NCBI GenBank assembly: GCA_020184695.1
Contig: JAANOX010000250.1
Span: 1 to 60,163, forward strand
Direction of reading: 5' to 3'
DNA length: 60,163 nucleotides
Origin: Histomonas meleagridis 2922-C6/04-290x
Lineage: Eukaryota > Protista > Parabasalia
This document shows, one piece after another, positions 1-60,163 of the stretch. Each line of letters opens with the position of its first letter. Within the stretch, counting starts at the first letter, position 1. A model generated the notes under the pieces. That model was not told the DNA's origin. It saw only the letters and a list, made by a program, of their open reading frames with translations, and did not search any database. Made by a program: the position numbers and the translations under genes.

Positions 1-106
1 ACCCTGTATTTTGACAAATCCGGACAAACCGTCACATGACTTTTGAGTAAGTAAACGATCAATAACCATCGAAATAATTGAAATAAAAATTGACTTAAAT
101 CGCATT

Positions 107-1103
107 TTGAAGATCATGAACAATTCCATTTCACAGTTAAAAAGAATATTTAAAATAGTTCACCGTACTTACAAACATCATGAAATCAACGAAATATTGG
201 ACTATCTTACGAACGAACAGCTTCCTTATGGCGCAATTACTCAAATTTCACGTGACACAGGGATACCCAAGCAGACATTGAGTGATTGGCGAAAGCATCG
301 CCTAGCACCTGGTGGTCAAAACTGGTTCCCGAATCCATCATCGCAGCCTCAAAAACATTCACTTCCCAAAAAAACAGAAGATTCAATTTTTGAATTTATA
401 TATGAGGAATACTTGAAACCAGGAATACCAGCAATCAGACAAACAGTTCATGATGTTGCCATTAATGCATTCTCTTCTTCAGACATATTCCAGGTGGAGA
501 GGTTTTGTGCTTCAAATTGTTGGTTTGATAGGTTACTAAAATTCTACAATTTGAATTTGCGGAAATCACATGCCGAAAGGAGAACCACCGTCAATGATGA
601 ATATGCACAATATTTTTTTCGAAGACTTGAATAGATAAAAGATATTTATCCTCCGTCCCACATTATTAACTTCGATGAAACCAGCTGGTGCCTTTATATG
701 GCTCCTACAAAGGTTCTCGCAGAAAAGGGACAAGAATATATCAAAATTAAAGTCAATATAAATGAAAAACAAAGAATTACTGCATTTTCCTCAAAAACCT
801 GCGAAAATGAGTAACTCCCATTATGGGTATTAGCTAAAGGTAAGACACCCAGATGTCTTACCAAGTTTGGGCAATTCTCTGTACATTGAACTCCTTTATG
901 TTCCTGCAGGAGGAACTTCTCTTTATCAACCCCATGATAGAAGAATTTTTGGAAAGCTCAAAGCCAGAGCACGTCACCAATTCATGGTGAGACAAAATCT
1001 CTTTGGTCCCCCAACCTCATTTTACGATGTTGGGGTTTCGATCCTGATTGATTACTGGAATGCAATCTCAGGAGAAAATGGGAAAAACTCATGGAATATG
1101 TAA
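107..1103 (+). pseudogene. pogo/Tigger-like (DDE_1) transposase, disrupted
   Basis: N-terminal HTH (ISRDTGIPKQTLSDW) and CENP-B-like F.ASN.W...L. After the stop at 634 the frame continues IINFDETSW and LPLWVLAKG; after a frameshift it reads GGTSLYQPHDRRIFGKLK. Confidence 0.75.
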
Positions 1104-1170
1104 AAATAAAAACACCACGGCCCATAAAATACTAGAGGAGCTCATGGTACGCAGTTGAAGGGCTGTTCAC

Positions 1171-1990
1171 TAAAAAAAAAGGCAACTTTAAATACAATTA
1201 AATTATATGTTGCTTCATTTTCACATTATTTTCGTATTAATGATTAAAATGATGCAACAAATTTAAAGAATTTTAAAAATCAATTAAATTAAGTTTAACT
1301 TTAAATCCCCCTCATCAAAAAAAAGGGGTATTTAAAGAAATAATGTCCAAAATTGTCAATCAAATTGATTTGACAAAATACTATAATTTACGATTTATGA
1401 CTGCTATAAGTTAGATGCATTATGGATTTTTAAGAATTTCTGAACTTACAAATTTAAAATAAAATGATATTTTAATTGAAGAAAATGGAATTACTTTAAA
1501 TATTCGAATTTCAAAAAATGATTCATTTGGAAAAGGATGTATTTGTCATATACAAAATTCGAATACACCTTATTCTCCTCATATTTTATTAAATAGACTT
1601 AAAGAATTTTCCAATTTTAAATCAAAAACATATCCATTCAAATATAATATATCCAATTTTAATTCTAAATTAAGAATTCTTATTGATTTAATTGGTATTA
1701 AAGATACTCAAAATTATTCTTCTCATAGTCTTAGAAGAGGAGGAACTACTGAAGCTGCAAGAGCAGGAATTCAAAATAATGTAATAAAACAACATGGTAG
1801 ATGGAAATCTACAATTTTTATGTTATACACCTCAATTGAAAGAAAAGAAGCTGGGAAAATTATCACCGATTTAATTTAAGTAAACAATTAATTTTAATTT
1901 TTATTAAAAAATATGTTTCTTATTGAGAAATTTTGAGTATAATAAATGATTTAAAATCAACGGTTATTTATTGAATTTTTTTCTGAAAAA
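1171..1990 (+). pseudogene. Tyrosine recombinase remnant (5'-truncated copy of the element at 49392..52383)
   Basis: Manual translation gives FLRISEL, RISKND, HSLRRGGTTEAA, HGRWKS and MLYT, with the terminal stop at 1877-1879 and internal stops. Near-identical DNA lies at ~49740..50580. Confidence 0.85.
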
Positions 1991-2203
1991 AAGTGGTATA
2001 GAATTTTGTTTTTAATGTCTTTTGATTCAATTTCGACGTACATTTGTAGATAATTGGCGGGTTTATATTAACAACGTTATCGTTTAGCGGTTTGTCGAGA
2101 AACAGGGTAATGACTGCATTAATGAAGACAACAAGAATGAAATCAGCAAATTACAATATATCTAAAGCATCAGAAGACATAAATAATATTTGCTCCTCAT
2201 TTT

Positions 2204-2265
2204 TGAAGTGGTTATCATGCTAGTCTTCCAAGCTTGTGATCCGGGTTCGATTCCCAGGCAACGCA
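2204..2265 (+). tRNA. tRNA-Gly(TCC) pseudogene lacking the 5' acceptor strand
   Basis: D-arm TGA-AGTGGTTA-TCAT, anticodon loop CTTCCAA, T-arm CCGGG-TTCGATT-CCCAG, 3' acceptor strand GCAACGC-A, then an oligo-T terminator. The expected 5' GCGTTGC is absent. Confidence 0.75.
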
Positions 2266-2350
2266 TTTTTTTTTTAAATACTTCAAATATCACATTTTTT
2301 TTTCTTTTTTCATTCCATATGTAGCATTCCATACAATAATTGATATTTTA

Positions 2351-3750
2351 GGCTTTGATGCAAAACGCCCTCCATTTTGCGGTTTTTGAACGATAGGAAA
2401 TTTGAGGAAAAATAGAAATGCCACATTAGGGCACCCCATCCATCATCCTGACGGCCGGTTTCGATCGTTATCCATTGAAAAACTTATTTGATACATATTA
2501 ATATATATATTTTGACAGACAAAATATTTGACATAACGATAATATTCAAGTTATTAAATAAAATATATAAGATTTATTATAACGGTTATCGATAAAAATT
2601 TATTCATATTTTTTGTTTGTAAAGTAGTCAAAAAAAGTCGATCATATTGATGCAATTGCAATTCGAAACCATTAAGAAAGTGTCAAAATTAAATGACAAA
2701 AGCTTTATCAAATGGGCCTCTGAGCAGGGAATCATTCCTGATATCCACCAAATTCAAATATGTCCGAAATGTCAATCGTTAATGAAAGTTTATTTCTCAC
2801 CAAGTTACCCTGATGGTGCTGTATATAGATGCTGCTCAAGTAAATGCAGAAATTCAAAATCAATCAGATTAGATTCATGGGTATCACAATCAAAACTTTC
2901 ATTAAGGGGATTTGTTCACATTTTAGCATGTTGGGTAGAAGGTTTTGATATAAGAACTACATCTAAAATTACAGGTGTATGTGAACGATCAGTAATAACA
3001 AGGTTTCAAACTTTTCGATCTATTGCAGAAAAAGAATATCGAAAAGATATAGCTCAGAATTTACTTGGTGATGGAATAGTCGAAATTGATGAAAGTCATT
3101 TTTTCGGTGCTAAATACAACAAAGGAAGTGCATTGGAAAAAGAAGAAATTTGGGTTTTTGGCGAAATAGACAGTAAAACAATGAGAGTTGTTGCTGAGAT
3201 TTGCGAAAATAGATCGAAAGAAGTTCTCATTCCAATTATTTGTTCAACAGTTAGACCTAATTCAGAAATTTGGTCTGATGAATGGAAGCCATATAATACT
3301 CTTAGTGATTTAGGTTATGTACACAAAACAGTAAATCACTCAGAAAATTTTGTAGATTTAATTACTGAGGCAAATACTTACAAAATAGAAGGTACATGGA
3401 ATCTAATAAAAGGATACCTCATAAAAAATGGATTTAGAGATAGAAATTATCTCGAATCATATATCCATGAATGGTGCTTTCGAAGAAATATAGGAAATAC
3501 ATTTGAAAAATGCTGGAAAGCAATAATTGGTGAAATTTCTTAATAAACTAATCATAATTTAAAATATTTTTATTAGAAAAATGATTTCGAAGTGTATCAG
3601 ACTATCCAATAAGATATTTTGCCATTATTCACTTTTTGAAATGACTTTGATCTCTATATCAAAAGTCGAATATTTTTATTGCCACTTTTTTCCTTTCAAA
3701 TTTCCTATCGTTCAAAAACCGCAAAATGGAGGGCGTTATGCATTATAACC
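2351..3750 (+). mobile_element. Merlin (IS1595-family) DNA transposon, apparently complete
   Basis: GG...CC termini. ~65-bp imperfect TIRs with a shared core AACGCCCTCCATTTTGCGGTTTTTGAACGATAGGAAATTTGA. Exact 8-bp TSD ATATTTTA at 2343-2350 and 3751-3758. Confidence 0.92.
2647..3543 (+). CDS. Merlin/IS1595-type DDE transposase, intact ORF (298 aa)
   Basis: Zn-ribbon CPKC...YRCC, VEIDESHF, IWVFG, IWSDEWKPY, HKTVNHSENFVD, KIEGTW, YIHEWCFR. Confidence 0.92.
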   Translation: MMQLQFETIKKVSKLNDKSFIKWASEQGIIPDIHQIQICPKCQSLMKVYFSPSYPDGAVYRCCSSKCRNSKSIRLDSWVSQSKLSLRGFVHILACWVEGFDIRTTSKITGVCERSVITRFQTFRSIAEKEYRKDIAQNLLGDGIVEIDESHFFGAKYNKGSALEKEEIWVFGEIDSKTMRVVAEICENRSKEVLIPIICSTVRPNSEIWSDEWKPYNTLSDLGYVHKTVNHSENFVDLITEANTYKIEGTWNLIKGYLIKNGFRDRNYLESYIHEWCFRRNIGNTFEKCWKAIIGEIS

Positions 3751-4016
3751 ATATTTTAAATCAAAAAATTTTATAAACTAATGAAATATGATTTTTAATT
3801 GATTTTTTTTAACATATATTTTTTCCAGTCATTCATTATTGATGAATGATGGATTTTATATTGTATTAATTTGATAAACTGGAACCCATCAGGGAACAAA
3901 AATTCATTCAAAAAATTTTTTATTTTTTTTTTTAAATATTGATGTAAAAAATTATATATAGTGGCGATCTGGTTTATTTTAGATATTTATTTTTGGCACA
4001 ACTTAGAATCGTTGTT

Positions 4017-4610
4017 CTATATATTATATAAATAAATTTCATTGATAAATAATAAATATTTATTAGCTATAACTTTGGAATCTGGTGTTAAAAAAGTGAT
4101 CATACAATCATTATTGGCTGGTTGAGTTGTACCAAAATCATATAAATAATAATAAAAAGTACCTCCTGTGGAGATTTCACTTTGATGTAAAAAATTAACA
4201 TATATCTCTATATAATCTGAAGTAGGAGAATTGAATACTATTCGAATAAAAAAATAATAATGAGTACCATCTAATGAAATATCCAAAGCAGAATCAGTAT
4301 TTAAAGTAAATTGTGCTAAAGGAATAATATTATCAGAACCAATTGCAATTGGAATATTAACACCAATAACTGAACCAGGTTCTAATGCTAAACGGGAAGT
4401 AAGTGTCTGTCCTGGATAATTAACATTAAATGAAGAAACAATATAATCAGGAATTCTTCCATTATTCCTTAATACTTCATATGCACGATCTAAATCATAT
4501 TTAGAAAGTGGGGATTTATGAGGTCCTACTAACTTACGTTGTAAGACTCGTTTATTATTTCGTGAATAATATGATTCACTAATAGGTTGAATACGATGTG
4601 GATCAAACAT
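4017..4610 (-). CDS. Unknown viral ORF downstream of capsid (197 aa from ATG at 4610), beta-strand-rich C-terminal part
   Basis: Open frame starting 28 nt after the capsid stop; codon style like the other viral ORFs; no recognisable family. Confidence 0.6.
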   Translation of the reverse strand: MFDPHRIQPISESYYSRNNKRVLQRKLVGPHKSPLSKYDLDRAYEVLRNNGRIPDYIVSSFNVNYPGQTLTSRLALEPGSVIGVNIPIAIGSDNIIPLAQFTLNTDSALDISLDGTHYYFFIRIVFNSPTSDYIEIYVNFLHQSEISTGGTFYYYLYDFGTTQPANNDCMITFLTPDSKVIANKYLLFINEIYLYNI

Positions 4611-4638
4611 AAAAATAAAAGTGGGACATAATTTTTTA

Positions 4639-5062
4639 TTAATATGTAACTGCATAATTTAACTGAACACCTAAAAACTTTTGATTAATTACAGTACCTG
4701 GTATTGCTACACGAAGAACCAATGCAATACTATCACCTGAATTCAAATTACGTGTCAACCTAGTACGAAATACTTGAGTTTGTGCAGCATTAGGGGTAAC
4801 GTACATTATAACATTTTGATTAGGTTCATATAATGAAACAGTACAACTTGGGTACCCAAACTAATGTTTTGTATAGCAGTACCATCAGGTACATATACCA
4901 AGGCCCAAAGTAATGGAATAGGAATATCTGTAATCATTTTTAAAGTGAAATTCTTTTATTGAAATTAATAGGATCGGAACTATTATATGTCTTATTAGAA
5001 TTCTTTACAGTCTTCAATGGACGTCCACGTGTATAACTTCGTCTACGTAACCTAGGAGGCAT
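4639..5062 (-). pseudogene. cap: CRESS virus capsid protein, frameshifted and internally deleted
   Basis: Manual translation: Arg-rich MPPRLRRRSYTRGRPLKTVK, then WALVYVPDG, SLYEPNQNVIM, FRTRLTRNLNSGDSIALV, VQLNYAVTY*. At least two frame changes. Confidence 0.85.
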
Positions 5063-5075
5063 GACAATAAAAAAT

Positions 5076-5381
5076 TTAATGTTGTGGAAGAATCATTAAT
5101 TGTGGGTGGATTAAATAGGAAGGAACATCCTTACGGCGACGATCATATCGTATGGCACCGATAGATGATATAGGCATAACAATGACCCAATTCTCTATCA
5201 ACTGAGGATTCTCTTTAATAAAGTACTTAAGTAAGCCAACATTACTAAAGTAAATAGACTTGACTTGGCCTTCATTATTCGGCATAAGACAGGGTGCAGG
5301 AGGAGTAAATACTGGAGGAGCTTGAAACGGTTTTTCTACATCGTCAGACTACATCGATTCAGTATCCAGTATGTATTCCAT
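5076..5381 (-). pseudogene. Small viral ORF upstream of capsid, one in-frame TAG
   Basis: MEYILDTESM*SDDVEKPFQAPPVFTPPAP continues in frame into the listed 5076..5285 ORF. Confidence 0.5.
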
Positions 5382-5608
5382 TCGACTTAAAAATAAAAAC
5401 GAAGTTCCCACAATAGTGACGAGTTAGGAACTTGCTTATGACATGTTACATGAAAAACTTTAACTTTACAACATGTCAATTGAATACTTTATTAAAAAAA
5501 ATTAATTGAATGCTAAAAATTCCAACGGTTAGAAAATGTATGAGAAATCAATTATAAAATAAAATTTCAATTAAAAATAAACGTCAATGAATTAATATCA
5601 TTTTATCA

Positions 5609-6178
5609 ATGAAAGGTCAAGAAACAGTAAGAACGGAAGCAGAATTAAACCCGAGAAGTACAGTGTGGTTCGGCACAGTTAACAATTATTCACAACAACA
5701 GTATGAAGATATTCGAAGATTCTTAAGAGATGATTGCAAATACGGTATAGTGTGTAAGGAAATAGGACCAAATGAAGGAACACAACATTTACATTTTTAC
5801 TGCAGATTCAGGAACAGACATTATAAACAATCAGTGTATAGACTTATAGGATTCGAGGATTTCCATCTGGAACCCGCAAAATCAAGTGAAGGAAATTGTG
5901 TTGCATACTGTAGAAAGGATGGCAATTGGGCGGAGTTCGGCGATTTACCTGTGTACACAAGGAAGAAACTGGGAGATAATGAATATTATCAAAATTTAAT
6001 GCAAGATATCGAGAATTTAAATATAGACCAACTGGAAATCAAATACCCAAAACAAATGATAATTCACAGATCTCAGATAGAACGTGTTAGAAGGGACAAC
6101 ATGTTAACAACAGGTTACCAACTACTAGTTCCATCTGACCATTTTATGTGGAACAACAATCCTTGTTTTATGACATGA
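5609..6178 (+). pseudogene. rep: CRESS Rep, HUH endonuclease domain only (SF3 helicase lost)
   Basis: Motif I WFGTVNN, motif II TQHLHFY, motif III YCRK. No Walker A follows; the sequence switches to retroelement DNA at ~6110-6170. Confidence 0.88.
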
Positions 6179-7790
6179 TCGATGATAGCATTTACGTTGT
6201 ACTCCATATTAGTAAAATGACACTTTTATTATATTCTCCATTTTATTTTACTTCATGGGAAGATGGTGGAGCAGGACTGAAAGATTTAAATGATAGGAAT
6301 AATGATTAGATTAGTTCAAGTTTTCTAAAGTTATGGTTTTCGAAAGATATGTTACTAAGAGATTTATTTCGAACTTTATGTTGGGAAGAAAAATCGTTTA
6401 GATATAATAATGTCGAAGAAAACACAAATGATAACGATATTTTCTTAAATGTTTTCAACAAGGACATGAGAAAAAATACACCTGGAACTTCAAACCTTTT
6501 TAGCCGGGTAATTCATGCACTTGAAGATAACAATTTAATCTTAAACTTGAACTATCTACCCACAGATAATTTATTAAACCCAGATGACTCAGATATAGAT
6601 CCTTTCGAATTCAATGGAAATGAAATTGAACCAGACAATCCTGAAGAATATATTACATTAAAATTTCTAGATGTGAATGAAGTGTATTCATTCGATCAAA
6701 ATGAATTCCTAAACATTATGAACAATTATCACAAAAACTTCCATTATGCAAATTTGATTAAATTACCTCTTAGAGGTCATACCTTTAAAACCCTTTATAA
6801 ATCTAAATTATCTAATTATTTCATGAATGACTATAAATGTAAAATTAAAGATAATATAATTAAATTTAGTATACAAGCTAGAACTAATAGCTTCTATACT
6901 GGGCAACATCAAAGACTTGCTAACCATGATGAGAACATAGGTTTATGTCCTTATTGTGGTCAAATAAATTCCTTAAGACATAGATTAAATGATTGTAAAA
7001 CAGTTATTAATACATATAAGAAAAGACATGATGCAGTTATTAAAGAATTATGTGAAATGTTAAAAGCAAAACCTGGTAACAAACCAATTATTCACCTCGA
7101 CTCAACTATTAAAAATGTCCAAAATAATAATAATTTATTTGAAGGCGAGAACAGAAGATGTAAACCTGATATCTGGTACTGTAATAATCAGGGTTACACT
7201 TTAATCGAGGTAACAATTCCTTATGGAGATGTTGATGAGAATGACATTAATTCTTTAAATGAAAGATACGATCAGAAGAAAGATAAATATACAAGTTTAT
7301 GTAAGGATATCAAAGAACAATCCGGTCTAGAAGTCAACTATTATGTTATAGTCATTTCATCATTAGGCGCTTGGTTTAAACAAATCATTAGATGAATTGA
7401 GAACTCTTGCAGGTTCTAAAGATTTGTTTAAGAGATTTGCGAAGAGAATAACTGTAGCAACTTTAAGGGAATCACAACGACTAATTTATAATAATTTGGA
7501 TAATAATAATGGAATTATTGAATCACAATCAGAAGAAGAAGAATCCGAATCCGAGAGCATAGCGAACACGGACCAGTCTCTTACATCCGAAGGTTCAGGT
7601 GATGAAGTTCAAACAGATGAACTAAATGAGCTTTATGCAAATTTGGTGATTCTAAACTCAAGAGATCATTCTACTTCGGATGGTTCTCACTTAGAGAATG
7701 GCAACTCAGAAGCATACGTCATCACCAGATGATGAATAACTTAATTTGAACTTAATCTTAATTTCTTTTAAAGATAATTATAAATGAATA
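6170..7790 (+). mobile_element. 3' fragment of a site-specific-type non-LTR retrotransposon (REL endonuclease, R2/NeSL-like)
   Basis: RT-thumb remnant FYFTSWEDGGAGL, QARTNS, CCHC knuckle CPYC...HRLNDC, RHD, KPDIW, IEVTIPY, KKDKY, VISSLG. The RT core is absent. Confidence 0.85.
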
Positions 7791-9099
7791 AACCACACGG
7801 GAGGAGATTTTTTTTGATTTTTCATGAATATTAGTTTTTTGCAGCGGAGAACTTAATATTCGGATTCAGCTCCCCAAGGGCACTCGAATGATATAGTTTT
7901 TTCTGAATCGAAAATTGCATCAGATAATTTCAAGATTGATGATCCCTCAGACATAGAACAACCACGTTACATTGAAAGCCCTCTTCCAGAAGGTGAGGAA
8001 GAAGACCCAGAAATCGGAAATCGTGATGAAAATTTTTCTGATTTCGAAATCAGATTTGATGCGACTCAATCCTTACAACAAGAGATACTATCAGTACGAG
8101 ATATTCATCATGGTACTATTATACAACCGTGGGAAATTTGAATACTACTTTTTCATAAAGTGGAGGTACCATTCAATCATAATGGAGAATTTGAATAATA
8201 TGTAATTTGCATTCTGAAATCGGCTCTCAATTTGTTTTCTATAGAATTATAATTCAATTTCATATTGAATTATTTACAATTTTCGCTATGTTTTTTTTAA
8301 TAAAGATAAAATTTGGCAAATAGGGTGTGGAATGAATGCTGTAATATTTCATTTTCTGCTTTCTGATTTATGTTAATTCTCACTTATATGTGCTAACTCT
8401 CATTTATTTTAATTTATTTTCACTTATACATGTTCATTATCAACTATATGTGTTTATTTTTATTTATTTTATGTACCAACATCTGCTCAAATCATTCAAA
8501 TATAATTTGGCAAATATATATTTTGAACGACCTTCATTTGATATAGATAATACATAGTGAACATGTGGTTTAGTTATAGATGAATTCAAACTTATTCTGA
8601 TATCAGAAATGGAGCTCATATGATTAATTATATTCAAAAAGTTTATAAATCAATGTTTACATTATTATTTCAATGAGCAATTGATTTATTTATTTCCATC
8701 AAACCTCCACAAAACATCGTATATTTTTTTCTATTTATTTTAATTGCTTTGATCGTCGTAAAAATTAATTAAATTTTATACAATTTTAAATTGATAAATC
8801 GTAATTAATATGTAGAACATGACAATTCATAAAAATTTATATGCGAAGCAATTGATATTATGAATCAATATATAAAATATTGATTAAGTCATAAATGAAT
8901 TTTAATGTAACATTGATATAAAATTTGTGTTGTAATTTAGATACGGTAGGTATATAATGCATCACTTTTCACAAAAATTTATAAAAAACCTCGCATAATC
9001 AACATGAATTGTCCCCGGTTATGTTTGGCCGACCATTCATTATATTAATTTTATCTTTGGCCGAACAAATATCTTGCTTGGACGCATAGCAAACTTATT

Positions 9100-9620
9100 T
9101 CAAAAGAACCAATGGTCAGCATACACAATTTTTAAAATGACACTTCATTACTTCACTCTCTACTACGAATGCTGAGTTCTATTCAGTTACAAAAATTGCT
9201 GATTTTCTTAAAGTGAAAGACCCAGATGCTGTAGCAGTAGTCATATTTTTCGTACCAAAAGATGATAAATTAGGCAATTTCAACAATTTTATTATTAAAC
9301 CAATTGGTATGATTATCATAAACATAAAAATTTTCAAGATTTTTATTTTGTTCATATAGAGTTGATCGGATTCTTCTAACAAAGAAATATCAAAGTATCA
9401 ATACCAATAACTGATAACAAATAGCCACCACTTACTAATAATATTCATTATTTAGAGAGTCATTCAATTCAATTAGAAAGTAATTTCGGAAGATGGTATC
9501 AATCATTTCTGTATGAATCAAAGAACGATGAAGTTAATAATATACTTATTTCACATAGAATACCTGATAATCATGAATTCCAATCAGTATTTGACATGAA
9601 TTCTATCGATCGCGATAGTT
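9100..9620 (+). pseudogene. Unknown element-A protein (YSV.KIADFLK.KDPDAVAV..F.PK), decayed
   Basis: Homologous DNA at ~45360..45880 and a diverged homolog at ~41070..41230 (YSIAQIGDNIEDKDPAAIVVALFFDPK). Confidence 0.5.
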
Positions 9621-9861
9621 TTAAAGCTCTAGTTTGAATAAAAAGGTTAATCACTTCATTTTTTTAATGTCTGATAATGAATTTCCTTTTACATTTGATT
9701 TCTATGATGATGATTATTTTAATAATTTTATCACTTCACCTGTTAACATTGCTCAAAACAATGCGAAAAAGACAATTTATGTTAATAATGTTTTTTCTTC
9801 ATTATGGTCAGTAGAACAAATAGTCAAAGAATTAAATAAACAAAGAAATAATGTTTATTTT

Positions 9862-10068
9862 TTATTTATTTTCTTTTTCATAAGGTATAACATATATTTC
9901 ACTATTTTGTCGTAAAGCTGAAAATGGTATTGGTTTCTCAAATATAATTGCATTCGTAAATGACACCCTTATCTGTTTTTCTATATCTTTTAAATTTGTA
10001 ATTTCAGAAATATCTAACCTATTTTTGTTATAATAGGTTTCTATAACCTCAAATTTATAATTAGACAT
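9862..10068 (-). CDS. Small unknown element-A protein (68 aa)
   Basis: Open in element A and at 46463..46669; a diverged paralog at 46103..46324 shares the C-terminus RQNS.IYVIPYEKENK. Confidence 0.55.
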   Translation of the reverse strand: MSNYKFEVIETYYNKNRLDISEITNLKDIEKQIRVSFTNAIIFEKPIPFSALRQNSEIYVIPYEKENK

Positions 10069-10105
10069 AAATAAAAATGATTTAAATTATATTAAATTAC
10101 AATGA

Positions 10106-10188
10106 ATTTTTGAAACTAAACTATGACAAATGGGACGTAGGCGTCCTTTAAGGACGCCTGGGATTTGGCATAGTTTAGTTTCAAAAAT
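10106..10188. other. Internal palindrome of element A (20-bp perfect outer arms, AGGCGTCCTT-T-AAGGACGCCT core)
   Basis: Arms at 10106-10125 and 10169-10188 read as exact reverse complements. Confidence 0.9.
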
Positions 10189-10219
10189 CCAAAACAATAT
10201 ATATATAAATAATATTTTA

Positions 10220-10489
10220 TTATTTCTTTTGACCAACTGATGCATTTGCTACACCATCTATAACAGGTGAGAATTTATCTGCTATTTTAATTCCTTTTGC
10301 AATAGCACCTGCATGACCAGGTAAATTTTCAATTCCAGGTATTTTACCTACTGTATTTACAACAGGTTTAGCTACTTTATTCCATACATTACCAATAAAT
10401 CTACCAACTGGTTTAATAATTTTATCTCTGAAGTAAGCACCTGCTTTTTTAAATTCATTTTTAATTTTGTTCCAAAAACCCCACGCCAT
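10220..10489 (-). CDS. Basic amphipathic-helix protein (89 aa), candidate membrane-lytic virion protein
   Basis: MAWGFWNKIKNEFKKAGAYFRDKIIKPVGRFIGNVWNKVAKPV. Conserved open copy at 46822..47091. Confidence 0.65.
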   Translation of the reverse strand: MAWGFWNKIKNEFKKAGAYFRDKIIKPVGRFIGNVWNKVAKPVVNTVGKIPGIENLPGHAGAIAKGIKIADKFSPVIDGVANASVGQKK

Positions 10490-10604
10490 AAATAATAATA
10501 AAAATAAATTATTAATTCTTTTTTTATTGATAAAATATATAATGTATCTTATCATTCGCTTCATTACCTATATTTTTACTAATATTTTTAAACAATAAGA
10601 TTAT

Positions 10605-10807
10605 TTAATCATCGGTTTCAAATATTTTATCCACAGGTGACTTTTTAAGAGGTTTAATTTTTTTAATGTTTTCTTTATGTTGTTTCGCAAATTCATAATT
10701 TTTCACAATATGAGGACTAATTTTTGTGAATCCTTCTTTCATTTTATTAAGGAAAGGTCCTTTTTTTTTTTACCTGATTTAAATTTGTTCCACAAACCCC
10801 ACGCCAT
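10605..10807 (-). pseudogene. Second W-G-(F/L)-W-N-K paralog, frameshifted in an A-run
   Basis: MAWGLWNKFKSGKK...; an open relative lies at 47112..47342 (MDGGFWNKIKKGLNKF). Confidence 0.5.
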
Positions 10808-10841
10808 TAAAAATTATGAAAAATATTTTTCATTTTTATTA
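10808..10841. promoter_or_regulatory. Bidirectional Inr-type promoter between divergent genes
   Basis: Only 34 bp separate the two ATGs. The 18-bp palindrome ATGAAAAATATTTTTCAT (10816-10833) gives TCAT(T/A) on both strands. Confidence 0.55.
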
Positions 10842-12469
10842 ATGTATTATAATAATACGCAATCTAAAAATGAAAAAGATGATCAAGGTAATGTTGGTGC
10901 TTATTTTGATCGTCTTAAAGATTTAATTGCTAAAAATGATGGTACTCGTTCTTTTATTTTAAGAACTGAAGATTGTCATGATCAAAATGCACCTTTTAAT
11001 CAATCACAAGAAACTAGATTAAGAATCACTCATGGTGATCATATGGTTTCACAAATAACTGAAGGTTTTATTAATTTTAAAATTAGAATAACTGTACAAT
11101 TATCAAAAGCTATTTCATCTAGTAATTTACAAGATCCTGAGAATTTAGCTAAAATATTTATAGGTTTTAAGAGTTCTAATCAATTATTAGATCAATGACA
11201 AATTATGTCTAATAATATTTCTACTGGTTATCAACAAAATGAATGTTGTCGTGAAGGTTATTGTTATTCTACAATTAAACCTTATGCTGAAAAAAAAAAC
11301 TAGAAAATATACACATTCTTTATATGAAAAATGTTTCAGAATATTCTCAATCTGTTTGTGGTGCTTATGTTGATTTAAATACAATTGATGATGGAAATAA
11401 ACATGATATCGAATTTGAAATGAATCTTCCATTTGAAGATATATTAGCTTTACAAGCATTTGATTTATATCCGAATAGATTAGTTGGTGATATTGAATTA
11501 AAGTTTTATGTTAAACAAAATGGTTTAGTATGGTGTCAAGTAGATCCACGTAAAATTAAAGAAGTTAAAGAATTTTTAGAAGATTCTTCTATTAATGCTA
11601 CATTTAATAATTTACCTTTATTTACTCATGGTTTTACTCAAATAGGTAATTCTGCTAATATAACTACTACATTTAAATGTGATACTGAAACTAATCATAC
11701 TATTGATACTGCAACTGAGAATGTTTCTTTATATTGTACAGGTTTAACAGTAGTTTCATGTAAATCTAATATGTTTGGATTTGGAGTTAAAGAAGAAACT
11801 TTAAATAAAATAGCTCAAATACTTCAACAACCTGGAGGTTTAATAATTCCTTCACAACAATTAGATTATAATGCATTTGTCTTAGCTGCTACTGAATCTG
11901 GTATACAATCTACTATTAATATGCCTTTATTTAATGTTACAACTATTACAGTTGTATTTCCAAAACATGCTAATGATTATACTTGTTTTGATAATCCTAT
12001 TTATAATAATGTACAATTAACTATTGCAGGGCAAAATTATCCCGATGAACCTATTTCTACTTTAGGTGCAAGATTTTTACAATATCAATTAGTTGCTTCT
12101 GATTTAGATGGTGGTATACAATGTACTAAAGAATTTGAAGATTCTTTAACTATGGACAGAAATGCTTCTAATGGTACTAGATATAATAATACATTAAGTG
12201 ATGCTACTTCTTTTATGCTTAATATACAATGTGAACGTTCACGTGGTGGTTACGTATTTGATGGTTTAGATTCTAACGGTCAAAATATACCAATACAAAT
12301 TAAGGGGCAGCCTATATATACTCAAGCTAATGATACTTATTATAATGTAGATGATGCTGGAAATCATCCACCTCCTCCACAATTATTTATATGTCGTGAT
12401 ACTTATTTCACATTAGATTTACATAATGGATTGAAATATTATGCTAATGGTACTCCTGATGGTTATTAA
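10842..12469 (+). pseudogene. Putative major capsid protein (~540 codons), one nonsense and two +1 frameshifts
   Basis: Largest structural-looking gene, beta-strand-rich, beside a packaging ATPase. Lesions were located by comparison with the copy at 47378..48530. The fold is not verifiable by eye. Confidence 0.55.
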
Positions 12470-12659
12470 ATAAAAAGTAATTATTCAAAAAAATCATCAT
12501 ATTATCATAAATTGAATAAATGTGCAATGATTTAAAGAAATTATCATATAATCATATATTAAATAAACGTAAAATGATTTAAAAAACATCATAATAGCTT
12601 TAAATAAAACATTATATTTGTATAGTTTATAATGATGTACACTAAATTCATTTGTTCAA

Positions 12660-12879
12660 ATGGAAAGAGAGTACCCTGTCTCATTCATTCTCGACCACTA
12701 TTTCCGCATGGAAGTAACACACGAAGTCCTTTACTTCGTATTGCTATGGAAAGATGGATCATTCACAGCCAAAAGAATGTCTGAACAATTGCGATGTTTT
12801 TCTCAGCAATTATATTGATAAACTGATCAGACTCAACAAATGGGATCAGGTTGAAGCAATAATCCGATATCTACAATAA
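12660..12879 (+). pseudogene. Chromodomain-like small protein, frameshifted
   Basis: MEREYPVSFILDHYFRMEVTHEVLYFVLLWKDGS, paralogous to 44697..44927; Inr TCATTT just upstream. Confidence 0.6.
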
Positions 12880-13596
12880 ACAATTCCCAACAACAATTTT
12901 TTTTTATCACATTTTAGCAAAGATAAAAAACTGATAAGTCCATATTGATATAAAATATTGTTTTTCAATTAAATCAAACTTTTTGAGTACATCAGATGAG
13001 ATTTTTTAATATTTATAATTCTTATGACTTTCGTATGATTTATCAATTGTACCCTCAAATATTTTTTGTTTGAATAGTTTACTCGTATATTAAATGATTG
13101 ATTGATCGGTATATCATTACTTCATTAATCATTATACAGTGATGACGGTCCGTAAACCATTCAATTCCACTTTTAATAGCCAACGGCGACTACAATTCAC
13201 AGATTAAGGATACTCCAAAATTGCACGTTAATTTGCAACCTCACTGTATCGTACGATCATAAAATTGAATTACAATAATGTAATTTTCTGATAGATTAAG
13301 CCACACTGACTTTTTGAACTGAATAATGACTGTACTATCAAATATTTTTCGTTTGAATAGTTTACTGATCGTTTTACATGATCTCGATAAATTGATTTAT
13401 ATCTTAAGTTAGTACATAACTGTAAAAATCGAATCTATCGTTTATTCAAAAGTGTGAAAATACGATCGAAATCAATTAATTTTTTTAACACTGATCCCCT
13501 GTCCATAAAAATCACATAAAAAATCATTGTACATTTATTCATTCAAATGTGTCAGTTTTCGAACGTTAGAAAATATTAATGACATTAAGTTTTTAT

Positions 13597-13971
13597 TTAT
13601 AAAACATTTTGAGATTGATCATTTTGATTTTGAGGCATTATTGAGTAAGCATAATTTTGTAAAACATTCAATTTATCTACATAAGCATTATATTTATTTA
13701 AATCATTATTAAATATTTGATTTAATAATTCCATTTTAGATATTTGATAAGCTTGATCTAATTGTTCAGGTGTTATATTTTGTAAAGGATTTTTAATAGT
13801 AGGATGATATTTTTCATCTATAAATTTATAAATTTGTTTTCTTAATAAATTATGATATTTATTATATACAGTTACAGTTAATGTTATTACATTTTTCATT
13901 TTTTTAACAATAGAAAACGAAGGTTTAATATTTATAGCAGTAAAAATCACAATCTTTAAATTCTTGAGCAA
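13597..13971 (-). CDS. Unknown element-A protein
   Basis: Near-identical C-terminal ~95 aa are open at 42113..42403 (+). Confidence 0.55.
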   Translation of the reverse strand: MLKNLKIVIFTAINIKPSFSIVKKMKNVITLTVTVYNKYHNLLRKQIYKFIDEKYHPTIKNPLQNITPEQLDQAYQISKMELLNQIFNNDLNKYNAYVDKLNVLQNYAYSIMPQNQNDQSQNVL

Positions 13972-14070
13972 AGCATGTATAAAGAGCTTCCATTAATAAT
14001 AATGAATTGATTTTTATAAAATTATTTTTATTTTGGAGAAAACGATATTAATATTGATGTCATAGATAAT

Positions 14071-14835
14071 ATGATTGCTTATTGTTTATATAAAAATAAA
14101 CCTAAATTAAATGAAGAATTAATAAGTGAAATTCATCCAGTGGTGAATGTACCTTATAATTCTTTAAATATAGCATTAGGTAGAAAAAGAAGTGGGAAAA
14201 CTCAATGTATAATTAGAGGAATTATTAAAATTAGTAATATTAGTCCTAGAACTCATTTATTAATTTATATTAATAAAAACGGATTAAAAAATGATCCTAC
14301 ATTTGAATCATTAAAACCGCTAATAAAGATTACAATATTATATGTAGCTGAAAATCAAGCAGAAGATATAGTTAAAGATATATTAAAATGGAAACAATTT
14401 TATAATGAAATTAAAAATAATCATTGGGAAAATAAAATAGTAGATAATCAAATAACTGAATTATTTCAAAAATTATATATTAATAATTATAATAATTTAA
14501 CTATACATACTATAATATTTTTTGAAGATTGTGCTAATAGTCCTTTATTTAAAAAACCTACTAATTATTTTAATCAATTATTTACTAAATTAGCTCATAT
14601 TCAATGTTCTGTATTTTTCGCTGTACAATTTTGGAAATCTTTACCTGCTGAAGTTGAAGCTAATGTAAGTACTATATTTATATTTCCTAATTTCTCTAAG
14701 CAACAATTAAGTTAAATGTTAGCTCAAATACCATTGTCTTATACTAAAGATCAAATTTATTCAGTTTATCAAAAACTGTCAGGACATCAAAAAATGATCG
14801 TCGACGTGAATAATCAAAAAATAAAAATTGAATAA
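14071..14835 (+). pseudogene. A32/FtsK-HerA-like genome packaging ATPase, premature TAA at 14713-14715
   Basis: Walker A LGRKRSGKT, Walker B IIFFED, motif C KLAHIQCSVFFAVQ. The frame continues 39 codons past the stop to TAA 14833-14835. Confidence 0.8.
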
Positions 14836-14865
14836 AAAATGATAAAATAAAATTCATTTTTTTTA

Positions 14866-16176
14866 ATGTCATATAAAGAAAAAGGTATTGATAATGAATT
14901 AGCTACTTATCTCAATGTTCTTGGGTCGATATGGGTGCTGCTATTGAAAAATTAAAACAATTGCGAAATCAACAAAGCATTAAAACTATAAATGAACTCA
15001 ATAAACAAATAAACATCTGGCGAACACAAAAAACATCTGATATAGATGAGAATACTTTATGGGACGATATATTGACATATTTACAAAATATTGGACATCC
15101 ATTCTTTTATGAATTATCATTATTTCATCCAGATGTAGAAAAGGAGGACGCTCTTAAAGATCAAACAGAAAATGAAGAAGATCATTTTTCATCAATGCAA
15201 CCAACAGTAACTACCGAAGACATTAAACCAATTTTGTCTACCGAAATTCCACCATCGGGTTATGAAAAAATGGTTGGAAAATATCAAAAAAAAGAACAAA
15301 TACTAAAGGTTTACCATTACCTTTAAGACCTCATGAATATAAAATTAGAACTCCTGATGGTAAAATGTATGATTTTATAGAAGATAAATCAAAATATAAA
15401 TATACTGGAGGAAGTAATGTTATATTGGATGAAAATATGGATACATTAGCTCATCTTATTCTTGATTTGAAGAAAGATGTTTGTAAATGGATGGACAGTT
15501 AAACAACATGACCCCTATGAAAGACAATATATAAGATTTTTACAACAAAGATATGGTAGTCCACAAAATAGAAAATTTTTGAGAGCAAAAGGTCAACATA
15601 TAGAGGATTTCGATGAATTTATGGATAAATATGTAAGAAAAGTTTCATATGATGATAATAAGCCATTTGATGATCCTAGGGTAGAACCTACCCCAGAAGG
15701 TAGACAAATTATGGATACTGTTGATAAATTTAATTTAAAGTATTATCAAGATACAGGTGTTAGAGATGTTTATAAAAACACACAAACCAAGAAGGAGAAC
15801 AGCAAATCAAGTGTTTACTAGATATGTTATTAAGCCAATTTATAATGATTATCTTAAAGATTATCAAAAGAATAATGCTGATGATGAACAACTTCCTGTA
15901 AAGTTAGCTATGATTAAAAGAATGTTTTCAATACTTAGTGTATCTGCTAAATTTTATAATGACATTATAAAAACAAGAATGAATAAGATATTGGCAGGTC
16001 AGAATATTAAAGATGAGAAAACAGCTAAGAAATATATTAGAGAAGATACAGGAGAAAATTATTGGACAAGCGCTTCAAAGCAAGCAGTTTCTGAGATTTT
16101 ACTAGATAAGAATAAATTTGCAGATGGTAAATCATCATTATATAAATATATTAACACTAAACGTGGTTTCGAATAA
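14866..16176 (+). pseudogene. Single long unknown gene (~430 codons) broken into the listed ORFs 14931, 15477 and 15757
   Basis: Inr plus ATG at 14866. The bridge frame PLPLRPHEYKIRTPDG...DLKKDVCK*WTVKQHD links the pieces. No polymerase or helicase motif seen. Confidence 0.5.
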
Positions 16177-16202
16177 AAAATTTTTAAAATCATTATTTTT
16201 TT

Positions 16203-16724
16203 ATGATCAAAATAAGTGATTTCTCACCCCATGTAGGGAAGAATAATACTGAACATAATAGTTCTAGTGCTAATTGTAAAGTTATTATTAATAATAACAA
16301 TAGTGAAACACCAGCACATTATCCTGAAGTTAATGAAGAAACAAAAAAAATAATTACAAGAGAAACTGAACTTAATACTGATAATGCTAGTGCTTTATAT
16401 AAACATATAGCTTTAACATTTAGTGCAATATTAAAAACAAATAATATGAAATTAATAGCAAATTTAATTGATAATAGTGGAAAAATTATTATTAATGCTA
16501 ATGATTTAGTACAAGCTATAAGTTTAATTTTCTGAATGAATTTTAATCAAGTTAGATTAAGTTATGAAGATCCTGAACCTGGATGTTTAAAACATGTAAA
16601 TCCAATTAAAAAAGTTAACTCAATTAAGATTAATGGTTATGATTTTAGTTCTCAATATAATAAAGAATATAACACATTAATGGATGAATTTAATATATAA
16701 TTAGAAAAAGTATTTATTTATTAA
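16203..16724 (+). pseudogene. Unknown element-A protein, premature stops
   Basis: Intact 173-aa paralog at 41235..41756 (-). Confidence 0.6.
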
Positions 16725-17916
16725 AATTAATATGATAAGGCACAGGATTCAATAAATATCTTGGTACTGACATTTTTATACCTTTTTCATTATTATAAAT
16801 ATTATATTTACCTTTTTCGAAATTATCTACTATAAAAATATCTGGTAATATTTTTGATCTCTTTTTTAATTGATCTGTGTTATAAACTGTTACTGTTGTA
16901 CCAGGAGGTAAATAAAATCCTTCTTGATTTATAATTTTATCATTTAATTTATGTAACTCTAAACCAAAAGATTTTCTTTGATTAAAAGCTTCTATTGGTG
17001 AAATTTTTTTGTGATTTAATTGACTTAATGTTTTATGATAAGAATTATTATAATTACCGACAATTTTCTTCATATGATATGGATCTATTTCTTTTAAACC
17101 CATATTATCAGCCATATCTCTAATAGTTCTACAAATTCTATTTATTATAGCTAAAGAAGTATGAATAGGATAAGATTTATCTTCTAAAATTATTCTTTTT
17201 ACTGAAATTATTTTTACACCAGATAAATGTGCTACTATATATTGTAAAGGTTTCGATAAAAATGATTTTTCAGAATCACAATGTATAATTTTAGGATTAA
17301 ATCCTGCATTATATAAATTAAATAAAGCTTTAGCTATAGATTCTATTGATTTCTTTGTAGTTATTTTATCATTTATTTTTGTATTAGTATAGGCATAAAA
17401 TAAAAATCTAGACCTAATTTCAACTGCTAATAAATAACAATATTTTGTTTCTGTTTTAGTGGTTTCATCATAACCAGAAAAAAATAAATCCATTTGATAT
17501 TCACCTTTATTACCAATATATTTTAATTGGTATTTTTTATTTCTTATATAAGGAAAATAATTTATATTAGGTTTAAATTGAGGATCTAATTTTGAATAAT
17601 CAATATGATATGGAAGTAAATAGTTATCAAATAAATATTTGTTTTTCGAACGAGATTTAAAAACTGTGTTAATATAAGGTGAATTCTTAGAATCTTCATA
17701 TATATTATAATTACTATATATATTGTCATAAGGAAATTTACTAAAATATTGTAACAAATAATTACTATAAGCAGAATCGAATGTAAATACGTTCCCAATT
17801 TTATTATCAATTATTTCAATATCATATAAATATTTCCTTAATTCTTCACAATATTTATTAAATTTGAGAGGCTTTTTTTTAGCTTCAAAAACTCTACGTT
17901 CTATCATCTCATTCAA
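16714..17916 (-). CDS. Retroviral-type (rve) integrase of the Polinton c-integrase type
   Basis: GEYQMDLFF, YLLAVEIRSRF, IIHCDSEKSF, HTSLAIINRICRTIRD, YNNSYHKT. The frame extends upstream past a stop toward ~18300. Confidence 0.85.
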   Translation of the reverse strand: MNEMIERRVFEAKKKPLKFNKYCEELRKYLYDIEIIDNKIGNVFTFDSAYSNYLLQYFSKFPYDNIYSNYNIYEDSKNSPYINTVFKSRSKNKYLFDNYLLPYHIDYSKLDPQFKPNINYFPYIRNKKYQLKYIGNKGEYQMDLFFSGYDETTKTETKYCYLLAVEIRSRFLFYAYTNTKINDKITTKKSIESIAKALFNLYNAGFNPKIIHCDSEKSFLSKPLQYIVAHLSGVKIISVKRIILEDKSYPIHTSLAIINRICRTIRDMADNMGLKEIDPYHMKKIVGNYNNSYHKTLSQLNHKKISPIEAFNQRKSFGLELHKLNDKIINQEGFYLPPGTTVTVYNTDQLKKRSKILPDIFIVDNFEKGKYNIYNNEKGIKMSVPRYLLNPVPYHINFNK

Positions 17917-18993
17917 TTTTTTGATAATCGTTCTAATATAATATGTATAATGCTCTGGGATTGTTTTTCGTCCAGTTTTCCCATTAATAGGTGTAATTTT
18001 TTCAGTTTTGATAAAAAGTTTAATAAAATTATATTCAAATTGCTTATAATCGTCAAATTGTTTATTTTTGAATTGATTATCTGTTATTTAATCTAAGCTG
18101 ATATCTATATAATAATTAACTAAATTGTTGTATGTTTCAACTAATGGCTTTGTACCAGTATTAAATTCAGGTGTAAAATTAGACTCCCTATTATATTTTT
18201 CATTCAAAAAATTAATAAAATTTTTAAGACTCAAATTACCTTTTAATTGTGAATTTTGATTTTTTAATTTATTTTTAACTATTGTTTTCGATTAATATTG
18301 CATTTCTCTCTTTCTTTTATAAATTGGATTTATATAAAATGTAATAAAATATTTTTTTATTCTTTAAATACACTTAATAAATGTTCATCTATTTTACCTG
18401 TTACTTTACCAACTATTGAATTTAATATTTTAGTAGTTATTACTAAATCATCTGATAATTTATTACCATCAAATAATACTACATCACCAATTTCATAATC
18501 TGCAGTATTATTTACTTTAAAATGAAAATCTCCACGTGTAGCAAAATCAATAGTATCTTGTAAAATTTCTACTTTTTTTTTAATAACATCACCTATTGAA
18601 GCTTTATAACCAGTTTCATGTTTAGCTACACATATACCTAAATATTCTTTATATGTTCCTGATGTTTTAACTGATGGTATACAATCTGTTGTCGATGTAT
18701 TTGAAGTATATATACCATTTTCTTTCAGTGAAAAAACATTACCTGTTAAAAATACTGGTAAACCAATTTGAAATTGTGTTAAATCTTCTGAAACAGGAGC
18801 ATTATGAATAATAGTTGTATTTATTTGTGCAAGACCTCCAGTTCCTTCAAATGTATTAAATGTAGTTGCGATATAATATATTGCACTATATGTATAGACT
18901 CTAAACCAGTGAATTGACCAGTATCGGATTTTATATTTCCTGTATTAACAATGCCATTAGTGTTTACAGAGTACATAATTTCACTACAAACTA

Positions 18994-21321
18994 TTGGGTG
19001 TCCGGATAAATTTTAGTATCTTAATATCAGAAAATGCTACAGACAAAATTTTTATAGTAAAGTATACTTTACTCAATGTAATCACCCCCATTATCAATAC
19101 AGGCTTGGAGTCTCCTTTCTTATTCTCCAAAGACGGATTCAAGTTCATCTCTTGTGATCTTCTCCAATATTGACTTAATTGCCTCAAAGAGTTCATCATG
19201 ATTCTGAACCTTTTAATTCATTTTTATCTTTTTCAAAAAACCGTTAGCATTCTTTTTGGTGTTGAAATAATACTTCTAGGTCTTGTAAAAGGTTATTGAT
19301 CAGGCTGGAGCCATTGAATTTCAAAATCTTCTGTAAAATAAAACCAGCTCTCATCACCTGTTAAGAAGTACTTCCAAGATTGGTGACGTGCCTGTTGAAT
19401 AATTTCCAAAAGTTGTTTTGACTTATCAATACGTTGTAATTTTTGTTCATAAGAAAGTGTGTGGGGAACGAACCTTAAATGCTTCACAACAAATCCCATT
19501 TTGCGGAGATAATCATGGATTGTACTTTTTGGGATTCTTAAAGTTGTGCTCAATGTTCTGACACTGTGAAATGGCATTTGTTCTAATTGATCACAAATTA
19601 TAGGGTCAATAAAATTATCTGTAGATAAACCGCTACCAGTTTTCTTACCAGAATGTTTTGGCCTAATAACAATTTTCTACACCAATCTGTTATTGTGCTA
19701 TAGTGAACATTATTTTCATTAAAGTTTTTACAACATTTCTTATATATATCATTTGGCTTCAAATTTTTGCTGTACCAATATATGACGAGATGTTTCATAT
19801 GATCACTCATTTTAAAAATGAAAATTTGAACGTATTTTAAAAATAAACAAATTTTGTATCATTATTTTTACTATAACTCATAAACCAAATAAAAATAAGA
19901 TCCAATATTTATAGGGTGTTCCACCCCAACTGTTATATCTCACTCATTTTTTAAGTTTTTTTTAAATTTATTAATAAAAATGAAATGTTTATTAAATATA
20001 CTCTCCATTTGTTTCGATGACTTTTTTAAGTCTTTTTTCCCATTCGTCAAAAACGCTTTGCAATACATCTTTCGGTATATTTAATAATATTGAAGTCACT
20101 TTTTCTTCAACCTCTTCTCTACTCTCATATTGAAATCCTTCCATTTTTACTTTTACATACCCAAATAGGAAAAAATCTGAAGGAGCTATATCTGGGGAGT
20201 AGGGGGGATGAGGTGCCCTTTTGAGCTTGTTGGAGTCCATATATAAAGTTGTGAATCTCGACGTATGCGGTTTTGCATTGTCGGCATGTACAGCAATTTT
20301 TCTTGTGTCCTTTTTAAAGTTTGTACCATTCTTTCTGGAAAGTTTTGATAAAATATATTTTACATAATATTGTGAATTAAATGTTTCTCCCTTTGAAAGA
20401 AGAAAGTCAATAACTTTAAATCCGTGGCAATGTAAAAAAACCGTCAACATTACTTTTTTTTTGCGTAATATTCCTTTTGCTTATTGTATCTCGTGGTGTT
20501 CCTAGTGGTATCCATTGTCGAACATAATAATAATCATAATAATACCAGGACTCGTCACTCGTTATAAAATATTTATAACTGTTATGTCTTGCAATCTCTA
20601 ATGTCTTTAATAGTTGAATTGATTTGATGACTCTTTGTTTTTTAATATCTTCCCTCAGTAAATGTGGAACCCACTTTAAAAGTTTATTTTCATAGCCAAG
20701 CTTTTCAGTAAGATGCCTATATACAGTAGTGTTTGGAATCTCTGTTAACTTAGCTATTTGTCTTATTGAAGCATATGGAAATTTATCTAAAATTTCCAAA
20801 ATTTTTAAATCAACATTATCGTCAATAGGGGTAATCGGTTCACTAATGTTAGGTGACATTGTTTGATTAAAACTTCTTTGTCTGAGGTATTTACATACTG
20901 TTGAATATGAAATACATTCTTCGCCCAATATGATCTCCATTTCGGTATGAATCGCTTTTGCTGACATTCCCTTCATCGCGAGATATATTGTGATTGATTT
21001 TTGATCAAGCTCCATAATGGAGGGGTAAAAATTTTAAACGTCATTTTTTTTGCATTCAATTAAAAAAAAAAAACGATTATTAGTTAATGATAGACTTGAA
21101 AAAAATTATTTTTACATAAAAAACGAAACCCATTAAATTTAGTGTTTTTATTTATATAAAAAATATAATTGTATCTATTCTATATAAGAAGATACTACGG
21201 TAGGGGTGGAACACCCTATAAAATAAAATATCACATACATTTAATGTATTTATATTTAAAATATTAAAAAATATTATGATTCAGCACAAACGCTGATACT
21301 AAAATTTATCCGGACACCCTA
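18994..21321 (-). mobile_element. mariner-like transposon (outer), deleted
   Basis: TIR T(T/A)GGGTGTCCGGATAAATTTTAGTATC at both ends, TA TSD. Transposase fragments 19293..19810 contain FLTGDESWF. Confidence 0.88.
19912..21218 (-). mobile_element. mariner (D,D,D) transposon (inner), full length with one frameshift
   Basis: TIR TAGGGTGTTCCACCCC, TA TSD. ORFs 20416..21015 and 19992..20450 carry ITSDESW, HADNA and YSPDIAPSD. Confidence 0.92.
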
Positions 21322-22463
21322 TATTTTATTACAACCTATTGCATCAAAAAATGAGGAGTTATGAAAACCATTTCCTTGTTTTGGTTTAAATGATATATCA
21401 TCTTCAATACATTGTATTCTTCAACTATAATCATTTTCATATCCATCACTAGTATGCATATATATATAAGGACCTGTTTCTAAAACACCATCGTTTTTAA
21501 TAACTGCAATTGAGAGAACACTAATATTTAAATTTGAATCTGAAGGAGATGAATCTAAAGCAAAACCATTAATTGTTGAACAATGGATATCTTCTGTATT
21601 TGAACCTATAGGAATATCTGTTAAATCATTATAACTATGTGTATGATTTGTTGCAGCATATTTTGTATCATGATTATGATCTTTTGAAGCATACTCAGTA
21701 TGTGTATGTTCTGAGGGTGGAAATTTTTCAGGTTTATCAGTTAAATCGTTATAACTATGAGTATGATCTGAAGGTGGAAGTGTTGCAGGTTTATCATTTA
21801 AATCATTATAACTATGTGTATGTTCTGATGAAGCATAATTTGTATGTTCATGATCTTTTTTAGCATAAATCTCATCATGATTATGATCATTTAAAGATAT
21901 CTTAGATGTATCTAAATTATTAATAGTTGTACATATAATATTACCATTACTTCCAAAACTTAATAATGAACCAGTTTTTGATTTAAAATCTAATGAATTA
22001 GTATTAGCAGTTATTCTCCATGTATTATCTTTATCATAATCTGCATTATTATGCATATCAATATATTGACCAACTTCTACAACACCATCTTCTTTTAATG
22101 TAATAATAGATGGTACATATAATTTTGTATCCCATTTACCACCTTCTGCAGTTGATAATTGAAAACCATTTAATGAAGTAACTTGTACATTCCCATTTAC
22201 TGTTAAATCATTATTTATTGTATTATGAGTATGACTTTTGGTAGAATATTTTTCATCTGATTGCGATTTATTATAATATAATTGAGGTAATGTAATCGAA
22301 GTTATAGTATTAAGTTTTTCTGTTATTTGATCATTTGTTGGATAATTTGCTAAAACTTCTTCTAAATCATCTTTATCAATGATTTCAGAAGCTTCAACAA
22401 CATTAGTTTTTATACCTTTCATAGCATTCTCAATACTAAACATTGTTAAAAAATGATTTTTAT

Positions 22464-22790
22464 TTAATAAATTAATAATAATTCTAACATAAAATATTCT
22501 GGTTCAATTTCTTTACCATTCATTTCTTTAAACCATATTTTAAAATTTGGTTTTCTACTTTTATATTCATATTTCTTATATTTAGTTCTATTTTCATTCG
22601 TATAAATACAAAAATAATCTTCATAATGATCACGTTCAATAAAATCAGCATGCATTGAAACATCAGATACTAAATAATCCTTAAATTTACACTTACATTG
22701 CTGTACTACAATATATCTAGTAGGATTTTGAGAATCCACAAATTCAGGCGGAAAACGGTTTTTTTTTGCGAAGTACAAAAATACGTTTTT
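22464..22790 (-). CDS. Small unknown element-A protein (~100 aa)
   Basis: FPPEFVDSQNPTRYIVVQQC...MHADFIERDHY...FMLELLLIY. The 5' part of the listed ORF is TIR sequence; the true start is uncertain. Confidence 0.5.
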   Translation of the reverse strand, partial: KNVFLYFAKKNRFPPEFVDSQNPTRYIVVQQCKCKFKDYLVSDVSMHADFIERDHYEDYFCIYTNENRTKYKKYEYKSRKPNFKIWFKEMNGKEIEPEYFMLELLLIY

Positions 22791-22989
22791 CAGACGAATT
22801 GTATGGCTCACAAAAATCATTTTGATTTTTGTAGCGAGCGGAGCGAGCACACTCGGGGGATTGAAGGGGTCTGAGGCCTCCGGAGGTGTCCTAAGACCCC
22901 GTAAATCCCCCCAGTGAAAACTTATAGTCATGACAATCCCAGGGACCCTAGGAGCCATGGGATTGTCCCGACCGCATTATATACCTACC
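22787..22989 (-). repeat. Right TIR of element A (~200 bp) with two GC-rich hairpins and GCTC repeats
   Basis: The reverse complement matches 45050..45132, 40626..40790 and 60057..60163. Confidence 0.85.
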
Positions 22990-23229
22990 AGACACGATTA
23001 AATATTGTACGATATCTTAATTCTTGATTGTGATTTAGTTTGATATATAATAATTGTTTCTTTTGATTCATCTCAATTAATGCAATGTATGATGTATACA
23101 ATGTCTATAACTTGCTGCTATATAATGATATATGTTTCAGCATCTGTGCTAAATTTTATTTTTGTTCAAAAAACATGGCGAAAATTGTAAATTGTTCAAA
23201 ATGAAATTGAATTAAAATATTTTTTCAGA

Positions 23230-23990
23230 AAACGATTTGAGAGCCAATTTTTGAATGCGAATTACAATACATCCCAAAATCAAAAAATACATGGAAGAAA
23301 ATGTGATTCTTTTGATAACAAAATTTGCTAAATCAAAAATCAATGTGTTCATCAGAGGAATAAATACCATCAGTAATGCAGAATCAAAAAATCGAATGAT
23401 TGAATGCAGGTTTAATAAATCGACAAAAGATTTACTTGCAATAAGACAAGCAATCAATATTGCGATATGAATGCATATCATTCCAATCTCCAAAAAGATT
23501 GTGAAAGGAGAAAATCGGAATCACCATTTCCATTCGAATAATGCCAAAAAATACAAATAAAACTAATGAAAGATAACTCAAATGATGGAAAACAATTATA
23601 TTTGTTGTCTTTATAGAATTTGAGGGATACTCAATAATGGTCACTTGTGAAAAATGTATATGCAATGAACACATTGTTTCAGGAATTCCATGTGTTCACT
23701 TAATTTTTTTATATATTCATCTTGATAAAATAAATGAATTTGGTCCTTTTATAAATCCATTTTGGATTGATAAGCAAAATCATTAATTAGATGGTGAAAT
23801 AGAAGATATAATGATAAAATATGATGATGGTGAAAAAGAATAATTAATATACTTTGAGATAATAGATAATGAAAAAGAAGATATAAGTGAATTGAAAGAA
23901 GAAAACCAAAAGAATACATATATTGAATATATAACTTCATAGAGGAAATAAGATCGCTGCAACATGAAACAAAAGATTGCATTGGCTATA
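23230..23990 (+). pseudogene. MULE/Mutator-like transposase C-terminal remnant with SWIM finger
   Basis: CICNEHIVSGIPCVH at ~23655-23700. Confidence 0.6.
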
Positions 23991-24843
23991 GTGAGGGGGT
24001 ATATTTACAACAATAAATGAGCATGATAGAGGGGAGGAGATGTAGAGTATGCGAAGTAATTAGTTATTATTTAAACAATTGTTTATTTAGGAATCAATAT
24101 TTAAAATATATATTATGAAAACGAAAATGCATATATATTACCAAATACAAATATTGTCATAAGATAATTAATCAAGTTTTGCTGTTCATGTAACTTTGCT
24201 TACTCAGATTAATGAAGGGCATTGCTAATTAGTACTTTTGTAATTAGTTTTTGTTGATATGGCGATTTGATTTATTTTCATAATTTGTCATTGTTTTTTA
24301 TAGTTAATGCCAATATAATCGCTTAAACCACAAATCATCACAAATTCATATAATATTTGTTTACGATACAGAATACAAATTCTGTGCTTTATATCCATAA
24401 AGTCATTCATTCGAAAAAAATTATTTCCTTAAAGATTTCTAGAATTTTAAATCTTCAACATAATGCCATGGTTTGCATGTAAATTGAATTATTTTCATGT
24501 CATTCAATATTTTATGTTCATAATATAATCTAAATAAAATGGAAAATATCGTTAATTCACTCTAGGTTGAAACAGTTGTAGCGGTAATTAATTTATGAAA
24601 ATTTTTTATAGGTCTTCATTCAAATTTTATAAGACTAAAATGTCATTAGAATTAATCATTGGTCAAACATTTGCATCCATTCCACACCAAGCATAGTTTT
24701 ATAGCAACTCAAACACAAATCCTCATTTATTGATTCAATTAGAATATTTTTAAATTAATTTAATAAAGTTAAAATCAATTTCATATTTAAGATATTCAAT
24801 AATTCCACTCCCAACCACAATGCCTCCAATAATTTTTAATTAT

Positions 24844-25560
24844 TTATGGTTCAAAATTTGTGCATAATTCGCGGAATGCAATTTCTTTGGCTTCGATTGT
24901 CGATGTATCTTTTTTTGTTGAACGATATTTCAAAGTTGAGAAAAAAGAATTACCACATACACTGGCAAATTTCGCTCCTTGTGGAGGAAAGTGTGATATT
25001 TTAGTGTTGTACTTATTATCATTGAACTGCTTAATATTACTTCTGAGTCTATCCATCAATAAGACATTCTTTTGAGCGCCATTAATAACTCCAAAATGTT
25101 TTATCCAGTCTTCCATTTGAGTTAATCTCATACCTTTACTAATTATTATTTTTTGACCATTTTTTATCTGTGTTTTTTGTAATATATGTTGAGTGAAATA
25201 TGGATCAACAATTTCACTTGTTGAAATTGTAACTACTCCCATATCTCGACGATGATTTTATAGTGAAATTACTCCTGAGTCCATTCTTTGGTTTGAATAC
25301 CTTTTAATTCTTCCTGGTCACTTAAAACTTTATTTCGCCTTGGGTGCTGCTGCCTCTGCTTTTGTACTATTGGTAACATGTCTCTATTCATCCATCGATA
25401 TGTTGTACTTGGTGGTAGAGGTGAATATGCCATTATTTGGTTTACAAATAAACCAGCTTTTGCTGCTTGTTTAAACTGTATGCCAAGAGTTTACTTTCCT
25501 TTATTATTGGAATCTGATGAATCTATCGATTATTTCATTTGAATGGCGCCAAACCGTTTT
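24844..25560 (-). pseudogene. IS630/Tc1-like transposase remnant
   Basis: VLLMDRLRSN...FPPQGAKFASVCGNSFFSTLK resembles a decayed DDE core. No TIR found. Confidence 0.45.
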
Positions 25561-25899
25561 TTATGGCATCTCAATAAACAATTAAAATAAATCATATAAA
25601 TTTCAATCAAACTGTTCCAACCTAATATGGACCTGGATTCTATTTAGACAAAATTTAAATTCAAATTTCATCGGTTTTGACATTTTAGTTAACTACATTG
25701 AAACTATCAGTATAAATTACAAAAACTGCATGTTGATAACTCGAACCTGATGCATACATGCCTTTAATTGGGATATATGCAGTTACACCACTGGTAGATA
25801 ATGTCAAAAAGTCGGATAATCATGATCATTTTATTCATTCATTATCAAAAACTGAACTACAAAACATAGAAAATTTTTCTAATATTGCTTTACTCAATA

Positions 25900-26580
25900 T
25901 TTTAATTACTTTGCCGGCCAAGTAATGACGGTTTTTTCTAATCCCATATTGATATGCATTTCTCCCATTTATCAAACCAGATAACCACTATATATAATTA
26001 TTTGTCAGCTCTTCTGTACAGAAGGTACATACACCAGCCTTTTTCAGCATGTACGATAAAAATTTTTTTGATGATATTAATGTCTAAGTCTGCTCTCTTT
26101 TCTATGTCTGTTTTTACATCTTGTCTTCACTCTTGTTGCTACAACCATAGAGGTAATTTTTCACTACTTTATTGATTGTAGCTATAACTGTTATGCCTTT
26201 TTTTGATCAGTCAATAACTTAATAACGACTCAATCTGCGCCGCGGCGCTTTAGAATTCTAAATTGTCTCGACTTCCCCATTTAACACACGCCAACATATA
26301 TTAGCGACTTCAATTTCATTTATAAATGGTGAAACTACATCATTATCAGAAGTAGATCTTCACCTAACACTTAGATTATATGATTTTAAAAAATCATAAC
26401 ACCAAGTTCTGGAACACTTTGAATTTGTTAAACCACTTAGATCAAGTTTTCTCAGATCTATTGAACGAAATGCTCTCGAAGGTAAATATCTATGCATGTT
26501 GAAGTAATTAATTTTAATTGTTCCAAGTATCTCTTGAATTACACTTTTTGATAAATATATATTGATAAGGCGTCCATATT
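25900..26580 (-). pseudogene. pogo-like transposase remnant
   Basis: CSRTWCYDFLKSYNLSVR and KLPLW, comparable to 107..1103. Confidence 0.45.
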
Positions 26581-27059
26581 TTGGTTTATAATTTTGATGA
26601 TGATTTATATTATATAATATTAAATATAATATAAAATATAATATTGGATATAATATTAGATATAATATTTGATATATAGTTAAATATAATGTTATTCATA
26701 ATGTTGAATACAATGTAATATCCAATGTCATTAATGATGTTTTTCATCATTTGATTATATATCTACTAAATATATTATATAATGATCATATGTTATAATA
26801 CTAATAGTAAATATGTACATATAATTAATTAATACGAATTATCATATAGAAATATAAACATGTATAAAATAAATGTATAAAATAGAAAATTTTTAATGAA
26901 TCATAATAATATATATTTTAATGCTAACAGGAAAAAGTATTGAATTTTTTGCAATTTTTTAGCGATTCTCACATTTGTAGTTGTTAGTTAATGTTTTATC
27001 ATTTCATCATTTATATCATTTTAATTTGCAACATGAAAGTTATTAGTTCTTACATTATA

Positions 27060-27530
27060 TTTTGCTTGAATTTGTATTTTTTTGCTTCCGAAAATTTCCA
27101 TTCTACTTTCTAGTATTAGTTTATTATTCAGTTGTGCCTCTTTATTTGTGAGCATTATGACCATACCTTATTTCTTGTCTCCACCAACAAAGGAATCAAT
27201 TGCAATTATTTTAGAGTTCATTTTCCCTTTAATGAATCTCTTTTTTGATGCTTCTTCAACATCAGATTTTAATCTTTCATCATCTTTATGTTGACGTATA
27301 GATTCTAAAATATTAATAAATTGAATTTCATTAGGATTTTGTCTCATTAATATATTTAATTCCCAAATGATAAAACCATTAAATATTTCACTCTCATTAA
27401 ATTGTTGAAGAAATTCAAGAAAATCATCTGGAGCTCGTGTTACTGATGGAACTTGAGCTAAATCTCCAAATAATAAAATTGTTTTACCACTTAAACGATG
27501 ATTTGTAACATAACTTTTTAATTGCGACAT
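27060..27530 (-). pseudogene. PIF1-family helicase fragment
   Basis: GKTILLFGDLAQVPSV and ELNILMRQ; aligns by eye with 43057..44004 (NIRQHKD, AIDFFVGGD). Confidence 0.75.
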
Positions 27531-28724
27531 AACTTTCCTTCAACCATGATATAATGTTGGCATTGTTCAATAAATTTTCAATTTCATACGTATTTACATG
27601 AAGATGTTTCTATTCCTTTTTTACATCTAGATAAAGTACATTGATGGATCATTGTTGTAGTAACTAAGTTATATAAATTCGGTGCAAATAAAGGGGGAAT
27701 TAATGCATAGAAATTTTTCGGAATTTGATCTAATGTTAATCTATATTTATTTTCTCTTCAACTTTTTTGACTTCAGGCCATTTATTTACAAATGTAAATG
27801 TTACCATTAAGTCAGAGATACTGACTTGAATTTAATTTTAAATTTGATTGAATTTTTTTTTTTTTCTCAAGCTTTGTAACACGGGACTTTTTCTGATGAG
27901 ATTTGAATGGTTTATTTCCACTTTTGTATACTTCCATAAGACTATGTCAGGAAAACGCGACTTTTTATATAATTTATTTCGGTTAAGCTCACTTGTCAAT
28001 TATTCAAATATTTATTCATAATGCCCGAATATTTATTTCCAATTATTATAAAATAATGATGATTTTTGGTTTTCGTTTTCTATGAATTTGTTTCCCTCAG
28101 GCAATTTGAATTGATCTAACATATTTTGTTTTCATTTTTTGATATGGTACAGAAAATTTCGATAAACCTAATACATCAATTCATTTTAAAGTGATGCATA
28201 TTATATGTTATCATTCCATGATGCAACTATTATTTATCACGCAAACAACAAGTGCATCATATAATTCAGGGTGTAAATATCAAAAGCAAAAAATGCGGGA
28301 AATCTATGAAATTTCATACAAAGAAATTTCAAATGTTCGACTACAATGTGCTGTTTCTCTGTATTTTCATTCAAAAATATCCAAAGTGAAATCAGATCTG
28401 ACAATTCCTAATTATTTTTGCATGTTTTTGTGCGAATTTCACAATTATCACCAAAGCCAATATTTCAAATGCATCTCAACATTATGTTTCTCACTGGTTT
28501 CAGAACTCAAATGGTAAACGAAAATATTTCAGAAATCAGAAATTCTTTATCTGGATTCGTTCAGGTAGAAGAAAGTTTGTTACGAAAAGAAAAAATGATG
28601 TCTGAAGGGTTGTAGACAGGGATGGGCGTTCGGCGAATGCGATAGCGATAGAGGTGGACTTTTTTATTTCAATATCAAAGCATCCCGACGAGCTGCTGCA
28701 AACCTGGCAGTAGTAACATCAATA

Positions 28725-29000
28725 ATGATTCAAGAAGGCTCAATAATTACTTCTGATAAACGGAAGGCATGTGAGTATTTAAGTGATAATGGATTTATTC
28801 GTTACACTGTAAACCATTCAGCAGAATTTGTAAATTATGTGACTAGTGTTCATACACAAGAAATTGAATCAATGTGGACAGTTGCTAAGAAATGGATGAG
28901 AAAATATCCGTATAATGCTCATGATAATTTGAATTTACATCATCACTTATTCTATTATGGGTGCACCCACATTAAGTCATTCGATTTCATATGGAGAAAT
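28725..29000 (+). pseudogene. Merlin/IS1595 transposase remnant
   Basis: GSIITSD, YTVNHSAEFV, VHTQEIESMW. Confidence 0.75.
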
Positions 29001-31331
29001 CTTTACTCGATTAATAAACCTCTAAATACTCACAATTCATGCCCCTATCGTCATCGCATAAAAATAGCCCAACTGCCATTATATTTTCATTTTTCGCGCG
29101 AAAATTTGTATCGAACCGTTGGTCATTTTTTGTTCAAAAGTCGATAGAAGCTTCTATTCAATTCATGAATTGTAAATATATTGAAATATTGGCAATGCTT
29201 GTTTCAGGTATTCTTCTCGGTTGTGTCTATATAGGGTAAATACGAATTCACTGGCAAATTTTAGGTTTTGAAAAAGTGTTTTTTATGTGTTTATTGAAAC
29301 TTCACGATTGACATATTTATACAAAAATTAAACTCATTATATATACTCAAATGTCATAATATGAAAGAAATTTATATAAGCCAAAATCTTTTGAAATATA
29401 TGTCTTTTGTTAATTTTATTATATAATTTAAAAAGTTGGGATGGGGGCTTATCACTTTTTTTTCTGATTCCCCACTGTATTGAACTAATTTAGAGTTCTA
29501 TGTAATCTTTCTACATGATTTGTACATGTAGAAACTATCAAATTATTTCTATTCCTTGTTGATAAATTGTATTAATCATTATCGAGCCCTTGAAAACAAT
29601 GATAATTGTGAGACTATTCACTTTTTAAATGACCTTCTTATCAAAAAGTCGTAAAAAATATAATAGTACCATATTATTTCATAATTAAGTATTCCAATGA
29701 ATAGTCCGGTTTTGTCGGGGTACCCCTCTATGTAGTCAATTTCATTACAAATTTTGAGTGAAAACTTGCTGTTAGATAGGGTTTTCCGATGAATAGGGAC
29801 AAGCCATATGACTCTATTTATATTCTTGATGAACATGAATAAGTACACCTGAACCTCAATACATAAGTTTGAGTCTTAGCATTATTGCATGTATAAAAAA
29901 GTTCGATGAACCGAACTGAAAAACCCTTTTGAGGTCCCTATCTTGTAAGTTTGAATACCGCCAACATCTGAATTTTTTCAATTCAGATTCCGATCAAATT
30001 GCATTGATAACTTGTTGAAAATTTTAAAATACATCTGTTCGATCATTATTATTGACCTGCTCCAACTGAAGTGGTTTATTCATTTCCTATGGAATCTTCC
30101 ATTTCCCAGTCTGAAAAAAGCCAAATTTGTTGTATTCATTTACAACGATTTGAAAGTGCTCTTTACCATTTGATGTCTTATAGGTTTAACAATTTACCAT
30201 TTTGATGTGATGTGTTTGATTGCATCTTCCAGTTTATGATATTGTGCATCTCATAGACCATTTAGAATTTAGGTCCTATGAATTATTCTCCATTATCACT
30301 AATCATTCATGCAGGAGACAGTGTTATGGGTACTTCGAACGCAATGATATTACTTCTTTCAACTAGAAAAAACAAATAGATATCGAAATAATTTAATATT
30401 ATTGCAAAAAGAAAAAATCATCCAACATACCAAACAAGGATTAACAGCACACTCTATTAGACTTCGAGAAAAACTTACATGTACAAAAGATGTATAGGGG
30501 GTTCAAAAAGTCCTGACCCCACCCCCTTTTCTCGACATCTACTTGATCCATAAAAATGAACTTTATATAAATAAAAACTACAATGAATGAACTCGATGTG
30601 TGTTTTGTTGTTATTTAAAAATTTTGTACACTTGTTGAATTATAAGTGATTGAATTTTTTCTCCCGACTCAAAAACGTCACTTTTTCCATCACAAAATTT
30701 AATGGAAAAGTCGGAGCTCAAAATTGTTGTTAAATATTATTTTCTACAAGGAATGGGATATCGGTCAATTTACAAAGAAATAAATACTGCTCTTCCTGAA
30801 ACTGATATATCACTTTTAAGCGTTAAACGATGGTGTAAAAAATTTTCTTCAGGTGACCTAAGTTGCAATAATTTACCAAGGAGCGGAATACCTAAAATTA
30901 ATGTAGCGGATCAAATTCGAGAAATGCTTGAAGAACAACCATTCTTATCAGCAAAATATATTGCATCAGAACTAGGTCATTCTCCTACTGCTATTAAATC
31001 AGTTTTAATTAACGACCTTGGTTTAAAAAAGTATGGAAGAAGGTGGATCCCCCATATGCTATCGGAAGACGATAAGGAAGAAAGGGTTGAGTATTCCAAA
31101 GAAATTTTGAATAAATTAATCAAAGCTAGAAAAAACTTTTTTAATACAATTATGACTGGCGACGAGTCGTGGTTCTTTTATGAATATGAACATAAAGAAA
31201 TGTATGCAGAATCACGTGATATGGTGCCACCGATAGTCTCTAAGAAAATTCAATACAAAAAAACAATGTTCACAATTTTCTTCAATGGGACGAAAATGCT
31301 TTGCATTGATGCATTACCTTCTAATTACAAA

Positions 31332-34300
31332 GGTACTCTCCAACCTAATGGGAAAATTTGAATACCTTCCTCTCAAAAAGTGGAAATGCCTTTCAATTAT
31401 GCGTGATTTTTTGAATAGCATTGAAAAATTTTCATTCAAAATGTTTTTGTGAGAAAATATTCCTTATCAAATTCGATTTCTATGTTCCACATTTTTTGAC
31501 ATTCGAATTTCTGAGAATTTATAAATTGCCATCGTATTTTTTATATAATTTTAAATTATTCGATATTTTCAATTTTAATATGATAAATATGCACTGACAC
31601 GCAACATTCTCAGATATAATATATTTATTGAACTCAATATTTATAATAATATATATTAAATTCGTTTCCAAAATTCGGTCATAGGTATACTGGGAAGATA
31701 TAAGAACTAGTCATTAAAAATACATAATATATGCACATAATTGAGAATATTAATTAATATAAATATGAAATAATATTCATGATAAGTCAAGATAAATTTT
31801 TTTTTCATTTATAAAAGTGACATATATCACTTTTGTATGGTTTATTATCGTCGGTGCGCCGATGGTCAACGATATGACCAATTCATGCAAGATAAATGAG
31901 CAATAAATAAACATATTTCTTGATCAATTCATTGCAAATAAAGTAAAAATTACCCAAAAATTTCATTAATCATTATTTGAAATAAAAATATATGGGGAGG
32001 GGGATGGGGGTAAAAAAAGAATGCTCCTTTTATCTCGACTTCTATTCAATAAAAATTTTTTTTAAATAATATCATATTTAAATATAATATGTGTGCACTA
32101 AGATAATATGAACAAAGTTCTTTAACTCCTTTCTGATGATGATAAAAGTTCGTTAGAAATTTTCGTAGTTCCCTAAATCACTTTAAAAAGTCCGAAAAAA
32201 ATTTTGGATATTGTTATGTATGCTGTGTATTAAATAAAATATGTTCGAAAGTAAACCCCATATAAAATAACGGTAGTTAGGTATAATGAAATGGTACATC
32301 ATTCAAATGAATTTTGAGAAATACATATAAAGATTCATAAGAAGGTTTTTATTTATATAATAATGAATGGGAACCATCTGTTCTATTTAAGATATGAAAG
32401 TGATGATTATTACATTTATTAACTAATAAAGAACCTATTCATCGTTCAATGTCAATTCTATATAACAATTTACGCTGATTTAACAAAATAATAAGAAAAC
32501 AGGAGTTAAAAAATATGATGGTTCATACCGATACACACACAATGCACACTAGTACCACACATATATTAATTATAATATACATTATACATTATTATGAGTT
32601 TATAATAGAAAAAAGCAAATGAACAGGAAAACATATATATTTCATAAGAATATCAAATAACATATGAAAACACATTTGAACACCATAAATAACATAAGAA
32701 TATGAATATTTACATTCGTAAACATATTGACTATGTAATTTACAATATATTATGAGGCTTGTTTTTATTGTAAGCTTTGCCGAATAATAACCCAATTTTT
32801 TGGGCAAGAAAAATAAATTATATATAAATAAAACTATAATATGCTGATGCATTAAATGTTAATATACATATTCTACATAATCAGATAATATTTTAAAACT
32901 TTTTTCTTACTAACCAGAAATTAGGGTATTTAGATCAATTTATATCCCCCTATTCATATATCAATAATATATATTTCGATTTTATGAATATATAAATATC
33001 TTATTTTATCATAATATAATTGAATTTATATAAAACACCTTAAAGTTAATGTATCGATTTTTGTATAAGAAATTCTCTTAAATGATTATATTTTTAGATA
33101 ATTTATGACTATTTACTCAAACAAGTGAAATAACTGCAGTTATAATGTGAAATAAAAGGGTATTTTCATCAAGTAGAGTTGCAAACATAAATTGTTATAT
33201 AAAATTAACATTGAGTTACGGATGAGAACTTTATTAGCTGAAAACATAATTTAATAACTTTCATACTTTAAATATAACATTAGACTTTCATTTGTTATAA
33301 TATAAATAAAAAACTTCTTTCTAACTTTCATCAATATTTCTCAAAATTCATTTGAATGTTGTATCATTTCATTTCTTCTAACAACAGTTAATTTATATGG
33401 GATCAGCTTTCGAACATATTCCATATAGTACAAAGCATACTTGAAAACTTTTAAATATATTTTTATGTATTGCCTAATATTTAAATTTTTGTACTTACAT
33501 ATGAATATTTTGGGAAGATCTATGTAAATGACTCAATTAAGTTACTGTCGTCCATTTCATTAGTATACTGGACTAAGTATGATAAATTCACTGCATTTTT
33601 ACAAATCATTTTTAAATTTTTTATGCATATATAATTTTCTCTAACTAGATTATTTAATACTACATACATGATTTTATATTCTAAATAAATGAGGATGAGA
33701 TATTTAATTATAAAATTGACATAAATTCAACCATGATTTTTTCAAACTTTCTCAATGAAATTTTGGTCATCACCAAAATTTCAAACAAATTTTTTTCATT
33801 ATCAAATAAAAGTTTAAAAACTTTAATTCTAGTTTATTAATACACACATCTTATATAATAAAATAATATTATTCAAAATATTATTTATTCATTTGATGTA
33901 GAGATATGTGAGTCAATTAAAATTGACCCTCATATATTTTTTGATATATATTAAAATCCATTCATTCTATATTATGAAATTATATTATTAATTTTTTTAT
34001 AAGCTAGATGTCTAGATATCAATAATCATAATTTATTCGATTACAAATATATTTAAACAAATTATTTTTATAAAATTTAATTGGATTTAAATAGAATATA
34101 TTATATTTGATTTATTGAGCTATTTATGAAATATTATATGAATTAATTGATTTTGCTGATTATAATATTTGATTATTATCGACTCAAATCAATAAATTAA
34201 TTTTCTTTTTATGTATACGCTTTTATTTATTATTCATATTAATAATAATTCAATATTTTATGCATTATGCGTTTAATATTTATTTGTTATTATGGATTAC

Positions 34301-37300
34301 AATCAGCCTCAACAATTATCTTTCCCGTTTATCATCGATAATACTCTCTCTTATTTTTGGCTTTTTACGAATGAAGACGCAGCTATTCAATTTGCATTAC
34401 AGAATGGAGTTATTTATAATCAAATGATGTGTGAAAAATGTAATTTCGATATGCAGATCTACAGAGATTCTTCAAAAGGATTTGGATACACAAAAATACC
34501 ACTTTCTAAGATTTTTTATTTATTATATTGTTGGGTATATAAATATTCATGTAAAGATACTGCAAGAGAAGTAGGAGTGAGCAGAAACACAGTGACTTAT
34601 TATTTTACTTTATTTAGAAATGCATGTGATGCATATGTTTTATCTTTAGAAGGTCTTGTTGTTGGCGGTCCTGATAAAACTGTTCAAATTGATGAAACTT
34701 TAATGTGCCGAAAAAATGTTGGTCGATGTTTAAATCAAGTGTGGATCTTTGGGGGGAATTTGTGTGGAAGATAGACAATCCTTTTTGTCTTGTTTTACTT
34801 GATTGAACAAGAGAAACATTAGAAGAAGAGATTCGTAATCATATATTACCTGAAACAAAAATAATTTCTGATTGCTGGAAAGCGTATTACTTTCTGGAGG
34901 AGGACAATGAGTACGAGCATGAAACTAATTAATAAAAGATATGAATAAATCCCAGAAAATAAAGTCAATGAACATATATCAGAGTTCATGTGGAGATGGA
35001 ATGTTATTCACAATAAGGATCAAATGTTTAGGGCCGCCGTTCAATTAATTGCAGACACAAAGTTTACAAAAGTAATTGATTGCGATGGAGAAGAAGAAGA
35101 GTTGGAATAAGTAAAAATTCATATCTTCGATTGTTATGATCATTTTTTATTTTTAGAAAATTGAGGAAAGAAATATAAATAATATTTTATTATGTTATTT
35201 AAATATCGATTCGTGAAAATTTATGTCACAAATTTCGAAATTTCGAAAATTTAATTTTTGAAAAATATGTATATATTATCTTTATTTGATAACATATCTT
35301 GTTATATTGTTTAGATTTGGTTTTGTTTAAATTTTTTGTTACAAATTTCGAAATTTCGAAAATTTAATTTTTGGAAAAAATCGTAATTAATCGATCCTAT
35401 ATTGTGATAAACCTTAATGTATTATATACACTTTAGTCCTATTAATTTTTTACATTAATTTGATGTCAAAAAAATCATATCAATTTTTAAAAATCAAATA
35501 AATTCATTAATATAGCTCATTAATAAACTTGACATATGTTAAAAACTTCGATAAAATATTATTATATACATAAAAAATCGGATTTTTAGGAATAATTAAA
35601 TTTATAAATTTTTTTCTAATTTCAGATTTCAATCACATTTCTCATGTTTAGTAATGTATACATATTTTATCACTCGAATTTTGTACAACCTAATATATTG
35701 CAATCTTAAAAAATATAATAATTTTCGGTAAAATGATGTTCATTCAATTATTGAATGATAATTCAATATTTATACAGAAAATTCTGCGTAAAAAGCAGTT
35801 AATTCCAAACATTTATTCAAAAAGTGAACATTTTTTTTGAAGAATTAACCATTACACACATTCAGATATGAGCGATAATATTATTATCTCGTAAATTTTT
35901 CATTTTTGTATGAAAAAAATAGTGAAATAATTCATTCTATTTTCAAAAAATGTTAGAATATTTTTTGAAATATAAATTCAATGAAATATATAATTTTTAA
36001 TGACAAAAATTGATATAATTTTAATTCGATAATAATCTTTGTTCAAATATTACCAAAAACACGGGGATTCAACTTATTCAAAGTCTCATATGTACATGAA
36101 TGTATATCTTATAATATTTTCAAAGTTACCAAGAAAATAAGTGTATAAAGTTATTGTCATTATGCTAATTGATTTTATGGGAAATATGAATTTATCGATC
36201 ATTTTTTGATATGATCACAATTAGTTCATTTTTTAATCATAGTTATAATTAATAATCATTAATAAACTGTATATTAATCTTGAAATAGTTCAACATGAAA
36301 ACATTTTCATTTTAGATCTTAAAAGTCTTCTTTGTAATTATAAATCACTTATATATATATATCCATTGAAATATAACATTATTAAAGATTTTTATAGGTG
36401 ATTTCACGAATTATGATCCAAAAAATAATTGTAATTTACAATTTATATAATTGTAGCATAAATATAATTTTCCGAAAAAATCATTTTTAAATATTTTATA
36501 GTTTCCTCTCTATAATAATGAATGAAATCTACGCTCTCTTATATATTTTATATCAAATTCATTAAGTACAATTACTTTTATTACATTTCAAGTTACTACT
36601 ATTTCTTATGCATAATATAAAGAATTTTTTTTTAAGTTAGGTATCATAATAATTCATATAATTATATTAAATTTATACATTTTGTTCATTGATAGATCAA
36701 GATAACTTAGAATATTTGAAAAAATTGCATTATTTAAATACTAAGATAGATACTAAAATAAGGTCGAGAAGTCATAATTGATTATACTAATCAAATTAAT
36801 ATAATATACATATTTAGAAATCATATATACTCATATTTATTAATTTAATTCATGCTATGTTATATTTGTTAATGGACATGTATATTTAGTGTTTTTTTCA
36901 ATGTTATCCTATGTTAACTTTTTCCCCCAGTTCTTTATGTTATCTCAACTTTATTCATTTTTTTATTCTATTTTTTTGATGATGCTATTTCATGCTTATC
37001 AAAAATTAATATATTCCATTCTATCTTGTTAAATTAAGTTTATTTATGCTTATTCTTTTTATTTATGTTTTTTCTCCTTGCATGTGGTATGAGTGTTATA
37101 TGTGTTTATGTGCCGGATGATATATATTAAAGAGAATAGCTAGGAGATTTGCATAATACTTATTATATGATATTTATATTTGAATAATCTTGGAATAATA
37201 TATTATTTCTCAAGGAAAATTTTAGTATTACCAAAATTGTTTGTAAAAACTAGTCTTTTGCGATTATGGAATCGTAAATGGAGCTTTATAGATATTTATT

Positions 37301-38392
37301 AACATGTTAACATTATTATAAATGATTAAAGGAATAAAATACACTAATAAAATTATAATTTTATATACAAATGTTATTAAAAAATCTTGTTTTTATGAAC
37401 ACAGCCATATAATAAATGTTGAAATACCTAATTCTCTTTATTACAATAGAATAACTTATTTTATAGAATATTATTACATGAAATTATAATTCCAAAATCA
37501 GCGATGTCAATTTCTCCAAAATATTTTATCTCATATTGTATTATGTTCATATATGTTAAAACCATGCGATTTTTTTCGTGTTGTATTTCATTCGAATAAT
37601 AGTAAGGGATTCTAATTATTTCTTTTTATTCACAATAAAGTAAGGACACTTAGTTTGAATAAACTTTATACAGTATTGAATCGAAAATTACTTTAAATGA
37701 ATTCAAATAATATTGTTATTTCATTTGATTCATTATATCTTGTAGCTTATTCACTCATGATTCTCCATGTTTACTTATGTTAATTCAAATTCATTTGTGT
37801 TTGTATATATACCTACTCATGTTCATTAATGAATGCTATAGTTAATTCATGTTTATTTATTATTCTTTATGTTGTTTTTAAACAAAAATCTTGAGAATTG
37901 ATTTTAAAATGAATAAATCTCAATATTAACTGAATATAAATCAAAATTAATGAAACTTTTAATATATCATATAATTTTAAAAAATGTGATAAAGATATTT
38001 TTCAACTATTTAATTTTAAGTGAAAATGATTATCTATCATAAAAAAAATTCGAATATTTTAATATTTAACAAAAAGCATTAATTATTATAGATATTTTTT
38101 GGTTTACAAATCAAAATTATGAATGTGTACTGATTTATCAACAAAGCAATATTTTTTTGGTGGCGACCGTTTAAAGTAAAAATCTATTTGGTGACATTTT
38201 ATAAATTTTCAGAAATTTATATGTCAAAAAATGTAGAACATAGAAATCAAATTTGAGAAGGAATATTTTTCCCACAAAAATATTTTGGAAGGGAATTTTT
38301 CAATGCTATTCAAAAAATCACGCATAATTGAAAGGCATTTCCACTTTTTGAGAGGAAGGTATTCAAATTTTCCCTTTTGCTTGGAGAGTACC
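31332..38392. mobile_element. 7.06-kb Merlin-like element with ~180-bp TIRs
   Basis: TIR begins GGTACTCTCCAA; exact 8-bp TSD ATTACAAA (31324-31331, 38393-38400); internal IS1595-type pseudogene. Confidence 0.85.
34292..35110 (+). pseudogene. Merlin/IS1595 transposase pseudogene
   Basis: GGPDKTVQIDETL, VWIFGG, then ILPETKIISDCWKAY in a downstream frame. Confidence 0.8.
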
Positions 38393-41234
38393 ATTACAAA
38401 TTTAATCAGCAATATTTTATTGATTATATAATACCACAATTTCACGAAAATGTTGATCATGACAAGAAACAACCATTTTCAAAAAATATAAAGATTCATA
38501 TGGATAACTGTCCTATACATAATGGATCACTTGTTGCTCAAAAATTAAATAAAGAAAAAATTAATAGAATTCCTCACCCATTTTATTCACCAGATCTAAG
38601 TCCATGTGATTTTTGGTTCTTTGGAATGGCAAAGGAAAACCTAAAGGGTGTGGAGAAGAAGATTTAGAAAATGAAATTATACGCATATTCGACGGTGTCA
38701 CTTTCGATAAGCTTCAAATGGTGTTTAAAGCATGGATAAAATGACTTGGATGGGTGATTAAGAATCATGGAGAGTACTACCATAAATAAAAGTTAATTAA
38801 AATGATATATATCTTTTATTCATCGAAAAAAGGGGGTGGGGTCAGAACTTTTTGGACCCCCTATATTATACGAAATTCGCAGACCTATTTTAAACACACA
38901 AAAAATGTGCGAGATGGATCCATTTTTATATAAAATTCAAAGTTGGAATAACTGGTCGCACGAGATTTTGAGAGATAAAAACAACAAATTTTGTGGATGT
39001 CACATGTTACATTATCGTGTTTGCAAGAAATCATATTTAAATGATGTGTGCATTGAAGATTACAAATCATGTACAAATTATTACGGTTTATAAATATTAG
39101 TTATGATAGTAGAATATGAAAATGGGAAAAACCAATTATTGGCTTTTAGCATTGAAAATAGACAAAAGTATGTTTTTGGACAATTTATTAATTATGTGAT
39201 AGGTATTGTAGGAGAAATTAATTGCTTTGTCTGTGATCGCAATCCGAGTCAAATTCAAGCAATCAAAAAGGTTTGGCCTTCATCTCATATTATTAACTGC
39301 TATATTCACTTAGGAATAAAACATTAAACAATCTGTATCTAAAAAAATTTATATTTTATTCAAAAAAATGAAAAAACACATTATATCAGAAGAAGAATTT
39401 TTGACATGCTTGTAATGAATTTATTTTTGAAAAAGGGAGAGATAATTCAGCTTCTAATATATTAAATAATATAATTATAACAAACTGAACATTAACTTCC
39501 AAGCATTATTTTAGATTATGGACATAGAGATAATGACACATCTAACTGAGTCGAAGGATTTTTTGGTTTATTAATATTATTACTTGAACATAAAGTTGAA
39601 ACATTAGCAAATGTAATAAGAGCGATTTTTATCCGTGCAGAAAGATTATGTTTAACTTCTATTAATGAAAAACCCGTCTCAGTTCCTGAAGATTTAATGA
39701 CAAATGAAGAATAATCTTCTGTTGGTACTTTACCTTTAAATATTATTCTTTCCAAGTATGAAACAATCAAAACAAAAGGATATTTTAATATTCAATATAG
39801 TGATAATTGTTGCATTATTAAATCAATATATGGGATTCCATGTCGTCATTTAATGTTAGAAAGAATTAAAGATAATTGTTTCCCATTAATCAAATTGTCT
39901 GATATTCCATTACGATGGCAACGCATTAAAGAACCAGAAATTCCAAGTGATATATGTATTAACTTTAAACAGACTAACAAAAAAAAAACAGAAGACTATT
40001 CATATGAAGGATATGTAGCAAAGTCTGAAAAATATTTTTCAAATGCACATCGAAATAAAGATATAAGAGAAACCTTAGACGAAATACATATATGTATTCA
40101 AAAATATGATGAAAAATTCTCAAATTTATTATAAAAAAATCATCGTATAACAACACGATTTCCAGAATAATTCTTTCTATTTACTAATCTCGATTTAGCT
40201 AGTTTTAAAGGGCGTGGACAATTGCTCGTAAAAAAATTGCCCTCTACATATGTGTCTAACAAATCGCCATCAAATGTTACAATGCTTTTTGACCAAAAAT
40301 CAAAAAGAGTACTGATTAGTTTCGATCTAATATGTATAATTAATTGTTTCATAAAATCTGAGTTTAAGATGAATTAATATATGATCCAGAAGTCCTAGAA
40401 GTGATACAGCTAATCTTACAAAGAAAAAATAAATCTGAGAATGAAAAAGAAACAAGCAATTGCAAAAAATTTGTTCGGAAGATTCGCAATAATTCATTGA
40501 ATAATGTTTTTCACCATGATTTCAATATAGGAAAACCTTCCATCATTAATTCGGATTTAATGGATAAGGTCAACAATATGACGATAAATAACATGAAAAT
40601 GGGTACCTGCACGATATCTGATCTGGGTAGGTATATAATGCGGATGTGAAGATTCCAATAACCCTTAGGTCCTCGTGATCGTCACGAAATCGATAATTTC
40701 TGGTGGGGTCTCCGGAGGCCGTAGACTCCACCATCAGCTCGCTCCGCTTGCTACAAAAATCAAAAATTATTCATTTTTGTATATCCATACAATTCACTCG
40801 ATAATTTGGTTACTCATTCAGAATTTAATGAACGCGATACTTTTTGATAGATACGATAATTTACTTTTTACACCACTTTTCGCATTAACCTATCAAAAAC
40901 CTCCTATAACCAACAAGAATTGTTACCGATCATGTTTGGTCGAACATTTATCTTATTCAATTTATCTTCGGCCGAACAAATATCTTTTTTAGTGGTAAAC
41001 TTAATTTTGACGAATCATATTATTTGATAAATAAATTTGCGCCAAATTCTAAATAGAGAATGCATATCATAATTGAACACTTTATTCTCATCATTAATGA
41101 TCATGTTTATTCTATTGCTCAAATTGGTGACAATATTGAAGATAAGGATCCAGCTGCTATTGTTGTTGCATTATTCTTTGATCCTAAAAATATTGATATG
41201 TAAAAATTACAACAATTTTATTATCTCATTAATT

Positions 41235-41756
41235 TTAATAAATAAATACTTTTTCTGATGATATATTAAATTCATCCATTAATGTGTTATATTCTTTATT
41301 ATATTGAGAATTAAAATCATAGCCATTAATCTTAATTGAGTTAACTTTTTTAATTGGATTTACATGTTTTAAACATCCAGGTTCAGGATCTTCATAACTT
41401 AATCTAACTTGATTAAAATCAATTTCTAGAATTAAACTTATAGCTTGTATTAAATCATTAGCATTAATAATAATTTTTCCACTATTATCAATTAAATTTG
41501 CTATTAATTTTATATTATTTGTTTTTAATATCGCACTTAATGTTAAAGCTATATGTTTATATTTAGCACTTGCATTATCAATATTAAGTTCAGTTTCTCT
41601 TGTAATTATTTTTGGTGTTTCTTCATTAACTTCAGGATACTGTGCTGGTGTTTCACTATTGTTATTATTAATTATAACTTTACAATTAGCACTAGAACTA
41701 TTATGTTCAGTATTATTCTTCCCTACATGGGGTGAGAAATCACTTATTTTAATCAT
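41235..41756 (-). CDS. Unknown element protein, intact (173 aa)
   Basis: Paralog of 16203..16724. Confidence 0.65.
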   Translation of the reverse strand: MIKISDFSPHVGKNNTEHNSSSANCKVIINNNNSETPAQYPEVNEETPKIITRETELNIDNASAKYKHIALTLSAILKTNNIKLIANLIDNSGKIIINANDLIQAISLILEIDFNQVRLSYEDPEPGCLKHVNPIKKVNSIKINGYDFNSQYNKEYNTLMDEFNISSEKVFIY

Positions 41757-42112
41757 AAAAAAATAATAATGATTTTAATTTTTTATTTAATTATTCACTC
41801 CGTATCCAGTAACTTCTTTTATATAAGCACCGATAGCATCTTTGATAGTATTTTGTTCACCATTCTTATCTTCTATCATTTCGATAACAGCTTTTTTACA
41901 ATCACTAGTATAATAATTTTCACCAGTTTCTTCCATAACAAACTTTTTATCTTCATCAAATTTATTTTGTAATCCATATGGAAATTAATGAAAATTGAAT
42001 ATTATATAAGAACATTGAGATAAGTAGCTAATTCATTATTTATACCCCTTTCTTTATATGACATTAAAAAAAATGAATTTTATTTTATCATTTTTTATTC
42101 AATTTCTATTTT

Positions 42113-42403
42113 TTGATTATTCACGTAACTGTGTATAATAAATATCATAATTTATTAAGAAAACAAATTTATAAATTTATAGATGAAAAATATCATCCTA
42201 CTATAAAGAATCCTTTACAAAATATAACACCTGAACAATTAGATCAAGCTTATCAAATATCTAAAATGGAATTATTAAATCAAATATTTAATGATGATTT
42301 TAATAAATATAATGCTTATGTAAATAAATTAAATGTTTTACAAAATTATGCTAACTCAATAATGCCTCAAAATCAAAATGATCAATCTCAAAATGTTTTA
42401 TAA
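42113..42403 (+). CDS. Unknown element protein
   Basis: Paralog of 13597..13971. Confidence 0.55.
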   Translation: MIIHVTVYNKYHNLLRKQIYKFIDEKYHPTIKNPLQNITPEQLDQAYQISKMELLNQIFNDDFNKYNAYVNKLNVLQNYANSIMPQNQNDQSQNVL

Positions 42404-42569
42404 ATAAAAACTTAATGTCATTAATATTTTCTAACGTTCGAAAAGTGACACATTTGAATGAATAAATGTACAATGATTCTATATTCTATAAAAATTTGAA
42501 AAATAGTTTGCACTAACTATATTAGAAAAATTAAAATTTTGTGAAATTAAAAACATTCGGTTCGCACTG

Positions 42570-42639
42570 GGTTGTTATGATTTACTTCAAAATTTCCGGC
42601 CGCAAGCGGCCGGAAATTTTGAAGTAAATCATAACAACC
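42570..42639. repeat. Perfect palindrome, 34-bp arms, 2-nt loop
   Basis: GGTTGTTATGATTTACTTCAAAATTTCCGGCCGC-AA-GCGGCCGGAAATTTTGAAGTAAATCATAACAACC. Confidence 0.97.
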
Positions 42640-43056
42640 AGCTCAACTCATGTTCTATTTTTATGTTATATTAATTACAAATTTTTTTTTTATTTTTATC
42701 ATGTTTTTTTACCCCCTAATTATTATTATCAATTCTTACTAAATTTAACTTTGACATCTCAATGGTCGGATAATCATATTTGAGTTAAAAATTTCATGCT
42801 CACAGAAAAACCTCATAATCACTTCACTTCTCTAAATGGAATTCTACAATGAATTCTTCGCCATAAACAGATTCATTTTCGATCATTTAACCAACATAGC
42901 AATAAAGCCTACTCTTTCTTCTCTTTTTTCTTTTTTGTGTTATTCAATTTCTTCATTCCGTACTCAACTTTTGAAGTTTAATCTTCCAACTAGAATTAAT
43001 AGACTTATTTCATTAGCAAAATCTGCTACATTATTACTGGGTTTATCCAATGGGAA

Positions 43057-44004
43057 TTGAAAACACTAATGCGGCAATCAGAGGATGAGATAATATTTAT
43101 AAAACTTTTAGAAAATATCCGACAGCATAAAGATGGTGAACCTCTAGATCCTGAAGTAGAAAAAGAACTTAAAAAGAGATTTTGTCCCGGAAAAGTCGAT
43201 GATTTACTCGAAGCAATAGATTTCTTCGTTGGTGGTGATAATCCTAATGGTATGGTTATTACATTTTCAAATCAACATGCACAAATGTATAACATGTTAA
43301 AATTAGATAAGAGGAACGAAATCTATAATTGCAAAAAAATAAAGATTGATGCACAATTTTTCGTTCGTCAACAAAACTCTTATGTTGGTAATCCAAATGA
43401 TGGAATAGAAGATGCTATAAGAAGACAATTATCAATTACAGATATACGTGCTGCTACTAAATCTGAAATTTGGATCTTATGTGGAGCAATGAAAAAAAGA
43501 GAATATAATTCGATCATTCCATTTCAATTAATAATTTCTAATGGTGCAAGAGTCATGCTACTTCAAAATCTTAATGTTGAACGTCATTTAATAAATGGTT
43601 CGAGAGGTTATGTCTATAGATATGATGAACAACTTGATGTTCTATTTATTCGATTTGATACTCAGGATAGCAATGAAAATCCAGTAATGGTAACAAGAAC
43701 AAAATCAACTGAGTATCAAATTAATAATGGAAAAATAATTTTTATGTATCAATTCCCTGTAAAGTTATCATGGGCAGTTACTGCACATAAAAGCCAAGGT
43801 CAAACACTAGAAAAATGTGCAATTGATATCGGTGAAAAGGCTATCGCCCATGGATCACTTTATGTGGCTTTATCTAGAGTGAAGTCTTTAAATAATGTAA
43901 TGCTATTTGGTTTGTATAAATGGCCGGATGGTGGACCTACATTTCATATAAATCCTTATATTCAAACAAAACAAAATGAACAGGCCGAAAAAGAGTTTGA
44001 ATAA
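43057..44004 (+). pseudogene. PIF1-family helicase, C-terminal half (no Walker A/B)
   Basis: LMRQ, GARVMLLQNL...LINGSRG, QFPVKLSWAVTAHKSQGQTL, HGSLYVALSRV. Confidence 0.9.
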
Positions 44005-44696
44005 AAGATCATATACAAATTTTTTATATAATTTTGATATGTGTGAGTTATATATTAGTTTGTTGATATTTAAAACAACTAAACGCTCAACATAGTTTTC
44101 TTTCTGTTCTATCGTCACTTTTCTTGTTTTTATGTAATTTTTATGGACAGGAAATTAGTGTTAAAAGAATGAATTGATTTTGATCGTATTTCCCCATATT
44201 TGAATTAACGATAGATTCAATTTTTACAATTATTAACTAACTTATAATATTTATCAATTTTCGAGATCATGGAAAACGATCAGTAAACTATTCAAACAAA
44301 AAATATTTGATAGTACGCTCTTTATTCAGTTCGAATAGTCATTGTGATCAAAACTCTAAGAAAACAACATTATCACTATCCAATTTTATGATCGTATTTT
44401 TTGACATAAACTATAATCGTAACTTTGCATCTTACAGTCATTTTGGCATTTTTTTTCTTTAACGTTCATCTATCGTACTATTCAAAAATTACTCTATCAT
44501 AAACCGATGAAATTAATTGAATGGTTTACATCACTTCACTAAATGTTGTCTAGAGTACGAGTGGGGTGTGAAATTGAATAGTTTACTATGGAGTACCCCT
44601 TGTTTGTATAGTGACTGATCGGTATCTTCCGGATGAAAATGAAGATGCGAAGATCAAACTCATTTTTTAGTCACAAAACAATGAAAAAAAGGTTGT

Positions 44697-44927
44697 TTAC
44701 TGAATGAATTGGAGGATTCCACGCATTTGGTCTAATTTGTCCTCCCTGAGTAGCTCCATTAGGTAATCTCGGATAAGATCACGGCAATTGGTGAGGCAAT
44801 TTGATGGTTCCGCCGTGATCGACCCTTCCTCCCACAGCAACACGAAGTAGAGGACTTCGTCGTCGCCTTCCATACGGAAGTAGTGGTCAAGGATGCATTG
44901 GACCGGGTACTCTTGTTCCATTGTCAA
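44697..44927 (-). CDS. Chromodomain-like protein (76 aa), GC-rich relative to the element
   Basis: EYPVQCILDH...LYFVLLW...EPSNCLTNCRDLIRDY follows the chromodomain pattern Y.V..ILDH...YLVKW...WEP..NL..C..LI..F. Confidence 0.7.
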   Translation of the reverse strand: MTMEQEYPVQCILDHYFRMEGDDEVLYFVLLWEEGSITAEPSNCLTNCRDLIRDYLMELLREDKLDQMRGILQFIQ

Positions 44928-46702
44928 ATGAATTTAGGGTACCCTAATATAAACTATCCAAATATAATGATTTATTTGAAACTATTATGATGTTTTTAAA
45001 TCATTTCAAGTTTTTTAGTGTATGTTAATATGATTTTTTTTAAAATAATTGCCCTTCAATCCCCCGAGTGTGCTCGCTCCGCTCGCTACGAAAATCAAAA
45101 TGATTTTTGTAAGCCATACAATTCGTCTGAAAATTTGAATGCGCATTCAATTTTGAGAGAACGGTAAACTTTTTGAGAGGAACGATAGCAGTTTTAGCAC
45201 CACTTTTCGCATAAACCTATCAAAATCCTCGCATAACCAACACGAATTGTCCCCGGTCATCCCATTTATGTTTGGTCGGACATTTATCCTATTCAATATA
45301 TTTTTGGTCGGATGAATATCTATTTTGATCGCATGGCAAACTTATTGTATTGAAACCAATGGTCAGCATATTAAATTTTAAAATGCCACTTCATCACTTC
45401 ACTATATATGAATTCAGAGTTCTATTCAGTGATAAAAATTGCTGATTTCCTTAAAGAAAAAGACCCAGATGCTGTAGCAGTAGCTATATTTTTCGAACCA
45501 AAAGATGATAAATTAGGCAATTTCAACAATTTTATTATTATTAAACCAATTGGTATGATTATCAAACATAAAAATTTTCAAGATTTTTATTTTGTTCATA
45601 GAAAGTTGGTCGAATTCTTCAAAAAAAAAATATCAAAGTATCAATACCAATAACTGATAATAAAAAGCCACCAATTACTAATAATATTCATTATCTGGAG
45701 ATTCATTTAACTCAATTAGAGAGTAATTTCGGAAGATGGTATCAATCATTTCTGTATGAATCAAAGAACGATGAAGTTAATAATATACTTATTTCACATA
45801 GAATACCTGATAATCATGAATTCCAATCAGTATTTGACATGAATTCTATCAATCCCGATAGTTTTAAAGCTCTAGTTTGAATAAAAAGGTTAATCACTTC
45901 ATTTTTTTAATGTCTGATAATGAATTTCCTTTTACATTTGATTTCTATGATGATGATTATTTTAATAATTTTATCACTTCACCTGTTGACATTGCTCAAA
46001 ACAATACGAAAAAGTCAATTAATGTTACTTATGTTTTTTCTTCATTATGGTCAGTAGAATAAATAGTCAAAGAATTAAATAAACAAAGAAATAATGTTTA
46101 TTTTATTTATTTTCTTTTTCATAAGGTATAACATATATTCTACTATTTTGTCTTTCAATTGGATAATTCGTCAATTTTTCAAAATAAATTGAATTACTAA
46201 TAGTTAGTTTTGGTAACTTTATATACTGAATAGAAGGATCTAATAACTCAGATTCTTCTATCGTTGTTAAATTTGATGTCTCATTGTCATAATAAGTCTT
46301 GATCACCTTCGTGCTATCAGACATTAATAAAAAATGAAAATTTTATAAGAATATAATGAATTTTTGAAACTAAACTATGACAAATGGGACGCAGGTTTTC
46401 TTCATTATGGTCAGTAGAAAAAATTGTTAAAGAATTAAATAAACAAATAAATAATGTTTATTTTATTTATTTTCTTTTTCATAAGGTATAACATATATTT
46501 CACTATTTTGTCTTAAAGCTGAAAATGGTATTGGTTGTTCAAATATAATTGCATTTGTAAATGACACTCTTCTCTGTTTTTCTATATCTTTTAAATTTCT
46601 AATTTCAGGAATATCTAACCTATTTTTGTTGTAATAGGTTTCTATAACCTCAGGTTTATAATTCGACATTTATAAAAATGATTTAAATTTTAACAAAATT
46701 AC

Positions 46703-46795
46703 TTTGAATTTTTGAAACTAAAATATACCAAATTGGACGCAGGCGTCCTTTAAGGACGCCTGGGATTTGGTATATTTTAGTTTCAAAAATTCAAA
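46703..46795. other. Internal palindrome of element B (31-bp perfect outer arms)
   Basis: Arms 46703-46733 and 46765-46795 checked base by base; same core as 10106..10188. Confidence 0.95.
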
Positions 46796-46821
46796 ACAAT
46801 ATATATATAAATAATATTTTA

Positions 46822-47091
46822 TTATTTCTTTTGACCAACTAGTGCATTTGCTACACCATCTATAACAGGTGAGAATTTATCTGCTATTTTAATTCCTTTT
46901 GCAATAGCACCTGCATGACCAGGTAAATTTTCAATTCCAGGTATTTTACCTACTGTATTTACAACAGGTTTAGCTACTTTATTCCAAACATTTCCAATAA
47001 ATCTACCGACTGGTTTAATAATTTTATTTTTAATCCAAGCACCAGCTTTTTTAAATCCATTTTTGGTTTTGTTCAAAAAACCCCAAGGCAT
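46822..47091 (-). CDS. Basic amphipathic-helix protein
   Basis: Open paralog of 10220..10489. Confidence 0.6.
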   Translation of the reverse strand: MPWGFLNKTKNGFKKAGAWIKNKIIKPVGRFIGNVWNKVAKPVVNTVGKIPGIENLPGHAGAIAKGIKIADKFSPVIDGVANALVGQKK

Positions 47092-47111
47092 AAATAATAA
47101 TAAAAATAAAT

Positions 47112-47342
47112 TCATTGTTTCATTAAATCCTGTAATATTATCTTATTCCTATCTTTTTCTATTACATCTTTAAATATTATTTTACCATTAGGTTTATATG
47201 GTAGAATTCTATTTTTATTACCTAAATTCCTTTCATGTTCTAACCATTTTTTCACATTTTTGTTGAATTTTTCTTGTTGTTCTTTACTTGACTGAAATTT
47301 GTTCAAACCTTTTTTAATTTTATTCCAAAAACCCCCATCCAT
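47112..47342 (-). CDS. GGFWNK-family basic protein (76 aa)
   Basis: MDGGFWNKIKKGLNKF; occupies the same position as 10605..10807. Confidence 0.55.
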   Translation of the reverse strand: MDGGFWNKIKKGLNKFQSSKEQQEKFNKNVKKWLEHERNLGNKNRILPYKPNGKIIFKDVIEKDRNKIILQDLMKQ

Positions 47343-47377
47343 TTAAAAATTATAAAAAATATTTTTCATTTTTATTA

Positions 47378-48530
47378 ATGTATTATAATAATACGCAATC
47401 TAAAAATGAACAAGATGATCAAGGTAATGTTGGAGCTTATTTTGATCGTCTTAAAGATTTAATTGCTAAAAATGATGGTACTCGTTCTTTTATTTTAAGA
47501 ACTGAAGATTGTCATGATCAAAAATGCACCATTTAATCAATCTCAAGAAACTAGATTAAGAATTACACATGGTGATCATATGGTTTCACAAATAACTGAA
47601 GGTTTTATTAATTTTAAACTTAGAATAACTGTACAATTATCAAAAGCTATTTCATCTAGTAATTTACAAGATCCTGAGAATTTAACTAAAATATTTATAG
47701 GTTTTAAGAGTTCTAATCAATTATTAGATCAATTACAAATTATGTCTAATAATATTTCTACTGGTTATCAACAAAATGAATGTTGTCGTGAAGGTTATTG
47801 TTATTCTACAATTAAACCTTATGCTGAAAAGAAAACTAGAAAATATACACATTCTTTATATGAAAATGTTTCAGAATATTCTCAATCTGTTTGTGGTACT
47901 TATGTTGATTTAAATACAATTGCAGATGGAAATAAACATGATATCGAATTTGAAATGAATCTTCCATTTGAAGATATATTAGCTTTACAAGCATTTGATT
48001 TATATCCGAATAGATTAGTTGGTGATATTGAATTAAAGTTTTATGTTAAACAAAATGGTTTAATTTGGTGTCAAGTAGATCCACGTAAAATTAAAGAAGT
48101 GAAAGAATTTTTAGAAGATTCTTCTATTAATGCTACATTTAATAATTTACCTTTATTTACTCATGGTTTTACTCAAATTGGTAATTCTGCTAATATAACT
48201 ACTACATTTAAATGTGATACTGAAACTAATCATACTATTGATACTGCAACTGAGAATGTTTCTTTATATTGTACAGGTTTAACTGTACTTTCATGTAAAT
48301 CTAATATACAATGTGAACGCTCACGTGGTGGTTACGTATTCGACGGCTTAGATTCTAATGGACAAAATATACCAATACAAATTAAGGGGCAACCTATATA
48401 TACTCAAGCTAACGATACTTATTATAATGTTGATGATGCTGGAAATCATCCACCTCCCCCTCAATTATTCATTTGTCGTGATACTTATTTCACATTAGAT
48501 TTACATAATGGATTGAAATATTATGTTAAT
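47378..48530 (+). pseudogene. Putative major capsid protein copy with frameshift and in-frame 453-bp deletion
   Basis: +1 A near 47520. The deletion runs between TAATAT microhomologies (A coordinates 11767 and 12220). Confidence 0.6.
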
Positions 48531-48780
48531 AATGTAATTGCATAACTGATGAGAAATGAAATAGAACCATAGTTACCAGCTGGTATAGTCTGTGTTGGAC
48601 TGATTAACAAAGCAATACCATCATTAGCACTAAGATTTCGCGACAATGACGTAAAGATACGTAAATCATTACATGGTTGTGATGTATCGTATACCAGATG
48701 CCATAATAAAGTTATGAAGACTGTAGTATTGTCCAGTAGGATTGGTTTGTGATGTACCAATATATTTTAAGACCACATGG
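48521..48780 (-). pseudogene. cap: Second CRESS capsid, C-terminal fragment
   Basis: RIFTSLSRNLSANDGIALLI...ISYAIT aligns with VFRTRLTRNLNSGDSIALVL...LNYAVT at 4639..4780; upstream frame ...SLHNFIMASG. Confidence 0.7.
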
Positions 48781-48789
48781 TTTGTTTTA

Positions 48790-49008
48790 CTAAATGTTTT
48801 CCATCAGTTCTTCAATGTCTTCATCAGTCATTTGCAATACGTATTGATTTAGAAGGTGATTTGCATTAAGGTTATCAAGCCTTACCCAAGAATGTGACAT
48901 ATCGCATTTTCACTCCACTTCAAACCAAACAACATTGCGTCCTTCATTGTGGTTGAATCTGATATCGTGATCAATTATACGAGTTATTTCGTATTGCATT
49001 AATAAAAT
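48790..49008 (-). pseudogene. Chromodomain protein (one TGA at the conserved Trp), not in the ORF track
   Basis: MQYEITRIIDHDIRFNHNEGRNVVWFEVE*KCDMSHSWVRLDNLNANHLLNQY; Inr TCATTT upstream. Confidence 0.72.
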
Positions 49009-49076
49009 GACAAATGTAAAGCACTGAATTAGATATGGCTCGACATTGAATAGTTAGCTTTATGCGAATTGTAAAC

Positions 49077-49244
49077 CTTGGGTCTTTGTTTGGCAATTGA
49101 ATAAGGAACCTTGGCCCAGGTCCCTTTATCACTTTTTAATCATCTTGGCCAAGGTACCTGATTAATGACCTGGGTCAAGGTGCAAAGGTCCCTTTTATAT
49201 ATCCCTAGGCCAAGATTTGGTGTCACTTTTGACCATTGGCCCAG
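49077..49244. repeat. Array of about six degenerate CCTTGGCCAAGG-like motifs at 25-36 bp spacing
   Basis: Copies start near 49077, 49108, 49143, 49168, 49204 and 49234. Confidence 0.6.
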
Positions 49245-49546
49245 TTGCTTCCAAACCCTACCAGTATATATTGCGAATTTTTGTGCGAGTCTAATTGTCT
49301 TCGTTTGTGCAGAATGAATTGCTTTTTGTTTTCACTACTCTACGTTTTTTGATCCATCAAAAAGTTGAAAAATTTTGTATATAAAAATTCGAAGTTTTAT
49401 AGTATAACCGCCGCGAAGCGGCGGTTGATACGATAAAACTTTTAATTCTATACAACTTTTTTTCACTAAAAAATTCAATGAATAATTATTAATTTTTAAA
49501 ATTCGTCTTCAAGACCTCAAGTTTATATATAACATTATTTTATTAT

Positions 49547-50457
49547 ATGCTATTTGAACAACTTGTTGAAGAAAGCAGAGTTCAAGAACAAAATTCAATT
49601 AGACCAAATTCTTAAAACACATACAATAGTTATATTAAAACGTATGAAAAAAAAATTTAAAGAAATTGAAGGAGCACCTGAACCATTTCCTATTACAGAT
49701 GAAAAAATGGCATTCTTATGTTATATTGAAGATATTCAAAAAAAAAAAGGCAACTTTAAATACAATTAAATTATATGTTGCTTCATTTTCACATTATTTT
49801 CGTATAAATGATTAAAATGATTTAACAAAAAATGCCAAATTTAAAGAATTTTAAAAATCAATTAAATTAAGTTTAACTTTAAATCCCCCTTATCAAAAAA
49901 AAGGGGTATCCAAAGAAATAATGTCCAAAATTGTCAATCAAATTGATTTGACAAAATACTATAATTTACGATTTATGACTGCTATAAGTTTGATGCATTA
50001 TGGATTTTTAAGAATTTCTGAACTTACAAATTTAAAATAAAATGATATATTAATTGAAGAAAATGGAATTACTTTAAATATTCGAATTTCAAAAAATGAT
50101 TCATTTGGAAAAGGATGTATTTGTTATATTCAAAATTCGAATACACCTTATTCTCCTTATATTTTATTAAATAGACTTGAACAATTTCCCAATGTTAAAT
50201 CAAAAACATATCCATACAAATATAATATATCCAATTTTAATTCTAAATTAAGAATTCTTATTGATTTAATTGGTATTAAAGATACTCAAAATTATTCTTC
50301 TCATAGTCTTAGAAGAGGAGGAACTACTGAAGCTGCAAGAGCAGGAATTCAAAATAATGTAATAAAACAACATGGTAGATGGAAATCTGCAATTTTTATG
50401 TTAAACACCTCAATTGAAAGAAAAGAAGCTGGGAAAATTATCACCGATTTAATTTAA
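49547..50457 (+). pseudogene. DIRS/Crypton-type tyrosine recombinase, multiple lesions
   Basis: MLFEQLVEES...RPNS, TYNSYIK, FLRISEL, HSLRRGG, HGRWKS. The catalytic Tyr codon is AAC here and TAC in the copy near 1825. Confidence 0.85.
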
Positions 50458-50630
50458 GTAAACAATTAATTTTTATTTTTAATAAAAAATATGTTTTTTA
50501 TTGGAAAATCTTGAGTATAATAAATGATTTAAAATTAACGGTGATTCATTGAATTTTTTTCTGAACAAAAAGTTGTATAGAATTGAAAGTTTTATCGTTT
50601 CAACCGCCGCTTCGCGGCGGTCATACTATA

Positions 50631-52375
50631 CAGATTTGAATAAAAAGGTACTAACCCTTTTTGCACTTTTTTGTCACTTTTATTTTTGAAAATGAAGAAA
50701 TCAAGCGATGCATTCAAGACACCCGCAATTCCAATTGATGAATTTAAAGAACGACTTAAGGGAACAATTTTAAGTGAAGCAGATATAAGGTCATTATTAA
50801 GAAATCCTGAATTTCGATCATTACAATTTCGAAACGAACAAGTACTTTTTTTCCGTGAATATTGCGAAAATGTATGTCACGCTTTGTTTAATAACAAAAG
50901 GCTCGGAGAGATATTCGATGTAAGTCATGGAGTCATTGCTAATATTAGAAAAAAAGCTAAAAATGCAAAAAAAGATTTAGGGCGCCCCAGAATTTTTAAT
51001 GATGAAGAAGAAAATCAAATAATTGAATATATAATTGAAATGGCAGGAAAAAACGAATTCCTGACGAAACAAGAATTATTACTGTACATAAAGACAAAAT
51101 TTGGTAAAGAAGTTACAAAAGGATGGCTTGCTGGATTCTTTGAAAATTATAAAGAAAAAATCGGTTTTACTAAAGCAATACCCCAAGAAAATACAAGATT
51201 AAGTATACCTAGAGAATTTCTTGATGAACATATCGAAAATATTAAAAAATATGTCATTGGTAAAGCAGCCGAATTGGTTTTTAACATTGACGAGATGGGA
51301 ACCAGCGAATGGGAAGATAAGAAGATAAAAGCGGTTATAGCACCAAGAAATATGTGTCAAGGACCTGTTATGGTACCTGTAAAACGTTCAATTAGGCATC
51401 AAACATTAATTTCATGTATAAGTGCAGCAGGTGATGCCATAACCCCAATGACAATTGCTTCTAGTTATCGAGTTTATGATATCTTTCGTACTGGTATAAG
51501 AAATGGAATTGACTTGAAAATTTCGATATCAAATCCTCCATACGTGAAAAAAGAAATATTTTACGATTATATCACAAATGTATTTATTCCCTATGTTAAT
51601 AATCAGCGAAGTATTGAAGGATTTTCAGATTAATTTGCTGTTTTATTTATGGACAATCATTCCTCACATTGCGATCCTGAAATTTTGAAAATTATTGCTG
51701 ATAATCGAATAATTGTTATAACATTCCCTCCTCATACATCTAACCTTTTTCAAATGCTTGATTTGGTAATATTTGGTGCTCTTAAAAATGTTAAAAAAGG
51801 TCTCACATCGAAGAAAACCTTGAATGATGTTGCAGCATTAGCTGAAAAGGTTTTCAGGGCATATGAACAAGTTACGACCAGCACTAATGTTCGTTCAAGC
51901 TTTGAAAGAGCTGGTATATCTACTGACCTTAATGATAATATTAGGAGAATAATTTTTGATGAGGAAAAGGTTCGAAATTCATTCGAGTTTTCTGAGATCT
52001 GGAATATAAATTTTGATAAATCCAATTTATCACAAAGAAAATTAAATACAAACTGGGGTTTTATTAACAAAGAATACTTCCCAGAAGGTATCTTTGAATA
52101 AACACCGAAAATTTTAAAAATATCTAAAATTTAATGAGATAAACGAAAAAATTTAAAATTTGAAAAAGTGCGTATAACATCTCACCTGATTAAATATTCA
52201 AAATTAAAGTTTAGTATTAATAATTAAATCATATATATTTTATATATTTATAATAAATTTAATCTTAAATATAGTCTATCAAAAGATATTTTAATTTTTT
52301 TTGTTCAAATTTCTGAAAAAGTGCTTAAGGGGTTAGTACCTTTAAATTCGGTTAGTACCTTTTTATTCAAATCTG
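50631..52375 (+). mobile_element. pogo-like transposon, nearly intact
   Basis: Perfect 26-bp TIR CAGATTTGAATAAAAAGGTACTAACC, TA TSD. ORFs 50671..51633 and 51649..52101 share a frame with a single TAA between them; FNIDEMG, MDNHSSH, FQMLD. Confidence 0.93.
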
Positions 52376-52620
52376 TAAAACTTATAATTTCTTGTTACAA
52401 AATTGATTTTAGACCATATGTATTAATTCAAATACTCCACAATATAGTGATGGGATATATATTTATTTATTTTAAAATCTGTAAGAGAACCTCGATCCGG
52501 AAACATCCTCTCTAAAACATAAAAGAAGAAGAAAAAAAAATCAAATTAGCCGAAATCAGTTCGATAGTTTGTTACCATAGAAAAAATAGAGGTGATTTTA
52601 GGCTTGTTGTTTTTAGTGAA

Positions 52621-53238
52621 TTAAATTTGGGAATAGTTTGATGGATTCGAAAACTTATTTTTGAATCTTTCCCATTTGTTGGTCGCTTTCTTTTGAGACA
52701 TATCAGGGCCGATGTCGTCATTTGGATCTACTTGTGGCATTTGGAACACATATTGTTGTTGTGGTTGATATTGAGGACCAGGTGCTTGGTTACCTTTACC
52801 TGGCAAATATTCGCGGTACGCTTGTGCATTTGGAGGCCATCTGAGAAAGTCTGGTGGGAAGATATGAGTTTGAGAATCTTGACTTGGTCTTGGAGGTTGT
52901 GCTTGATATTGAGGCTGTGGTGGACGTTGTTGGTATTGAGGCTGTGGCTGATATTGAGGCTGTGGTTGATATTGAGGTTGAGGCTGTTGTGGAGGATATT
53001 GTTGAGGCATTGGTTGATATTGCGGTTGTGGAGGATACTGCTGATATTGGGGTTGTTGTGGAGGATATTGTTGAGGCATTGGTTGAGCAGGTGTATCAAG
53101 CATTTGTGTAATTACAGAATCAATATTTCCATTTTTTTGTCTAACTATTTGTTCTATCTGCATTCTGGAGTGTTGCGGAAACATTTCTTGAACTTGACGT
53201 ATAACATTCTGAATGTCTTCTTCTCTGATCGTTGACAT
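52621..53238 (-). CDS. Host CUE-domain protein with Q/P/Y-rich low-complexity linker
   Basis: IRQVQEMFPQ...IEQIVRQKNGNIDSVITQML matches the CUE MFP motif pattern. Confidence 0.75.
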   Translation of the reverse strand: MSTIREEDIQNVIRQVQEMFPQHSRMQIEQIVRQKNGNIDSVITQMLDTPAQPMPQQYPPQQPQYQQYPPQPQYQPMPQQYPPQQPQPQYQPQPQYQPQPQYQQRPPQPQYQAQPPRPSQDSQTHIFPPDFLRWPPNAQAYREYLPGKGNQAPGPQYQPQQQYVFQMPQVDPNDDIGPDMSQKKATNKWERFKNKFSNPSNYSQI

Positions 53239-53599
53239 TATTTGTAAAATTTGTTTCGACGGTTAAACGGTGAATATCCTTGTCAAACGACCGTTTAAAT
53301 AATGTAACTTTTTGTTCGAGTAAACTGGAAAAAAATCGGCAGTATCGGTTTCACTTTTTGAACGTGATTTTAGGCCGATCGAAAAGTGCCACAACAAGTG
53401 TTCATTTAAATATCTAACCATAACAACATTATTTTTGTTCCATAATTTTACAAAAAACTTATCCATAAAATTATAAATAAGTTTATTTTTGATCATAAGG
53501 AATCATCATCAAATTTAATTGATTATTAAAGTTTTTAAAACCGTTGGATTTAATTAAAAAAGTTTTGGTTTTTGTCAAAAAACTGCAATTCTTCGAACA

Positions 53600-54163
53600 A
53601 TGGCCACGACAATTAAAGTTGTTGTACTTGGTTTAGGTGCTGTAGGGAAAAGTTGTTTAACAGTTCGTTTTATCAAAAATACATTTCAGGAAGAATACGA
53701 GCCAACTATATCTGACACTTATAGTAAAACAATTTCACTTAATAACCATCAATATTCAATCGATGTTTTAGATACAGCAGGAATGGAAGAAACAGAAGCA
53801 GTTGGCCCACAAGTTTATAGAGATAGAGATTGTTTCATCATTGTTTATGCAATTAATGATCGTGCTTCATTTGACAACGTCAATAAAGTTTATAACAACA
53901 TCCAAAGGTACAAAGATTCTAATCAATTCCCCTGTATTATATGTGCAAATAAAATTGACTTAGAAAATGATCGTGTAATTAAATTTGAAGAAGGAAAAGC
54001 TCTGGCGGATAAATTTTCAGCTCAGTTTCTTGAAACTTCTGCTAAAACTGGTGCTAATGTTCAAGAAATTATGGAAACTGCTATAAGAGAATACTTAAAA
54101 TTTAACAACACTGTTGTTCCTCCTCCACCAGAAAAAGAATGCAAATGCTGCAACATTTTTTGA
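53600..54163 (+). CDS. Host Ras/Rap-family small GTPase
   Basis: GLGAVGKS, YEPTISDTY, DTAGM, NKID, ETSAK, C-terminal CAAX CNIF. Confidence 0.95.
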   Translation: MATTIKVVVLGLGAVGKSCLTVRFIKNTFQEEYEPTISDTYSKTISLNNHQYSIDVLDTAGMEETEAVGPQVYRDRDCFIIVYAINDRASFDNVNKVYNNIQRYKDSNQFPCIICANKIDLENDRVIKFEEGKALADKFSAQFLETSAKTGANVQEIMETAIREYLKFNNTVVPPPPEKECKCCNIF

Positions 54164-54268
54164 AGTATTATTGTCTAAACAATCGCAGCTCGTTTCTATT
54201 TGATTTTTTTGGAAAAATTGAATAAAAAGTGGTGTATCGTTTGACGGTTATGAGTAAAAAGTGACAAT

Positions 54269-55159
54269 ATGAAGGGCTGGGATCCATTTCATTCTTCAGA
54301 TTCATTTTTCGGTCCAAATAATGAAAGTAACGGTGAGTTCGAAGATGCTTTTGCACTTGCTTTGAACGAAATTGATAAAGATTCATCTCTCAAATTTAAT
54401 AATCCTTTTGATCATCATCCTAATTTCACACGAGATGTTCCACAACAACACAGGCGGGCCGTTTCCTCCCCAATGCGGATAGTCAATTCTCCCACACAAA
54501 ATACTTGTTCAATTGAACAACCACCAATTGCACTATCTTCTTTTGATTTAAATCCAGTTTCACAAGTCCAACGACTTACAAGAGAATTTGTCTTACCACA
54601 GCAAGTTCTATATCACACCATAGATGATCCGTATGCATCATATTGTGAGTTTCTAGCAGCTTGTAATGATTCAAATCTCACCCTCAATCCTCATGCCTTA
54701 GGTTTTATTCCTTCTTCCCTTTGGGCTGATCGCGTTATAACATTTGGTGATATTGTAACAAATTTTTTCCAGAAAAAGAGCAACGCCAACAGTAAATTCT
54801 CACACAAACTATTTAATGCGCTCAAGCTGAGTGAGTTATCACCCGTATTCTCCAAATTTGCTGGTGTTACTTGGTTGACGCCATATATATTACGCGTTGA
54901 TAAAATAATTTTTGCCAGTCTTTTGGGAATAAAGTCTATTGATGGGTCTCTTTTCCATCAGCAAGGCAACTTCCCATCTCATGGATTTTTCGAAATTGGT
55001 GCTGGCGATGTGATCAAATACTGTCCGCCTGATATAGACCTAACAGGTGTAGACTTCGAAAACGTGCGTTTGCTGGTGCATTCCGAGCATAGATTTCGAC
55101 AAGGTTGCACAGAAGAGGATATTGAGCCATGCAAATGGAAAACGCGCATAAAAAAATGA
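54269..55159 (+). CDS. Host initiator-binding-domain (IBP39-like) transcription factor
   Basis: KKSNANSKFSHKLFNAL...GVTWL...RVDKIIFASLLGIK resembles the IBP39 IBD (RKSSRDPNSRFPRKL...GLSW...LVMGIK, recalled from memory). Confidence 0.7.
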   Translation: MKGWDPFHSSDSFFGPNNESNGEFEDAFALALNEIDKDSSLKFNNPFDHHPNFTRDVPQQHRRAVSSPMRIVNSPTQNTCSIEQPPIALSSFDLNPVSQVQRLTREFVLPQQVLYHTIDDPYASYCEFLAACNDSNLTLNPHALGFIPSSLWADRVITFGDIVTNFFQKKSNANSKFSHKLFNALKLSELSPVFSKFAGVTWLTPYILRVDKIIFASLLGIKSIDGSLFHQQGNFPSHGFFEIGAGDVIKYCPPDIDLTGVDFENVRLLVHSEHRFRQGCTEEDIEPCKWKTRIKK

Positions 55160-56559
55160 CTTGATAAATTGTTAAGAAAGCACTCCAAAAATTTAATAAA
55201 TGTGTGTAAAAATTCAAATTGGTTCTGAAGTGTTTTTGGTTAAAGCAAAACTGTGTATAAAGCTTTGGTTTTCACACATCGATTACATTGATTTTTTTTA
55301 ATAAAATATTAAAATAATTTTTGGCTCTTGTGGGTGGTACTATTTGGATCCATTTATACGAAGAGTTAGATTATGAAATGAGCAAATTTTCCGTTAACTC
55401 AGCAAAGAGGTTGTCATCAAGTATTGCAAAATTTTCACAATAACCAAATTTTCCCAATCATGTTGCGAACAGGGCAATCTGATTTTCCCTGAAAAAAGTG
55501 ACATACATGTCAAAATATTTGGCGCCATATAACCGTCCAATCAGTTGTCCACATGTGAATGGAGGATTCAATTTATAATTGCATATTATCCGCCTTCGTT
55601 CCATTAAAGGAACAAAACACAACTAATATCAGTCAACTAAAATTATGTTTGAATAAGCACATGAGTAAAAATTCGAATTTAATGATTTCACAACATATGA
55701 TTCACAAATAAATAAACAACAAAACAATACTCAACAACTTATGCCAACACCTGATATTTTTATTAATTATCTTAATTCAATAATAGACACGAAAATTGAA
55801 CAATTTCAACCAGATTTAAATTAAAGACAAACCAATTTCATTTAATTGCCCATTTACATGTGTTGATTCACATTATAATTGAAATCAAACTTTATATATA
55901 AAGTATAAGTGTAAATCGCATAGATATCAAGAAAAAAATTAGTGTGATGCAAATTTTATTATATATATATACAAAAATAAAATGCGTTGGAAGGTACATT
56001 TGGTCATGCGAAATATTGGACAGATGATAAAATATTACCTTTGGTTAGATATTATCAAGATTTTTATTAGAGGTTCAAAGATATAAATAAAAAATAATTA
56101 AAAAATACAACATAATGATTTAGGTCATGAGATATATAACGGTCCACTTTTAGAAAAATTTGCTGATATTATTCGATATCGATATGAACAACATTTATCA
56201 ATTCCCAATCATTTATTTATTAATTCATACAATTGTAATTGCATTGATGATTTACCATGTATACATCTAATACATTCAAGAATTATTCGCGAGCTCTCAA
56301 TTTTCTGAGTGGGAGAATGGGTTTCAATGGGTGAGAGAAAAGTGGGAGAATATGGGGATAATTGGATGGTAAATGGGAGAAATTGAATGCGACAGTGGGG
56401 GAAATTGTGTATTTCAATTCAAATTTCAATTGGGAGATTCAAATTAATATTTGGAATTTTGTTCTTTGATTTCAAAATTGTATTTATCACTTAATTATGC
56501 TACTAGTGCTTATATGTATAATTTTATTCAAAAGTGTATTGAAAAGGGGCATTGCTCGA

Positions 56560-56870
56560 AAGAACAATTAATATTGCTGAAATGTTTAAATATGAAAAAA
56601 TGGTTATTAATTCCGTACGTGAAAAGTTAATTTATTGGTTTACAGAAGATATTAATAATTTACCATTACAACCACAAAGAAATTTCGAAACACATAGATA
56701 TTTCTAATTTCTTTAATCTGACAATGGTTGGAAACCTTTTTCAATAATTTGCTCACTTCTTCTAACTATTCGAGCAACAGAGGTATCAGCAGAACGAGGG
56801 TTTTCTAAATTTAAAAAAAATTAAATTCGATTTAATAACAAGAATGAGAGAACAGTTAGAAGAAGCCGAT
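56560..56870 (+). pseudogene. hAT transposase dimerisation-domain remnant
   Basis: LLTIRATEVSAERGFS at ~56758-56806. Confidence 0.6.
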
Positions 56871-56929
56871 ATTTTTCTTGTATAATTTTAATAAAAATAT
56901 ATTATAATAAATTTTAGTTGTTTTTTATT

Positions 56930-57573
<644 letters not shown>

Positions 57574-58542
57574 AATATACTCATCTGGCATGACATGCCA
57601 TGCTACAGTATAGAAAAAGTCGATTGAATGAATTTGATCGTTACACGCGAGAAAATTAATTGCTTCCAAAAAAGTGGCAGCCTCAACACACAGATTCTTA
57701 AATTTGAATAGATTTGAGAGCAATATGCAAAACTGAGGCTTTGATTCAGAAATAATAGAATTCATTTGTATGATGTTGAAATATTCAATCAGTTGTCAGA
57801 ATATTCTCCAGTCAAAAAGCCAATATCGTTATTTGTACCCAATTTGCTTACAAATAATTGAATACATTGTATAATGTCAAAACATATTATGAAAATATAA
57901 GGTTACAATTAATCTTCTCAAATTTGGCGCCATTCATATATTTGGTGTTGTCAGCCTCTCTGCAGATTATCATTCAGTAATTATCATTCAGATGATTATT
58001 ATACAGTAATTATTTTAAATGATTATACTGCATTAAATATCATTCAGTAATTATTATTCAGAAAATTGTTATACATTATTTATCCCATTTTGTTGTTGAT
58101 AATTTGATCAAAATTAAATTATTTTTTAAATTAATCATTTCAATTGATCTTATTGATACAATAAGATCTTTTATGTCTAAGCATCCAATTTTTTTTCGAA
58201 TATTTGTATGATGGATCAGGCCACCCACTGATAATTTTATTACTATTATATGAATAAATATCGATAATTATTGACTATATCAGAGTTTTATTAATTTTAT
58301 TAAATTAAATTTTTAAATCTCAATTAGATTGCATTCAAAATTTAGTTGATGATTATTAAAACATTATATGCTAATTTATGCATTTATTCATCATTAATTA
58401 TTCTATTCATTCATTTTATTCATTCATTATTATTTATCATAATGTATTTTAAATATTTATCATTCATCATTATATATTATTGATCATTTATTGTTATATT
58501 TATTTATGAATAACATTATGCATTACATTAATGAATGACAAT

Positions 58543-58673
58543 ATGAATAACATTATACAATACACTAATGAATAACATCATACAATACATTAATGAATAA
58601 CATTATACAATACATTAATGAATAACATTATACAATACATTAATGAATAACATCATACGATACACTAATGAAT
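58543..58673. repeat. 25-bp minisatellite, 5 copies plus a partial
   Basis: Unit ATGAATAACATTATACAATACATTA. Confidence 0.9.
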
Positions 58674-58899
58674 CACAATATTAATAACATTATACATTGT
58701 TTTATACATTAAATAATATATTTCACATTTAATGAATATATATTGTCATTTTTCGATTATTTACAATGAGGATTATGTATTTTTTATTATAATATTTTTA
58801 TTTGAAATTTTTCTATTATTGATTTTCTTTACACATATTTTCCCGAATTTTTTATTCTTTTTTCCACCCAGGCCCTCTCTCCTTTTCCCAGGTATTCCT

Positions 58900-60050
58900 T
58901 TTACTCTACTCATTTTTACGGTTTTCCTATCGTTTATTTCAGAATTTTATTTCTATGATGATCATCATTATCCACCAATTCTCATTTTTGTGTTATCTCG
59001 TTCCAAGAGAATCGTGGTATTTTTATTGTAAAAGCTAATTTTATAAAAGGTATGGGATCTGGTAATGGTTTCAGATCAAAATTTTCGTCATCTTGAATTT
59101 TTAATGCATTATAAAAAACTTCGTTTTTTTCAAAAAATTAATTTGATGTACAAAATATTTTTCATAACTCGACCGGAAAGTATCTTATCTGAAATTAATG
59201 CAAGGTTGACTTTCAAATTGTTATATTTGTTTTTCATTCCATTTTCCAGTTTTTGAATGGTTGTGAAAAATTGTGAGATATTTGGATATTTCCCAATTGA
59301 ATTACTGATTTTTCTATTGAAATTTTCGTTAATATTATTTGTCAAAATGTCACTTCTGGGTTTGCCTTCAGAATTCCAATAATCGTTAGAATATTTTCTA
59401 TAAAAAGTTTTAATGAAGTATTTAATAAACTTCTGCATGCTTCCATCAATGCATTCAATTTCAAGTGAAAATTCAATGATATGACAGGACTTTTTTTCGG
59501 AATTCTTGGTAAAATATTAATTGTTTTGATTAAATCCTGCTTGAGTATAATGAAAGTAACAATTGTAGTGAATTTGATTTTATAATGGAAACTTCTTTTA
59601 TTGCATTGATTTCTGCTGCTTCAAAATCGCAGATTAATTTAACGTCATCCTCGAAACCGTTACCGAATTTTTGTAAACTATTTTTAAAAGTTTGGAATGC
59701 ATAAATATATGTTGCTTCATTTATATCAGGTAATAATAAGTATTATAAGGGAATGTTCATAATACTTGTCTTATATCTAAATATTAATAATTGAGAATAA
59801 TCAATTGGCGATGAGTAAAAAGTGCCATCAATTCCAATAATTATGCTGTTATCAACACAAGAAATAATAAAGTCGGATGAAAATCATATTATTGGCTTTT
59901 TATCATTACCGAGTTGGAATAATACAAATCGTTCATTACTTCATGTTAAAGATATTTCTATTAAAATTATATTTTCTTAAATTATTATATATAAATCGTG
60001 AAGATAATTTCTAATTTTTTCTTGTGAAACTGTGTTTTTTATAGAATCTT
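58900..60050 (-). pseudogene. MULE transposase relic
   Basis: IGIDGTFYSSP near 59810-59840 and LTNNINENFNRKI. Confidence 0.7.
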
Positions 60051-60056
60051 GATATT

Positions 60057-60163
60057 GGTATATATATAATGCGGTCGGGAATGATCACGAGGACCCTAGG
60101 GGCCCCGCCTCCGGCGGGGCCCCTGGGGTCCTCGTGATTATTCCCGACCTTTAGTTTTCACTG
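60057..60163 (+). mobile_element. Left terminus of another element-A family copy (runs off the window)
   Basis: GGTA..TATATAATGCGGTCGGG start, a 37-bp-arm hairpin (60073..60149), then AGTTTTCACTG as in the A TIR. Confidence 0.8.

Follow-up and report, generated by a model that had tools for sequence, protein, structure and literature searches.

Terminal inverted repeats (TIRs) of 100-1500 bp and target-site duplications of 5-8 bp, typically 6 bp, are reported for Polintons. The Mavericks of Trichomonas vaginalis and the canonical Polintons have TIRs of more than 100 bp, a 6-bp duplication, an integrase-like gene, an ATPase, and capsid proteins of both the major and the minor kind, all of which recur in the Histomonas meleagridis locus described here, the integrase and the packaging ATPase as candidates. 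Among the Maverick copies of T. vaginalis, fragmentary and fused ones are common (PMC7845603), and 3,551 integrase genes are annotated in these elements versus 1,491 genes for the protein-primed polymerase, pPolB (PMC7845603, Table 2). Within the Metamonada (MMN) group of Maverick-Polintons, cluster MMPC_40 (PMC10120064) shares with our locus a metamonad host and a double jelly-roll capsid protein of about 540 aa.

For H. meleagridis, the same survey counted 72 capsid genes in one assembly and 61 in another, in two capsid clusters of 38+34 and 25+36 copies (PMC10120064, Table S4), and described many EVEs with no detectable polymerase; for this Histomonas family, the sections of PMC10120064 covered here contain neither a map at the level of the element nor a TIR sequence, penton, or fibre. 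Neither Maverick nor Polinton occurs in the text of the Histomonas genome paper (PMC8529796), nor 'Maverick' or 'integrase' in its searched supplements, and the supplement of PMC10748475 holds no Histomonas rows. Literature searches for a Polinton in Histomonas returned only work on IS481EU, and those for gut Polintons of Dientamoeba returned nothing.

Boundaries and broken genes of the integrated element

We analyzed a window of 60,163 nucleotides, the whole of the DNA stretch taken from contig JAANOX010000250.1, in which an integrated element, A, occupies positions 8945..22989 (14,045 bp; Table 1). The exact 16-bp inverted ends proposed in a first-pass annotation were recovered at 8945-8960 and 22974-22989, any given 16-mer having an expected count of 3e-5 in the window, as was the 6-bp flank duplication with one mismatch (AGATAC/AGACAC), whose 5/6 match falls within the Polinton size range and has a chance of about 0.007 of arising at five or more positions. 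Subtraction of a nested, TIR-bounded insert at 18996-21319, a 2.3-kb transposon, leaves the bounded element of 11.7 kb originally described. At the right end the full TIR measures at least 203 bp, again within the Polinton range; the left copy is internally deleted, as had been noted, and is short by about 230 bp against the left end of a second copy, B. The ends of A read GG..CC, unlike the AG..CT of canonical Polintons. In IMG/VR the 16-bp terminus has 21 exact matches, and since none of the 21 lies beside an element gene, we take these matches to be due to chance.

Table 1. Features of element A and its flanks, in window coordinates.
Feature	Position	Strand	Remarks
Left target-site copy AGATAC	8939..8944	+	right copy AGACAC at 22990-22995
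Left terminus, 16 bp	8945..8960	+	comparison with copy B
Broken left-arm reading frame(s)	9141..9915	+	~84% in common with copy B/C
Small basic 'MAWG' protein	10220..10507	-	conserved adjoining capsid gene in relatives
Major capsid gene, of the double jelly-roll family	10842..12469	+	72-76% to P0015
Non-coding gap, 1.1 kb	12470..13596		between capsid gene and 131-aa gene
Conserved ~131-aa gene	13597..13983	-	divergent from ATPase; 37% to L001 ORF
Walker A/B ATPase, putative packaging role	14026..14835	+	61-67% to relatives
Gene X	14866..16176	+	three frame changes, ~50 codons missing
173-codon gene	16203..16724	+	two stops in A, open in copy B
Integrase-like open frame, D..D motifs	16714..17907	-	30-37% to relatives
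Fibre-like gene, 3' part	18357..18944	-	47% to residues 429-615 of 615-aa L001 protein
Nested Tc1/mariner-type transposon	18996..21319	-	TIR pairs; transposase/HTH Pfam matches
Fibre-like gene, 5' part, His-rich repeats	21421..22443	-	45% to L001 protein
Penton-like single jelly-roll protein (by model)	22464..22820	-	open frame, own model pLDDT 80
Right TIR	22787..22989	-	at least 203 bp; outermost part is the 16-bp terminus

The capsid family to which A belongs is double jelly-roll, as modeled on the relative P0015 (pLDDT 93). Foldseek aligned this model with capsids of PBCV-1, an iridovirus, Sputnik, and mavirus (E 8e-13 to PBCV-1; range 8e-13 to 1e-8); a search of IMG/VR found no relative of P0015. 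By eye, the N-terminal capsid motifs agree with those of T. foetus gene_7069 (PMC10120064, Table S3). The capsid-sized gene of about 540 codons predicted earlier belongs to this family; in A itself it is interrupted by a stop codon in frame at 11196-11198 and by a change of reading frame close to 11291-11297. At the right end, the 118-aa product earlier put forward as a penton (22464..22790), whose first codons fall within the TIR, is penton-like by model: a VIA search of 48,161 chains puts capsid chains of the PRD1 lineage in its top 7 places (Z 6.5-7.7, against 5.2 for the row below), with the mavirus penton at Z 6.8 (rmsd 3.0, 106 aligned), and Foldseek gave no match at E<=0.001. Because every Z lies below 8, we grade the likeness to a single jelly-roll penton as moderate. 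TIR, target duplication, and the modeled capsid and penton folds all agree with the comparison to Polintons and Mavericks.

A fibre-like gene is present as well, but it is interrupted by the nested transposon, which contains a second TIR element (19912-21218). Its 5' part has 99% identity with a protein of Histomonas that bears the name 'tail fiber domain-containing', and the PHROG matches of the related protein from L001, a gut-metagenome locus, are tail proteins. For the predicted packaging ATPase, the Walker A and B motifs are kept across five aligned rows, but no Pfam, PHROG, or PDB profile (A32/FtsK-like or other) matches it, and a premature stop falls at 14713-14715. The rve integrase assignment likewise stands at the level of motifs: two D motifs are conserved in 4/4 aligned rows, but the third acidic position is N in A, where 3/3 relatives have D, and no Pfam, PHROG, or PDB profile matches the frame. 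Absence of an adenovirus-like maturation protease was borne out, in that no scanned ORF of A has a Pfam protease match; the same is true of L001, so this absence does not distinguish A.

Among the smaller genes, the MAWG protein may have a core or DNA-binding role, the left-arm frame or frames returned no homologs, and the product of the 173-codon gene weakly matches an ORF adjoining pPolB in the locus L046 (pairwise E 8e-4). With five genes broken in A (capsid, ATPase, gene X, this small gene, and fibre) and a 1.1-kb non-coding gap behind the capsid gene, the earlier picture of a compact gene set with tight junctions does not hold, although some frameshifts in multi-copy EVE loci may be assembly errors (PMC10120064).

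Absence of a replication enzyme, and relatives that carry one

Searches upheld the claim that A lacks a replication enzyme. Across the window, tblastn with the L001 pPolB gave a best E of 0.04, and neither 120 pPolB homologs nor their HMM found any; inside A there is no primase, SF3 helicase, or Pif1. Absence of pPolB, of a detected protease, and of a KilA or D5 primase gene sets A apart from canonical Polintons.

Relatives from gut metagenomes are differently equipped. In locus L001, pPolB (PF03175, E 7e-40) is accompanied by counterparts of A's genes for capsid, penton, fibre, integrase, ATPase, 131-aa protein, and X, and pPolB or pieces of it occur in L001, L006, L021, and L046, that is, in 4/46 capsid loci (none complete) and 4/7 of those longer than 7 kb. 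As a group, these relatives also share the MAWG gene with A; unlike A, they have mostly open frames and a different gene order, and in none of the 46 loci was a terminus of A's type found. In the capsid tree, the Histomonas clade joins a clade of L001, L006, and L021 at 100/100, with capsids about 70-76% identical between A and this sister clade, and L046 falls in a separate clade (98/94). Further departures from A are an SF3-type helicase in L006 (PF19263), a dNMP kinase in L002, and, in the sister clade, a penton placed after the capsid gene. We considered whether A arose from the gene order of L001 by a recent inversion and set the idea aside: the sequence of the penton start sits in the TIR common to B/C, and L026, L036, L039, and L046 show still other gene orders.

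Because these closest relatives carry pPolB, loss by deletion is likelier than a new, polymerase-free kind of virus, and given its own lack of pPolB beside the 4/46 related loci that have it, we file A as a derivative and not as an autonomous member. Replication modules do switch often in PLVs (bioRxiv 10.64898/2026.06.19.733378), and L006 has its SF3-type helicase, so that pPolB might have been exchanged for another enzyme, missed or since lost in A, such as gene X, the left-arm frame, or a Pif1 of copy B. We regard such an exchange as very unlikely. Gene X, 489 aa in its full-length Histomonas copies, has no Pfam, PHROG, or Atlas match at full length (one match was obtained among 254 longer candidates), and since its homologs occur together with pPolB in all four pPolB-bearing loci, it is unlikely to replace that enzyme. 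In copy B, a Pif1 (SF1) helicase fragment does adjoin the 131-aa gene, but it lies in a nested insert, a 1.65-kb segment cleanly inserted in a run of T, to either side of which the sequence of A continues unbroken, and a second Pif1 piece (26955-27539) lies outside any Polinton.

The gap behind the capsid gene

The place where A might be expected to hold a polymerase is its gap: pPolB lies directly beyond the 131-aa gene in L021, where only its first 388 codons are left, and after four small ORFs in L001. We could detect no pPolB remnant in 12470..13596. Reads were examined over 12300-14100, where they reveal five internal-deletion joints within 1.8 kb, at roughly single-copy depth. Only a few variants carry the gap as found in A, while up to 28 contigs pile up over the end of the capsid gene and over the 131-aa gene. 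Behind the stop of the capsid gene, one loose read end has no counterpart in the window; its seeming resemblance to the penton gene was no better than that of 22/60 shuffles, and we dropped it.

Multi-copy EVEs are often misassembled (PMC10120064), and no read contig covers the entire 12300-14100 interval, which raises the question of whether A is a chimera of several copies, its missing polymerase an assembly artefact. We give this little credence, less than any other reading considered here: read contigs are identical to A's gap over 146, 212, and 490 bases (these runs might come from the source sample itself), a target-site duplication is common to both ends, and the 340-aa fibre truncation recurs in a Histomonas protein from another contig.

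Copy B was cited earlier as a second polymerase-less case, and no pPolB remnant was found in it; yet B has also lost its integrase, fibre, penton, most of its ATPase, and some 150 codons of its capsid gene, and bears the Pif1 fragment in its nested insert. A and B have in common a pPolB-less stretch beside the 131-aa gene (71-97% identity), so this layout has been copied at least once. In a further Histomonas copy, a capsid piece and a gene X piece carry consecutive locus tags (GPJ56_010474/010475).

The shared layout could mean that pPolB disappeared early from the whole Histomonas clade, which then multiplied to tens of copies as a satellite dependent on helpers, retaining its own capsid module and integrase and being replicated in trans by the pPolB of the host's second Polinton family or by a co-infecting giant virus. 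The two multi-copy capsid clusters in H. meleagridis fit this proposal, as does the lack of a pPolB remnant in A or B; egoviruses have been linked to Parabasalia (bioRxiv 10.1101/2024.03.23.586382), and PLVs of group VC40 (bioRxiv 10.64898/2026.06.19.733378) set a precedent, being small elements that encode a capsid but in which no replication gene is detectable. In VC40, however, the capsid is NCLDV-like and the absence group-wide, whereas A is a decayed copy whose nearest relatives, its sister clade included, carry pPolB. No Histomonas-named pPolB appears among the 120 listed of 713 homologs (445-1418 aa; names are those of representatives), a set that includes one named Tritrichomonas musculus, and an Atlas search with pPolB gave no information on hosts. 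Of the 32 capsid proteins from Histomonas that fall in the two nearest clusters, all 28 listed are nevertheless partial (182-420 of 539 aa), and with copies this fragmentary a 3-kb pPolB is expected to fall below the length searched. Most copies in the reads, moreover, differ from A across the gap, so that A may not represent its family. On balance, we find the satellite proposal improbable.

A broken copy and its proposed ancestor

Element A is an integrated and now broken copy of a capsid virus of the Polinton/Maverick type; it lacks a polymerase gene, having probably lost an ancestral protein-primed polymerase by internal deletion. Our best reading is an inert deletion derivative of a pPolB-bearing Polinton of the Metamonada group, with inertness itself likely. 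The ancestor would have copied itself by protein-primed synthesis from its TIRs, used its ATPase to load DNA into a double jelly-roll shell that bore penton and fibre, and inserted through its own DDE integrase, leaving a 6-bp duplication. Internal deletions like those riddling the family may then have removed the polymerase, whether at this site or in a parental copy moved by enzymes acting in trans, after which stops, frameshifts, and nested transposons would have accumulated in A.

Between the two options of the first-pass annotation, the deletion derivative is thus better supported, five genes of A being broken and its relatives carrying pPolB. A polymerase-free family, the alternative that had led, is weakened by pPolB on either side of the Histomonas clade (in the sister and the next clade), by gene X beside pPolB, by the decay of A, by gene loss in B, and by the five deletion joints. 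Nor do replication genes prove absent across intact lineage members: sister and neighboring clades have pPolB, and neither A nor B is intact.

Taken as one decayed copy, A matters little, since capsid genes had already been counted in H. meleagridis and polymerase-less Mavericks are common in parabasalids. What it adds is a gene map of a poorly described clade of Metamonada Polintons, with a 118-aa penton-like protein, a fibre, the conserved gene X, and TIRs that span at least 203 bp and whose ends read GG..CC, along with pPolB-bearing sisters in gut metagenomes whose frames are mostly open. A further scenario, which we hold to be doubtful and marginally less probable than the satellite proposal as first set out, is that pPolB was lost before the Histomonas clade expanded to tens of satellite copies bounded by TIRs and target-site duplications, with capsid, penton, fibre, ATPase, and integrase kept and replication borrowed from the host's second Polinton family or a gut giant virus. 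If the satellite reading were true, this would be a Polinton turned helper-dependent virus, with its pPolB-bearing sisters as the control; and if the whole Histomonas clade proved to be without pPolB, the two clades, with capsids about 73% identical, would form a pair, one with a polymerase and one lacking it, in which to test how Polintons come to depend on helpers.

Boundaries and structural genes of element A

The 16-base terminus proposed for element A, a Polinton/Maverick-type capsid element, was recovered exactly at 8945-8960 (+) and 22974-22989 (-), as inverted ends, and again at 40626-40641 (+), with a copy bearing two mismatches at 60057. The first-pass annotation had also proposed a 6-bp flank duplication with one mismatch, and AGATAC and AGACAC indeed agree at five of six positions (chance about 0.007). 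End to end, the element measures 14,045 bp, or 11.7 kb without a nested transposon. Its true terminal inverted repeat (TIR) exceeds 16 bp, since positions 122-203 of the right end are 98% alike to a left-type end at 45052; in the left end of A, base 16 is followed directly by what is about base 246 in the left end of copy B, bearing out the claim that the left TIR of A is internally deleted. Behind the 16-mer, the sequences of the A right end, the B left end and the 60057 copy are unlike one another.

Examination of the capsid candidate (10842-12469) proceeded through a relative, P0015 (539 aa; 72-76% identity to pieces of the A gene), whose structure model, built with an 81-row alignment (pLDDT 93), matches the major capsid proteins of PBCV-1, iridovirus, Sputnik and mavirus (E 8e-13 to 1e-8), in agreement with the original assignment. 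The 118-aa protein of A itself at 22464-22820, a suggested penton, was modelled with 21 alignment rows (pLDDT 80); Foldseek returned no match at E<=0.001, and the best seven of 48,161 chains in VIA-align were all PRD1-lineage capsid chains, the mavirus penton included (Z 6.5-7.7; next row 5.2). With Z under 8, these matches give moderate support for a penton-like capsid protein. Motifs and synteny suggest an rve integrase and a Walker ATPase, as first annotated, and Pfam, PHROG and PDB profiles added nothing meaningful for either. Segments 21421-22443 and 18357-18944 both match a single 615-aa protein of L001, a metagenome locus related by its capsid gene, and thus represent one fibre-like gene split by nested transposons.

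Element A is a real, well-bounded element and a newly mapped member of a known group. A Metamonada capsid group is defined in PMC10120064, which puts the capsid genes of H. meleagridis, falling in two clusters, at 72 and 61; by eye, the motifs of its T. foetus capsids match the capsid of A, a fragment of which shares 98-99% identity with proteins assigned to Histomonas meleagridis. Mavericks/Polintons go unmentioned in the text and readable supplements of PMC8529796 and in the accessible part of PMC13735942, and Metamonada elements are left ungrouped in bioRxiv 10.64898/2026.06.19.733378. We found no element-level description of the Histomonas family in the literature consulted; the locus may have been annotated earlier in PMC10120064.

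Features mapped in the window
Feature	Coordinates	Remarks
Duplicated segment	1172-2005; 49740-50584	95%; tyrosine-recombinase-like C-terminal motif (by eye); second copy between inverted arms 49387-49473/50555-50641
IS1595/Merlin-type transposon	2351-3750	TIR-bounded; transposase frame open (PF12762, E 1e-19)
CRESS-type Rep fragment	5591-7395	PF02407, E 1e-6; beside frame like a non-LTR retroelement end (by eye)
Nested transposon in A	18996-21319	2.3 kb, TIR-bounded
Second TIR element	19912-21218	Inside nested transposon
Second Pif1 piece	26955-27539	Outside Polintons
Copy B	40626-48545	Diverged left end; central block (A 16738 to 12524) inverted and deleted
Insert in B	42480-44130	1.65 kb, cleanly placed in T run; perfect 34-bp-arm hairpin (42570-42639); Pif1 helicase C-terminal part
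Host genes	52621-55159	Initiator-binding domain (PF10416, E 2.5e-15); CUE-domain protein; Ras-like GTPase (by eye)
Third terminus variant	60057-60149	Followed by GC-rich 37-bp-arm hairpin at window end

Replication genes in the window and in related loci

No replication enzyme was found between the ends of A, as the first pass had reported: neither the protein-primed DNA polymerase (pPolB) of L001 (best E 0.04), nor 120 pPolB homologs and their HMM, nor the SF3 helicase of L006 matched the window, and its Pif1 matches fall outside A. The same pPolB HMM does recover L001, L021 and L006. Detectable polymerase is absent from many EVEs (PMC10120064), T. vaginalis Mavericks hold 3,551 integrase versus 1,491 pPolB genes (PMC7845603), VC40 PLVs without replication genes and frequent module switches are described (bioRxiv 10.64898/2026.06.19.733378), and partial Polintons occur in C. 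elegans (bioRxiv 10.1101/2024.01.15.575659).

Among 46 capsid-related loci (41 from metagenomes, five in binned genomes), pPolB sequence is present in L001, L006, L021 and L046, which are four of the seven loci over 7 kb; other loci end earlier. L001 carries gene X, capsid, penton, fibre, integrase, ATPase, the 131-aa gene and pPolB (PF03175, E 7e-40). No terminus of the A type was found in L001-L041. In a midpoint-rooted capsid tree of 32 rows, the deeper forks of which are open, four Histomonas rows (99/94) join the L001/L006/L021 clade at 100/100, with L046 in a separate clade (98/94); the simplest reading is pPolB loss on the line to A. Gene X (14866-16176; 489 aa in full-length Histomonas copies), earlier a candidate replicase, has homologs in all four pPolB-bearing loci (E 4e-20 to 2e-7) and so coexists with pPolB.

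The relatives (L001-L025, L027, L042-L046) are mostly open-frame Polintons on gut metagenome contigs; the P0015 capsid occurs on 438 contigs, and five relative contigs were binned into bacterial genomes. Their host is likely a gut parabasalid, and our literature search found no paper on Polintons with Dientamoeba and gut. Accessory genes vary, with a dNMP kinase and an 897-aa coiled coil in L002 and the SF3 helicase in L006. At L021:5337-6503, pPolB is reduced to its first 388 codons and abuts the 131-aa gene, which points to polymerase erosion in a sister element at the corresponding position, or perhaps to a chimeric contig.

Decay and copy variation

Inspection of the A genes revealed an in-frame stop and frameshifting in the capsid gene, a premature stop in the ATPase gene, three frame changes and about 50 missing codons in gene X, two stops in a 173-codon gene, and a 2.3-kb insert interrupting the fibre gene. 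The integrase frame is open, its third acidic position being N versus D in three of three relatives. Histomonas capsid proteins of the two nearest clusters are all partial (182-420 aa) among 28 listed of 32. At loci of this kind, frameshifts may be introduced by the assembly (PMC10120064); the substitution stops and nested transposons of A are harder to explain in this way.

Read contigs from four runs (one study, no more than two samples, perhaps the source material of the assembly itself) were aligned to 12300-14100. They pile up to 28 deep at the end of the capsid gene and about 10-20 deep over the 131-aa gene (13597-13983), and only 2-7 deep over the intervening gap (12483-13275), mostly at unique-piece depth, summed depth not being copy number. 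In X1 and X2, five joints that jump over 54-444 bases stand at roughly unique-piece depth. This pattern indicates frequent internal deletion in the family and, across the gap, a sequence unlike that of A in most copies.

Beyond its central block, copy B has a TIR without its first 121 bp, then the left arm and a capsid gene that has lost about 150 internal codons. Integrase, fibre, penton and most of the ATPase are missing, and B is likely chimeric and inverted. Offered at first as a second polymerase-free example, B does share the pPolB-less stretch with A; rearranged and stripped of many genes, it argues only weakly for a designed polymerase-free layout. Its Pif1-bearing insert we take to be possibly a rolling-circle (Helitron-like) element.

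Origin of element A

Between the two origins first entertained, a polymerase-free family or a deletion derivative, decay and the pPolB of relatives favour the latter, and A is probably a decayed deletion derivative. A satellite reading, with the Histomonas clade itself polymerase-free, seems unlikely; we keep it because no Histomonas-named protein is among 120 listed of 713 pPolB homologs (445-1418 aa proteins searched; T. musculus is one listed), the gap in A yielded no pPolB remnant, and A and B have the pPolB-less stretch in common at 71-97% identity, so that this layout was copied at least once.

For a deletion derivative, Polinton biology (PMC6431247; bioRxiv 10.1101/2023.08.22.554363) suggests an ancestor that would have replicated by protein priming from its TIRs, integrated by a DDE reaction leaving a 6-bp duplication, and been packaged by its ATPase into a double jelly-roll capsid. 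Element A has kept its cis-acting ends and the bulk of the structural module; pPolB was likely lost by deletion, either in A itself or in a parent copy mobilised in trans, and decay would have followed.
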